A stretch of 64,000 nucleotides of DNA, taken from NCBI GenBank assembly GCA_002811645.1, contig PDIP01000067.1, forward strand, positions 178,550-242,549, written 5' to 3'. The DNA comes from Corallochytrium limacisporum Hawaii. Its lineage: Eukaryota > Protista > Pluriformea. The translations under genes were made by a program, and so were the position numbers. The notes below the pieces were generated by a model. It made no database searches and was not told where the DNA came from. It worked only from the letters and a program-made list of their open reading frames with translations. Shown in pieces: positions 1-64,000 of this stretch (positions are counted from its first letter, which is position 1; each line of letters begins with the position of its first letter).

Positions 1-2262
1 TCAAGTCTCTCCCATCGTTGTCTGGCGCACTCCACCACCACAATAATCAGTTTGATCACAATACATTTACTATATAGTATCCCATTTCATTCAGTGAAGT
101 ACCCACCGCACGGGCGTCACTGGCCCCGGCGGGTCTCCAATCGGGGAATTAAAAAAGTAGAAATTTCAGCTTACGTCGCGGTGCGGGTAGTAAATGTACG
201 GCGCGAGGCGCCCCCCCCGCCCCGGAGAGGGGAGGTAGGGGCCTTTGAACCGACCTGTCTCCCCCCCCTCTCTTCCCCTCCTTTTCTCTCCCTGCAAAAA
301 GCGATGACTAAATGATGAATTCATGGGGCTGCACACCCCCCGAGGGAATGGCCCGAGAGTTGGAATTGATTCTGAGTACCGGTGGTACCTATTGAAACGT
401 ATGCTTCTTTTTTTCTTTTTTTTTTGATTTGTATTTTCTTTTTGTTCCTTTCTTCCGTGCCTGCGCGAAATAAAGGAGGGTTCTGTGCGCAGCCCCACCA
501 CCACCACGTCCTTCGTTCGGAAGAATGGCGGGGCACCTAGTTCACGAACTCTTTCCATGCTTAAAAGAATATGATTTTCTCGTTTGTGTGTCCATATGTT
601 TCCCATAGTCAAGGGACACCAAAGGCAGAAGAGCACGGGCCCGACGGACAGCCTGACCATCGTTTTCTTTTGGGTGTCAACCTCTTTTTTTTTTGTGTTC
701 CGTCGATCTCCTTTGTTCCATCCTCGATTCGATAGGGAATCAAGAATCAAAGGTTCACTATCCCTACATAGATCAGGATACACGGCTCAGAATCATGTCC
801 CGGACAATATCGAATGTAGGGAATGTACAGAAATCAGTATGAGCGAGCGAATTCCCCCGGTGTGCCGAAGGAGACCCGCCTTCCCGTGCGAGGGGGGGAG
901 GGGGGAAATGGGTTCAGGAATTTCTGTTGATAATTCTGCGCAATATATACCCGGTGCTCAACTGCCTGCAATATGTTTGCTATTGGGGACAGTTTTAGAT
1001 TGCAAACAGAGAGGTATCGTGAATGTGTCTTTTTTATCCGGACATTTCCTGCAAGAACACGCACCGATCGCCCGCCAACGAAGGGTGCGTGTGCTTTTGC
1101 GTGTGCATTGTCTCGTAGTGCTGGCAATGCGCATCGATGGAGACTGCATGGTGAACCTCCAGACTCGTCACCAGAACATCCCACACACACACACGCGCGC
1201 GCACGCGTTCAAGGCACAAGGGGATTAGTAGGTGTGCCATCGACACCACATCTATAACTCATGTAGTAGGACTGTTTACCGATGCGAAATACCTTGTTAG
1301 AGATGACGGCGTCCCGTGAGATCGTGTGTGAGGTGAGTTTTCGGAGTGCAAAGCATGGAGAGTCATTCATGGGATTGTAACGTCATTATCAAACACTCTT
1401 TGCCAATTCACTAGTGATCTCTTACATGATGCATGGTTTGAAAATCCCGAAAGATAACCCCTGGAAAGTGGCGAGACAATGGGGGAAGCAGACCAGGACG
1501 GGTGTGCAGGAATCTACGAGCGCAGAAACGGTTCTTATTTTGGCTTTTTATGTCCTTCGCCGGCCGGTGACAACTGTATGTCATTGCATTTTTTCGTGTC
1601 GATGGAAGGAACATGTTGGCACACCGTAGAGTGATGGGGAGCGGAGAAAAGGCGAGAAGACTTGGTGACGGGGTCATACGCGAGTTTGAAAATGGGAACC
1701 ATGATAGTGTGGAAGGAATGTTGAGAACTTTGCTGCGGTTTCGTTCGAAACCTGAAACAGTTGGATGCCACTGTCCTACGTTACGTACTGAGGACCGCTG
1801 ATGAAATGTGAAGGGAAGGGGAAGAGGAGAGCAAAGATGCAATAAATTCTCATCCGTTTCTCTCTCATCTGTCAACTTCAACTGTAACTGGCAAGCAATC
1901 GCAACCGTGAACATTCACAGCACAACAGAGACAAAGATCCCACTGAATGGGTAGCCCTAATGCAAGGCATTGGAAGTACCTATCCCAGCGTGACACTGAC
2001 CAATTTCACAGATGATGGATTACAAACCGAGAGAAGAGCACCTCACAGTGCTGAGGAAGTCTACCTGCCCTTGATGGAAAGTGTTTCGGGAGATGGATGT
2101 GTGGGGCCAAGAAGACTCGTTGGAGGATCCACAGGTATTTATGAGATGGGTAGCAATCGTGATAATAGGGTACGGAAGCGTAGCCCAATCATACCCAAAG
2201 GCCTTTTGCAGAGGGGAGAAAGAACATTTCGAGCGGAGCAGTTCAATTTTGATCACTCAGTC

Positions 2263-3483
2263 ATGAAGTACACCATCTTTGCCCTTGCCCTTGCCAGTTT
2301 GGCTACTGCTGACTGCCCCAATGAGCTGTTGGAGCTGGCCCAGAATGACGGAGATATCCTTGACGTCAGGGACATCAATGGCCTTCCCACCTCTGTTGCG
2401 GTCAACAGCACCATCTGCCCTTCCATCACGGACGCATGCATCGCCGAGGAAGACTTCAAAGTCCTCGAGGAGAATATGAACAGCTCTCTGAATGAGATCC
2501 GGAGTGGTATTGATGAAGCTAAAAAAGCCTCAGAGGAATTCTCCTCCCAGCTTGACGAGATCCTTGGGCCCCTGGACGGCTTCGGAATCCCCGAAGAACA
2601 AGTCAACGACTTAAGAGAATATTTCACTTCTCTTGCTGATGCCATCGGCATCATAGCCACCAAAGGTGGCAATTGCTTCACTGCTCTCTTTGAATACTAC
2701 GTGGGCACCGTTTGCCTGGCCGTACGTGCGGACTGGAACATCTTTACCAACATCGGAGATGACGATGATGTCACCATCACCTACAGCACCAGTACCTGCG
2801 ATGACCTGCAGGAGGGCTGCACTGACTTGCTTGAGGACCTCGGAGATACCTTCAAAAGCCTCCAAGAGCAACTGCCTGCTTTGCTTGCAAGCCTGGGGCT
2901 GAGCGAGGAAGATATCGGCGAGTTCCTTCCCGACGAACTCACTGACCCTTGTGATGGCCAGGATTGTAACGACTATGTTTGCAATGGCTTTGTCGGGGGT
3001 GATGATTTGGGCCTTGACGACTTGAACGACGACGTTGACATCGATCTGGGAGACCTGCTCAAGAGGCGCCGTGACACCGAAGTCAGCAAAGAGGAGGTGG
3101 GGCAGGCCCTTTTGCAACTTACCCGGAATGCTGTCAAGATTATGCTGGGTTCTCAGCAGCCTACAGACAACCTGCGGCGCAGCATCAGGGAGCGGCGGGA
3201 CCTTGAGAACGCGTACGCACCGAATGGGTATTACGCCACAGGGGAGGGTGCGAGCTCCTCCATCGACACTTCCGCAGCAGGCGACGGCTCAGGCGCAGGA
3301 GATGGAACCGACTCCGGCAATGACAATGACGCTGACCCCCCTGCTACTGAAACTGACTCCGGCAGCACCAATCCTGCACCCACCGGCGATGATACTGCCA
3401 CCGAATCTCCCGGTGCGGCCTCTGGCATTGTGCCATCAATGACTGCCCTGACAGTGGGTCTGCTCGCCATTGTCCTTGCCTAG
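2263..3483 (+). CDS. Secreted, probably GPI-anchored Cys-rich surface protein (glypican/Frizzled-CRD-like architecture)
   Basis: The ORF track starts at 1960, but the signal peptide MKYTIFALALASLATA begins at ATG 2263, right after a CAG acceptor-like site. It has a Cys-rich helical core, basic clusters KRRR and RRSIRERR, a D/S/G/T-rich stalk and a hydrophobic C-terminal tail (GAASGIVPSMTALTVGLLAIVLA). Confidence 0.8.
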   Translation: MKYTIFALALASLATADCPNELLELAQNDGDILDVRDINGLPTSVAVNSTICPSITDACIAEEDFKVLEENMNSSLNEIRSGIDEAKKASEEFSSQLDEILGPLDGFGIPEEQVNDLREYFTSLADAIGIIATKGGNCFTALFEYYVGTVCLAVRADWNIFTNIGDDDDVTITYSTSTCDDLQEGCTDLLEDLGDTFKSLQEQLPALLASLGLSEEDIGEFLPDELTDPCDGQDCNDYVCNGFVGGDDLGLDDLNDDVDIDLGDLLKRRRDTEVSKEEVGQALLQLTRNAVKIMLGSQQPTDNLRRSIRERRDLENAYAPNGYYATGEGASSSIDTSAAGDGSGAGDGTDSGNDNDADPPATETDSGSTNPAPTGDDTATESPGAASGIVPSMTALTVGLLAIVLA

Positions 3484-3908
3484 AGACACGGGAGTTATGA
3501 AAAAAGAACCAAAGAAAAGAAGGAACAAAACACTATTTGTAACCAACAGCTAGTGACGAACTGTGATGCCCGGTTCTACTGGCTGGCTGCTCCAAAGTTC
3601 ACGCGAGCCTTGATACTGTCAAGACCATACTTTTACTTTCACCCAGCGTTAACATATCACCATAAAGCAGTCACCATTATTGCACTCATCTTACCACCGC
3701 CATCGTACCGCTTTTCATCACACATCGCAGCACACTCTTGAATCCATGCGCTCCCGCAACCGTTTCCCCCCCCCCTTCTCACCAAACCGGCCCCCGTTTT
3801 GGTTTTCCGTGGCTACAACCGTTTGGAGGCAGGGCCGCCATGTGACACCGACTCCCCCCCGAAGGTGACAGCTTTCCTTTTTTTTTTTGTTGTTATTGGA
3901 CCTTGGGG

Positions 3909-3928
3909 CAGCAGCAGCAGCAGCAGCA
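3909..3928. repeat. (CAG)n microsatellite
   Basis: Run of cagcagcag seen directly. Confidence 0.85.
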
Positions 3929-4232
3929 CCCAAAGAAATCGAAAATGTAAAAAGGCACCCTTCGCCGACCACCCCGCTCTGGACGCGCGGCGCTATTTAC
4001 AGGCTTCGGTGCGCGGCCACCGTTTCTTTCCTTCGTGCTTTTTCACAGCTCGCCTGGGCCGGCAGTTCTGGCCTAGCTTTGTGGCCTCTCTCGGTCCGGG
4101 GTTTCCTTTTCTCTCCTGGCCCCCCCCTCCCCCTCTCTCTCTCTCTCAGAGTCAGCCAGGCGCCCTGAGTTCTGGAGAAATTGGGCCTTGGTACCTGGGA
4201 AGGTCGAGATTGACTCACAGAGAGAAAGAGAA

Positions 4233-4237
<5 letters not shown>

Positions 4238-4272
<35 letters not shown>
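4238..4272. repeat. (GA)n microsatellite
   Basis: Uninterrupted GA run. Confidence 0.9.
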
Positions 4273-4277
<5 letters not shown>

Positions 4278-5826
4278 CCCACTCACACAACTCTGAGAGA
4301 CAGAGAGGTGGCTGTGGATCCTTTACCCCTGGCCCCCCCTCCCCGGTCCTCCTCCTATGCCAGGGGAGGAGAGGAAGGAAAGGCCCAGTCTTCGCGGAAC
4401 TAAAAGTACTGAGGCTGGGATCGATTAAAGAATTCACGGGGAAACAGAGACGCATGAAAGCCGAGACTGAGCAGAAAAACACAAACGGGCCAGGAAAAAA
4501 AGCGGGGACAGTGCAAGCAAATAATATACAGGATACGTACCTTACCTATTATGCCACCTTATTTTCTATTGTATGAATATCAAAAGTGCAATATCTACTA
4601 ATCATGTACAGAATTGACGTATTGCTGATGTGTATGTGCTGCTGGTGAGTCCGTCAACCGCGTGTTTTTATCGCCCGGTGTCATCGCGCGGGAGTAAGAA
4701 AAGTGGCAGTTCGTTAATGCCGAAGACAAGAAAACCAAAGAAAATGCAGGTGAACGAGTATAGAACAAGGTCCGGAGACCACAACACGCACGGGGCAAAG
4801 AGGGAGGGGCGGGGGGCCGGGGTGGTGGGATGAGTTTTGTTTTCAAGTTCAAAGGGCCCCCGGGGCAGAGGGGAGGGTTTGCTTTAAACTTTGGCTAGAG
4901 GGGTCTCAGGGTCAGTTGTTCTAAAATACAACAGACACGGCTCGGGGAGAAAGAGGGGGGGGTTTGGTGCTGACCGCCAGGGTTAAGGTAAGAAAAGAGA
5001 GAGAGAGGAAGGAAGGAAGGAAGGAAGCAAAAAAAAAAATGATGGGAGTGGAGAGGAGGTGGCCAATAGAGCCCACAGCCCAAGTTTCCCCCCCCCCCCT
5101 AAAACCCAGAGAGAGAGAGAGGGAAGAGTAAGGGAAAAGTTTTTAGCGCAGTGGAGAGGTGGTGGTGGTGAGGGGCCGGTGCGGGTAACACCGGACGGGT
5201 GTGTGTGTGTTGAGACCGGCGCCTTTTTTAGTTGAAAAAGTTGGTTGGTGGGTGGTGTCACAGGGTTTCCCTGGTGGAGAACGACGGGGGGGGGGGGGGG
5301 GACGGGTCGGGGGGGGGGGTTGGGGGGGNNNNNNNNNNNNNNNNNNNNNNNNNNNNNNNNNNNNNNNNNNNNNNNNNNNNNNNNNNNNNNNNNNNNNNNN
5401 NNNNNNNNNNNNNNNNNNNNNNNNNNNNNNNNNNNNNNNNNNNNNNNNNNNNNNNNNNNNNNNNNNNNGGGGGGGAGGACGTGTCGGGGAGGGAGGTTGG
5501 GGGTGGAAGCTTCGGTAAGGGCCCCGCGGGGGTAGGGGGAGGTGGCGGCGTGTTCGTGGTGCAGTGGCGCTTGCAGAGTGGCTATTTCGGTGACAGAGGA
5601 AGCAAAGGTGGCGTCACGGGTGATCCTGAAGAGTAATTAGTCAAAGGAACTTGACAGCATTCGTGCTTGAGTGAATATATGTAAAATAATCTTAAAGAAT
5701 AGTTGTGTGAACAGTATTCTCGCAATAGAAACATCACAGAACACAGGGAGCTAGAGATAGTGGGTGTGGGAGATGCAAAGATAGGTCAACCTCTCCCATC
5801 CATTAGACAGACGATTTATCATAGAC

Positions 5827-7779
5827 ATGGCACCTTTTCCAGGAAAATCTACCACCACAACAACCATGGCGACCAATCAACAGGGAACTGCGGACGAAAA
5901 GGGAGAGTATCGGCGGTCAGGTGAGCGAAAGTACCGAGCACCAGTGGTTAAGGCGCTTGGTTCTGCGATCCCAGAACATCCGCACTCTGTGAGTGTGTGC
6001 ATGCCAAGCTGGGAAGATAATGTAGACTATGAGGAGGGCAAAGATCGAGTGCACTCAAAGCTGCAGTCGGGATATCCGCGCTTTGCATTCAGTCCGGTCG
6101 TTAAGGATCTCTTTGCGCACGCTGCCGAACGGTTTTGTGACCCGACCAAGGAACAGTCTGTGTTAGTGTTGCCAAATGAGACGGCCTGTCGTCTCTGTGC
6201 AGCATTTATGGTGCGCTTGAGTGAACGATCCAGAGCCGAGGATCAGGCCTTGAAGGCAGGAACGGAAGAGGCCGATGACATGAAGGCCTCCGTTCTTGAC
6301 CTGCCCACTGCAGAATTCAGCGATTTCAAGTGGCATCCTCTGATCGAGAGCACGGATATCGGGGATAGCAATGAAACTGACTGCAATGGATGTAATCTTT
6401 CCGAGTTGGCAGAACTGCATGCATTTGTCTTGCCTGCGAAGCTGTTTGGCATGGCCAAGTCGTTCTGGCAGCACACAGGCTACGTGGTGACCTCTCGTCA
6501 AGCGGTCTCCTATCTCAAGTATGTTAACAGACAGCCTTGTGGAAGTGAAGCCAGTCCCCGGGTCATGACACCAAAGAGCACCAGCGGATCATCGGTAGAG
6601 GATGAGGACGATGACGGAGAGGAGGACCTGGATCATCACATTGAAGAGCATTTTGGACGACGATTGAAGGTCACAGAGAGTCAGCGGGCACAGGACCTCA
6701 TCTGCAAGCGCATCGGCAAACTCACAGCACAGAGATCTGACCATGTCCATTTGTATCCTTGCGGCATGAACGCCTTTTTCCACGCGTACGCGACAGTGCG
6801 GGACCTCGCCGGCGGGCACGACCTCGAGCAGCATGAAATTGTGGAAAAGAGCGACGGAACATGCGTGATGTTTGGATTTCCCTACCTGGACTCGCTCAAA
6901 ACGCTGCAGAAGTTTGCACCCATCACTACCGGCATGGTAAGCCTGCAGGAATCTGTGGACTCCACCGTTAAGTTTCTGGGCCATGGTGGTGCGGACGACT
7001 ACGACGAACTGGAACGCTTCGCAGAGGACAACAAGATTGTTGCGCTCTTCTGCGAGTTCCCCACCAATCCTCTTCTGCGGTGCCCGGATCTGGAACGCAT
7101 CAGTGCGGTGGCCAAGCGCCACAACTTCCCCGTGGTTGTGGACGACACGATCGGTAACTTCCACAATCTGCAGATAACCAAGTCCTGTGACATGATTGTC
7201 ACTTCGTTAACGAAGCTGTTCTCCGGGGACTCAGATGTAATGGGAGGTAGTATTGTGGTAAATGGCAACTCTGCCTTCGCGTCCGCTATTCAGGAGCGTC
7301 TGAAAAAGCGCTTCAGTGCCACCCGGCCTTACAGCCAGGACATCATCGCCCTCGAGCGTAACTCCCGCGACTTCGAACGGCGCAGTGTAAAGATTAACCA
7401 AACGGCCAGCCGTCTGGCTGAGTACCTGCACAATCACGACCTCGTGGATTACGTCTGCTACCCGTCCCTCACCGAACCGGAGATCTACGGTAAGTTCAAG
7501 AAACCGGACGGTGGCTACGGTGGTCTCATGAGCGTGATCCTCAAGGATGCTGTCCGGGCACCTAAGTTCTACGACGCCCTGAACGTCAGCAAGGGCCCCA
7601 GTCTCGGCACGAACTTTACCCTCTGCTGTCCGTACACTATCCTCGCCCACTACACGGAGCTTGATTTTGCGGCCGGTTACGGCGTGCCTGCCCACCTCGT
7701 CCGGATCAGCATTGGCCTGGAGAGCTACGATGATCTCAAGGAGGCCTTTGACAACGCTTTGAAGGCCGCTGCCCAGTGA
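5827..7779 (+). CDS. STR2: Cystathionine gamma-synthase, fungal STR2/met-7 type (Cys/Met metabolism PLP enzyme)
   Basis: Motifs HSVSVCMPSW, SGYPRF, FWQHTG, FGFPYLDSLK, CEFPTNPLL, VVVDDTIG, PLP-lysine SLTKLFSGDSDVMGG, KGPSLGTNFTL and LVRISIGLE. Alternative start at ATG 5866. Confidence 0.92.
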   Translation: MAPFPGKSTTTTTMATNQQGTADEKGEYRRSGERKYRAPVVKALGSAIPEHPHSVSVCMPSWEDNVDYEEGKDRVHSKLQSGYPRFAFSPVVKDLFAHAAERFCDPTKEQSVLVLPNETACRLCAAFMVRLSERSRAEDQALKAGTEEADDMKASVLDLPTAEFSDFKWHPLIESTDIGDSNETDCNGCNLSELAELHAFVLPAKLFGMAKSFWQHTGYVVTSRQAVSYLKYVNRQPCGSEASPRVMTPKSTSGSSVEDEDDDGEEDLDHHIEEHFGRRLKVTESQRAQDLICKRIGKLTAQRSDHVHLYPCGMNAFFHAYATVRDLAGGHDLEQHEIVEKSDGTCVMFGFPYLDSLKTLQKFAPITTGMVSLQESVDSTVKFLGHGGADDYDELERFAEDNKIVALFCEFPTNPLLRCPDLERISAVAKRHNFPVVVDDTIGNFHNLQITKSCDMIVTSLTKLFSGDSDVMGGSIVVNGNSAFASAIQERLKKRFSATRPYSQDIIALERNSRDFERRSVKINQTASRLAEYLHNHDLVDYVCYPSLTEPEIYGKFKKPDGGYGGLMSVILKDAVRAPKFYDALNVSKGPSLGTNFTLCCPYTILAHYTELDFAAGYGVPAHLVRISIGLESYDDLKEAFDNALKAAAQ

Positions 7780-7860
7780 GAACAGGTGAAGTAAGACTGT
7801 GTTTCCGTGTTTGTTTTTGTCGCGTTGGAGAATATACATGTATCTTATGAATCACTACTG

Positions 7861-9675
7861 TTACATTTTCGTTTTCAGAAGTTCGAGTACGAGGTCCACT
7901 TTACCCTCTAGGTGAGCTATGCGTTCCCGCAGTGCCCGATTTTCTTCACTGAGGCGCTCTACGGTGTCCCGAAGCTTGGTGGTCTCCGACGCGGAGGCAA
8001 ACGTAGTACCTGGCGAAGGAGGTGCAGGACGGTTGGCTGCATCCTTTGTTGTATCGGGGGCCCGGTCTGTGTCCCTATTCGGCAGGGCCGGGGCCATGGA
8101 GCGCTTGATCAACACTGCGTCAACATCATGCAGAGTTGGCTTCGACGATGGGAATGCCTGCTGCACTGCGTGCTGCACTGCGTGGGCAATGCGCGCCTCA
8201 CTGTCCTCGTCCGCCTCATCGCATGGGTCTTTCTTGTTCGTGGTGCGAGTGTCTCTCAATATCACCGCGCCCAATGTATCGCCAGCACAGGTCAGGTCCA
8301 GAATATGACGAAAATGTCCCTGCACAATATGGCGCTGTGTAATTTCACAGATCGGTGATGGGCCCAAAGATTCCAACGGTTTCACACGATACTCCCTGAT
8401 CTTTTCTTCTTGGCTTCCCGCAAAGGCAACACACAAGCGCAATTGTGGCGGACCAACGTCGTCGAATCTGCCGGCCATAAAATTTTGCCCAGCCTTCTGC
8501 GCTTCGCTAAGGTTCATTGGGACTGTACCAATCCGCTCTGGTCGATACTCCAGCTCTATCCTTCCGAGATCAGTGCCACCGTGAACGTCAACCTCACCAG
8601 TGGCAGTGTCGTGCCTGACGGCGTACCTGAAGAAATGTAATGCACCGGGAGTAGCAATCTCTTTCGTGCTTGTGTCCGTGCCCCTGATGTCAAAGAGGTG
8701 CGCTCTGACTGAGGTGGCTACAGGACGGATCGAGTCATCCTCTTTGAGCGAAACAACCGGCTTCGCACCCAGGCCGACGACCAAATACTCAATGCGATCG
8801 TGGTGAGTTACACGTCCCGGGTTCCCCGACGCTTCCAGTCGATCAGTGCCAAAGCACGCAATACAGGTTATTTCCATGCCATCCCATGAGTCCAGCAAAG
8901 TTTTAGTTTTCATTGGTGAACTGGTCCCATGACTGCTAAGCAGACTACAGACACTATTTTGGTGGACTTTGAAGATCACGGAGTCAGATTGTGCGGCCAT
9001 ATGCGGAGGCACCGGCGTCCGCCAAGGAAGCGATTCCTGACCAAGAACACTTGCAAATTTGTGTGACCCGTATTGTCCATTTTTATCCTCCAGATACAAA
9101 TTCTCTTTAGTTGCTGAACCCGGAAATATCGCCACAGAAAGCCTAGCAGCGCCGTATTGCATGACGAATGCGGCGTCTTCTAACCCGCTTCGGATCATAT
9201 TCTTCGCAACCATTGCATCGCCCACATGCTTGGACACATCAGCCAGTAACTTGCTCCCATTTCCCATAATATCCGCATCGTCTGACACCCGGGCTACTTG
9301 GAACATACCGTCATTCAAGAGTTTGAGCTGGAATGTTCTATGACCGTCCCGTCTGACCAGAGCACAGGCTCCCGTGGAAAGACGATCCAGCGCTTTGACA
9401 GTGGACTCAGAGCACAGAGTCTGCGTAGCATAGTTTGCGGTCACCAAGATGACATCCTCTTTGCTCTGTTTCAGTGTCCCATCTTTCTCCCACAGTCGTA
9501 GTCTGGAGTCAATCTGCCCTGTCCAGAAAGTTCTCGTCACCTCCGGATCGGACATCGCGCCAGTCTTGGCCGGCAGACGGTGACATGGTATCGCTCGTGT
9601 CTCGGCGAGCATCATATTTGCCGAACGCAAGCCCTTTTCAAGCTTATCCAAAACAATTGGGTTGCCCAATTCCAC
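7861..9675 (-). CDS. Uncharacterised protein, beta-rich body with C-terminal coiled coil (weak resemblance to WDCP)
   Basis: 604-codon open frame with a C-terminal heptad LRDTVERLSEENRALRERIAHLEGKVDLVLELL. The track start is a GTG; the first in-frame ATG is at 9615. Confidence 0.7.
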   Translation of the reverse strand: MELGNPIVLDKLEKGLRSANMMLAETRAIPCHRLPAKTGAMSDPEVTRTFWTGQIDSRLRLWEKDGTLKQSKEDVILVTANYATQTLCSESTVKALDRLSTGACALVRRDGHRTFQLKLLNDGMFQVARVSDDADIMGNGSKLLADVSKHVGDAMVAKNMIRSGLEDAAFVMQYGAARLSVAIFPGSATKENLYLEDKNGQYGSHKFASVLGQESLPWRTPVPPHMAAQSDSVIFKVHQNSVCSLLSSHGTSSPMKTKTLLDSWDGMEITCIACFGTDRLEASGNPGRVTHHDRIEYLVVGLGAKPVVSLKEDDSIRPVATSVRAHLFDIRGTDTSTKEIATPGALHFFRYAVRHDTATGEVDVHGGTDLGRIELEYRPERIGTVPMNLSEAQKAGQNFMAGRFDDVGPPQLRLCVAFAGSQEEKIREYRVKPLESLGPSPICEITQRHIVQGHFRHILDLTCAGDTLGAVILRDTRTTNKKDPCDEADEDSEARIAHAVQHAVQQAFPSSKPTLHDVDAVLIKRSMAPALPNRDTDRAPDTTKDAANRPAPPSPGTTFASASETTKLRDTVERLSEENRALRERIAHLEGKVDLVLELLKTKM

Positions 9676-9692
9676 CTACTCCACACCGTCAT
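9612..9692 (-). promoter_or_regulatory. 26-codon upstream ORF whose stop overlaps the main-ORF ATG
   Basis: caaccacaATG at 9692 encodes MTVWSRWNWATQLFWISLKRACVRQI. Its TGA (9614-9612) lies within the ATGATG of the main frame. Confidence 0.45.
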
Positions 9693-10258
9693 TGTGGTTG
9701 GAATTGCCTGAGTATAGTTACGACGACGGGCTGGGCCAACTCACGGATCAGAGTATGAGACCCGCTCTCCCCCCGGGGGGGGGGACCGGCGGGGCGGCCG
9801 AGGCGAAGGGGTCTATCCATCCCCGGATGGAGGCGCCGCCCTCCCCTCTATGGGGGCTTTTCTCAGAGGAAAACACAGTATTTGAGAAATATTTGTCCAT
9901 ACCATGACTGTACCCTTTCCGGACTGAAATATATAGTTTTGAATCAAATCGGCGGACATGTGGGGGTAGAGGAACTTCTTGTCTTGGGCCATCGTTTGGG
10001 TACTGGGTCACGGGGTGACGCTTTGGTGTCTCCGTGGGCGTGCGTAAGGCTGTGGACGGCCGAACGCAGGGTCTGCGATGGGCTAAGATTGAACAAAAGT
10101 GAATTGTTCAGCGATAGTTCAATGAAGATGCTTGGTGTTGGGTCAGTCCATGTATTTCAAACGCGAGATTGGTTTGAGGACACGCGATCATAGGGATGCA
10201 GTAGCCATACGGTTCCGGGTTTATTTCTTCTGGAATAAGTAAAACAAATCTATTAGTC

Positions 10259-11455
10259 ATGCCGCCTAAGAAGGGAAAGAAGGGAGCAGAGCCCGAAGAG
10301 AAGCCCATTCTGGGTCGCTTCGGCACCTCACTTAAGATGGGTGTGGTTGGTCTGCCGAACGTGGGTAAGTCCACCTTCTTCAACGTCCTGACAAAGTCAG
10401 AAATCGCCGCTGAGAACTACCCCTTCTGCACTATCGACGCCAACGAGTCTCGTGCCCCGGTTCCTGACGAGCGGTTTAATTGGCTATGCGAGCACTGGAA
10501 GCCTCCGAGCAAGATCCCAGCGTTCCTGTTCGTCACGGATATCGCCGGTCTGGTAAAGGGTGCTGCCGAAGGGCAGGGTCTGGGCAATAACTTCCTGAGC
10601 CACATCAAGGCTGTTGATGGCATCTTCCACATGGTACGTGCCTTCGATGACCCTGATGTTACTCATGTTGAGGGTGAGGTAGATCCCATCCGTGACATGA
10701 CCATTATTCACGAAGAATTGCGCCTGAAGGACGCTGAGTTCCTGACCAACGAAGTGGGACGACAGGAGAAGACTGTCGCCCGCAGCAGTGACAAGCAAGC
10801 CAAGGCCAACTTTGAGATTCTGCAGAAGATTCACAAGTTCGTCGTCGAAGACGAGAAGGATGCCCGTTCCGGAGATTGGAACGGTAAAGAAATAGAAGTA
10901 CTGAACGAACTACAGCTGCTGACGGCGAAGCCCATGGTTTACCTCGTCAACTTGACCCAGAAGGACTACCTGCGCCAGAAGAACAAGTGGCTCCCCAAGA
11001 TCAAAGAGTTCGTAGATAGCCGCATGAATCCTCCGGACGTTATCATCCCCTTCTCCGCACAGTTCGAGCTCAACCTCTTTGACATGCCTGACGACGAACG
11101 TGCAAAGTATCTGGACGAGGTCAAGGTGCCCACACTTCTTCCCAAGATTATCGTCCAGGGTTTCAAGACCTTGAACTTGCAGTATTTCTTTACAGCCGGT
11201 CCTGATGAAGTCCGGGCTTGGACCATCCGCAAGGGATCTAAGTCACCAGAGGCCGCTGGTAAGATCCACAGTGACATGGAGAAGGGATTCATCATGGCCG
11301 AAGTCATGCACTACGAGGACTACAAGACTGCCGGCAGTGAAGCTGCAGTTAAAGCTGCTGGCAAGTACATGCAGAAGGGCAAGGACTATATTGTGCAAGA
11401 CGGAGATATCATTGTCTACAAGTTCAACGTCACTACTCAGCCCAAGAAGAAGTAA
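10259..11455 (+). CDS. OLA1: Obg-like ATPase 1 (OLA1/YchF)
   Basis: [51 protein letters not shown]-domain [15 protein letters not shown] and [12 protein letters not shown]. Confidence 0.98.
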
Positions 11456-12924
11456 ACGTTTCATTTCCATGTTTTAGTCATTGCATCGCCCCCCTTCAAA
11501 CCACATCATTCCTGTAAATACACGACGAAAGTACTCACGAATCTCCAGTACCACCGGTGCCGGTCAGTGGATCTTAATCTGAAATGCACTTAATTGATTG
11601 GTTAGGACTGTGTCGAAATTGTGTGCGTAGAGTGCTCTTTGCGAGGATGTAGCTCCGTGTTAATGACGCAGGATGTTGATGATGATGATGATCATCATTC
11701 GCTACAAACTTTGACGTCTGGTCAAGTCAACCTAATTCTGTTCTAGCGTTTGCCTCTTTTGTCCTGAACGTGGCTCCTGATCTTTCACAAACGATACGTC
11801 TGGCATCCACGATGATATGTGCTTTCAGCCCCATACCCTCCGCTTATTAGAGTGAGCTTAGACCTGTTGGCCCAATTCTTCCGTTAAGAGCGTAAGTGAC
11901 CTAACCTTTCCGTCCGCAGCCAATAGACATTCTCTTTAATCGCCAACTTGGGACATTACTATCAACCAGAACGCGACATCATCGTCACCACAGTTATCGT
12001 CATCAGAACACATCTATCCATCTACTATGCATTCTGGCTGCTTGGTAGTTGTTCACAATGTGTGACGCATGCCAGACAGACCATGTTTGACTCGTGCGTC
12101 AATGGCTCTCTGCAATGCAGATCAACAAATCCATTATTATCACATGGACGATGGTAGCCAATCGCATCAGTGACAAAGGGGGCAGGGACAAGGTTGGGGG
12201 CCCGTGTCCACTTTCATTGCCTACGCGGCACAACTGTGCCAAGTCGAGCGTTGTGCCGCCGCGACAACAAACTTTCAGTTCCCTTACGCCCAGCCCCCAT
12301 GTATTCTGCTTGTCCTTTTGCCTCCCCCCTCTCCCCCAACCCTTCCATCTGATTTTCTGGTGCGCTATCTTCGGCCGGGGGGGGGGCATCTCGTTTGTGC
12401 TCCACGCTCTCCTCCTCCTCCTCCTCGTCTCTCGGCTCTCGTCCCCTGGGGACCAACTCTCCCCTTCCCCCTCTCCCCCCCGGGGCGGAATCAGTTGCGC
12501 GTGAGGGATAAAAATGTTCGGCCGTGCTTGGTAACACCCCCCCCCCCCGGGGGGGAGCGATAAAAGGCTCTTTGTTCTCAAGCATTTATCGCGAGTGAAT
12601 TTGAAAAAAACTCTTTGGCACGCGCGCGCGCGAGGCATTCAAGTAAAGAAAGTAATACAAAAAATGGTACCAAAATTTCTGTGCCGTGCGTGTGGTTTGC
12701 ATCAGTAACACGAAATTGCCATGGTCGGAGACTCGTCCATTTTCAAGGGAAAATGTATTACATTTTTTTGACGGGAAGGACATCTCCCGCCAAATGGGGG
12801 TGTGTGGTTCGGTGGGTGGTCAGCGGGAAAACCCGTGACCCTTGTCCCGTCAGGTGTCCGTTCAGATTACCACATCTCTATAATAAGTAAACTGGAAGTT
12901 TTTGAACTGGAGCAAAAGTTTTTG

Positions 12925-13401
12925 GGGGGGGGGCAATCTGGCAGGGCCAGCCAGTCAGTGACCCAGTTCGGAAGTCAATCACACTCGTTCGAAATGAATG
13001 TTCTGCAACAAACGCGCGACAAATTGAGCCACGAGAGGAAGTTGCGTGGGTCACCACTTCCAATCTGCATGGCTGATGACCAATCGCTTGACAATGTGAC
13101 CATATTAAAACACAGTACCAGATCGAGGCCAAATAGCTCCTAAGGGGTTGAGGGGTTGAGGGGTACGGTACAGACCCGACCCGTACAAGAAGGGCAATAA
13201 GTACTATCGGTTATAAAAAAAAATTCCAATTGTTTGAAGGGGTGTTTAATTGTTCTTGGTGTGCGGTGCCTGGTTAATTGCGCTGACGAAACCACCGAAT
13301 TGTGGCCCCCCCCCCCCCCCCCAACTTTTCGAAACTCTCCTAGCTAGTGAACTTCCGAACTGGGTCACTGACTGGCTGGCCCTGCCAGATTGCCCCCCCC
13401 C
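12925..13401. mobile_element. MITE/foldback-like element bounded by 51-bp perfect inverted repeats
   Basis: 12925-12975 (G9-caatctggcagggccagccagtcagtgacccagttcggaagt) is the exact reverse complement of 13351-13401. The 375-bp spacer has no recognisable coding capacity and no clear TSD is visible. Confidence 0.6.
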
Positions 13402-13433
13402 GCCAATTTTTCGAAACTCTACTAGCTAGTGAA
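13306..13433 (+). repeat. Imperfect direct repeat flanking the right inverted-repeat arm
   Basis: polyC-ccaacttttcgaaactctcctagctagtgaa (to 13351) recurs as polyC-gccaatttttcgaaactctactagctagtgaa (13393-13433). Confidence 0.8.
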
Positions 13434-16400
13434 TATTATCCAATTTCCCCCTTTTGTTTTTTTTGTGTACGTACACAACGAATCGTTTGCGTTAGTTCCG
13501 GACCTAGAATGCTTAGACAATTTGGTCGGGGACGATCTTTGGAGAGGTAGTTCTGCTAATGGTCATTTTGAGATCTTTCAACGGAATTCCTCCCGTACTA
13601 TACTAACTGTATTGAAGAATAATAGGCCTGCCAATCTATTCATCTACGTGTCCCCCCAAAGAGCCAACGGGTCACAAAGAAGGAAACTCGCGCAGCGCAG
13701 AGCGTGACAAAAGCGGGGCGGGAGGGAAGACAGAATCGGGAATTGGCGAGGCGTCACCTCAGCGCCCGCCATCGTCATCTCTTCCTTCGCCATCCGCTGA
13801 GAAATACCGTCGTCGGTACCATCATTTATCATTCAGTGCGATCCACCATGATTTTGTACTGGGAATCGGTCCCCGTGCATTTAGTACTGGGAACGGAGCC
13901 CTTAAATATACGCGGGGCTGCGGTATGGCTCCATGATAACAACCTCCCGTGCTCCTGCTTCCTTCCACTTTGCCCGTAGGGTCGTGTGTCTTCAATCATC
14001 TCCTTTTTTGGTTAACAGTCTGAGGCCCTCGCCAGGAGGCACGGTTCACCGGTTTCTATACGCATCCGCCCCCCTTTTTGGCGGCGGTTGGCTTCCTTCT
14101 AACATCCAATTTCTCGTTCCCTTTGGGTGTGTGTGTGCGTGCGTGAGTGGTTGCGTGAGTGTGACGGGTGTAAACGTACGTGTCTCTGTGTGTCTCTGTG
14201 TGTCTGTGTGTGTGTGTGTGTTGGAGGGGCGCTCCGGGAGAGCCGGCCCTTTGTAATTTGTCACCTTCTCCGGTGCGCTTCCTCCAACGCCCACCGCCCG
14301 TGTCGGTATCAATTCGTTCGGTTTCGTTTCGTCCCTTCCACTACCAAAAAGGCCTCAACCCTACCTTCCGCCCCTATCTACCCAAAGCGGTATCGCAATT
14401 CCTTCTTTCATCTCTCGATGTGTTTTTTTCATGCTATCTCGCTATTCTTTTTCTCTAGTCCACTTTTTACCCCTTTGCCTCTATTTTTTCTCTTTCTCTT
14501 ATCTAATGTTCGACTGTTGAACGTCCCAATCCCCTTGTCCTCATCCCTCGCTCACTTTCGAGCTTTTCCTCTCGGGCTCAAGTTCCCTTTTTGTTTTTCT
14601 TTTTCCTTTTTGATCCACTTCCTCCCCTCCCCTCAACCCATGCTCTCCCACTCCCGTTCTTCCTTCGTTCCCTAATTTCTTTTATTTGGTGTTCTTTCGT
14701 TTCTTGGCGGAAGGGGTGCTACTGTACTTGCTCAGCTCTAAGCAATTCTATGGTGCCCCCCCCCCCGCGGGAAGTGGCGGTGGTGGTCTCGTCCACTGCG
14801 TTCTTGCCTCCCCACCACACAAGAAGTAAAATATCCTTTCTTTCTTTCATTTTTTCATTTGTTTCGGGTTTTCTTCCCCTAATTCCTTCTTCATCCCCCA
14901 AACCCGGCGTATTAAAGACAGCTACGAACAAAAAGTGCCGTGGGAGGGTGCGCAAGGTATGACGGCAACTGTCCACGTCCCATGTCCAAGTTAGGTCACA
15001 ACGATGCATCTGTAGCTTTGTGACCAGCGGACCTGTTCCATGGGGTACTGGACCCCGGGTATGGGGTGGAGGATGGCACACAAAAACGCCGTTCTGGGCA
15101 CACTCAGTGAATAGGTGGGTAGTCGGTGTGCATATACCAATACCCCCATTCAGTATGGGCCATGTACTGATGGTCAGGAAGGTTACTGTGCTACCCAAAA
15201 AGAAGTTGAAACGTTATCGTTTTTTTCGCTACCCCTCCTCTGTCAATGTTTTCATGTGACCCCTCCTCCGTGATTTTGCTCCCGTACTTGCCTCTGTGGA
15301 CTCTCTTAGATAGGGACGATAAATATTGGATTATTGAGAACGGAGGGGGAGGGGGGGTGTTGGGTACTTGGAGACGGTAAAGTTCAATTCCAACCTCAGA
15401 AGTTAGACGAGGGCCGCAAAAGGTCACGGGTATAATAACAACTGCGAAAGGTGGTGGGCACCTGGGGCACCTGGGAACACCCCTCCCCCTTTTTTTCCTG
15501 TCGGTGCGGCACACGGGCAAAAGAGGGGCAGAGCGTGCCTAAATGGCAGCGCGCCTTGCCCACTCCGCACGGGGCTGACTTCGCTATTGATAAGGCTCGG
15601 AGAGACACGGAGAGAGACACGGAGAGAGATGAGAGAGAGAGAGAGACCTTCAAGTGTTTCAGAAAAAAAGGAAAAAAATAAGGAGAGAGATGATAGAAAA
15701 ATATTTGTCCCGGTTGGCCCCAGTCTTTTTAGGGACAAATGTCAGCAGGTGCTACCGCGCGCATAAAGAAACAAAGGTGTCCCTCCCGTGCTACCCGACC
15801 TGGGGCCATCGAGCCGGCGCAAGAAAACAATGAACCCTTCCCAATGACTACGGAGAGAAAGGGGGACAAAGGGAAAAAAAAAGTCTACACCAGGAGACCA
15901 AAAGTGGCCAAGGCGGTCCTTTAACCAGTAAAACAAATTGCTGCATTGTGCACAGTTGCCGAAGAGCTAGAAACAAAGAAAGATAGGGAATCGTTATCAA
16001 TGAGGGACAAGCGAATCCAAGTTAGTCAGAGACATATTTAACTATTCGGTGAAGGGCAAATTCTATCCCGCGGAGAGGGCCTCCTGCCTTTTTGCTACCG
16101 AGGATCATTCCTTTTTTTTTGCCTTTCGTTCCACACGTTGATTTCACCGACGTCTAGTTGTGTGTTATCTCGAGTACATTCAGTACTGCGTGCCCACCAG
16201 TACCCGTTCGGGACTTGTCTTGAAGCATTCTGGTTGCAAACGAAAAAAAAACGAAAATCTTCTTAACGAACCCACTCCGCTTATCCCTCTTCCATCACCA
16301 CCTGTTTGCTGCCATGGTACACTTCATGCTCACATCTGGAGGCATATCATACGTACATTTATCATATAATATGGACACGTTTACCCACGTCCCTATGGAG

Positions 16401-17930
16401 AGGAGGAGGTTTTCCAAGGCACACGGGGCTGATTTGCGCCTCTCTAACCCCTCGGTCTTCCCCTCCCCCCTTTTATTTTTGCCGGGTCATATCACACCCC
16501 CCCNNNNNNNNNNNNNNNNNNNNNNNNNNNNNNNNNNNNNNNNNNNNNNNNNNNNNNNNNNNNNNNNNNNNNNNNNNNNNNNNNNNNNNNNNNNNNNNNN
16601 NNNNNNNNNNNNNNNNNNNNNNNNNNNNNNNNNNNNNNNNNNNNNNNNNNNNNNNNNNNNNNNNNNNNNNNNNNNNNNNNNNNNNNNNNNNNNNNNNNNN
16701 NNNNNNNNNNNNNNNNNNNNNNNNNNNNNNNNNNNNNNNNNNNNNNCCAAAAAAAATATTCTTCAGAAGAAGAATCGATCTAATTCCGAGCTTGCTACTT
16801 CCCTTCTCCACTGTTCTACTATCGTACATTCCCCCACTCTTTCTCTCTACCATTTTCGGACACCGGTGGTCCCGTTGCAGACTGCTTGTTCTTTGCCGAA
16901 CGGCGGACCCGTACCAAATTGTAGTTCGTATGGGCACCTGGGCTAGTGGTTTGAAGGCGGAAAAAGACTCTAGTACTAATAATATGGTCTTTACCTTTAC
17001 GTGCCGTGGTTTCGCACTATCTTTTACGTTTACATTTTTTTGTGGGGGAGCTTCACGCGGACACAGAGAGAGAGAGAGAGAGAGTGTGTGTGTGTCTGTA
17101 AGGGTGTCGTTCCTTCAATTTTTTTCTTGCTCCCTCTCTTTTGCTTGAGTTTTTTCGGTGCCTTTTTCTTTTTTATGGGTGTGTGCTTGGCCAACCGTGG
17201 CCTTAGGCTCCCACCAACCTCCCCCCCTCCCCCCGGGGAGCTGGCCTTCTTGCCCCTCCCGGCAGAGGAATATTAAAAATTTTATGGCGTAGGCTATGAA
17301 CATAAAATTAAAAAAAACGCGGTATGTTTAATATAACTAATTGAAGCGTGCAAACCCCTCCTTCCCCCTTTTTTCCCGTTGGTTTGCCGCATGGGTAGGC
17401 GTGTAGAGTGGGGTGGAGGGGGGGGGAGGGGAATAGCCAAGGAAGGGTGTGTGTGTGTGTGTGTGCAGGTCCCCTCTCCCCTCCTGATCCCTGCCTTCCC
17501 GGTCCCCCAACAACAAAACTTAACCCATCGACCAAAGCGGCAAGGGAAGACCGTTCGGTGGAGTGGGTTTTTTGGATCGTGCAAGGAAAGAGGGTGGTGG
17601 TGGGGAGGGGAAGAAGAAGAACCCTCGGGGTGGGAGAAGGGGGGAAAAGGGGGGGGGCACCCGTAAGCGGCGATGAATGAATACAAATTAGTTAATGACT
17701 GAATGAAGCTTGGACAACAATTAGATTGGACATTCTTTTATTCTGTGGCCGACAGTGCATTGCTCTCTTGAACGTGAATGTAAGGTTCTGTGTGTGCGTG
17801 TTTGGTTGAGTGTCACCTCCGTGCGAGGAGCAGAACTCCCGTGGTTTGACGAGCACGGCACGGTGGCCAAGAGCAGAAGCAAATGTCTGCCACAACCTAT
17901 TTGACGGATCGGACACGCATAACAAAAAAG

Positions 17931-18008
17931 GTAAGTGGCTCGTTATTACCAGATACCGTCTCCCCGGTCATATTACATATAGCGTACACGATACGTTCGC
18001 CAAACTAG
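17931..18008 (+). other. Putative 5'-UTR spliceosomal intron of the 18016 gene
   Basis: AG|GTAAGT donor at 17931; TAG acceptor candidates end at 17982 or 18008, the latter 7 nt before the ATG. Confidence 0.5.
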
Positions 18009-18015
18009 ACAAATC

Positions 18016-19854
18016 ATGAAACTCATGGAGACAATAACTGCCGTGGCACTGAGTGCAGCTGTGTGCCTGGCAAACCCATTCGCGGAGTCTGGAGGTGGGT
18101 ATGATGACGATCTACCTGACGACAACGATGAAATTGACCGTGACGTCCGGTTCCGCGTGGACAATCGCTGCATTGTGATGAAGGGATGGAATCAAAGTGC
18201 CACCCGTTACCTTCATGAGCCCATTAGCGAAGCTTACATGTTCCAGCTAGGCTGGCTCGGTATACCCCATGAAGTCTACTCCTACGCGGGGGGCGGCAGA
18301 TATCTGCAGCGTCCAGACCCCTTTGCATACCACCACAATACCTTCGGTAATGACGACGGCTCCGAAAACCCACTCCCGGTGTGGTGGAGAGACCCGAGCT
18401 TTTCTCTGCTCACCGGTCTCGAGCACGAGGAAGGCTGGGGACGTTACAGCTGCATCATCCTCCTCCCGGATTGTGTCATTCAGGCTGCAGAGTACGAAAT
18501 CATCTTTGACTACGCCGAGAAGTATGGCGCTCGCATTGTCTCCTTCAAGACCGAAGTCTCAACATACGTCACCGGGGCTGCCGCCACCAATACGGGTGTG
18601 CCTATGGCGGACGCTGCACAATTGAAGTTCACTGACTTCGGAAAGGAGATTTCAGGCGCATTCGACATATTCCATGACGGAACGGAGTATGAATTTGACA
18701 TTAGCACACCGGACGGGCAGTACAGATCCCCCGTCAGGGTCACGGACGATCTTCCAGAGGAGGGTGAGCGGCTTCAGGACAAGCCCCGCTCCATTTCCGT
18801 TCTTGAGACACCTGACGGCGTTTCTCTCATGACTTACCACGTCTTGCGCAAGAACGTCGAGATTCTGGGAGTCTGGACTAACCTGCCTTATTACCAGCAG
18901 GATGCCTGGCCTCTCTTCTTCACCATCATGGATTGGATGCTGCGGGGACACTGGACCGGTTTTCGTCGCATGTACCTCCACGATTCCATAACCAACTACT
19001 TCGAATTCCCTGACGTACGGTCGCCACTCTGTGTAAGGCTCGCCGGCTTCTGCGGCAACGGTGGCGGTCGCTTCAACATTGAAATTGGTGACTTTGACCC
19101 GTACCTGCAGTTCCCAGACACTAACTATCAATGTCGCTGTGCCCAGTGCTTCTGCGACACAGACCCTGATTTGGGTGTGGACTACACGTATGACGATAGT
19201 GAAAAACAGAACCAGTGCGAGCCTGTCGCCACCTTTGAGTTCAACTCTAGCTACGATCTGATTGGCATCGACCTGTCCATGTTGGACAGTGACGCTTGCA
19301 CAAAGTTCTACTTCTCCGTTACCGGTGACCTGACCGAGCTGACCTTCACCGACGACTCCAACGGCGGAGCCACCGTCGACGGCATCGAGTACGGTATCGA
19401 CAGGAACTACGAATTCCCTGTATCTGCCGGTTCTGGCCACATCTCCTTCGCCGAGGACGGCCCCGTATTCAACTACCGCAACAACACCCTCCGCCGCCCT
19501 GTGATTCCCAGGACTTGCAACATGCACTTCGATGAGGATGGCGATTGCCCGGATGGATATGAGCGCGATACCGACAAGGATGAAACAGTTTGCTCAGATA
19601 CTTGCCCGGATGTATGTTGCAAGGAGGTCACGACAACTACTACCACAACCTCCACCAACACCCAACCTGACCCGACATCCACTTCCACTTCCACTGGAAC
19701 CGACTCTGGCACTGATGATGAACCTGCGGACGACGAAGAGGACGGCGACTCCGATGGATCCACAGGGGACGGAGGCGGTGCTGCCGGCGTCTCTGCAAGC
19801 CAGAGCTTGATCCTCGCCACCGTGCTGGCCGCAGTGGTTGCCCTTGTGGCTTGA
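18016..19854 (+). CDS. Secreted GPI-type surface protein with Agd3/CBM87-like N-terminal domain, Cys-rich region and Thr/Asp stalk
   Basis: Signal peptide. LGWLGIPHEV, GRYSCIIL, IFDYAEKYGARIV and DWMLRGHWTGFRRMYL resemble fungal Agd3 motifs. Poly-Thr stalk and hydrophobic tail GAAGVSASQSLILATVLAAVVALVA. Confidence 0.8.
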   Translation: MKLMETITAVALSAAVCLANPFAESGGGYDDDLPDDNDEIDRDVRFRVDNRCIVMKGWNQSATRYLHEPISEAYMFQLGWLGIPHEVYSYAGGGRYLQRPDPFAYHHNTFGNDDGSENPLPVWWRDPSFSLLTGLEHEEGWGRYSCIILLPDCVIQAAEYEIIFDYAEKYGARIVSFKTEVSTYVTGAAATNTGVPMADAAQLKFTDFGKEISGAFDIFHDGTEYEFDISTPDGQYRSPVRVTDDLPEEGERLQDKPRSISVLETPDGVSLMTYHVLRKNVEILGVWTNLPYYQQDAWPLFFTIMDWMLRGHWTGFRRMYLHDSITNYFEFPDVRSPLCVRLAGFCGNGGGRFNIEIGDFDPYLQFPDTNYQCRCAQCFCDTDPDLGVDYTYDDSEKQNQCEPVATFEFNSSYDLIGIDLSMLDSDACTKFYFSVTGDLTELTFTDDSNGGATVDGIEYGIDRNYEFPVSAGSGHISFAEDGPVFNYRNNTLRRPVIPRTCNMHFDEDGDCPDGYERDTDKDETVCSDTCPDVCCKEVTTTTTTTSTNTQPDPTSTSTSTGTDSGTDDEPADDEEDGDSDGSTGDGGGAAGVSASQSLILATVLAAVVALVA

Positions 19855-20309
19855 GACCTCTAGGACAGAAATATAAAAACATCATCTCATCAGCATTCCA
19901 CGCATATTCAATACAGTACAGCCATCCTTTCAAACCCATTACTGGTTTTGATTCCCCAAACTCGTGTTTTGTCACAAAACGAGGACGCAGCATGACTTGC
20001 AACATGGCACACGATATGTCCATGGCGGCCATCCGTCCTTTGGCATATCCGAAAGTCTTTTCTCACAAAAGGTTTCTCTTTATTCGTTTGAAACTTGGTT
20101 TTTGGCCGGGCCTCGGAAAGAACCCCTTTTTTTTTGAAATTTTGGGGAAGAAAAAAGAAAATACTGGGGAAAACGGGTTGTTGTGTTTGCAAAGGAAAGA
20201 AAGAAAGAAGTTAAACGTGAGGAACAGAATACGTCGCCCTGGACGTTTGGCATCATGGATGAATGACAAAAATTGGTTCTGTTTCTCTTCCGCCAATGTA
20301 CTCTCCACC

Positions 20310-22241
20310 TCAGTACGTGGTACCCAGGTTGAGATGGCCGTTCATGCCGGCAAACTTGCGATCAAAGTCATTGCCGAGCTTGGACTGGAACCAGCGTGTT
20401 TGCAGAGGTTCGTGCACATGCTCCGACTTGCTGCGCATATACAGGACCATAATCTCAAGGTTCAGGAAGTCTGGTCCGCTGATCACTGGCCTTTCGCTGT
20501 CACCACGGGTTTCCATTTCCACGGTCTGGGGCCAGAAGAATGTCGACGAGTCACTGATGTCTTCGTGGCGGAATCCATTGGGGCCAATGAAACTGATCAC
20601 GTACCGTCCTGTCGGTCCCGTGTTCTCTGCAAAGTGTACCAAAAAGGTTCCCTTCTTGTGTCCCAGCAGCTTGTACTCTGCGGCTTTGTTGGAGGTCACA
20701 GTCGGATCGAACCAGCTGTTCTCATGCATGAAACTGCGCATGCGATTCAAGCAGCTCTCCAAGGGGCTGAACCAGCGGCACAGCTGGTCAAAGCGCACAC
20801 GGTGGACCACGGGGTTCTGTGCCGTCGGATCCGTGCTCACCAGGTATCTCAAGAAGGTCCGGTCAATGTCCTTGAGCTCCATCATCTGATTCAGCTTCGT
20901 GCACATGTGGTCCTCAAAGCGGCGGTAAAACTCTTGCAGGCTCATTTCCTGATTCTGGCCAAAGAGTAGATATGCCTCGCTGTTAAACATGTCATTGAGA
21001 AGGTGCGAATTGTCGCCCATGAATCCGCCCATGTTTACATCCTGACCACTATGTTCTGCATCTTCTGTTCCAAACATAATGTCATTGAAGTTGAAGTTCA
21101 TGTCAACGTCAAGATTCGCGTTGCCAAACATGTCGCTGTTGCCGCCGGCGTGTCCATTGCCGTTCATACCGCCGTTGTTAAAACGCTGACGGTTCGGGGA
21201 ACCACCTACGGGCGCTCCGTTGCCACTGCTCTGGTTGGCATTACCGTTGCCTTCGTTCTTGAGGAAGTCATCCAGACCGCTCGCACTCTGGCGAGCAGCC
21301 ACGAGCGCGTTCCACAAACTGGAGCCTTCGTTGAAGGAATGGGCACCCATGGCATGCGGGTTGGCCATGCCAACTCCGCCAACGGGTGCTCCACCCTGGC
21401 CGAAGGGATTGCCGCCAGGGCCTCCACCCATCATGCCACCGGGGCCTCCCATGCCACCGGCGCCACCAAAACCTCCCTGTGCACCGCCGAAGCCACCACC
21501 GAACCCTCCGTGGCGGTTCACGGGCATGCTTCGGGATGCCATTCCATCACCGAGGAAGAGACCAGCCATGCCGGTGGAAGGTGAGAATGAAGTGCGGTCC
21601 TGCCAGCTTGAAGTCTGCAGAGCGCTCACCGATGGTGCAGCAATGGAGCCTTCGATGTCGGCACAAACACCGAATAGGGCATTGTCCAATTTGTTGCAAA
21701 ACAAAAACACATCATGCGTTGGATGGGTTGACTTTGTGGGGAAGCAGCGGTTACGTTCCTCATCGCTTCCAAACGCTTCCGTGAGAATCTGACGTGAAAT
21801 GTGTTTCTTGTAGCAATGGTCATCCAGTTTTTCCTTAATGGCCTTGGCAATGTTCTTCGGAGAGCGGTTCCTCACACCATGCTCCGGCTGGTCGTCACTC
21901 CACTTCACCGTGTCGGGATCCAGTCCGAGCAGGAAAGCGGCCACTTTGAGGCAGTCGTGCCAAGTCACAAAACCACTGCCATACAGTTCTGGTGGGATCA
22001 TTTGCATGTCACTGCACTTGTTGTCCTTGCACCGTTTGCATTGTTTGTTTTCTTTCCTATGGTCCTCCACAAAAGATGCTTTCAGCAAGCTCAGATACAG
22101 ATGCTTGCCTCCCGTATGTTGGTATTGAATGATCTTTCGGGGAGATTCATTGCTCCAAGGGTAGGAGTACGTAATGTGCTCAACTTGCAAACCGTTTGCA
22201 AGAGCCAACGGCTGGCTGTTCATCGGCACAAAGTCTCCCAT
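20310..22241 (-). CDS. SH2-domain protein with N-terminal MedA/DUF7082-like domain and Gly/Met/Asn-rich linker (candidate transcription factor)
   Basis: C-terminal SWFDPTVTSNKAAEYKLLGHKKGTFLVHFAE...GRYVISF is SH2-like and is preceded by Cbl/SHK-like VRFDQLCRWFSPL. N-terminal WSNESPRKIIQY, FVTWHDCLK and DVFLFCNKLDNAL parallel MedA motifs. Confidence 0.8.
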   Translation of the reverse strand: MGDFVPMNSQPLALANGLQVEHITYSYPWSNESPRKIIQYQHTGGKHLYLSLLKASFVEDHRKENKQCKRCKDNKCSDMQMIPPELYGSGFVTWHDCLKVAAFLLGLDPDTVKWSDDQPEHGVRNRSPKNIAKAIKEKLDDHCYKKHISRQILTEAFGSDEERNRCFPTKSTHPTHDVFLFCNKLDNALFGVCADIEGSIAAPSVSALQTSSWQDRTSFSPSTGMAGLFLGDGMASRSMPVNRHGGFGGGFGGAQGGFGGAGGMGGPGGMMGGGPGGNPFGQGGAPVGGVGMANPHAMGAHSFNEGSSLWNALVAARQSASGLDDFLKNEGNGNANQSSGNGAPVGGSPNRQRFNNGGMNGNGHAGGNSDMFGNANLDVDMNFNFNDIMFGTEDAEHSGQDVNMGGFMGDNSHLLNDMFNSEAYLLFGQNQEMSLQEFYRRFEDHMCTKLNQMMELKDIDRTFLRYLVSTDPTAQNPVVHRVRFDQLCRWFSPLESCLNRMRSFMHENSWFDPTVTSNKAAEYKLLGHKKGTFLVHFAENTGPTGRYVISFIGPNGFRHEDISDSSTFFWPQTVEMETRGDSERPVISGPDFLNLEIMVLYMRSKSEHVHEPLQTRWFQSKLGNDFDRKFAGMNGHLNLGTTY

Positions 22242-22926
22242 CGTTGCTGTTCCTTTTGTGTAAAGCGCCCAGCTGTCAGCGCGTATCTAGAGGCTTGTGT
22301 TTCTGTTGTGTCTCTTACGAGTATTAAACGATCCAAACAAATATCTCTTTGTCTTGTAGAAAGAAGTATTCAATCGACCTCTTCCTTGCGCGAGGAAATA
22401 TACTTGTTTACATCACTAACGAAACGCCAATGAAAATTACACCATCTTGTTCTTTGCGTCAGTGCACTTCTTATCGCCTGTTCGTCTCTTCTCCCGCTTT
22501 TGGTTTTCGCTTTAACGATTGGAGTCAATCTCCTTGTCACAGGGTAAATCCAAATATGGACTAGTGAATCTCTCAGCTGCGGGGAAAAAAGTCTCCTTGT
22601 CTCTCCCACTTACGTCGATCAAAAGACTTCCTTGTTCCGTTTTCAGTCGCTTGCCCAAAATTCACTGCAAAGCAAAGTTTCAGCGTTTACTTATACGCAG
22701 ACCGTATTGGTTTGTATTCCTCAATACCGCCAACAATTGTCGTGAGTAGATGAGAACGTTCAATGTGCGTAGCATTGGGTGCTACATTTAAAGTAGCTCG
22801 ATGTGCAGAACCAGAGCCGCACAATAGTTTGTTATCTATCCGGGCCTAACATGGATATCCACAAAACACACACTCATTGTCTTCAAACATTTGGCAACTG
22901 CACATGACTCAAAAGGAAAGCCACCA

Positions 22927-22928
<2 letters not shown>

Positions 22929-22988
<60 letters not shown>
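22929..22988. repeat. (AC)30 microsatellite
   Basis: Uninterrupted AC run. Confidence 0.95.
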
Positions 22989-22995
<7 letters not shown>

Positions 22996-25900
22996 AGGAA
23001 CAATGCAAACACACCGAACGCAGCACTCCCCCCTCCCCGGGCGGGCTTTCACAAAAAGGCCAAAGAAATGTACAGCAAAACACAAGGGAAAGCGACTAAT
23101 AAAGGCCGGCCGCGTTCCTTTTTCTTTCCTTCCCCTTTTTTCCCTTTTTTTTTCTCTCCTTTTCCTCTTCCTCGGCGGGGGCGTACACCGTCATACACAT
23201 CCTCCCCTTCTCTCACCCGCTGCGCAGAATCCCTTCCCCCATATATTTTAAACTGTCTTCTTTTCACACACATTCCTTTTCCCGACTATTCCTGAGTACA
23301 ACCATGTAGGAGGACAAAAAGGTACGAAAAAAAGTAGGGTCTCGCTCTCTTGTGTGAGTGAGTGAGTGAGTATGTGAGACGGCGTGAGGTGTGGCGCATC
23401 GGTGTGGTCGACGGGAGAGTGTCAATCCGATTCGTCATGATCAGTACTTAATATACTAACAGTTTTTGCAAGAATTCCCGCACACCTTCAACTTCCGGCT
23501 TCTCCCTTCGCCGCCACATTTCACACTTCTGTCACGTCCCATTTTTCCTTTTTCTTTTTTGGGCACCGTGTGCTCGTGATGGTCCAATAGTAAATGTACT
23601 ACAAACACCGTACACAACTCAAATACACATCCCCCCAGCCAGAACACAAACATTTTCCTGCGCAGAATAATCTCGACGACACTTGGGCCCTCTGGTATTA
23701 CCCAATCTGTGCCTAACTGCACACCCCCTCCCCTCCTCCTTGCCTCGGCCCCAAACGGGTGATCTGTGGTTTTCCTAGATAATGTATTGGATGCGCTCGG
23801 CCAACGTTGTGGACTTTGCAAGCCCCCCTTCGCAAAAAAAAGGATTGATTATTGATTCCTCCCTCCCTCTCCTCTCCCCCGTCCGCCACCTCCCCCCCCA
23901 AAAAAATCCCAAACGAGCATTTTGTGCGTTGGCAAAAAAATTTGATCAGCAGACCCTTGCTGCCCCCCCCCCCTCTCCTCTCCTTTACCATTGCCCATTC
24001 GTCCCCCGTCGTTTCAACCTTTCGTTTCTTCGTTGTCTTCTCTCCCTCCCCACCCACCCCCTCCCCTTCTTCGCTCTCTCCCCGTTTGCCCAAACTGAGC
24101 AGGAGTGGGGGACGGCAGAGGGAGGGGATCGCGAAAAGAGGAGCGAGCACGAAAGATCCGACATAAAGGCAAGCGTCAGGAGATGGTATGACGGACAAGA
24201 GAAGTCATATCTATCGGGCTCTGACATCCATATATTGAGTACTTAAAGAGAGCAGACGCTGTTGCGTTGGAGTTGTTGGGCCCATCTTTTTGGTGGTTAT
24301 GGATTTTCAACTCTGCCTCAGTTTTCTCCTGAATCTGTTCGTGCCCCGTTCGGGCCCCTCCAATGCTTCTATCCAACACGAACTGGGAAAGTCCCACCAA
24401 GGTGGCAATATGTTGCAGTTTTCCCAGTTAGCTGGACATTTGGTAGGTGAAAGTATTACGCAAGAGTACGTGCCAGACCTATCATACCTACTGAACACGG
24501 TTGGGGATGTCCCGCTTGGGTGGGTAGCGTGTGAGAGGAGATATTAAAAAGAAAGAAAATTGGTGGTGGTGGTTTCCCATAGGATACCGTTTACCTACAT
24601 TTTATTCTGCATCCGGCTGGGAAAAATAGCAAGTTGATTAGCATTGCGGATCGTTACACCGATTCCTTCCTTCAGGGGCGCCGTGCGTTCGGACTTCACC
24701 GGTCTGTACATTTCCTATACTGAGAGAAAGGGCTTAGATTCGCGAACGAATGGACAGTGGAACCTTGCCCCGTTTGTTCCCGAGTCCATTACCTGCTGTC
24801 CTTTCGATTCAACAGCAGACCACCGATTTTCCAGAAAATGTGCGGGCGTCAAGTACTGAAAGCATAGAGAATTACACCAACCGCACAGGAAAGGTTCGGG
24901 AATGAAATAGAAATAGAGAGTTGAAGTGAGGGATCCTTCGACATTGTTTCCGCTTCGCGTCACGAGACAGGAAATATTTGGTATTCCGCAATGGTGACAT
25001 AGGCTCGTATGGTGTCATCTCCATATATTTTGTACTGGAATAAAAAAGGATGGGGGCCTAAATGATACCCGCTAATGAGACCGGATCCCGAGGCGAGTGT
25101 GTGAGGGGCGGGGGTGCCGTTTAAACTCTCCTCCCCCGTGGGTCCGGGTGGGAGCCGAGCTTGGCGAGAAAGAATTGGTGCGCCAGCTACTACTGCACTC
25201 CCCACCCTGTCCTGTGTCCCCGAAATCGGAGCTAAATCTACCTCAGATAGGTTCACCACTTTCCATTTTGATAACAGTGCGATGGTTGAAATACACGGTA
25301 CTTTTCGTTCTGATCCGTCCCGCTGTTGATGATTATCGATGGGCCAAGTCATCGACGAACCAGACCCTTTTGTTTCTTTCGAGGTCCTTGGCTATGGCTC
25401 GAGTGTGTGGATAGCCGTCTCCCTCGGCGACTGCAATTCTTGTTTCTGTCCTTGTCTCGGTTTCCTTATCTTGTTCTTTTCCTTTGCGGTTGAATACAAA
25501 TTTCCAGAAATAGGGTGTGAATATACAGCGGAAAATCTGTGGAGAAAAAAATTAGCATAGAAATCGGGAACGCAACACAGAGACTGCTCCCGGTTGAAAA
25601 CAGCGAGGGAACACAGACAGAACCGTAGAATTGTCCCGAGAAGGCCTACCCACTAAAATTTTTGCTATTATTTACTATAGGAGACGATTTTTAGCAGCGT
25701 CACCCAATTTTTTATCTTCTGCTCGGAGCAGGATTGCACGAAACTGTGATCAGTACAGTCACACCAGTGACCGATCGAAGGGGGAGACACGCCGTTCATA
25801 AAATTTGAATGGCATAGTATTATTATCGAAGGCAACATTGAACTGTGTAGAGGGAGGGTCAGGAACGTCTTTGGTCCAAGGATCATAGAAATTTAAGGGT

Positions 25901-27843
25901 GGAAAAAAGGAGAGTCCCTGAGTGCGTAATACTTAATGTACTTAGATCTCTTAGCTAGTTTGAATCATCACCACAGTAGGGTTCAGATGATATAATTTCC
26001 ATCGCGGGATGTATGTTGATCAATTTGACGGGGACGGCAAAAACGTTAGTGCATTCACTATAAATTCTTCTGGTCCATTGCGACTTTCAATTTTTTGAAG
26101 CGAGCAGAAACTTTTCGTTCCGTTATTGCATATTCTTTCTTTATTTTATTTTTTCGTGTTGGACAAACCACAACAAATGCAACTGTAGAAGTTTCAATAT
26201 CTTCGTTTTCAATAATGAATGTGTGCATAAAGCTATACGGGTCTGCCAAAAGCTATGCAAGCCCCACTGCGTTCTCCATCTCCCCCTTCTCTCCTGACCC
26301 AAGGGAGACGATAGGGACCGTACACAATTTTTCTTGGGAGTCATTTTTGTACTGAACCAGAAAGCAAAGATTTCTTCGCAGGAGAGTGGGGGAGGGCACA
26401 CTCCGTTTGTGTACGTACATTACATACTGCGCACCGCCCTCTCTTCTTTCCCCGGCCGGCGAAAACGGGACGTGGTTGGCTGCATTTGCATGACGAAAGC
26501 AGTTTTTCCTTTCTCTGGTTTGCTGCTCCTTCTCTTTGGCTTTTTGTTGGAGAGTGGTCCCTGTTTCCCCCTTCCCTCCGCACACACAACAACAAAGCCT
26601 TCTTTGGCTCTGTTGTGCAAAATAGCCCGCATTCTTGGAGGCTGCGCCTCACGAAAAGAAAAACCAACCTTCCCCTTTTTAGCGCCTCGCCTCCATCGCC
26701 TCCCCCGCTCCTTATTTGGATTTGATTCTTCAATCAGAGATACTAAAGTATGCCGATGTACCTAACGTAGCAAGTTTTGCTGACAATTAATCAACACCTA
26801 TTGATTTGATTCCCCTTTCTCAGCCTTTCTCTCAGCTCTCTCGCTCTCTCTCTGTGCGCCCAGTGTCTGCCCTTTTGCCTGCGCCTCTTCGCTCCGATTT
26901 GCTCTTCTCATTTCTCCCTTCTTCTCCCCTTGCGCACCAAACACACCCCAACCACTTCGCAAAAGAGTTGGTTGGTGTTTCGTCTTTGTAAACGCGGAAA
27001 AAAAAAGAGTTGAACAGGCGCGCGGCGGGCGTGTGGGTCCCCCTCCCCCCCTTCCGGGGGCCCTCCTTCGCGGCCAAAGAAAAGAGTGGGTCCTCTCTCC
27101 TTGCCGCTTCATCTCTTGCGCGCGCGGGAGGGGTGGGAATTCTTGGTATTTTCGTGTTGGTTGTGTATGTTTGGGACCCACTTTGGCGTTTTGGGTTGCT
27201 CCCAAATTCCAACAACTCTCGCACACCGTCTTATTACGCGCAATGGGCACCTTTCTCTCTCTTCCCCCCNNNNNNNNNNNNNNNNNNNNNNNNNNNNNNN
27301 NNNNNNNNNNNNNNNNNNNNNNNNNNNNNNNNNNNNNNNNNNNNNNNNNNNNNNNNNNNNNNNNNNNNNNNNNNNNNNNNNNNNNNNNNNNNNNNNNNNN
27401 NNNNNNNNNNNNNNNNNNNNNCCTGTCTCTCTCTCTCTCTCTCCACCACCCCAAGGAAGCGGCGGCGGTGAGAGTGTGTGCGTGTGTGCCAAGAAATCAA
27501 AAGCAATTAAATATTTGTGGCGCTAAATGTGCCGATTCTAAATTTTCATAATGAATGTTAGGGAGCGGCTGCAAAGTCTGAAACGGGAATAAAATTTACC
27601 AACTGGGTAGGCGCAAACACCGCCTCGACGGGATGGCTTTGGGGCCAAGAAGAAAAACTTTTCTTGAACCCCACTCTCCGTCCGGACAGTCAGACTCTAC
27701 ACCGAAGGAAAGGGGGAAAGAAAAGGAAGGAAAAGAGAGAGAAGCAAGAGAAAACGAACAAAATGACTTAGGCGAGAAGTGAGGGAGAAGCACACACGGG
27801 GGAGTTGGGTGGCCCGCTTGCTCCGAAGACAAATTCCCAAGCA

Positions 27844-27844
<1 letters not shown>

Positions 27845-27906
<62 letters not shown>

Positions 27907-28039
27907 NNNNNNNNNNNNNNNNNNNNNNNNNNNNNNNNNNNNNNNNNNNNNNNNNNNNNNNNNNNNNNNNNNNNAAGTGAGGGAGAAGCACACACGGGGG
28001 AGTTGGGTGGCCCGCTTGCTCCGAAGACAAATTCCCAAG

Positions 28040-28090
<51 letters not shown>

Positions 28091-28107
28091 GAGAGAGAGA
28101 GAGAGAG
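27845..28107. repeat. (GA)n microsatellite tracts on both sides of an assembly gap
   Basis: GA runs at 27845-27906 and about 28042-28107. Confidence 0.85.
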
Positions 28108-29748
28108 GCAAAACGCCTCAATTGTTGCCTCTAAGACCTGCTGCTGCTGCTCCTCAAAGGGAGGGAGGGGAGGTTTAGAGTTGGGTTTTCCGGCAGTGAC
28201 GCGGCGCCTAGAACACTGTGAGGAAATCGAGGGAGAGTTGTGTGATGGTGCGCGCACGAAGCGAGGTTTGTATAACGCGGTCCCCACAAAGGACGGAGCA
28301 ACCCACCATGGTGAACGAGATACAGAAGCCCGTCGTAAAACGTGCCAAAGGTGTGCGAGAGAAGGCCTTGGGACCCCCCCCCTCCCCTCTCCTCCAACTT
28401 CCATCCCTTCCCTCTCCCCGCACTCCGGAGTCAGTCCCAGCTTGCTCGGGCATTTTCCTTTGAGTGTGTGCTGTGCAGCTTCTTCGTGTGGTTCTTGCGG
28501 GTATATACTCAATCTCTCTGTCTCTCTGTCTCTCGCTCTCTGTGTGTCTGTGTGCATGTATGTGTGCTACGATTAGTACACACTTTCTCGTGACCTAAGA
28601 AAGTCAAAAAGGAGATCTGTTGTTCTGTCCAATCTGCCTGCCGGAGAACAGTCGTCTGCTGCCCCGCCCTTCCCCTTCCGTGCCAGGCATTTGGAAGGAT
28701 GGAATGGTGTCTGTGTTTCTGTGCACTGTTTGGATGCCAACATGCAGCAAGCGGCATGAGCCGCAAAAAGGAACCGTTGGCCACGCACCACACACACCGC
28801 GACCCAAAGCAAACACACTCGGTAGAGAGCGACTGGTTTGTTTGTGACAGGGCGAGCAGGGATCACCGGAGCTTGTGCCCACATGCGCGCTTATGTGCAT
28901 TTGGCTGCCTAAAAAGTTTCTCCACTCCGTGCGCTTCTTTGCTCTTCTTCCTACAGGGGTCCGCGCAGCATCGCATCCCCGGACCGTCTGCTCTCGTCGG
29001 GTTCATGGTACAGTGCATGTGCCAAGACTCCTGCATTCCGGTAATATGTCAGCTTTTGCGACAATCAGTGACCCTAATCCATGGAAAGGGCACCCCTTTA
29101 CGTGTTCTTCCCCAAATCTATGTCTACGTAATGTTTTCCGAGTACACACTCCCGCTGCGCAGTCTAGGGACGAAAGCATCGGGCAAGGATGCGGAATTTT
29201 TTCTCCTTCGCTGGGTCAGAAACCCGCGCTAGCGACCAATACGCGCAGTCCGTGTTCAGGCAACCCCCCAGCCCCTCCTCCCCCGCCTCGCCCCGGGGGA
29301 GGGGAGGGGATGTGGGCCAGTTCCAGCAGCAAAAAATTAGTTGTCTACGAGTGGCATCCTGGATGCCGAGTGGCATGACGGTACGGGTACGGGTACAGGT
29401 AACGTACAGATGTAAGTACGTGTCCCGCTGCAGCAGCTTTGCGTATTCCGCAAAACAATCCCCCTAATGTGATGCCTCGCATTGGCTGGAAGTGCTCGGG
29501 ACAATTGTTGCGGTGGGGATCATTGCGGATGGACACGGGCAACGACGCGAGTTTGAAACCATCAGGTTAAATGAAGATGTAGCGGACATGTGTGTAGGAT
29601 ATCAGAGCCGACGACGACGACGGGGTTGTGACACAGTGTGTCTACAAAGAAAGTGTAAAATGTATTTCGGCATGTGATGGATGTTTAGTTTTCCCTCAGT
29701 GCCATCCTACCTCAACAGGTGACATCATCCAACGTCTCACAGACTGCC

Positions 29749-32700
29749 TCATGCAGCCGTATTGATGTAGTTGTCAAAGTCAAATTCTTGATAGGACGGT
29801 ATGTAATCACCGTTGAAGATGCAGTGTAGAGCCATGTCCTCAATTCCAGGAGTGTCATGGTTTCTGTCAGTGATCAAATTAGGTAGAAGCTTAGGGGTTA
29901 TGACAAAAGTCTGCGACCTACTCTCGGCACTCGAGCTCACCTCCATGACCTTCTGGAAGACCGCTCGCTCATTGTCAGGGTCCATGCCCTGGTTGATCTC
30001 ATCCACGAGACGGAATGGGCAGGAAATCTGACGCTGTAATGCGAGCAGATACAGCATTGTGGACACGGTACGCTCACCACCGGAGTGGGTGCCTGCGTTG
30101 AGTGCCTGTTCGGGCTCACTGTTTCGGAAGCGAACCATGATTTCAATGCCCCACATCATGACGTCCCTGTTGCTCATGTTGAGACGGACCGAACCGTTAC
30201 AATTAATGGAGATGAAGAAACGACGAAAGTCCTCGTTGATACCGTCTATGTGGGCCTGCATGGGCTCCAGCCACTCGCGTTTGGCCGCCTCGAATTCCGC
30301 TTCTGAGTTCTCGTTGCTGGCGCGGGCCTCTTCCAGTTGCTGCCTCACTGCGGCGAGATCAGTTTCCACCTGCTGGTGCTCCCGAATACGCTCTTGGTTG
30401 GGTTGTTGGATGTGCTCCAATTCGTTAGATACACGGCGATACTGGCGATTGGCTTCTTCAACATCGGGTCGAAATTTGACGGGATCCTCGTCTGGCAGAC
30501 CAGCAATTCTTTCCTCCGACACCTCGTGTTCACGCAGGAGCTCCCGCAACGACCGCTTCTGCGATCGGAACACTCTCTTCGCTTCTTCCATATTGCTCCT
30601 AAAACTCTCACGAACCTGGGCAGTCGTGCCATGCTCCGCCTCCATTTCTCGTAGTCTATTGCTCAGGACCACACGTCGTGAATTTAACTGCTCCATCTCC
30701 AGGGCAGTCATGGCAGCCGATTCAATGGCAGTCACCTCAGCTTCGTGGGCCTTGACGGCTGCGTCGACAGCCTCTAGTTTGTTGGGAAGCGCCTCAACAA
30801 GTTTACGGCGCAGGCTCTGTTCTTGGCGATCTGCGTCTGCGAAACTGTTCTTGTGGGAGGCCAAAGTATCTTGAAGACGCTGCAGATCCTGCTGCAAAGT
30901 CCTGCGTTGGTTTATAGTTTTCGTCATGGAACGCAGATCCGCGTTCAACGGCTCAAGCTTCGCGTCAATCTCCCTCTCCTGCTCCAAACACATTGTATGC
31001 TCGGTCTCCTTGGCTTGTATGCCTTCTAATGACCTATCCAGAGCTCCCTTGCAGCGCTTCAGCTGCTCTCGGTCCACGCTCTGATGGAGGAACTGTGCCC
31101 TCCGGGTATAAGCAAACGTGTGCTGGATGGCATCATCAACAACCGACTTCTTCATCTTGACGGAAATTCCTGGGGCGTAGAAATGCTTACATCCGTTTTC
31201 GATTAGCCTCGGAGCCAGTCGATCCACCGTTGCCATGTCAATGTCCGTCTTCTTGATCAGAATATTGGATATGTTGCAGCGCACGATGAGTGTCTTGATC
31301 ACATCCCCTGCTGCCGTCATGGAGCGTGCGAGCGTGGTGTCGAAACCCAGCGCCTCTATTTCCTCCTGCGAAAGCTCCTTCCTGTTTTTGCTCTGCCAAT
31401 CGTTCCATTCAGCCGTGTTGGGAGCCATGAGAATGTTAATGGGGATTTGGCTTCGTTCACGGATTTCAGTCAGCAACAAGTCACGATCACGAGTATCAGT
31501 GCACACAAAAGACTGCAGGTGCCTGATCGCGACGGCACTTTCTACCATGGCAGCCATGGGGCCATCTACATTGAGTTCGACAGCCAGCGGCAAGAAAACC
31601 TTGCCGCGGAGACGCGATCCATCTGCAAACCGCTCACGGTACATGTCAATCGCTCGGGTGGTCTGTTCAAAGGCTCTAATGCTGCGCAAGAGCCTGATGC
31701 GCTGTTCTTGAGCGTTATCCGCATCCTTGTAGTCCCTGGCAAGTCGCTGGTGCCGGTTTCTCAGGTTGGCAAGCTCATTACTGATCTGGGCACCTTGGGT
31801 CTTAATTTCGTTGCGCTCGCTTTGATACTGGGTCACTTCCTGCTTTTTTGCCTGGTATTCCGGCATCATGGGTTCCGGATCAGGGGCGTTGGCTAGCTTG
31901 TCTTCGATCTGGGATATGTTCTTTTCCGTCTGATCAATATTGGATTTCAGTTTACGCTTTCGCAGCTCGCTTGTCTCCAGATCGGATCTAATTATCTGCG
32001 TTTCCGACTCGACTTGCTCCACCTTGTTTGCTTTAGCCCGGGCGTCGGCACCTGCCTTTTGGCGCCTCCTGTTGGCCTCCCGCCATGTCTCATGAATCGT
32101 ATGATACTCCTGCTCAGCCAGGGCCACGGCCTCCCGTAATGGGGCCAGTTGCTCTTCAATATCCTTATAGTTTTGTTCAAAGTGCTGATACTCCTCCACA
32201 GCCTGATCATATCTATCCTTGGACTGCGACAGCGTCAAGTAGGTGGCATGTAGGTGCAGCCACTTCACCTGCTCCCGTAAATCATCGAGGCGCTCAGCCC
32301 TCTGTACGTGTACAGCTAGGGACTCGAGTCGTCTCTCCAGAGCTCGGATCCGCTCCTCCATACCCTTCAGACTCCCAGCGTTGGCATTATTTTGTGCAGC
32401 AACGTCTGCAAGATGCCTTTGTTTATCAAGCAAATCTGGCTCCAGCGCAGTCTGAGTGCTCCGAAGCAATTCATGGGGTTTCTGACGCGTGAACTCCGAA
32501 ACCTTCTCTTGTGGTAGGCACTGGCACAAATTGTCCATATCAATGTTCAAGCGATATCTTGCTTCCTTCACAGCACGCTTGGTGCACTGGCTCCCATTCA
32601 TTGTGTACACCATCTTGTTGCTCTGATCAATGGTGCAAGTAATTGCTAGGATTCCCTTCCTTTGGGAAGAATCACGGATATCAAACTCGATGACAGCCTT

Positions 32701-33087
32701 TCGTTCTCCACTGCGAACGAAGTCCTTGGCCTGCATATTGATGGATTTTCGCTTGATCACGTCAATGCTGTATCCGAGGGCCAAAACCATTGCGGAAACT
32801 ACAGATGACTTGCCTGCACCGTTGGGTCCAATCACCAGATTCAGTTTGGGCTGCGGATAGAATTGTGCTTCCCGATACACTGTAATATTCTTTAACTTGA
32901 TCCGCACAATCTGTCCATCCCTAAAGTCACCCAAAGGGGTGGGATTTCCGCATCGTCCCACCATGAGGTGTTGTTGCCGATAATCGCACAGTGATATTGA
33001 CCTTCGTGACTTGAAACGAATGTACATTGACGTGTCACTTTCGATCCCGACTCTTGTATACCGCACCGGCATTCCACATCTCGCCAT
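29749..33087 (-). CDS. SMC5: Structural maintenance of chromosomes protein 5
   Basis: Walker A LNLVIGPNGAGKSSVV, SMC5-typical NLCQCLPQEKVSEF, long coiled coils, signature HSGGERTVSTMLYLLALQ and Walker B PFRLVDEINQGMDPDNER. Start is ATG 33087 or, more likely, 32964. Confidence 0.96.
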   Translation of the reverse strand: MARCGMPVRYTRVGIESDTSMYIRFKSRRSISLCDYRQQHLMVGRCGNPTPLGDFRDGQIVRIKLKNITVYREAQFYPQPKLNLVIGPNGAGKSSVVSAMVLALGYSIDVIKRKSINMQAKDFVRSGERKAVIEFDIRDSSQRKGILAITCTIDQSNKMVYTMNGSQCTKRAVKEARYRLNIDMDNLCQCLPQEKVSEFTRQKPHELLRSTQTALEPDLLDKQRHLADVAAQNNANAGSLKGMEERIRALERRLESLAVHVQRAERLDDLREQVKWLHLHATYLTLSQSKDRYDQAVEEYQHFEQNYKDIEEQLAPLREAVALAEQEYHTIHETWREANRRRQKAGADARAKANKVEQVESETQIIRSDLETSELRKRKLKSNIDQTEKNISQIEDKLANAPDPEPMMPEYQAKKQEVTQYQSERNEIKTQGAQISNELANLRNRHQRLARDYKDADNAQEQRIRLLRSIRAFEQTTRAIDMYRERFADGSRLRGKVFLPLAVELNVDGPMAAMVESAVAIRHLQSFVCTDTRDRDLLLTEIRERSQIPINILMAPNTAEWNDWQSKNRKELSQEEIEALGFDTTLARSMTAAGDVIKTLIVRCNISNILIKKTDIDMATVDRLAPRLIENGCKHFYAPGISVKMKKSVVDDAIQHTFAYTRRAQFLHQSVDREQLKRCKGALDRSLEGIQAKETEHTMCLEQEREIDAKLEPLNADLRSMTKTINQRRTLQQDLQRLQDTLASHKNSFADADRQEQSLRRKLVEALPNKLEAVDAAVKAHEAEVTAIESAAMTALEMEQLNSRRVVLSNRLREMEAEHGTTAQVRESFRSNMEEAKRVFRSQKRSLRELLREHEVSEERIAGLPDEDPVKFRPDVEEANRQYRRVSNELEHIQQPNQERIREHQQVETDLAAVRQQLEEARASNENSEAEFEAAKREWLEPMQAHIDGINEDFRRFFISINCNGSVRLNMSNRDVMMWGIEIMVRFRNSEPEQALNAGTHSGGERTVSTMLYLLALQRQISCPFRLVDEINQGMDPDNERAVFQKVMEVSSSAESRSQTFVITPKLLPNLITDRNHDTPGIEDMALHCIFNGDYIPSYQEFDFDNYINTAA

Positions 33088-33258
33088 GGTATCCACCGTA
33101 CTGTACACAAGAGCATACCAACATGCTAGTGCAATAATCCTGCCTCACAAAACCACTAAGAAAGAAAACCCCTCGAAATTGTGAGGCAGTATGTCTGAAC
33201 TCAAGAACCGGATCATTTGCCTGTGCTCAGCTCGAGCGGGCTCTCCCTGGCGCCCATT

Positions 33259-33266
33259 TTTCGCGC
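33259..33266. promoter_or_regulatory. E2F consensus site TTTCGCGC upstream of SMC5
   Basis: Perfect TTTSSCGC match in the divergent SMC5/eIF3k intergenic region. Confidence 0.5.
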
Positions 33267-33658
33267 CCACAGCCGGCAGGCTAATTTATATCCGGACTTT
33301 CAATACTTTCAGTTTTCGGGAGTCCTGAGGAGGAGGCGAACTGTGGCCCTCCATTGTTTCATTCTCTGCCACTCTCCACCACCTCTCTACCCCTCACGTG
33401 GCCCAGAGGGTCAACACCGACCAGTCCGCGTTTTTGTGTGCTGCACAGTTGGCAGGCATTCCCACTCACGTTGCAAGTGTAATCTTTCCAAGAGTACTCA
33501 ACTGCAGCCTTGAGATCGGAAATACCACCCTTCCGCTTGGGCATTTGGGCGCAGAACGAGCCTGTGCGACGGTTCCTGCTACGATTAGTCGACTTTGTTA
33601 CTTTTGGCAATACCATTTTGTCGGGGTAAAACTAAAAGCTATTTTGGGTCAGTAGAAA

Positions 33659-33799
33659 GTAAGATCGCGTTTTGTAGTGGATACGATTTGAAAAGTGGTA
33701 TCACATCATTGGAGAAGGATTTTGTAAAGAGACACAGCTGAGAGATATCGGCTTTGGGGCTTCGTATGCAAATCAACGGGAAGTTACTGACCAACACAG
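33659..33799 (+). other. Putative 5'-UTR intron of eIF3k
   Basis: GTAAGA donor at 33659, TACTGAC branch at 33785-33791, CAG at 33797-33799. Confidence 0.55.
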
Positions 33800-33822
33800 A
33801 ATAGACATAAGTTACGACAACG

Positions 33823-34461
33823 ATGCCAGACGCAACCATTGGATCCATCGACCGGTACAACCCGGAAAACATTGACCTCCTGGAGGAGCACGTGAACACT
33901 CTTGCAGAGTCTCAGAGCTTTGATATTGAGGCATGCATGGCTGTATTGAAATTGTACCAGTTCAATGTTGACCGCTTTAACGTTAAAGTCGTGGTGAAGA
34001 TCCTTCTAATGGCTATCATGCAGCTTCCGGACCCGGCCTTCATGCTCTGTCTGTATCTCCTGCCGGAGGATCAGCTCGCCAACGAACACATTGGTAAGGC
34101 CATCTACTTACAGCAGCTTCTTGAGACTTGCAATTTTGACCAGTTTTGGGAGGAGGTCAAGTCCTGCGAGAACGAGCTACTGGATGGCGTCAAGGGATTC
34201 GACGACCATGTTCGCATCTTCATTGAGGGTGTCGTAACTCGCAGCCATCAATCTATCGAGGCAACCAACCTGCGGACGTACCTGCACATGGAGGAGGCCC
34301 ATTTCCAGGGCTATGTGAAGGATCACCCGGAGTGGATCATGAAGGACGGTGTCCTGCACTTCGGTAAAGATATGGAAGCTGAAGTCAAGCCCAAGAATAT
34401 TGTTGAGCGTATCGATTTCAACGACCTCACAAACATGATGGCATCGTCCATGCGCCGCTGA
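33823..34461 (+). CDS. EIF3K: Eukaryotic translation initiation factor 3 subunit K
   Basis: IDRYNPENIDLLEEHV, AVLKLYQFN, LLETCNFDQFW, GFDDHVRIFI and KPKNIVERIDF. Confidence 0.96.
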   Translation: MPDATIGSIDRYNPENIDLLEEHVNTLAESQSFDIEACMAVLKLYQFNVDRFNVKVVVKILLMAIMQLPDPAFMLCLYLLPEDQLANEHIGKAIYLQQLLETCNFDQFWEEVKSCENELLDGVKGFDDHVRIFIEGVVTRSHQSIEATNLRTYLHMEEAHFQGYVKDHPEWIMKDGVLHFGKDMEAEVKPKNIVERIDFNDLTNMMASSMRR

Positions 34462-34615
34462 CCCAGGCAAAGGCGCTCTTCATTTACAGTTCCAATTCCA
34501 TGTGACATAGTAATCATATACAGCAATGAATAATCAAGAGTTTAGGCATCAATGGATTGGTGAGATTGCACATGTGACCAACAGTTTCTCGTTTATAGCT
34601 TCTGCAGCTGTGTTC

Positions 34616-37600
34616 TTATGCAACGGCAGATGTTGTTTGGATAGCTGCCTTCTGCATCCTGGCCGCGGCCGCTGATGTGGAGGCGTACTGGAAAGTCTCA
34701 TAGCCAACAAAGCGGAAGCGGTTCCATTTCAGGATCTGGTCGACCTTCTGATGGCAGTATGTCAGAACATCGCGTAGACCGGTCTTTTTGGCCATGATCT
34801 CGGCTTGGATGCGATGTCTGGGGTCGCCAAGCTCAGACAGGCTCGCCTCGATATCTGTGAGATACAAAAAGTAGCGCAGCTGGTTGTACAAGCGGAAGCT
34901 GGAGTATTCCCAGGAGATCGTACCGAAGCATCCGGGAACTATACAGGTTCCCGGCTTAATGCTGACCTGGCGCGTGCGGTGGCTGCAACTTGGTTCGTCA
35001 CAGACCATCCATCCCTCTCCGTAGGCCTTGTAGTGGCGACGAATCTCACTGTTGAGCACGTTGATCACGTAGGTGTCCTCAAAGGTGGTGTCACACTGGT
35101 CATTGTTGCATGTCAGACCGTGCTGCAGCGCACCGGTGGTTTGGGATGTGCGGAAAGCACCCTTGAACTCAGTGATTTCCTGGCAAGTGTTGCAACGCAG
35201 GAAGACTTTGTCGACATCCTTGAAACGCTCCGCAGCGCTGAGGACGGCGCGTGCTTCGCTGCCCTCCTCACGCTGGTATGCATGCAGAAACTGCTTGGAA
35301 TCCAGACCGAGACATTCAGCCACCTGACCGGCGTCCGTGCCCGCAATGGGTTCAACCAAACGGGACACCACAGCATGCAGTTGCTGCTTGAGATAGTATT
35401 GTTGATCGATGTGGAGGCCAAGCTTCTTGACCTCAGAGGGATGGTAGGCCCGCAGGGCGGCGCTCTGCTTCGTCTGCTCCGCGGTGTCTGCCGCATTCGG
35501 GTCCTCTCCCACGGCGGTTGTGCAGATAATGTACTCAATAGCATCACCCGCACGCTTGTGCTCACCGCGGCTCTTCATGCGCAAAGCAACCTGCACATGG
35601 GGCATCGACCGAGCATCTGGGTACATATCTGGAGATTTAGTCAACGACTTAGTGATGACATACCGGTCGAGCGGAATGCGGTCCTCGGCGACATCGTTTC
35701 CGACCTTGCGCAGGTAGGCATGAATCTCGTCGACTAGGGACTCCCTGTCCTGCGCGGTCAAAATCTGATCCAAAACATTGCCACCTACATTGACAGCAAT
35801 ACCGGACCAATCACGACGCACGATATCAATACCCTTGACCTCACGTTCTGTAGTAAGACGGTGTTCCTTGGTTTCAGGATCCACACCCTTATCCACAAGC
35901 TTCAAGGCGGCGTACTTCTTCTTCTTCAGCAAAAGCATGGTTTTGAAGACACCATCTATATCAATCTCCAGTTTCTTATGGCGCTTGTTGATCAGCTTCT
36001 TCAGCTCCTGTCCCATACTCATGGTTTTTGCATAGTCGGTGATCTGAGTGTTGATCATAATTGAGTCAGTATCCCCATAGATGACCGACAGATTGAGCTC
36101 GCTCTCTGCCACGTTTACAGTTTGCTGCAGCAGCTCACGACCCATTTGAGTAATGACCTCCGCCAGAGGCTTGGCATAGAAACGGGCATGACCGAAACCA
36201 AGACAGCCATACATGGAGTTGCACATAATCTTCAAGGCATATTGACGAACATCGAGCTGACTAAGCTTCAGAGGGTCATTCTCTCCCTTCATCATCCTCT
36301 TGACCTCCCGACGACGAGAGACAAGATACTCCAGCACACTAGGCAGGACACCGACATCCACATTAGAAGCAGGTAGCTTTACTTTAAGCGCGTCGGGGTC
36401 GCCATCAGCTGCTTCCTCCGCAAGACGCACAGCCTCCTCTCCTTTGGGACGCTCTACGGTGGTGAAGCAAATGTTGAACTCTTGGATAATGGACGGGTAT
36501 AGCGAGTTGAAATCGAGCAGCAGGATGAACGTGTTATAGAAACCTTTCTTTGGCTCCAAGACCAACCCACCAGAGTACTGAGGCTTCTTTCTTCCAGCGC
36601 TTTGGCCCTTTGCCTTGGCACGAGATCCACCATCATCCTTTTTGTCATCCTTCTTGCCAAAAAATTTGTCGGGCACAATATAGTTACGACGATGGAACTC
36701 GTGCAGCAACATCCACTCGTTACGCTCGGCACGACCACCGGTGAGGGTTCTGGACCAAATGTTACCGGCCAGAGTGGTGAGCTGGCGCGACAGAGGAATT
36801 ATCTGCAACTTGTTTGCCAGTAGGAAATTGATCGTCGCGTCTTGATCAGCGTACCTAGCGAGATTAATCACGGCTTGCGCTGAAGCATATAAGTTACCTA
36901 TGTTATCCAACGGAATCGACTGGCGGCGTACGCCAAGCTCTACGGAAGCCAATTCCATCATGCTGTAGGTTTTCAAACGAGTTGAGACCTCCCTCGAGAA
37001 CTCGTATGTGTCCACCAAGAGGCGACCGGCCATGACCTGCTTGGCTCCCCATTTGGCCTCACCACCACCGGTGGTGGAAAGGTGAGGCATCTTGGACACC
37101 TGAAGACGACCCAGCCTGCTCCAGAAGGACACGTTGTGATGCTTCATTCTATGGAGGAGAACATCCAAAGTGAAGCCAAAGAAATTGTGAGCAATGATCA
37201 CATCAGGGTCAACACATTGAATATTTGCCACCAGATGGGACAGCAGGGCGGACTCCCTATTGCAGACTTGAACGGTAGAGCCCATTCGCTGACGTTCCAG
37301 CTGCTCCTTGAGATCCGATGGGAATTGCTGGCCAGCAGGACGGGATACTAAGGCAAACCTACTGAATCCATTGGTCAAATTCTGCATGGTACCGTCTATG
37401 CTTACTTCGTCATGAACAACCCCCGCAACGGCGAGGACCTCGTGAGCATGGCTTTTGGGATCATGACGACTCACAACATTCAAGCTCACCACATTCAGTG
37501 GAGGCGGGGGAGGGCACGCATCCGGGTCGATCTTTGAAATGGTACCGTTACTATAAGTCGGTATGGTGCATTCGAATTTGCTGTAGCCAAACTTCGATGG

Positions 37601-39172
37601 CACTGGAGTGGGATTCTTAATCTCGAGGTAGCACGGGCCCATCAAGTCCAGGTCCATGACCAATCGCTCTGTCAAGGCCGTGTTGGTACCGAATACATGG
37701 CTAAAGGTCTCGAAGGTACGATTGGGATCAATTGTATAGCTGTCTCCACTAACTTGAACCTCGAGGTACTCGCCCTCGGCCGGTACACCAGGAAGTTCGA
37801 ATGCATACTTCTTGGACACAGCCTTGAATCGGATTTTCGTTTGCTGTCTGGACAAAATGCCTTCGATTTCTTCCTTCACATCTTCGATGGTGACAGGGTC
37901 ATCTGTACTACTGTTCTTGCGCACATCAAAGCGATGCTTACGGGGCAGGAGGTAGAGCCGTCTACCAGGATCTTCCACCCGCACACAGCAGCTTGACCAA
38001 CCATCCTTGCTCTCATCAAAGACTTTACCGAACAGGTAAACGTAACCCATGTTTTCATGGGCATCAAGCCAAAACATGCACAACGTCTTTGATCCATCCT
38101 CGTTGGGGAGCAAAAGGTCTTTGAAGGCACTATTTGCTTTAGTCCTTTTTGGATCACCATCATCCATGGACAGTGTCTTACGGATTTCCTGTGTTCCTTC
38201 ACCCGCACCCACCGCATTCAGCTGACGCTCAACGTTGCTGAAAGCATCGGACTGTTCAACGGGTCGTCCATCATACATTGCGGGCTTCTTTTCTACGGTG
38301 CCAGCACCGGCAAGAGCAAATGTAGCCTTACTTACAGCCTGTTTCGGAGGCACAGTTTCATCACGGACCTTAAACGCGGTCTTCTGCTTCTCTACAGGTG
38401 CCTTGCGCACTGTGATAGTCGAGCTAGACTCTGCGACTGCGGGCTTCGTGTCCGCGATATCCATGGTGTCCCCAGTTTCAGTCAATTGCTGGCGTGCAGC
38501 AGCCGACTTCTCTCCTTCAACATCAACAGCCATAGCGATTTCCGCAGATACCGCGGTTACCGCGGTAGTCTGTTGCTGAGGAATTGTCTCCGTTGGCATA
38601 AGAATATGCTCAACTGCTTCATTGGTGACCTCTGCTACCGGAGCCGCCTCGTCCGCGACGTCACCGTCGGCCTCAGCCTCTAGGTTGCTCAGAAAATTAC
38701 TCAGCACTTCAGTGCCTGTAGCAACAGGAGCAGGTCCTCGGGAAGAATCATTGCCTATGTCAGGTGCTGCAGTGGAAGCGAGCCTGTTGGAGGCGTTCAT
38801 GAAGGCAGTCGAGATTCGCTGACTCAAAGGTGCCTTCTCGTCCTGTAATTTAGCCTTGGGACCCCTTGGTTTCTTCATCCCGTCGTTTTTCTTGCGACGA
38901 GGGCCGCGTTCTTCTTCAGCTTCTTCGTAGTCAGCGTACTGATGTTCTTCGTCAAACCATTCTTTGTTGCCATCGTGGCGATACCCATACTCCCCGTCCT
39001 CGTCAACCACAAAGTCATTAGCCTCTTCCACATACTGAGCGTATTGATCCTCGTCAACATATTCGTAAGCATCCTCATCGTCCTTTTCAATTTCAGCGAG
39101 GCGGCGTTTTGCCTCAGAATCTCCTGCTTTGGCCTGCCGGAGAAGCTCCAGCTTCTCCTTCGCCGAAACCAT
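34616..39172 (-). CDS. POLA1: DNA polymerase alpha catalytic subunit
   Basis: FVVDEDGEYGY, FWLDAHE, GGRAERNEWMLLHEF, YSGGLVLEPKKG, LLLDFNSLYPSIIQE, KIMCNSMYGCLG, YGDTDS and C-terminal Zn fingers. Confidence 0.98.
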   Translation of the reverse strand: MVSAKEKLELLRQAKAGDSEAKRRLAEIEKDDEDAYEYVDEDQYAQYVEEANDFVVDEDGEYGYRHDGNKEWFDEEHQYADYEEAEEERGPRRKKNDGMKKPRGPKAKLQDEKAPLSQRISTAFMNASNRLASTAAPDIGNDSSRGPAPVATGTEVLSNFLSNLEAEADGDVADEAAPVAEVTNEAVEHILMPTETIPQQQTTAVTAVSAEIAMAVDVEGEKSAAARQQLTETGDTMDIADTKPAVAESSSTITVRKAPVEKQKTAFKVRDETVPPKQAVSKATFALAGAGTVEKKPAMYDGRPVEQSDAFSNVERQLNAVGAGEGTQEIRKTLSMDDGDPKRTKANSAFKDLLLPNEDGSKTLCMFWLDAHENMGYVYLFGKVFDESKDGWSSCCVRVEDPGRRLYLLPRKHRFDVRKNSSTDDPVTIEDVKEEIEGILSRQQTKIRFKAVSKKYAFELPGVPAEGEYLEVQVSGDSYTIDPNRTFETFSHVFGTNTALTERLVMDLDLMGPCYLEIKNPTPVPSKFGYSKFECTIPTYSNGTISKIDPDACPPPPPLNVVSLNVVSRHDPKSHAHEVLAVAGVVHDEVSIDGTMQNLTNGFSRFALVSRPAGQQFPSDLKEQLERQRMGSTVQVCNRESALLSHLVANIQCVDPDVIIAHNFFGFTLDVLLHRMKHHNVSFWSRLGRLQVSKMPHLSTTGGGEAKWGAKQVMAGRLLVDTYEFSREVSTRLKTYSMMELASVELGVRRQSIPLDNIGNLYASAQAVINLARYADQDATINFLLANKLQIIPLSRQLTTLAGNIWSRTLTGGRAERNEWMLLHEFHRRNYIVPDKFFGKKDDKKDDGGSRAKAKGQSAGRKKPQYSGGLVLEPKKGFYNTFILLLDFNSLYPSIIQEFNICFTTVERPKGEEAVRLAEEAADGDPDALKVKLPASNVDVGVLPSVLEYLVSRRREVKRMMKGENDPLKLSQLDVRQYALKIMCNSMYGCLGFGHARFYAKPLAEVITQMGRELLQQTVNVAESELNLSVIYGDTDSIMINTQITDYAKTMSMGQELKKLINKRHKKLEIDIDGVFKTMLLLKKKKYAALKLVDKGVDPETKEHRLTTEREVKGIDIVRRDWSGIAVNVGGNVLDQILTAQDRESLVDEIHAYLRKVGNDVAEDRIPLDRYVITKSLTKSPDMYPDARSMPHVQVALRMKSRGEHKRAGDAIEYIICTTAVGEDPNAADTAEQTKQSAALRAYHPSEVKKLGLHIDQQYYLKQQLHAVVSRLVEPIAGTDAGQVAECLGLDSKQFLHAYQREEGSEARAVLSAAERFKDVDKVFLRCNTCQEITEFKGAFRTSQTTGALQHGLTCNNDQCDTTFEDTYVINVLNSEIRRHYKAYGEGWMVCDEPSCSHRTRQVSIKPGTCIVPGCFGTISWEYSSFRLYNQLRYFLYLTDIEASLSELGDPRHRIQAEIMAKKTGLRDVLTYCHQKVDQILKWNRFRFVGYETFQYASTSAAAARMQKAAIQTTSAVA

Positions 39173-39426
39173 AGCGTTCTCTATATATTCCTCGGTCTGT
39201 ACAGGTCCGCCTATATCCTTTAGGATTGCGCTTACATGTCACTGACCCTAGTGGAGAAGTTCCTATATAGTATTTTCTTATGTACCCTTTAGTTGCCGCC
39301 CATGCTAACGCGACAAAAACAAGTCTTGACGAAGACATCACGGGAACTACACCTTTTGTGCTCACCCGCCCAAACTTGCAAGTTTGCAGCTCCAAGGGGA
39401 CTCTCGCGGATCCTTAGCTTTGGATT

Positions 39427-39434
39427 TTTCGCGC
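39427..39434. promoter_or_regulatory. E2F consensus site TTTCGCGC upstream of POLA1
   Basis: Perfect match 255 bp from the POLA1 ATG. Confidence 0.6.
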
Positions 39435-39955
39435 TCGAAAGTTTTGCACCGCCGTCGACTGGGAGGGTATTGATTCCCAGTTTCAGACCGCCTCACATTT
39501 TGCGGTTCATTGTCTATTGAACACTGGCAAATCGCATTGATTTTTGGCTTGTGAAAATTGAATCAGCTGGCCTATTATGAACGCACGAGAAAGAGTGTGG
39601 ACGAGTTTGATTTAGGTAGTTGCAATCGAATCAACTGTGATGCGAAAGGCAATCTGCTCTACGGTGTAGTCTTGGTGCCCCGAGTCTCTCAGCACGGGGG
39701 GAGAATGAAGGTGCAAACCTCCGATCGCCCCGCGGGGAGGGGGAGAGGTGCGAGGCTCACGGTCTATCTTTGTCAGACGTAGAGCTACTTTAACGCCGTT
39801 GGATATGTGAACAAAGAATCAGATGCCATAAGACAGGCAGCGGATGCATGTCGAATCATTCAACGAGTTCAGCCTGCAAACGCTGGTCTACATCCTGGAC
39901 GATGTAACGAGAAAACTGATCCGTCATACTTAGAAACAGATCAAACCAACGCGTC

Positions 39956-40914
39956 ATGGCATTGGAATTCTGCAAGGGACTGGGCACGACTCTGAACGCT
40001 GATATCCTTATTGATGAGACATTTCAAGAGCACCATAATGAGGATTCGAAGTCCTGGATCAGCGTCAAGGCCGGGGTCCAGGGGGGCCAGGACTACTACG
40101 AGGTCGCCGTTCAGGAGATGCTCGCGACCTGAAGAGGTCTCTGACTGGTCGGGTTTCCTCAAGGCTATATACACTGTCCATGAAGGACGTAATTGACAAG
40201 AGAGGCGAGCAAATTTATGTAGCCGAAGTCAACAGACTCTCACGGACAGAATTCAAGGTGACGAGGAAAGGTACGGAAGATCAAATTATGAAAGATGGCG
40301 AAGGTATCATTGCGCAAGAGGAGCCTGTGACTCCTCTCATCACAGCCGTGGGTGATGTGATACTACAACGACTGTTGATCAAACAGATTTTCACCAAAGA
40401 CGAAGAAATCTTTAATTTCAAGGCGTGGAATGTGCGGCCAGTGACTCTGGGTCCATAATTCGTCGTGAGAAGAGGAGCGATGATGCCCACAATATGGTCT
40501 CTACCAAATTGTGGGGTATTGCTGGAAGTGACAGATGCTGAAGACGCTGTGTATGGCAAGTCTGCTCTAAGCCGGAACACTGTTGTCCAAGAGAACGGCG
40601 AGGTAAGTTCTGTTGCCACGAAGGTGGCTGAGGTCAGCGTCAATGATTCCACAGCTGTGCCTGCAGCAACGTCCAAGAAGACCGATCTCGTTTCCCTGAG
40701 CGAAGTTCCTGATGCCTGGGTCGAAGATCTGGAACTGCTGAGTCGTTTCGTAGACAAACGCACTGCTTTAAAGCTTGACCATTTGGGCTATCTTCAAGGG
40801 CATCCCGAAGTCAACCAAATGCTCGCCGACTTCACTGAACTAGTCTTATTGAAGAGGCCGCAAAATGTCATAATGTTTGCAGCGGACTACTTCAGCAGGC
40901 TGTCATCTACATGA
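39956..40914 (+). pseudogene. CATIP: Disrupted CATIP (ciliogenesis-associated TTC17-interacting protein) homologue
   Basis: ATG 39956 frame MALEFCKGLG...IDETF ends at TGA 40130-40132. Homology continues in another frame (SLTGRVSSRLYTL...LITAVGDVILQRLL), meets an in-frame TAA at 40456-40458, then gives the RIIa-like C-terminus WVEDLELLSRFVDKR...YLQGHPEVNQMLADFTELVLLKRPQNVIMFAADYF. Confidence 0.7.
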
Positions 40915-41102
40915 TCTAGTATCGACTCCGATCACAAACCTATTACCTTTACCCTCCGATTCCACTCTGTGTTTTAATTGCTTGATTGCATGTTGCATGT
41001 ATTACTGTTTATGTTTGTGTGTGTTTGGATACAGAAGCTGCAACCAGTGACGTATTGCAAGTGGAAGACTAGATGTTTGAAAAGGTTACGAAGCTAAGGG
41101 AC

Positions 41103-41813
41103 TTACTTCATGTTCTCCAGCTGCTTAATGCACAGCTCAAGGTTCTCTTCTTCAATCTTGGGGGTCATTCCCTTGCGGACAGCATCCTCTACGTAGGCGA
41201 CAAGCTCATCTTGCTCCTTTCGTGCCTCACTCTTCTCGGTTTCGATAAGGAAATCGAGGTACTTGACGGCCTGGTTACGGTACTCGTGCTTGCTAAGGCG
41301 CACAGCCAATTCAGCAGCCATCTCATTGGCGTCCTGAGCAATCTGGTACGAGTCCTTGGTCAGCTCCTCGGCGGCGACGTTGTACTGGAGAGATTCGATC
41401 TGCTCCTTGATACCGTCAACAGCAGCAAAGCGAGCCTGGGACAGCTCGTTCTCGATGTCGGCAGCACGAGTGGTAAAGAACTCCCGAATACCGTCTCCCG
41501 CCTTGCTGTACACAAGGTAAACGAAAGCACCGAAGCAACCCAGTACCACGGTCTCAGAGTGGAGAATCAGAATCTCCTTGGAGAAGAGGTACACACCCAG
41601 AGCGCCACTGAAGAGAATACCGCCGGTCTGACCAGTCTTCTGTGACATAACATTGTTGATAGATCCGAAAAGACCACTGCTCTGGTTACGCTGAGGCACC
41701 TGAGTACGGAAGTTGCGAGCCGCCAAGATGGCCGTGGGTTTGATTGCCTGATTCGCCACCGCGAAGCGAGGGGCCATTACGGCTGTCCGAGTAAACAAGT
41801 TGCGAGCCAGCAT
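41103..41813 (-). CDS. ATP5PB: Mitochondrial ATP synthase peripheral stalk subunit b
   Basis: Arg/Ala-rich presequence; KTGQTGGILFSGALGVYLFSKEILILHSETVV; C-terminal EEENLELCIKQL. Confidence 0.93.
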   Translation of the reverse strand: MLARNLFTRTAVMAPRFAVANQAIKPTAILAARNFRTQVPQRNQSSGLFGSINNVMSQKTGQTGGILFSGALGVYLFSKEILILHSETVVLGCFGAFVYLVYSKAGDGIREFFTTRAADIENELSQARFAAVDGIKEQIESLQYNVAAEELTKDSYQIAQDANEMAAELAVRLSKHEYRNQAVKYLDFLIETEKSEARKEQDELVAYVEDAVRKGMTPKIEEENLELCIKQLENMK

Positions 41814-42736
41814 GTTTCCTCAAGTGTTAAACTAGTTGGGTATCCCTATGATCCCGCAAAACAACTAAAACCAGACTGTAAGTATTCCCGGAACCCGGTT
41901 GAATGCACTCCAGTCAATGCTGTATCTTTTATTGCTGGTTGAACTCAATCATAGTACACTTGTTCACTTGATGTACCTCCATATTGACACTTGACAGACG
42001 GCATCTTGCCATAATCTTCATCCATAATCCATCCTGTTCATAAGTGTTCGACAGTTTTTGTAATCAAAGTTACGGCGGGAAAAGCTAACCCAGAAAGTGG
42101 GAAGAGAAGCGCAAATGACACGTCCAGTTGGAGCCATTAGTCCTCGATCTCTCCCTTGGGAACCCCGTGAACCTGCTACCCCGTGAGCGGACTCACTCAC
42201 ACACAGCCAGTCCCCCTGTTTTTTCCACGCGGCCGAGAAGCGGTTGCGTGAGTACTGGAACTGTTTTGCCGGAATCGGGACTTGGCAAACCGGGACCACC
42301 TGTAAGTACTGAAACTACCGCGAAAGGGGAGACCCGCTGGGTGTGAATTCCGTTTCAGGGCTCAATAATGAATGAACCCGAAATAGAGGTGGTCTCGAGA
42401 CCAATCCCTCTTGGCTTTGGGCAGCGGGTGGCTTGATACGTACACGCAAAGTTCTGCGGTTGGTTTTGGTAGTGATTATATGGAGAATTGGAACGGAGCG
42501 CTATAGGCGTGCGGAGCTCAGCAAAGGTTGTTACCAGTTGGCCCGCAATTTTTTGTTTTTGTTTTGTTTATGTATTGGTATTCGACAAATAAAATGCGAA
42601 TCAGATTTATCGATATTTTCATCGCGGAAATGGGACTCCTGGTAGGCCCGCGACTAGAGACCGGTATACGGGCGGCTTTCACCAAGCGCGATGGGGAAGA
42701 GACAATGCAAATACACATGTTAAATGATACGATATT

Positions 42737-44443
42737 CTATTCTGTATAGTAATCGGCGAGATACTGTGTCACGTCAACACGGAGCTCACAGCCGATGGCT
42801 TTGACAAGGTCAAGCGAAGCAAGGCACTTGAACTTGGGGTTGTCGATATCATCAAAGCGCCCAACTTTGGCAAGGAAACGCAGACTGATCAAAGTCTGGA
42901 CCTGGATTAGCACATCAGACGGATTTGTAGTCTGGTCCTGAGGTGCAAGAGAGTGGAAAATCGCCATGAGTCGATTGGCAGGGAACATCTTGGGACCCAA
43001 CAGCGTTTGTCGAGTGCGTTCCTTGGCCTTCATGGTCGCCTTTGTCTGTCGCTTCTTGCGTTCGGCTGGGTTACTGCGGGCGACGAAGAAACGTCTGTCC
43101 ATTTTGGCAGGGTTGAAACTGCATATGAATGAAGCGAGTAAGAGGTACTTTGCCATGAGGGGCAGCTCCAGCTCCCTTGCCATTTCCCGCGAGCTGCCAC
43201 GTGTGGTCATGGCCTGTTTACCACTGTTGGTCATGAGGGAGCGCAGTGCTTGTGATTTTTGCTCATCAAGCTGTCCCAAAGTATCTCCGAAGTGTGCCAA
43301 GTTCTCTTCAGCGTCAATGTCTTCAGTCTCCATTCTCTTCTCGAGCTCTGTTAAGCGCTCTTCTTCCTGCCTGATGCGCCTGTTAATGGATGACATGGTC
43401 CTCTGGTACTGTCCGTAAAGCGCGTTCCATTCTACGGTGCTTAATTCACGAAGATGAAGTCGATGCAAGACCTCACGAATAAAGGGCGAGATGTACTGGT
43501 AAAGTTTTGATGCATCCGACTGATCCACTTCCCCACGTCGCACTGGTCCGATGAATACGGGCCAAAGCTGCCTCGCCGCATGCCTCCATTCACGTAGATC
43601 ACCGCAAAAGATGTGAAGGGAGTTCCGCAAAATATTGACAAAGATGCGCCACGGTAGCTGATATTCTGCATCAGGGCACTCGGACACGAGGATCTCTGCT
43701 TTGGTCGAGTGTGCAAGACCACGGAAGAAAAAGATGTATGGCTCGACGAAAGTGTTCCGCCGACCTGACAAATGAATTCCACGCACTAAATCCCAAGCCC
43801 AACTGCTGATGGCAACTACGCTCACTTTCACAGGAACACCCTGTAAGTCATGTTCTATAGTGCTCTGTGATGCTGTCACTTCACTAACACAGACCAGCCG
43901 GTCAGCGTAGTACGTTCCTACCATTTCTGAAAGACGGCTAAGGTATGTAAGCGCCTGCTGTGCGCTACTATTGTGCTGAGCGCACTGCTCTGCGGATCGA
44001 AGCACAATGAACACACGTGGAGTCGGTAAGCAGCAACCACAAGTGCTGAGAATCTCCAGAATTTTGAACTTCTGTTGACCATTCTGGCAGCTGTTTGAGA
44101 AAATATCACGGTGGTGATTTGCTCTAGGGCAGTGTTCCCGAATGTTCTCCTTCAGTAGAGCACCCAGTTGTCTTGCCATCGATCCCCATGCATAGCTAGT
44201 ACGACTGACCAAAGAAAAGTCCAGGCAATCTAGGGTGATCACAGTGTTCTGTAACTCGTTATCCGGTCCCTTTACGACTCGGTTCAACGTCTCGAAGCGA
44301 AGGGAAGAATCCGGGCCCTGCAACCACAAGAAAGGTGCCCCTGCAAAATGTGGGTCACATGGCCGTAGCAAACAGTTCAAAGCCTCCGTCTCCTTCTGTC
44401 TGTATAAGTCAACCAGCTTGGCTGACGTTGTGCTGGTGATCAT
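42737..44443 (-). CDS. ORC5: Origin recognition complex subunit 5
   Basis: CGDLREWRHAARQLWPVFIGPV and ORC5_C motifs LPLMAKYLLLASFICSFNPAKMDRRFF, LLGPKMFPANRLMAIF and QVQTLISLRFL. Confidence 0.92.
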   Translation of the reverse strand: MITSTTSAKLVDLYRQKETEALNCLLRPCDPHFAGAPFLWLQGPDSSLRFETLNRVVKGPDNELQNTVITLDCLDFSLVSRTSYAWGSMARQLGALLKENIREHCPRANHHRDIFSNSCQNGQQKFKILEILSTCGCCLPTPRVFIVLRSAEQCAQHNSSAQQALTYLSRLSEMVGTYYADRLVCVSEVTASQSTIEHDLQGVPVKVSVVAISSWAWDLVRGIHLSGRRNTFVEPYIFFFRGLAHSTKAEILVSECPDAEYQLPWRIFVNILRNSLHIFCGDLREWRHAARQLWPVFIGPVRRGEVDQSDASKLYQYISPFIREVLHRLHLRELSTVEWNALYGQYQRTMSSINRRIRQEEERLTELEKRMETEDIDAEENLAHFGDTLGQLDEQKSQALRSLMTNSGKQAMTTRGSSREMARELELPLMAKYLLLASFICSFNPAKMDRRFFVARSNPAERKKRQTKATMKAKERTRQTLLGPKMFPANRLMAIFHSLAPQDQTTNPSDVLIQVQTLISLRFLAKVGRFDDIDNPKFKCLASLDLVKAIGCELRVDVTQYLADYYTE

Positions 44444-44699
44444 GATTCTGCCTTCTCGAGTATCTTACAGACAGCCGCAGCATCCGGATCTGTACGGGTT
44501 CAATCCAACTAGCATCTCAGCAAATCTCAAGTATGTGGTAGGTGCATAAATCTGTACACCCCTCTGGGCGTCTTTAAGGAAAGGATCTTACGTTTGCTTT
44601 GTAATTGAAGGTAGCGAAAGAGTCCTCGAGTGGCAGGAGCTCACCTTGGCTCCTTGAGACCCCCTTTAGCTTATCCGTGCTGAGAGCTACTCCCGAAGT

Positions 44700-44712
44700 T
44701 TTCGCGCGCGAA
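44700..44712. promoter_or_regulatory. E2F consensus site within palindrome TTCGCGCGCGAA upstream of ORC5
   Basis: TTTCGCGC at 44700-44707, 257 bp from the ORC5 ATG. Confidence 0.6.
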
Positions 44713-45190
44713 GAGGAAGCAATTGGGGGCCGATTTTCCAAAGGGTTCAGGGACAAAGGTGAGGGGCACGTGTCGGTTGCCGGCAGAGACCGGTGCGAGT
44801 CTCGCAAAATCCATTGAGCCGGCGGAGTCAAATTTCTTCGGCCCCCCCATCACAGCGGACCCCACGAGCACCAAGGGCCGTTTTAGTGCGCTAAGTGGGT
44901 CTCCACCCGCCCTTGGCCTCTCATAAGGACCCAAGCGCGTGTGCATGTGAGCATACTTTGAGGCCTCTCCGTAAGATGGGTGAACCAGCTAGCTATTTGA
45001 AAGGGAACACTGGATTGAGATCTTGGCAGATGAGTAAATAAGAATGGTGCGAAGGTACATGATTGTAATTGAGGTGAAGATCAATACGGATGTCAGGAAC
45101 GTTGCTGATGGCATAGGAAACTTAGGGAAGGGCACGGCCCTGTAACACATCAAATTAAAGAATCTTTGTAACACATACACTACTTTGGAA

Positions 45191-47113
45191 ATGTTCCGGC
45201 AGGTTTCGTCTGTGGTGTCTCACCGTGGAGCGATCCGAATAGCATCACGTCACCCGACCGCTGGCCTCATTAACAGATCCAGATGTGTAACCCCTGTACT
45301 CTTGCACTGCTGGAATGAGTCTTTGTTTGCCGGCAGCAAACGATCCAATCACCAATATGCGCCCTTTCGCGGTGTAAAGAAAGGACGAAGAGTTTCTGTT
45401 ACACTTCGTAAGGCTATTTATGATATCCAGCAGGGAACGAAAACTGGTGACTTTGACATGGTTGAAAGCCTCGTCCGCGGACTAAAACTCGGTGAAGAAG
45501 ACGGAGATACCATGGTGAGGGAGACATGGCAGCCGTGGCTATACATGACGAGTCACTATGCGCCACAAAAGCTCATTGACACAGAATGGAACGAGTATCT
45601 TGCCTGGTGCTCTGAGAAAGGTCTGGAACCGCTTAATTCAGATCATATGCTGTACGTAAAGGCACTCAGTCGGCTGGGCCGATTGAACGATGCTTTTGAA
45701 TATCTGGAAAATTATGAAAAAGCTCTGGAAACGGATGGAAAGCGGACTGATGGCAAACACAAACTCCAAGCACGTCATTTTGGTGCAATTCTGGAGAGTG
45801 TTTGCGATCGGGGAGAGTGGGATCTTATTGTGGAGGCATACGAGCGCATCCACTCATACAATTTGGAGCCACTAGAGAAGCATTTCATGGTTATGTTCGA
45901 CGCTGCGATGCAGCCCAACGCTCCAAAGACGTACAAACAACAGATTCTGCACCTTATTTTGCAAGACCTTCGTCAAACATACGTTTACGGGCTTACCAAG
46001 CCTCTGTACCACCAAGTCGCTGATTTCTTGCTTGATGCCGCGATTCCACCAGCGGTTGTGTTCGGGGAAGACAACGTCGTACAACCTGACAAGTATAGTG
46101 TACGGCACACAACCATAACTAATCAGGGAATCTGCCGCAATTGCAACCAACCCCTAGAACGTGCATACATGAGCACTGATGAGAAGGCCAAGCTTCTGAA
46201 CGAAATTGAGACCATGATGCAGCTGGATGACGTTCACCAGACGCATATGGCGCATCTGAGGGTGTTTCATGAACACCTTCGAGACTATGGACCATTCAAC
46301 GCAATAGTAGATGGCATGAACGTTGGCTATGAAACTATGCGTGCAAACCATCAACGGCCCAACTCGAGTAAAATTTTCCGTCAAATTGACTGGTCATGGG
46401 ATCGCATTGCAGACTGCGCGGATGCCTTGCTGAGGAGAAAGTTGTTTCCTCTCATCCTGGTCAAGAATCACACCATTCAACCATTTCGCAAACTGCTGCC
46501 GCAACAGTATTGTGATCAAATGGATCGCTATCTGGACTCGGATCGCAAGAGACGTATACCCAATATCTACTCCTCGGACCGTGATTATGAACGCGCTGCA
46601 GAAATTGTAACGGAACTGATGAACAGGCACATGCTCTTCCCCATCCCGGACCAGGCTAGTGACGACTTTTGGATTCTGTTTGCTGCCGTTCAGGAGAGCA
46701 GCGATGTTGTTTTCGTAAGCAACGATCAAATGCGCGACCATCGGCAGATGCTCAGTCCGCAGGGGGTTTCGGCATTGCGGAAGTGGCAACGAATTCATCA
46801 GTGCTTCCACAAAGCACTCATACCCAGCGGGGTACAGCTCTACCCTCCATTTGATTATGATACTCAAATTCAGTCCGACAAATACGGTACCATCCACATA
46901 CCACCAGCTCTGATTAGCGCTGATGATTTCCACGCAGATATGGTGAACGCACCCAGTCGTACCGTAGGTGACAGAAACCTGCCTCAAAATAAGCGAACTT
47001 CATGGTTGTGCGTTGAGCCGCGAACTCGGGATGGAACGGCTGTTCTGGATCTCAAGCCTCTTGATGCACTTGATGTTCACAACGAGAAGGTTAAAGGGGA
47101 AGATACAAATTAG
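45191..47113 (+). CDS. PRORP: Protein-only RNase P (PRORP/MRPP3), probably mitochondrial
   Basis: Arg-rich presequence, PPR-like helical repeats, Zn ligands GICRNC...TIHIP...SWLC, and NYN motifs AIVDGMNVG, SDDFWILFAA and FVSNDQMRDH. Confidence 0.92.
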   Translation: MFRQVSSVVSHRGAIRIASRHPTAGLINRSRCVTPVLLHCWNESLFAGSKRSNHQYAPFRGVKKGRRVSVTLRKAIYDIQQGTKTGDFDMVESLVRGLKLGEEDGDTMVRETWQPWLYMTSHYAPQKLIDTEWNEYLAWCSEKGLEPLNSDHMLYVKALSRLGRLNDAFEYLENYEKALETDGKRTDGKHKLQARHFGAILESVCDRGEWDLIVEAYERIHSYNLEPLEKHFMVMFDAAMQPNAPKTYKQQILHLILQDLRQTYVYGLTKPLYHQVADFLLDAAIPPAVVFGEDNVVQPDKYSVRHTTITNQGICRNCNQPLERAYMSTDEKAKLLNEIETMMQLDDVHQTHMAHLRVFHEHLRDYGPFNAIVDGMNVGYETMRANHQRPNSSKIFRQIDWSWDRIADCADALLRRKLFPLILVKNHTIQPFRKLLPQQYCDQMDRYLDSDRKRRIPNIYSSDRDYERAAEIVTELMNRHMLFPIPDQASDDFWILFAAVQESSDVVFVSNDQMRDHRQMLSPQGVSALRKWQRIHQCFHKALIPSGVQLYPPFDYDTQIQSDKYGTIHIPPALISADDFHADMVNAPSRTVGDRNLPQNKRTSWLCVEPRTRDGTAVLDLKPLDALDVHNEKVKGEDTN

Positions 47114-47197
47114 TCATCACCATCTGCTTTGCAAGCTGTATTTTAACATGATTACAAAAGCTCATTGTACATAGCGCATTCAGCGCCATCCAAGACT

Positions 47198-50062
47198 CTA
47201 GGCTGTCACTATGGCTTTTTCTGCCATGTTTCGAACCTGCCTCTCGAACTTGGCAATTTCTTCGTCCTTGGCGTACAAGTCGGCCCCAGTGGTCGGTACC
47301 GCGTCTTCGTCCTGGAGACATATTCTTTCAGCAGAATGGAAAGCGTCACCTTCTAGGAGCGCCTGGGCGGAGTGGAGGTGCTTCTTTCGTGCACGTTTGT
47401 TGGCCGTTTTCACGATAGCACCATTGCGCATGAGGAACCACTGAGCTTTTAGAACGTCCCCGAGGTCGTCTAAAGCGTCATCCAGTTTGCTTCTGCGGAG
47501 GGTGACCTCGTAAGCCTGGTTCATGGACCTCAACAACATGCCTGAGCGAATGTGTCTATTCACATCCGAAATATCCAGCGCCTTTAGAAGTGGCTTCATT
47601 AGTCTGACAGGGTATAGTGAGACGAAAACAATTTGCACTGGACAATTGTACTCAATCAACCTGGCGATGGTGTTAATGTCACCCTGCACGATCGGCTGTC
47701 TACCACGTTCTATATGGGCCGTGAGCTCCCTTGCCCAGTTGGCCAAAGTCTTTTTGCGGTCCTTTCGGTTCAAGACGCCAACCTGGACCACTGGCACATT
47801 CTCCTCGCCCAGCAATTCCTGCAGCGATTTGACAATAGGCCGCTGCATCATTCGGGCGAACGGATATTTTGCTTCTACCGGACCCACAAGAGCAATGGGT
47901 CTCACAAGCGGGTGCACTTCGTGATCTTTTCCTCGAAGACCCGCACGTGTGTTCTTCTCTGTGCCCATCCTGAGTCTCATGCGGTTCCAAAGAGCTCTCG
48001 CCTTAGACTCAGTGCTGGAATTTGCAGCATTGATCATCTTAGGAAGGACATTCTGGAGCAGTTCCACGGCTGCTTGGTGCTTTAGTCGGCGCCTTGTTGC
48101 CGGCTGAAGGCTCGTCAGTCCAGCAAAACCGAAAGGATTGGCAAGTGCAGTAGTGCTGACCGTTGCGAGGGAAGAGAGAGACTCCACAGATGATCTCGTT
48201 GATCCAGTATCGTTCACGCTGGCCGTGTCACGGAGTTCATTGGCAGAGCCTGTGCCGTCCAGGGAGACTTTGGTAGTCCTCGCTCGTGAAGCGTCCGTAT
48301 CGTTGTTATCTCTAGAGTCAGTTCGTTCCTCGACACCCTCCGTCAGCAGAACTTCCTCGTTGAAGCGAACCAGGGACCTCCTGGTGCCATCCCGAGTCAT
48401 TGCAAGAGAGTTAGAGCGAATCATTCCTTCTTTCTCCTCTGTGAGCATAGACAAGGAAGTTCGATGGCTCGCAGTCGATAAGGATTCCTGTTGGGTATGA
48501 GCGGCTGACAATGAATGCTGCTCAAACATGTCCTCCATTTTCGATTGCACTTCCTTCCTATTTCCGATGGGCTTAAGGAAATGTTTGCGGTGTCCCTTCT
48601 TCTCAGGATTCCGCAGAAGGTGACTTGATGAGCTGGGCAGAGAGTGAGCGGACTGGCGCTCTGAAAGTGACCGTGGTACAGGAACAGACTGTGTGGATGA
48701 GTTAGGGGTCAACTTACGTCCACGTTCAACCTTTCCAGCAGTGTCAAAACCACCCACATTGGACGGGTCGGACGAACCAAGATTAGATTTGGCCTGAATG
48801 TCGCTGATCCCTATCTCTGTTAACGACCCGTTTTCTGGACTCTTCCCCTTCTTATTCTTCCTTTCTTTCAGCTGATGTTTGTCCTCTTTGTATTTATACC
48901 TCGCTGACTTGATGAGATTATGATGGTTCATGAGCTCATCCGCTACATCGAACTCATCATCGTCATCATATTCGTGATTTGAGACACTTCCTCGACTATC
49001 ACGACCACTAGAAATGCTTACACGAACATGTGTGGTCCCATTTGCTGTAGCAATTATTGGATCGTTCGGATCCGTTGATGTCAAATACTCTACCTCTGAC
49101 GACTCAGTTGTGAGTTGACTTGCGGGCTTTTGCCGCTTGAGTCTCCTTTGCCTCCTTTCTTCGGCTCTCGATCTATCGATGGCATCTTCCATCGCTTGCA
49201 GCTGAACGCGACCACAGGTGGCGATATGCTCCGCAGTGGGAAGTAGACCGATGTTCATGCCGTATGAAAGACTGACCTTTGTGCATACTGGGCTACAAAT
49301 AAGCCAATGAGCATCAATAGCTGCTATAACGACGAAAGTATCACCTGGACTGCAAGCAAGACCCACCGATTGCAGATTCAGAACACGAAGCACAGGATCT
49401 TTTGTGGCTTGCCAATGTTGACGAACTCGGATGATGAAGCGGGCCTTGCCCTCATTTTGTAAGTAGTATTTGGTGGTCTCAGCAAATCTTTGTCTAAAGT
49501 CGCCCTGCCAGCAGGTGCAAGTACCAAAAACTGAGGTTGCAAGGCCCAAAACTGGGGAGGTTTGATCGATATCATTGAATACAAGTTTCCGAAACTTCAA
49601 AGGAATCTCTGCATCTGTAACGTTTTGGATCGAATTGGCCATCCAATCTACAAACTGACCAAACCTCGTCTGCTGAAGACTGTGATAGTCTGCTATACCG
49701 TATAATGAGTCCAACTCATCCCCTGATCTGTTGGTCTGAGGAGGAGAAAGGCTTGTGTTTGACGGGACTGGAATGACTATGTCCTCTGTGTCCGGCAACG
49801 GATTTGAAGTGGGTTTCACACTCGTGGGACCATTCATTGCTGTCTCATTCCCCTGCTCCTCTTGTTCCCAACCGTTCATAGACATGAAGCTCCCTAAAGC
49901 ACGAGACATCACGTCTTGTACAATCCCAGCAGCTATGTCCTGGTGTGAATCACCAGGTTGATCTGCCATGTATTCGACATGATGGGCCACGGCGTTGCGC
50001 ACAGCTTTACTGACAACTATATGTGCACAACCGTGCACATCTGACAGACCTGCTAATTCCAT
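47198..50062 (-). CDS. CACNB: Voltage-gated Ca2+ channel beta-subunit-like SH3-HOOK-GK (MAGUK) protein
   Basis: SH3-like RFIIRVRQHW...SPGDTFVVIAAIDAHWLIC...IGLLPT. GK start HEVHPLVRPIALVGPVEAKYPFARMMQRPI parallels CaV-beta [30 protein letters not shown]. Confidence 0.78.
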   Translation of the reverse strand: MELAGLSDVHGCAHIVVSKAVRNAVAHHVEYMADQPGDSHQDIAAGIVQDVMSRALGSFMSMNGWEQEEQGNETAMNGPTSVKPTSNPLPDTEDIVIPVPSNTSLSPPQTNRSGDELDSLYGIADYHSLQQTRFGQFVDWMANSIQNVTDAEIPLKFRKLVFNDIDQTSPVLGLATSVFGTCTCWQGDFRQRFAETTKYYLQNEGKARFIIRVRQHWQATKDPVLRVLNLQSVGLACSPGDTFVVIAAIDAHWLICSPVCTKVSLSYGMNIGLLPTAEHIATCGRVQLQAMEDAIDRSRAEERRQRRLKRQKPASQLTTESSEVEYLTSTDPNDPIIATANGTTHVRVSISSGRDSRGSVSNHEYDDDDEFDVADELMNHHNLIKSARYKYKEDKHQLKERKNKKGKSPENGSLTEIGISDIQAKSNLGSSDPSNVGGFDTAGKVERGRKLTPNSSTQSVPVPRSLSERQSAHSLPSSSSHLLRNPEKKGHRKHFLKPIGNRKEVQSKMEDMFEQHSLSAAHTQQESLSTASHRTSLSMLTEEKEGMIRSNSLAMTRDGTRRSLVRFNEEVLLTEGVEERTDSRDNNDTDASRARTTKVSLDGTGSANELRDTASVNDTGSTRSSVESLSSLATVSTTALANPFGFAGLTSLQPATRRRLKHQAAVELLQNVLPKMINAANSSTESKARALWNRMRLRMGTEKNTRAGLRGKDHEVHPLVRPIALVGPVEAKYPFARMMQRPIVKSLQELLGEENVPVVQVGVLNRKDRKKTLANWARELTAHIERGRQPIVQGDINTIARLIEYNCPVQIVFVSLYPVRLMKPLLKALDISDVNRHIRSGMLLRSMNQAYEVTLRRSKLDDALDDLGDVLKAQWFLMRNGAIVKTANKRARKKHLHSAQALLEGDAFHSAERICLQDEDAVPTTGADLYAKDEEIAKFERQVRNMAEKAIVTA

Positions 50063-51498
50063 GGTGTGTCAGAAAGGAGCCAGACACTATTCATAACGGC
50101 TAAAATGGCCACTCCTCATCCTATGCGTAACCTCATTCTTGTGTCCTGGATGTCAATCTGGCCTATAAATCCAAGGCACAAGTCTATCATATTCTCACGG
50201 ATACAAAATCAATGATGATCTCCCAAACCGACAGCCAACTTAACCATCACGTTTTGGAAATACCCTGACCGGGACCATTGATAGCACCTTATCTAGTTAA
50301 CTGTGCTCCACGTCGGTCATTCTTCTCTCCCCTCCCCCCATCCCCCGGGGGGGGGCTGCTGGGGGCTGGATTCCTTCCTTTGCAAGGTTTTCGTTTCCTG
50401 TCCGGAAATTAAGACCGGCTCACAATGACTCCAACACGAAGATCTCGTACGACCTGTACTACCCGCTTGGGTTTGAACGGTCGCGCCGTCGGACGCGCCC
50501 CGTATCTGGAGGGGGTGGGCTGGACAAGGGTCCAAAGAAAGAAGGAAAATTAAAGAGTAAAAAACCAAATGGACGAAAACAAAAGAGATGCCTAGAGCGG
50601 ACGGACGGCTCCGCACTGCCAGCCACTCTCGTCCTCGGCCCCCCCCCCCTTTGCCCCCCNNNNNNNNNNNNNNNNNNNNNNNNNNNNNNNNNNNNNNNNN
50701 NNNNNNNNNNNNNNNNNNNNNNNNNNNNNNNNNNNNNNNNNNNNNNNNNNNNNNNNNNNNNNNNNNNNNNNNNNNNNNNNNNNNNNNNNNNNNNNNNNNN
50801 NNNNNNNNNNNNNNNNNNNNNNNNNNNNNNNNNNNNNNNNNNNNNNNNNNNNNNNNNNNNNNNNNNNNNNNNNNNNNNNNNNNNNNNNNNNNNNNNNNNC
50901 CCGCGGGGGGTCCCCCGTTGCGGCCTATCGTTTTTATGGGGGCCTATTTTTCGCATCCCCAGCAGACTCCCCGCTCTCCGCTCGACCGAAGCATTCGCCG
51001 CGATGACACTGGCTACCCGCGCAAGTACGGGCCTCCACACTTTCCCCTCCCCGTTGGAGCCGTCCCAGAATACCAAAGGGGCCTTAGTGGCCCGCAGGGC
51101 CCTACTGCATATTCTTGCTGCAACCGAGCGCGCACCCCCCGACTGCGCAGAGACCTAAGAAATTTGCGACCAGTGTCGGTGTACCACAGTAGCGGGAGCC
51201 AAATCCGCCATTACCAGGGGTGCGCGCCACCGGTGGGGAGGCGAAGTAGTCGCGTCATTTTGGAAACCGGTTGTCCCATTGACAACCATCGCAAACACGG
51301 GGCGGGGATTATGGGATAAAGCGATGCAGGGGTTTGTGGCTGATGGGACGAGGTCGAAAAGCGACAGGCACTATACAGATTCAATTTTCTTTGTTACGGT
51401 ATGTGGTATACAGGTATATCGAGGTAAGAATCCATGTAGGTATCGAAGGGAATACTGATTGCTTCATGTATGGATGAGGAACCACAAACTCTACCACC

Positions 51499-52230
51499 AT
51501 GGCGGATTCTGGACTAGAACGCTATGTGCTTAATTCCGTGACCCTCTTCATCGAGGGTTTCAACTGGCTTATCTTTACTCAGGGATGTACTTACCTGTAC
51601 TTTATTTTCATGATCACAGATCTTAGACAACTACAGGGCGGTCGGCAGTTCACTCTGAAACATCCTCTGACGTCTTACATCACCGCTGTCCTCGTATGCC
51701 TCGGCAGCACAGTTGTTACTGGGCTACTGACTGGAACACCAGCAATACCCCTAGACAGTTCAACCAACTACATAGCCATCTTCGTAATTTGGTACGTCAT
51801 TTTCTTTATTCCAAAAGGATTCGCTATCTCACGGTACACACCCCTCTATCAGACTGGTGAGTTCTTTACTCGCATTCGACGAGTGGCGCAAATCTGCCGA
51901 GGCATTAACATGGCGACTGGCATTATTCCCAAAATTATTGTGGGGACCTTCAAGGCTCAGGGATCCATCTTCATGAGTCGAATGGTCCTGCACCTCATCA
52001 AGCGCAATGACACGGCCAAAGAGGCAAAGTATCATGTGTTTCCAGCCACATTCAAATGGTGCCTTTACGCATCAATGTTGTTAGTCCTCTGGGAGGAGCA
52101 GTTGCTTCCGTTTTCCGCCACCTACGATATTAAGTACTTACGCTTTGGCCTCATCATGTTTATGGCAAACATGCACTACGACGCCCTCAATGGCCTCGAA
52201 GCTGCTGCCTCGGCAATTTTCCTCCGGTAG
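51499..52230 (+). CDS. TMEM38: Trimeric intracellular cation channel (TRIC/TMEM38)-like membrane protein
   Basis: Multi-TM protein; KHPLTSYITAVLVCLGSTVVTGLLTGTP, IWYVIFFIP, EFFTRIRRVAQICRGI and IIVGTFKAQGS match TRIC motifs. Confidence 0.8.
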   Translation: MADSGLERYVLNSVTLFIEGFNWLIFTQGCTYLYFIFMITDLRQLQGGRQFTLKHPLTSYITAVLVCLGSTVVTGLLTGTPAIPLDSSTNYIAIFVIWYVIFFIPKGFAISRYTPLYQTGEFFTRIRRVAQICRGINMATGIIPKIIVGTFKAQGSIFMSRMVLHLIKRNDTAKEAKYHVFPATFKWCLYASMLLVLWEEQLLPFSATYDIKYLRFGLIMFMANMHYDALNGLEAAASAIFLR

Positions 52231-52327
52231 TATGAACATTCTAATGTCGATTCAAAATAAGAATAAAACATACCACATGAAACTGCTACTTTCCCATTAG
52301 TGCGAGCAATCGGATAACTCTTCAAAT

Positions 52328-52687
52328 CTACTTTTTAGCAGGCTGCTGCGGGTTCAGGACCTGGCGCTGCTGGTTCATAATCTGCTTCTGCTCCTGCTCC
52401 CACATGATGAGCTGTTGTTCCTTTTCAACCTCGAAGATGAGAGGTACCAACAGGACGACAGCAGAGGTGCTGAGGATCCATGCTGCAGACCCACTGACGC
52501 TGTAGGCCTTCTTTGCACCGGCACTCAGAACCTCATAGGAATTAGCCAGGAAGGTCCGAGGTCCCTCAGGAATCATTTCGGTGAGACCAACTAGACGCTC
52601 ATAGAGGGTCTCGTCTCCGTCAAAAACGCTGTCATCGATCTCCTCGATCTTAGCCTGCTTCTTGCTTCCTTTCTTTCCCTTAGCCAT
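52328..52687 (-). CDS. TOMM22: Mitochondrial import receptor TOM22
   Basis: DETLYERLVGLTEMIP, AAWILSTSAVVLLVPLIFEVEKEQ and a Q-rich tail. The true start is probably ATG 52687 (MAKGKK) rather than the track start at 52897. Confidence 0.93.
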   Translation of the reverse strand: MAKGKKGSKKQAKIEEIDDSVFDGDETLYERLVGLTEMIPEGPRTFLANSYEVLSAGAKKAYSVSGSAAWILSTSAVVLLVPLIFEVEKEQQLIMWEQEQKQIMNQQRQVLNPQQPAKK

Positions 52688-54194
52688 TTTGAATTGTCTG
52701 ATATGGATGAACCTTGGGACAATATAATATAATCTTGTTCCAAGCGTGCAACGGCTCCTTGAGGGTTCAAGATGAAAAAGTTTTAAGTACGTAGTCGCAA
52801 TTGCTATTATTGAGTGCAGACAACAACAAGCAACACGTCCAGCGCATTCACTAGAGGTTCTGTTTTTTTCACGGCACATAGGTCCCAGGTTATCCACGCC
52901 AACCAGGGGGCGAATTTCCCGTCATTGCCGACATACCGTCCTGGGAACTACACACCTCTACACCGACCCAAGACCCGACAAGACCACAGCCATACTCCAA
53001 TACAGAACGCTCTGACGTTTGTCCCCAGTTTCTTCTCCCACCTTCCCAGCGATGGGCCTGCCACCGCACAAACACACGTGGATTGCCTGAACCCTCTTGA
53101 CCACCTTCCTAAGTAAATGTACTATACCTGTGCCCATCCGTATATCATGAATGCAACTAGCCTCGGAAATGGTCCCAATTCTTTTTTCAAAAAGGCGATG
53201 TAAAGTATATCAAATATAGTTTTTGGATCAGCGTGTTCGAAAACTGCTCACTAGGTGGTATCACTTGACTCCTTGGCTCAACATGATTCAGCTAGGTTCT
53301 CGACCTTAGGATACATTTCTCATGAGATGCAAGATGCCGGTCATCAGGAGTGTCCAAAACCCAGGCGAAGATAATCTTGTCTCCGGCCATCTGCTTATGG
53401 CGTGCCCAAGGGAGTGGAAGGTCTTGAAAGCCACCTTGAGCTGCACGCACGCACCGCGACCCCATTTGCGGCCGAAGTGACGTGCTCGGAACTTGGTGGT
53501 ATTGCCCTGCAGGTTGGGAAGCCGGGGAGAGTAGCGCCTGCAGCTCGGGCTTTCGCCCCCTCCCTTTTGAACCGTGTTCCTCGCCTTCCCCGACATCGAT
53601 TTCGCAAGTGAAAGTATGGGGTACGGTGCGCTAGTGAAGTTGCAATTTCTATGCGAAATATTTCCTCTCTCTTTTCTTGGGGACCCAACCACCCCCCCCC
53701 CCCTCCCGAAGGGGGCTGGCGGGATGGGCTCCTCACCTCATCGCCCTTCGAAACTGACTCAGGAGATCCAAAAATGGCGTGCCGCGCGCTTGCCGATTTT
53801 AATTTTCAATTTTCAAAACCCGATATGAAGGGCGTGTCGGCAACGTTTCCTTCGGGAACGCTGGGGAGAGGGACGGCCCTCCTTTGCAACCACGGGGAAT
53901 CCGGACGGGCGAGTGCGTCCTGCGACACCGTGAACGCGGGGATGGTCCAGGAGGAGCTGTATAGGTCGTGACATCTATATATTTGTCATCAAGGTTGAAA
54001 GAATAGCCTATTTCTGTGCAAAGTCCAATTCGTTTGAATGATGCTGACTTGCGAGGGCGAAAGAAAGGGAGAAGGCCACAGAAACGCGTGAGATTCCGAT
54101 GTTTCTGCAGAAGGACGATGTGACACTTGTGCCACACATAGCATGAACATGTGATTAGGACATCTGTGTAGATATCTGATGAACTAAATTAGCT

Positions 54195-57100
54195 ATGGCT
54201 GATCCAGAGGGAGAATTTAGCTCTCCAGAAAGCCAACCCCTAGTCGCAGGGCAAAGCTGTGGCGATTGTAGGGACAGCATATTCAATGCCGCACTGGAGG
54301 GACATTTACCATGTCTAAAGTTTATTGTTGAAGACCTTGGTACAGATCCAGATGTACAGGATGAAGATGGTGAGAGTCCTGTACAGCTTGCTGCCAGTGG
54401 TGGTCACTTGGAATGCCTTGAATACTTGGTTCGCGACCGGAACGCTGACGTAGACGTAAAAGACGTGGAGGGATCTACTCCCTGCCACTGGGCTGCCAGA
54501 AACGGATATTTGCATTGCTTACGATTCCTCCATGAGTCAGGTGCAAATTTCAATTTGAGGGATAATGACGGTGATACCCCAGCAGCACTTGCTGCATTTG
54601 ATGGGCATTTGAATTGTCTGCAGTTTCTCACATCGGAATTGAAGGTTGACATTGACACACGGAATAGTTATGGTAGCACAATGGTTCATGCAGCGGCCCG
54701 TAATGGACATATTCGGTGCCTTACGTATTTGATTAACATCTTGCAATGCGACAAGGACGTGGTGAATGAAAACGGAAAGACTCCATTGCACTTAGCCTGC
54801 GCTGGTGGTCATCTCAGCTGCGTCCGTTTCTTGATAGAAGAATGCGGTGCCAATGTTAAAGCAGAAGACAAAGAAGGTAACACACCATTGCATTGGGCTG
54901 CACAAGGGGGACATATTAGCAGTGTCCGGTTCCTTATGGAAGAATGTGGCGCAGACTGCAACAAACTAAATGCAGAGAAGGAGACACCCATTTACTGGGC
55001 TGCATCCAACGGGTCGGTAAATTGCCTGCGCTATATGATAAATGAATGCCGAGGCGATGCCAGCATTAAGGAATCTTCAGGATTGACGCCAGCTCATATC
55101 GCTGCTCAAGAGGGTCACGTAGGATGCTTGAGATTTTTATTGGAAGAGGGACACAGTGACCTAGACACGAGGGACCACACAGGACAGACTGTAATGCACT
55201 ATGCGGTTCGATCAGGGGAATTGAAGATAGTCAAATATCTTGTAGAAGATGCCCAGGCAGATGTGCATGTTAAGGACAACCAGGGCAACACCTGCATTCA
55301 TATAGCCGCCACCGAAGATGACTTTGCGATTCTCCGCTATCTGGTGGTTGAATTGGGTGCTGAGACCGGGATTGCAAACGATGAGGGAAATCTGCCATTC
55401 CAATTGGCAACTGATCCCAAGTGCAAAGCTGTTCTACAAAGCGCCTTGAAGCTGCGCAATGACCACTTGCTTACTCAGCTATCAAAGGCAGAAGAAGAAA
55501 TCAACAGTATGAGGCAGCAGCTGAATGACCGGGCGGCATCCGGACTAGATAGAGCTTCTGCGACTGATCAAGCCTCCGGTGATCGTGCTACCACCATCCT
55601 CAAGAGTGACGTGCCTGGTCATTTGTGGGATGTGTTCACACATATCCGGCAAACCTACGCAACCATCGGTGATGCAAGCAGGACGGCAAGTTTCACCAGA
55701 GACAGCATGGATTCTTCCGGTGACATTGAAGAACCCATTCGGAAGAAAGTGAAGCTTACAGACGTGAAAAGTGGCGACGTTTCCGTAGTCAAACAGGAAA
55801 TGGATGTAGACGACAAAACGGAAACCAGGGGTCGACGGAAGATTCCTGAAAATCGACCACGCCTTAATTTGGACCAGATGTCTGACCATGTCCGGTCACT
55901 GCTGGATGTCCGTCGAGGATTCCATTTACCCCCCGATTTGGCGTGGCTTATTGGTCGTACAAGGGAAATCATCAATACCATGATATACCAGCCGGGATCT
56001 CAGCAGGGCAGTGCACCTGTTGATGATGCTCTTCTGCACAAGGAACAAAGGATCAGCAGACATGCAAACAAGGTTCGGCATATTGTGAAACACATCATTC
56101 AGGATGAGAATGCCAAGGCCCGAGGGGATAAAGACCTGATCGGTGATAGCAGTAGTGAACAGACGACGGGGTCCGCAAGCCCTCAGAAGAATGTCAAAGA
56201 AGGTGAAAAAGTGAACACGGATGGTGCAGCTGGCGACAACAAGGTTCCCACTCTGACCGAGCTCGAATCCGAGCGTGCCAAGCGTGACATGGCACGAAAT
56301 GACTTCTTGGCGTCGTTGCAAGAAGAATACCACAAAACCTCTAGAATCTGTGAGGACATGGAGCGCTTCATCAAAGAGCTGCCTATGATGCGCAAGCTGT
56401 ACGGTGAGCTCATGGAAGGTATCGGAACCGAACAGGTGAACATGCCCGAAGAGTTGGCTGTTGTGCGGTCCAAGGATGCTGGTCGCATTCGTCTGGAAGG
56501 TGAAATTCGCACAGTAGAAGAATGGTTGAGTAGTCATGGCAAGGACCTGGAGTCGGCTATGGCCTATACCGATTTTATTCTGTACATTCTTGAAGACGCC
56601 ATCACCAAAGAAACTAAGCTTTTGGAAAAGGCCATGACCGCCGCAACACCCATCCGTCGGTTTGCTAGTGTTGCTCGGTATTGCCTCCACCAAACGGAAT
56701 CTCATGCAACGAACAATGCAATGATCACGTGGTGGAAGAGCCGTCAGGCAGAACTGGAAGTTAAGCTGCGGCACGCCAACGAGGTCAAGTCTAAGGAAGA
56801 ATCGTCGCGAGCGCTGCTGAATGAAATGGAAAAGATCAAAGGCAATATTTTGGAATCAAAGGCCAAGGTCTTTGAGCTGCAGGCGCAAGAAGCACGAGCC
56901 ACTGCCAGAGGTGCAAGTATGGAGAAGCTGGAGGAAATCAGGTGCATGCGGGAGGAGATGGAAGCCAGCATCAACACGGACAATGAGAAGTTACTCGAGT
57001 GGCAGACCTTGCGTGCTGACTTGGGACAATCGTTCTTCCCGGAGCTGCAGCTGCAGGATGACACACGGCTGATGAATGTTGGTGTGCTAGGTACTTCAAG

Positions 57101-59345
57101 GTCGGGAGGCAATCTCGCAAGCACATCTTCCAACAACGCGCTTCCTCGGGCACTTATTCAGAGTGGTCGCTATATTGAAGGTCGTCGCTTTAGCGATTTT
57201 GAGGAAGTCTCTTCGTTGGGTCGTCGCGTTCGTCATGTCCGTGCAGCTGGCAAGGACTGGATTCTGAAACGATACGATTCGACATGTCGGACAGCGCTCA
57301 TCAAGGAACTCGGTGCTCTTTGTCGCATCAAGCACCCGTCTGTCGTACGCATGCATGCGTTCTTTCGGGATGGACCTGACTGGTACGTGCAGATGCCTTT
57401 CTTCCCTGGTGGAAATCTAAAGGACCTGCTATCTCGACGCACTGACATGCGGCTGGACGAGAAGCGAAGCATTTTTCACCGTTTGGCCTGTGCCCTTGCA
57501 TATCTGCATGATTCACACATTACTCACGCAGACTTGAAGCTGGAGAATGTGGTTATGGATTCCGAGAGCAAGCCCGTGCTGGTTGATTTCGACGTCTGCA
57601 GCGACCGTGCAAATGCACTCACGGTTACCAAATACCACGGACCCCGTGGTACGCTTGGTTATATGGCCCCCGAAATTGTCGACGGCAAGTGTCAACCGAA
57701 CCCAGTGAGTGATGTGTGGGCTTTTGCTGTTATGCTGTATCGTGGAATGGTATCTATTGACGGCGATGTCCTGGTAGAGGGACAGCATGTCATGTGGAAT
57801 CGTAATGTGGCTCGCGAGAAGGATCTGAATCTCGAAAACATGCTTGCGCGCATGTTCACGCTGGATCCCGAGCAACGTCTGAGCATGGCGCATGCCTGTG
57901 TGCATCCCTTCTTCAGCGACAGTTCTCTGACTGGTCTGTTGGACGAGAGTCGCATGAAAAAGGATGGCCAGCAGCTGGCTATTGTGTACCGTCGTTTAGA
58001 CGAACTCCGCCGAGCCTATATGCAGAGCGTGTGGCGCATTCATGTGAGCCGACCCACTCTAGTACGTGATGTTATGTTGCACTTTCGGGCCAAGCCAGAG
58101 ATCATACGCAAGCGCTTGTTGAGCCGCATGAGCGTTGTATACACACACGAAGCCGGTGTAGACGAAGGAGGTCTTAGTACGGATCTGATCACTCAATTTT
58201 TCCGTCGCATCATTGCCAACAAGAAGCTATTTGAGACTCCAGGCAGCAACCACCTGGCCCTTCCAGCGAAGGCACCCCCTGCAGTAGTGGCTGCCAAGAA
58301 GGCGGCGAAGGAGAACCCAGGGGCTAAGGCGAACCTTGCCGGAAAGGAGGTAAAGAAACTGGAAGAACTGTTGAAGGTCGAAGCAGAAGCGGAAGAAGCG
58401 TACAAAGCCATGGGTGCAGTAATGGCGAAGTGTGTCGTGGATGGTTTGCATATTGAGACACTTTTCGCTCCAACACTGACAAAGTTCTTCTTGTCCGCCA
58501 TCCAGGGCACGGAGGCAAGTGGGAGCATCAGTATGCATGATTTGAAGGCATTTGATCCCGATCTGGCTACGCATTTGAGTTGGTTGCTGAGCAATCACGT
58601 TGATGATCTCGGTCTCACCTTTGACGACCTGGGCGGCATTTACCACGGGCGGGATATTCCGGAGGATACGCTACTAACCGAGGAGAACAAAGGTGAGTAC
58701 ATCAGCCGTAAATTGTACGACGTGCTACTGAAAGACCGGGAGCATCGTCTCGAGTCCATGGCCAGTGGCTTCTGGACCAATATTCAGCACCTTGTCGGCG
58801 CTGAAATGGCCTTGCTCAGTCATGCCGAGTTTCGTCTCCTTCTCTTTGGTGCTGGCAGTGTTGCGGCAGCGGATGTCATTGCCCTGCTTTGCTCGGAAGG
58901 CGATGATCATGGAACCGCCGAACCCTCCGAGAACAACGCTGCCATGGAGCGTTTGAAAAATGTTCTCGAAGGCTGGAGTCGCAGTAATCCTATCAAACTG
59001 CGACATTTCTTGGAGTATGTAACGGGCTCGCCTGCTATGCCGCGAGAGGAAAGTGACCAAATATTCATCCTCTGGATCCCCGCCAATACCGATGATGAGT
59101 TGGCAACTCAGGGTCGACCACAAGAACTCTCTCGCAATCCTTCGATGTCATCGTTTGGCTCTGGTGTGGCTCTGGATGAGGGCGATGTGCGCAACAACGG
59201 CAAAGTAAGTGTGCCCATGCTCCCGATTGCACACACGTGCACCCGCGTCCTGGAAATGGCCCCGTACTCATCTGAAAGGGAAATGGATGAGGCGTTAAGC
59301 AAGGCCTTTGAACTCGGCCTCAACGCAGGCTTCCACATTGCCTAA
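54195..59345 (+). CDS. Ankyrin-repeat / coiled-coil / protein kinase / HECT E3 ubiquitin ligase fusion protein
   Basis: About 11 ankyrin repeats (TPxHxAAxxGHLxCL); kinase motifs WILKRY, HADLKLEN, DFD, GTLGYMAPE and SDVWAF; HECT motifs EAGVDEGGL, FLEYVTGS, LPIAHTC and terminal GFHIA. Confidence 0.92.
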   Translation: MADPEGEFSSPESQPLVAGQSCGDCRDSIFNAALEGHLPCLKFIVEDLGTDPDVQDEDGESPVQLAASGGHLECLEYLVRDRNADVDVKDVEGSTPCHWAARNGYLHCLRFLHESGANFNLRDNDGDTPAALAAFDGHLNCLQFLTSELKVDIDTRNSYGSTMVHAAARNGHIRCLTYLINILQCDKDVVNENGKTPLHLACAGGHLSCVRFLIEECGANVKAEDKEGNTPLHWAAQGGHISSVRFLMEECGADCNKLNAEKETPIYWAASNGSVNCLRYMINECRGDASIKESSGLTPAHIAAQEGHVGCLRFLLEEGHSDLDTRDHTGQTVMHYAVRSGELKIVKYLVEDAQADVHVKDNQGNTCIHIAATEDDFAILRYLVVELGAETGIANDEGNLPFQLATDPKCKAVLQSALKLRNDHLLTQLSKAEEEINSMRQQLNDRAASGLDRASATDQASGDRATTILKSDVPGHLWDVFTHIRQTYATIGDASRTASFTRDSMDSSGDIEEPIRKKVKLTDVKSGDVSVVKQEMDVDDKTETRGRRKIPENRPRLNLDQMSDHVRSLLDVRRGFHLPPDLAWLIGRTREIINTMIYQPGSQQGSAPVDDALLHKEQRISRHANKVRHIVKHIIQDENAKARGDKDLIGDSSSEQTTGSASPQKNVKEGEKVNTDGAAGDNKVPTLTELESERAKRDMARNDFLASLQEEYHKTSRICEDMERFIKELPMMRKLYGELMEGIGTEQVNMPEELAVVRSKDAGRIRLEGEIRTVEEWLSSHGKDLESAMAYTDFILYILEDAITKETKLLEKAMTAATPIRRFASVARYCLHQTESHATNNAMITWWKSRQAELEVKLRHANEVKSKEESSRALLNEMEKIKGNILESKAKVFELQAQEARATARGASMEKLEEIRCMREEMEASINTDNEKLLEWQTLRADLGQSFFPELQLQDDTRLMNVGVLGTSRSGGNLASTSSNNALPRALIQSGRYIEGRRFSDFEEVSSLGRRVRHVRAAGKDWILKRYDSTCRTALIKELGALCRIKHPSVVRMHAFFRDGPDWYVQMPFFPGGNLKDLLSRRTDMRLDEKRSIFHRLACALAYLHDSHITHADLKLENVVMDSESKPVLVDFDVCSDRANALTVTKYHGPRGTLGYMAPEIVDGKCQPNPVSDVWAFAVMLYRGMVSIDGDVLVEGQHVMWNRNVAREKDLNLENMLARMFTLDPEQRLSMAHACVHPFFSDSSLTGLLDESRMKKDGQQLAIVYRRLDELRRAYMQSVWRIHVSRPTLVRDVMLHFRAKPEIIRKRLLSRMSVVYTHEAGVDEGGLSTDLITQFFRRIIANKKLFETPGSNHLALPAKAPPAVVAAKKAAKENPGAKANLAGKEVKKLEELLKVEAEAEEAYKAMGAVMAKCVVDGLHIETLFAPTLTKFFLSAIQGTEASGSISMHDLKAFDPDLATHLSWLLSNHVDDLGLTFDDLGGIYHGRDIPEDTLLTEENKGEYISRKLYDVLLKDREHRLESMASGFWTNIQHLVGAEMALLSHAEFRLLLFGAGSVAAADVIALLCSEGDDHGTAEPSENNAAMERLKNVLEGWSRSNPIKLRHFLEYVTGSPAMPREESDQIFILWIPANTDDELATQGRPQELSRNPSMSSFGSGVALDEGDVRNNGKVSVPMLPIAHTCTRVLEMAPYSSEREMDEALSKAFELGLNAGFHIA

Positions 59346-59425
59346 CTGTGTACTACACAGCCTGTTAAAATAGAACTACTACAAACTTTACATATGAACT
59401 TGACGTACATGTATCATGACTAGAG

Positions 59426-60970
59426 TTACAGAACATCGATACCGATGCCAAGGTGCCATCCAGTACGGAATTGATCTGATGGAAGCACTTGGACCGGCAT
59501 GCAATAGCTCAGCTCCACGCGCGCTATCGCAGTCCTCAGTACCAAGCCAGCTCCCATGCTCGCTCGCACATTGTCACCAGACATTTCCATTAACATAGTG
59601 CGCATTCTATGCCCTGCACTCAAGCCGCCTGCAGTTACAAATCCGTGAGTAAAGATACTATCCCCGAGTCCGGTGCTGCCCAGACCCGGAATCTTCGTGT
59701 AAACGTGCATTCCAGTGCTCCACATAGCATTGCCTCCAAGAGAGTACCCTTCCGAAGTGCCGGGGTTCACACCGCGCATCGCAAAACCGCGTAGGGAGTC
59801 CGGACCGCCGAGGTAGAAGCGGTCACACAGGTGCGATGAAGAAATTGGAGCCAAGGGCGCGTCCGTGCCGGCCACATCACTCGAACCAGCGTCACCACCT
59901 ATTGATGTAGCCGAGAACGTCGGACCTAGGGAGCTGGTGGATCCGCTGCTGGTGGCCCTAGTGCCACCACTGCTGCCTGATGTCATGGCTGTGGTCTGGA
60001 AATTCGCATTCACAGCACTCAGACCACTCAGAAATCCCGTCTTGAAGTGCAGACTCACCGTCAAGCCAAGTCGACGGATTGAACGGATGACCTCAAGGTC
60101 TAGTGTTGTCTTCAAGAACCGCACATTGCCTCCCAGGACCCCAGCTAATTCATTGGAGAGGATGAATTTTGTACCCGTTGACGCTAAAATCGGATGGTCC
60201 CTACTGTCTGCTGTCATAGTGTGAGTGATGCTGGTCTTGAATGAATGTCCCGCCTCGTCGTGCACACGAACAGATGCAGCCGGTGGGATGTTGCCAATTT
60301 CACGCCAGGAGTCCTCAACCGAAAGACGGTGCTGTCCGTAGAGAGTGGCAAAGAGATAACTAAACTCTCCACCACGAATAATCTCATCATGTCCAGATAG
60401 CTGTTGAAGATCCCGGAACGTCTGCCATCCCTTGATCTGCCACCGGTACCGCGGATCACCACTCATAGACGTGGGCCGGGAGAACGTTGCTGTCATTGCC
60501 CGTTTCGTTTGTGTTCCGACGGAATAGTCGAAGCTCGCCTGCTCACCTCTACCAAAAACGTTGCGAAACTTTGCACTTACATTAGCACTGGTATCGCTGG
60601 AACCGATCTCTGTTCCTGTTTTGGCCTGCAGAAGCCCGCATTCCTCAACGATATAGGTAACTTCAAGCGGTTCTGGCCCCGCTATTCCTTTCTTATTCTC
60701 GCTGACCTCAGCCTTTCTAATCTGGACTCCGACGCCTTTGAATGCTTCAAGATTCTGTAATTTGCGTGACGTGTAACGTATTTCAAACAGGAGCTCACTG
60801 ACAGTGCGGGCCTCCAACAGTCGCGCCACATCGTCGTAAACGACGTCGTTCTTGGTCCGATTGAAGCCGATAAAGTTAACTTTGGTTACATTGATGGAGT
60901 TTCCCGTGTCCCAATCGTCTGTATGTACAAATGAAGGCCCCGCAGGAGCCGACTCGTCCTCGGAGGCCAT
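59426..60970 (-). CDS. SAMM50: Sorting and assembly machinery component SAM50 (Omp85 family)
   Basis: POTRA (GFNRTKNDVV), RNVFGRGEQ, DSRDHPIL, DRFYLGGPDSLRGF, ARVELSYCMP and C-terminal beta-signal GWHLGIGIDVL. Confidence 0.95.
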   Translation of the reverse strand: MASEDESAPAGPSFVHTDDWDTGNSINVTKVNFIGFNRTKNDVVYDDVARLLEARTVSELLFEIRYTSRKLQNLEAFKGVGVQIRKAEVSENKKGIAGPEPLEVTYIVEECGLLQAKTGTEIGSSDTSANVSAKFRNVFGRGEQASFDYSVGTQTKRAMTATFSRPTSMSGDPRYRWQIKGWQTFRDLQQLSGHDEIIRGGEFSYLFATLYGQHRLSVEDSWREIGNIPPAASVRVHDEAGHSFKTSITHTMTADSRDHPILASTGTKFILSNELAGVLGGNVRFLKTTLDLEVIRSIRRLGLTVSLHFKTGFLSGLSAVNANFQTTAMTSGSSGGTRATSSGSTSSLGPTFSATSIGGDAGSSDVAGTDAPLAPISSSHLCDRFYLGGPDSLRGFAMRGVNPGTSEGYSLGGNAMWSTGMHVYTKIPGLGSTGLGDSIFTHGFVTAGGLSAGHRMRTMLMEMSGDNVRASMGAGLVLRTAIARVELSYCMPVQVLPSDQFRTGWHLGIGIDVL

Positions 60971-61879
60971 GTTGTCTACTAGAATTGCTACAGAATGTCA
61001 CAGTGTCGTGAGGTCATCCTCATCCGATTCCTCGACCGTTTGTTTGTTTGGGGCATGACAATGTTTTTTCTGTCATCGGCCCCTTTCCATGCTGCCAACT
61101 TCTCTCACGTACCTCCATTGCTACAATACTTGCTTGACTCAGGTCCTTCTGTGCCACCGATGCTGCCGGTCAAGCTACCGATGCATGTTATTTTGGTCCG
61201 CAATTGGTCAGTCCCCTCACACCTCTGCCACTGGGGGGGTTTGGGGGGAGTGTCAATCCCCTCCCCTTCCACTACACGCGATTCGTTTTGCCGGGCACTC
61301 CCGATTTTGGTGGATCCCTTTCGTAGGTATACACAATAAAGGGACCAGACCACTCTCCAGCAAGACAAAGCCACAATCACCTGCCCTCCCCACCCCCCAC
61401 CCCTTTCTCACTCTCCCCTCCCCTTCCTTTTTCCTATTCACCGCCGAAGGGCACCCTCCTCCTCTTCCTTTCGCCCGGTGGGCCGGCGGTCTCCAAGGGA
61501 AAAGGAGAGACGAACCGACCCCCGGCACCCTGCCGCTCCGTAACCCAAAGTTCAACTTGGCCGGTGAGAGGGGGGCTTTCGCCCATTTCTCTGCCCTGGG
61601 GAGGGGGTACTGGGACCAGCAGGAATGGATTCCATTCTGACCGGTGTTACTTGCAAGTGCTGCAGCTTTAGGGTCTCCGCGAAACAATGTTGTTTGTCAC
61701 AATCTCTTCTTTTTATTTCCGCGGGTTATAGTATGGTATTCGAAACCATACCGGAACACGTCGGCATCAGCCACTGTAGGCAACAGCGAAGGAGGAGGCG
61801 TTTCAAATAGTTAACAAGTACCCGAGAGTGTCATGTGTGGAACATAGGATAGTGCCTTCCAGGAGAATCAAATACAACC

Positions 61880-63379
61880 ATGGACTCCGCGATCAGGACG
61901 AGACGGAATGCCGGAGAAATGAAGGAGTCCATGAGAGAGCTCCATGAGCGGACTCAGAGCATGAAGCAGGAAAAGAAAAGCGACATGAAGGCGGCGACAC
62001 TCATAGACACAGCAAACGAACGTGACCTGCCCCAAATCCGTGGATCAGAGAGCGCGACACAAATAGAACAGGAGCAGCAGGAACAGAGAAAGTTAGACCG
62101 GAGTGACTATGATGAATGGCGGAAGTTTGATGTCGACCGCGAGCTGCAGGAGATCGACCGGCGGGAGGCAGAAAGGCGCCATAGTGAGAAGAACGACTCT
62201 CGGGAAAAAGAACGACAAATGGTCCAGCGTCTCCAGTACGCAAACACTTTGAAACAGCGAGGGAATGAGTGTTTCAAGCGTGGAATGTTTGATGAGGCCG
62301 AACGTCTCTATACTGAAGCCCTAGATCAGACCCAGGACTCTCCGCTCAAGAGCGCGGTAGCCGTGTTCTACGCCAATCGAGCCATGGCACGGCTGCGCAT
62401 GGAGAAGTTCACAGTAGCAGCATCGGACTGTGCAGAGGCACTCCGGCTGGATCCGAAGTACATCAAAGCATGGCAGCGCCATGCCACTGCTAAGGAAAAA
62501 CTTGGAGACATTCCTGCGGCGGTGCAGAGTTGGCGCAAAGTTCTTGTCCTCGAGCCTGCGAACATCAACGCTAAGAGGGCGGTGGAGCGCCTCAGGGGAG
62601 GCTCCAGCAAAGGCACTGAGAATGAAGTCATAAGTGAAGAGGAGGTGGAGCGTATTTTATTTGGTGGCGTGAAAAAGAAACCGCCTGCGTCCTGCGGCCA
62701 AGCCAATGAGATGCATCAGGTATCCGATGACCAGGGTTCACCACCAGAGACCCTACTGCACAGGCCGCGTCCGGGCGAGACCACATACACTGCTGAACAT
62801 GGTACGACGTTTCACAGTGTCCCTGTGTCGGTGATCTCGTTCAAGGATAATCAACAGCCGCAGTCAACTCAGGAACTGGCCAAACCGTCGGCGCCAGTAA
62901 CCAAAAGCAAAGAATCTACATCCTCGTCAGCGCCAGTAACCAAAAGAAAAGAATCTACATCCTCGTCAGCGCCAGTGTCAGAAACAGTACCAGATCAAAT
63001 ATTAATCACAAAGCGTCTGCCGGCCCCCCCAAAGACTGCCGTCGAATTCGAACGGGACTGGAGAGTTGTAGCTGGAGATACAAACCTGCGCAGGAGTTAT
63101 CTGCAGAGCATCAACCCACCGGCTCTGCCAAACCTGCTGCGAGAATTCCTTACCGCGGAACTCCTCGAGGACATTGGAACCACCGTCGAGGAAAATGTCG
63201 AAATCTTTGGGGCAGAGCGTAGTCTGCAGTATCTCCAGGGCCTGAGCCAGTGCAAGCGCTTTAAAACAGTCTACCTTTTCCTGTCTAAGGACGCCAAACG
63301 CGTGTTCAAGCTGATCCTGGAGAAATCTGCCACTTTCAGCCCCCTTGCCACAGAGGTAAAGCAGGCCTTCAAGCTATAG
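61880..63379 (+). CDS. RPAP3: RPAP3/SPAG1-like TPR co-chaperone (R2TP subunit)
   Basis: N-terminus similar to RPAP3 (NAGEMKESMREL, SDYDEWRKFDVDREL); carboxylate-clamp TPR KQRGNECFK...FYANRAMA...YIKAWQR; RPAP3_C motif PPKTAVEFERDWR. Confidence 0.88.
   Translation: MDSAIRTRRNAGEMKESMRELHERTQSMKQEKKSDMKAATLIDTANERDLPQIRGSESATQIEQEQQEQRKLDRSDYDEWRKFDVDRELQEIDRREAERRHSEKNDSREKERQMVQRLQYANTLKQRGNECFKRGMFDEAERLYTEALDQTQDSPLKSAVAVFYANRAMARLRMEKFTVAASDCAEALRLDPKYIKAWQRHATAKEKLGDIPAAVQSWRKVLVLEPANINAKRAVERLRGGSSKGTENEVISEEEVERILFGGVKKKPPASCGQANEMHQVSDDQGSPPETLLHRPRPGETTYTAEHGTTFHSVPVSVISFKDNQQPQSTQELAKPSAPVTKSKESTSSSAPVTKRKESTSSSAPVSETVPDQILITKRLPAPPKTAVEFERDWRVVAGDTNLRRSYLQSINPPALPNLLREFLTAELLEDIGTTVEENVEIFGAERSLQYLQGLSQCKRFKTVYLFLSKDAKRVFKLILEKSATFSPLATEVKQAFKL
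62891..62976 (+). repeat. In-frame 39-bp tandem repeat (about 2.2 copies) in the RPAP3 linker
   Basis: gcgccagtaaccaaaag(c/a)aaagaatctacatcctcgtca at 62891 and 62930, with a partial copy at 62969; encodes APVTK(S/R)KESTSSS. Confidence 0.9.
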
Positions 63380-64000
63380 TCGAATACCAATTAAAATCAA
63401 AGAATATAAGGATTTTGAACATAATATATTGATTTTTATGACAATCAAGGGGAGGGAGGGAACTGTAACTTGGGCAAGCTGTAAGTAAACAGTGTACAAC
63501 CACGTACACATCCTGGTTTTCCATAAACACCGATAGTATCCCAGGGCAAGGGTCTCCTGTAATGAAACGACTGGGGACGATACCAAAGCTCAGATTTTAA
63601 ACTTCAATCATTCAGACCTGCTAGGAACATGTTCGCGGCTAGCTGTTGTGTGGTTGAAACTGATGTTGTCACCATACTGTTGGTAGTGCTGCTTTCATCT
63701 CTGCGGTAATGTGCAAGAAGAACATCCATAAACCGCCGCACACAAGGGTATTTGGGATCATCTCATCATGCTTTATGAGGCAAAAGGGGGGACGAATTGG
63801 GTCCTGGTCACACTGACGAATACTGAGGGTTGCCCACTCACAGTAATGATGTCGTTGTTCCAGTCCCTAGCAGAGTTGCCATCCAGCGATCCTTTGGGAC
63901 CAATCCCAGTGCAGGATTCTTCACGATGTCTTCTCCGCTGTCGCCATATATCAATATCATTCAAGCGCAGCTACGTCTCCGACGGTAAGGAGAACTCTCA

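Follow-up and report, generated by a model that had tools for sequence, protein, structure and literature searches.

A single-copy gene of Corallochytrium limacisporum that probably encodes a new kind of gene regulator, with a predicted winged helix and an SH2 domain, rather than a STAT-style switch

The window analysed here is a stretch of 64,000 nucleotides from the genome of Corallochytrium limacisporum Hawaii (contig PDIP01000067.1, positions 178,550 to 242,549). On its minus strand, from 22241 to 20310, runs an uninterrupted open reading frame for a protein of 643 residues, with no intron on this reading; the four N-terminal motifs quoted in the original prediction were all found in it, in the order stated. 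The gene is present once in the genome (24,109,830 bases in 286 contigs), whether it is sought by its N-terminal or by its C-terminal domain, and the protein has an entry in EukProt. Contigs from a run that is probably RNA span 20203-22656 at high depth, without a single difference or joint, and none was found outside these limits; the RNA status of the run is a guess, and the contigs cannot fix the true ends or the strand. The cover fits an unspliced transcript, and the gene is probably expressed. Two minimal upstream open reading frames lie in the 5′ leader on the minus strand, at 22445 (Met-Val-stop) and 22413 (Met-stop). A third contig of run X1 (2220 nt, depth 530) ends on the 30-mer at 20857-20886 and passes into other sequence; the joint has no splice donor, the flanking stretch has no second genomic copy, and the contig is probably a chimera. 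The features of the locus are collected in Table 1.

The 7507 bp upstream of the gene (22242-29748) contained neither a convincing coding sequence in the list of open reading frames nor a match in an Rfam scan. About 7.5 kb of such DNA had been taken as a sign of a regulated factor. The length was confirmed, but it carries little weight as a sign, because a similar stretch free of coding sequence, about 6.5 kb long, lies upstream of the neighbouring gene at 18016. At 27596-28107, around an N gap, about 200 nt with AG microsatellites are duplicated, probably as an assembly artefact. The convergent neighbour (18016-19854, plus strand) encodes 612 residues with a signal peptide, a Thr/acidic stalk and a GPI-like tail, and has no Pfam match. 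Genes named by eye as SMC5-like, DNA polymerase alpha-like and ORC5-like are clustered on one strand at 29749-44443 (minus), and a 1716-residue protein encoded at 54195-59345 (plus) appears by eye to combine ankyrin repeats, a coiled coil, a protein kinase and a HECT-like C-terminus.

Table 1. Features of the gene and its surroundings, in window coordinates (aa, residues of the 643-aa protein)
Feature	Position	Strand	Remarks
Gene	20310..22241	-	643-aa intronless ORF; single copy; EukProt entry
Contig-covered span	20203..22656	-	about 415 nt of 5′ leader and 107 nt of 3′ trailer; no joints
Upstream non-coding stretch	22657..29748		reaches end of SMC5-like gene; contains microsatellites and two N gaps; nothing in Rfam
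N-terminal domain, aa 10-197	21651..22214	-	probably a winged helix of the Dachshund/Ski/INI1/BCOR type; nearest specific candidate MedA/DUF7082
Insertion of about 20 aa, aa 106-127	21861..21926	-	between helix 1 and helix 2; predicted to be missing from MedA by the structure-based register; almost unchanged in Syssomonas
Predicted helix 2, aa 128-142	21816..21860	-	putative recognition helix (role by analogy with PMC4509781); aa 127-140 unchanged in Syssomonas
Putative wing and last strand, aa 165-181	21699..21749	-	includes a 14-residue run identical in Syssomonas
Short tail, aa 198-232	21546..21650	-	motif in common with Syssomonas past the domain (by eye)
Low-complexity linker, aa 233-368	21138..21545	-	Gly/Asn/Met-rich; 32% G, 12% N
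Acidic-aromatic patch, aa 369-425	20967..21137	-	11 D/E, no K/R, 12% aromatic; putatively activation-domain-like
EF-hand-like unit, aa 426-505	20727..20966	-	precedes SH2; Cbl_N2 match at aa 447-501 under cut-off
Src-type SH2 domain, aa 506-612	20406..20726	-	degenerate phosphotyrosine pocket
His536 codon CAC	20634..20636	-	betaB5 position of the FLVR arginine; letters agree in independent runs X1 and X6
Tyr643	20313..20315	-	final residue; sole tyrosine C-terminal to SH2

An exhaustive HMMER search with residues 15-200 against 1.84 billion representative sequences returned a lone real relative of the N-terminal domain, an entry of 238 residues in EukProt, from Syssomonas multiformis (E = 1e-75, 61% identity), which we take to be the other pluriformean. 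Similarity continues slightly beyond the domain before the entry, which may be a fragment, stops. A repeat protein among the matches was treated as noise, as were matches under cut-off to PDCD2_C and SPMIP4. Nothing was found for the domain in Pfam, PHROGs, PDB-sequence, Atlas-feature or word-based homolog searches, and relatives were absent from the metagenome and viral contig scans. Genome scans with DUF7082, STE, Ski_Sno, Cbl_N2, Cbl_N3 and an alignment of fetched MedA sequences, run without a positive control, were also blank. A word search with the C-terminal region, which covered full-length proteins and is blind to fragments under 354 aa, returned only the protein itself. The N-terminal domain is known from two species, and its fusion to an SH2 domain from one.

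Conservation between the two species is highest at residues 61-71, which contain a CxxC, and at 90-106, 111-140 and 165-181, and the strongest of it coincides with the predicted helix 2 and wing. A CxxC-x4-C motif (residues 68-76; 22040-22016, minus strand) and further Cys and His residues are kept in Syssomonas; they form a possible zinc site, at the place where MedA has a conserved CxSC strand.

The original prediction had likened the N-terminal domain to that of the fungal developmental regulators MedA, Ren1 and ACON-3 (DUF7082); the family, PF23305, also takes in Acr1. MedA loci were fetched with a short degenerate pattern built on primers printed in PMC3503810, and the set was widened to 120 proteins. 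The fetched MedA was confirmed as DUF7082 with an E value of 6e-73, the one full-length MedA scanned matched DUF7082 only, and the motifs that the original prediction gave for MedA proved correct, being present in the fetched genes in the same order. Neither the 643-aa protein nor its Syssomonas relative matched the Pfam DUF7082 model (cut-off 27 bits). An HMM built from the 120 MedA sequences gave the 643-aa protein 0.6 bits, inside the range of shuffled sequences, and the Syssomonas relative -1.0 bits, neither of them significant. As the family HMM fails, the domain can be no more than a distant relative of MedA. Comparison with MedA by hhalign gave a probability of 7%, with pairwise P values of 0.001-0.006 and, in global mode, a score reached by none of 200 shuffles.

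The domain was also split in halves and aligned to MedA with a custom profile method, using 990 windows of real proteins as decoys. The first half of the 643-aa protein scored z values of 4.3-5.6 and was equalled by none of the 990 decoys, and that of the Syssomonas relative scored 2.6-3.6 and was equalled by 2-12 of them; 150 shuffles likewise failed to reach the first-half score. Because the idea had been chosen on the 643-aa protein itself, the Syssomonas sequence is the fairer test, and it gives modest support. The second half, which holds the last two motifs, resembled the decoys when placed in the register of the original prediction (z about 0.6). Sequence aligners choose another register for this half; it was rejected, as it drops MedA helix 2, aligns a predicted helix with a strand and finds no partner for the invariant wing block. 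The proposed similarity to DUF7082 is confirmed in part.

The two domains are further alike in the predicted order of their core elements, in having conserved blocks at equivalent places and in forming a globular domain amid low-complexity sequence. The 643-aa protein is unlike MedA, apart from its failure against the family HMM, in the insertion of about 20 residues after helix 1, an extra Cys cluster, a lower pI (7.7-8.1, near neutral, against 9.2) and the position of the domain, which is C-terminal in MedA and here N-terminal and combined with EF-SH2. Taken together we lean, by a little, towards a specific kinship with MedA. In Aspergillus fumigatus MedA the domain carries nuclear localisation; by the same account, from 2012, MedA itself still had no identified DNA-binding domain (PMC3503810).

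Structural models were compared with 48,161 chains. The MedA domain gave a confident model (pLDDT 91.5), whose best matches were Dachshund (Z 6.7, 95 of 99 residues aligned), SnoN (6.4), INI1 (5.8), Bqt4 (5.2) and Mbp1 (4.8), followed lower down by BCOR, Swi6 and BCORL1. The Z values are middling if taken singly; eight of the nine top rows belong to one winged-helix group (PMC4509781). Foldseek with the same model ranked Ski/SnoN first, below significance. The helix 2 and wing elements are invariant in the MedA alignment, and the model includes the extra wing helix that has been described as metazoan-only. No paper stating that MedA is a winged helix was found in the literature searched, whose coverage was incomplete and lay outside the entry texts of Pfam and InterPro. 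Members of the winged-helix group insert helix 2 into the major groove and the wing into the minor groove; Mbp1 and INI1 touch DNA through these two elements, INI1 weakly and non-specifically, and the Dachshund-like group has been reported from metazoans only (PMC4509781).

The model of the N-terminal domain was built from two sequences, without MedA, and was poor (pLDDT 43). Its core runs strand-helix-helix-strand-helix-strand-helix, as in the MedA model, and the predicted order agrees with the strand-strand-helix-helix-strand-helix-strand-helix layout of Dachshund/Ski/INI1/BCOR/Mbp1-type winged helices. Its 50 best chains included Dachshund (Z 3.0, 87 of 99 residues aligned, rmsd 3.4), BCOR (2.9), SnoN (2.6) and BCORL1 (2.6); every fold match was below Z 4, and phage adaptor proteins ranked above these four. 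Foldseek searches of PDB and viral structures and the Atlas and PDB fold searches were uninformative. Seventeen of the 50 structural neighbours recur among those of MedA, many of them matched along the same chain ranges, in a comparison that has no control model and in which many of the shared neighbours are promiscuous helical bundles. Several shared matches start at residue 82 of the model and at 69-72 of MedA (the FVT strand common to both), and end at about 186 and 156 respectively. These common boundaries favour the register of the original prediction, with an insertion of about 20 residues. The modelling makes a winged-helix fold likely for the domain. The domain probably shares that fold, extra wing helix included, with Dachshund/Ski/SnoN, the N-terminal part of INI1, BCOR-PUFD and Mbp1/Bqt4 (APSES/KilA-N); it differs from them all in having no Pfam match to any of these families, and none of them was found fused to an SH2 domain in the searches run. 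DNA binding is suggested by the predicted fold, since MedA had offered, up to 2012, no identified DNA-binding domain as a guide.

The same results bear on two other views of the domain. It is rather unlikely that it is a winged helix with no special tie to MedA, acting as a chromatin co-regulator or protein-binding module devoid of sequence specificity, as BCOR-PUFD, SnoN, Bqt4 and INI1 do. The failure of the DUF7082 HMM, the presence of BCOR and BCORL1 among the fold matches, the weak, non-specific DNA binding of INI1 itself and the near-neutral net charge of the domain would all agree with this. The first half, however, fits the extra N-terminal hairpin region of MedA above decoys, in a profile comparison confined to MedA, and the acidic-aromatic patch would be in keeping with a sequence-specific activator. 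Also unlikely, and a shade more so, is an unrelated, lineage-specific and possibly zinc-binding fold in a cytoplasmic SH2-type adaptor, its likeness to MedA being due to chance. A single small fold family supplies four of the top 50 matches of a model built without MedA, the order of elements agrees with MedA, and the Syssomonas sequence also beats most decoys; these results argue against such a fold, which would draw on the conservation of CxxC-x4-C and several other Cys and His residues, on the lack of any significant family, sequence or fold match, and on the finding that two incompatible registers each yield some identities, which suggests chance.

An EF-hand-like unit followed by an SH2 domain had been proposed for the C-terminal region. 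The SH2 domain was confirmed. Pfam recognised it with an E value of 5.5e-4, at 20.4 bits against a cut-off of 21 in the protein search and at 21.5 bits, above the cut-off, in the genome scan. Its elements line up one by one with those of nine other SH2 domains of the same genome, and the Atlas feature match of the C-terminus to the SH2 cluster was 0.91. Its C-terminal half is Src-type. The EF-like part is weaker: the sole Pfam match in residues 426-505 was to Cbl_N2 (residues 447-501, E 0.09-0.13, 13.3-13.8 bits against a cut-off of 22). The unit is nevertheless likely, though unproven, because Cbl_N2 is the family expected at that place. The arrangement recalls the Cbl TKB region (four-helix bundle, EF hand, SH2) in that a Cbl_N2-like unit stands immediately ahead of the SH2 domain. 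Unlike Cbl TKB, its Cbl_N2 match is under the cut-off and the pocket arginine is missing; Pfam matches to the four-helix bundle, Cbl_N3 and RING were absent from the 643-aa protein, and an uncontrolled genome scan gave no candidate for Cbl_N3.

At betaB5 the SH2 domain has His536, where the nine other SH2 domains compared from the same genome all have Arg. The letters of the codon agree between two independent runs. The pocket also has Asn at the Arg position alphaA2 and Ala at the Ser position betaB7. SH2 domains without the betaB5 arginine cannot use that residue to bind phosphotyrosine, those with His at betaB5 bind independently of phosphotyrosine, and the His-bearing SH2 domain of TYK2 binds its receptor in this way (PMC7530234). 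Dictyostelium STATb has Leu at the arginine position (PMC2906285), and loss of the arginine therefore does not exclude a role in transcription. The replacement at His536 thus has counterparts in TYK2 and RIN2 (His) and in STATb (Leu), as a functional analogy between different proteins.

The STAT-like logic of the original prediction is not borne out, because His536 replaces the arginine that binds phosphotyrosine; the other two pocket residues are lacking as well, the domain is Src-type, and it is followed by a single tyrosine, the last residue of the protein. The protein is like STAT in the order of a probable DNA-binding domain, a helical unit, an SH2 domain and a near-terminal tyrosine. It is unlike STAT in that STAT_alpha, STAT_bind and STAT_linker gave no Pfam match in it, whereas the genome's own STAT matches all three, and BLASTP of the SH2 region against the linker-SH2 of that STAT found no match. 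The complete STAT gene lies elsewhere in the genome (L015:1135-3237, minus strand) and encodes STAT_alpha, STAT_bind, STAT_linker and an SH2 domain with Arg. A STAT-analogous switch, in which a tyrosine kinase would phosphorylate the protein, for example at Tyr643, and an SH2-phosphotyrosine dimer would activate DNA binding, is very improbable: the position of EF-SH2 C-terminal to a probable DNA-binding domain, the terminal tyrosine, the Src-like and other SH2 proteins encoded in the genome and the precedent of STATb, a STAT without the arginine (PMC2906285), are outweighed by His536, Asn at alphaA2 and Ala at betaB7, by a Src-type domain dissimilar to the genome's STAT linker-SH2 and with no STAT_linker match, and by the absence of any residue after Tyr643 for a specificity pocket to read.

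The 643-aa protein would thus probably be a gene regulator of a new kind, not a STAT-style switch. The proposed joining of a DNA-binding domain to an EF-SH2 unit can be held with moderate confidence, as a probable winged helix most like MedA rather than as a member of DUF7082. The claim that no described protein has this architecture was upheld within the literature searched, of incomplete coverage: no paper there describes a winged helix with EF-SH2, and none mentions DUF7082. Dictyostelium CldA was considered as an earlier case of SH2 combined with a DNA-binding domain and set aside, as the paper shows a Clu domain.

The reading that we prefer, at a probability of roughly 0.55, is that of a nuclear regulator of transcription or chromatin, restricted to Pluriformea, with a winged helix and an EF-SH2 docking module that works independently of phosphorylation. 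The N-terminal domain would be a winged helix of the Dachshund/Ski/INI1/BCOR type, probably a distant relative of MedA, and would grip DNA or chromatin through helix 2 (residues 128-142) and the wing (residues 165-181). The Gly/Asn-rich linker and the acidic-aromatic patch may together act as a transactivation region that recruits co-activators. EF-SH2 would dock a partner, a dimer mate or its own protein without phosphotyrosine, much as the His-bearing SH2 domain of TYK2 does.

A bolder reading, which we regard as doubtful, would make this the first MedA-family DNA-binding domain outside fungi, tied to an EF-SH2 sensor through which a signal would control sequence-specific transcription. In that reading the signal would be phospho-Ser/Thr or an acidic peptide, with phosphotyrosine as a less likely candidate. 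If true, it would mean that a signal-to-gene factor was built independently beside STAT in a close relative of animals, and that the Dachshund/Ski-type winged helix predates the split of fungi and animals. Support so far comes from two species, with the fusion in one, and no homology score to MedA is significant. The architecture can be tested, because Corallochytrium can be cultured and transfected. For the MedA family, the model points to a helix and a wing as candidate DNA contacts, in a domain long reported to lack a DNA-binding motif, and suggests an older origin for a fold variant that has been described from metazoans only. If the preferred reading is right, the closest unicellular relatives of animals would contain an unrecognised transcription-factor architecture that inventories based on Pfam miss altogether.
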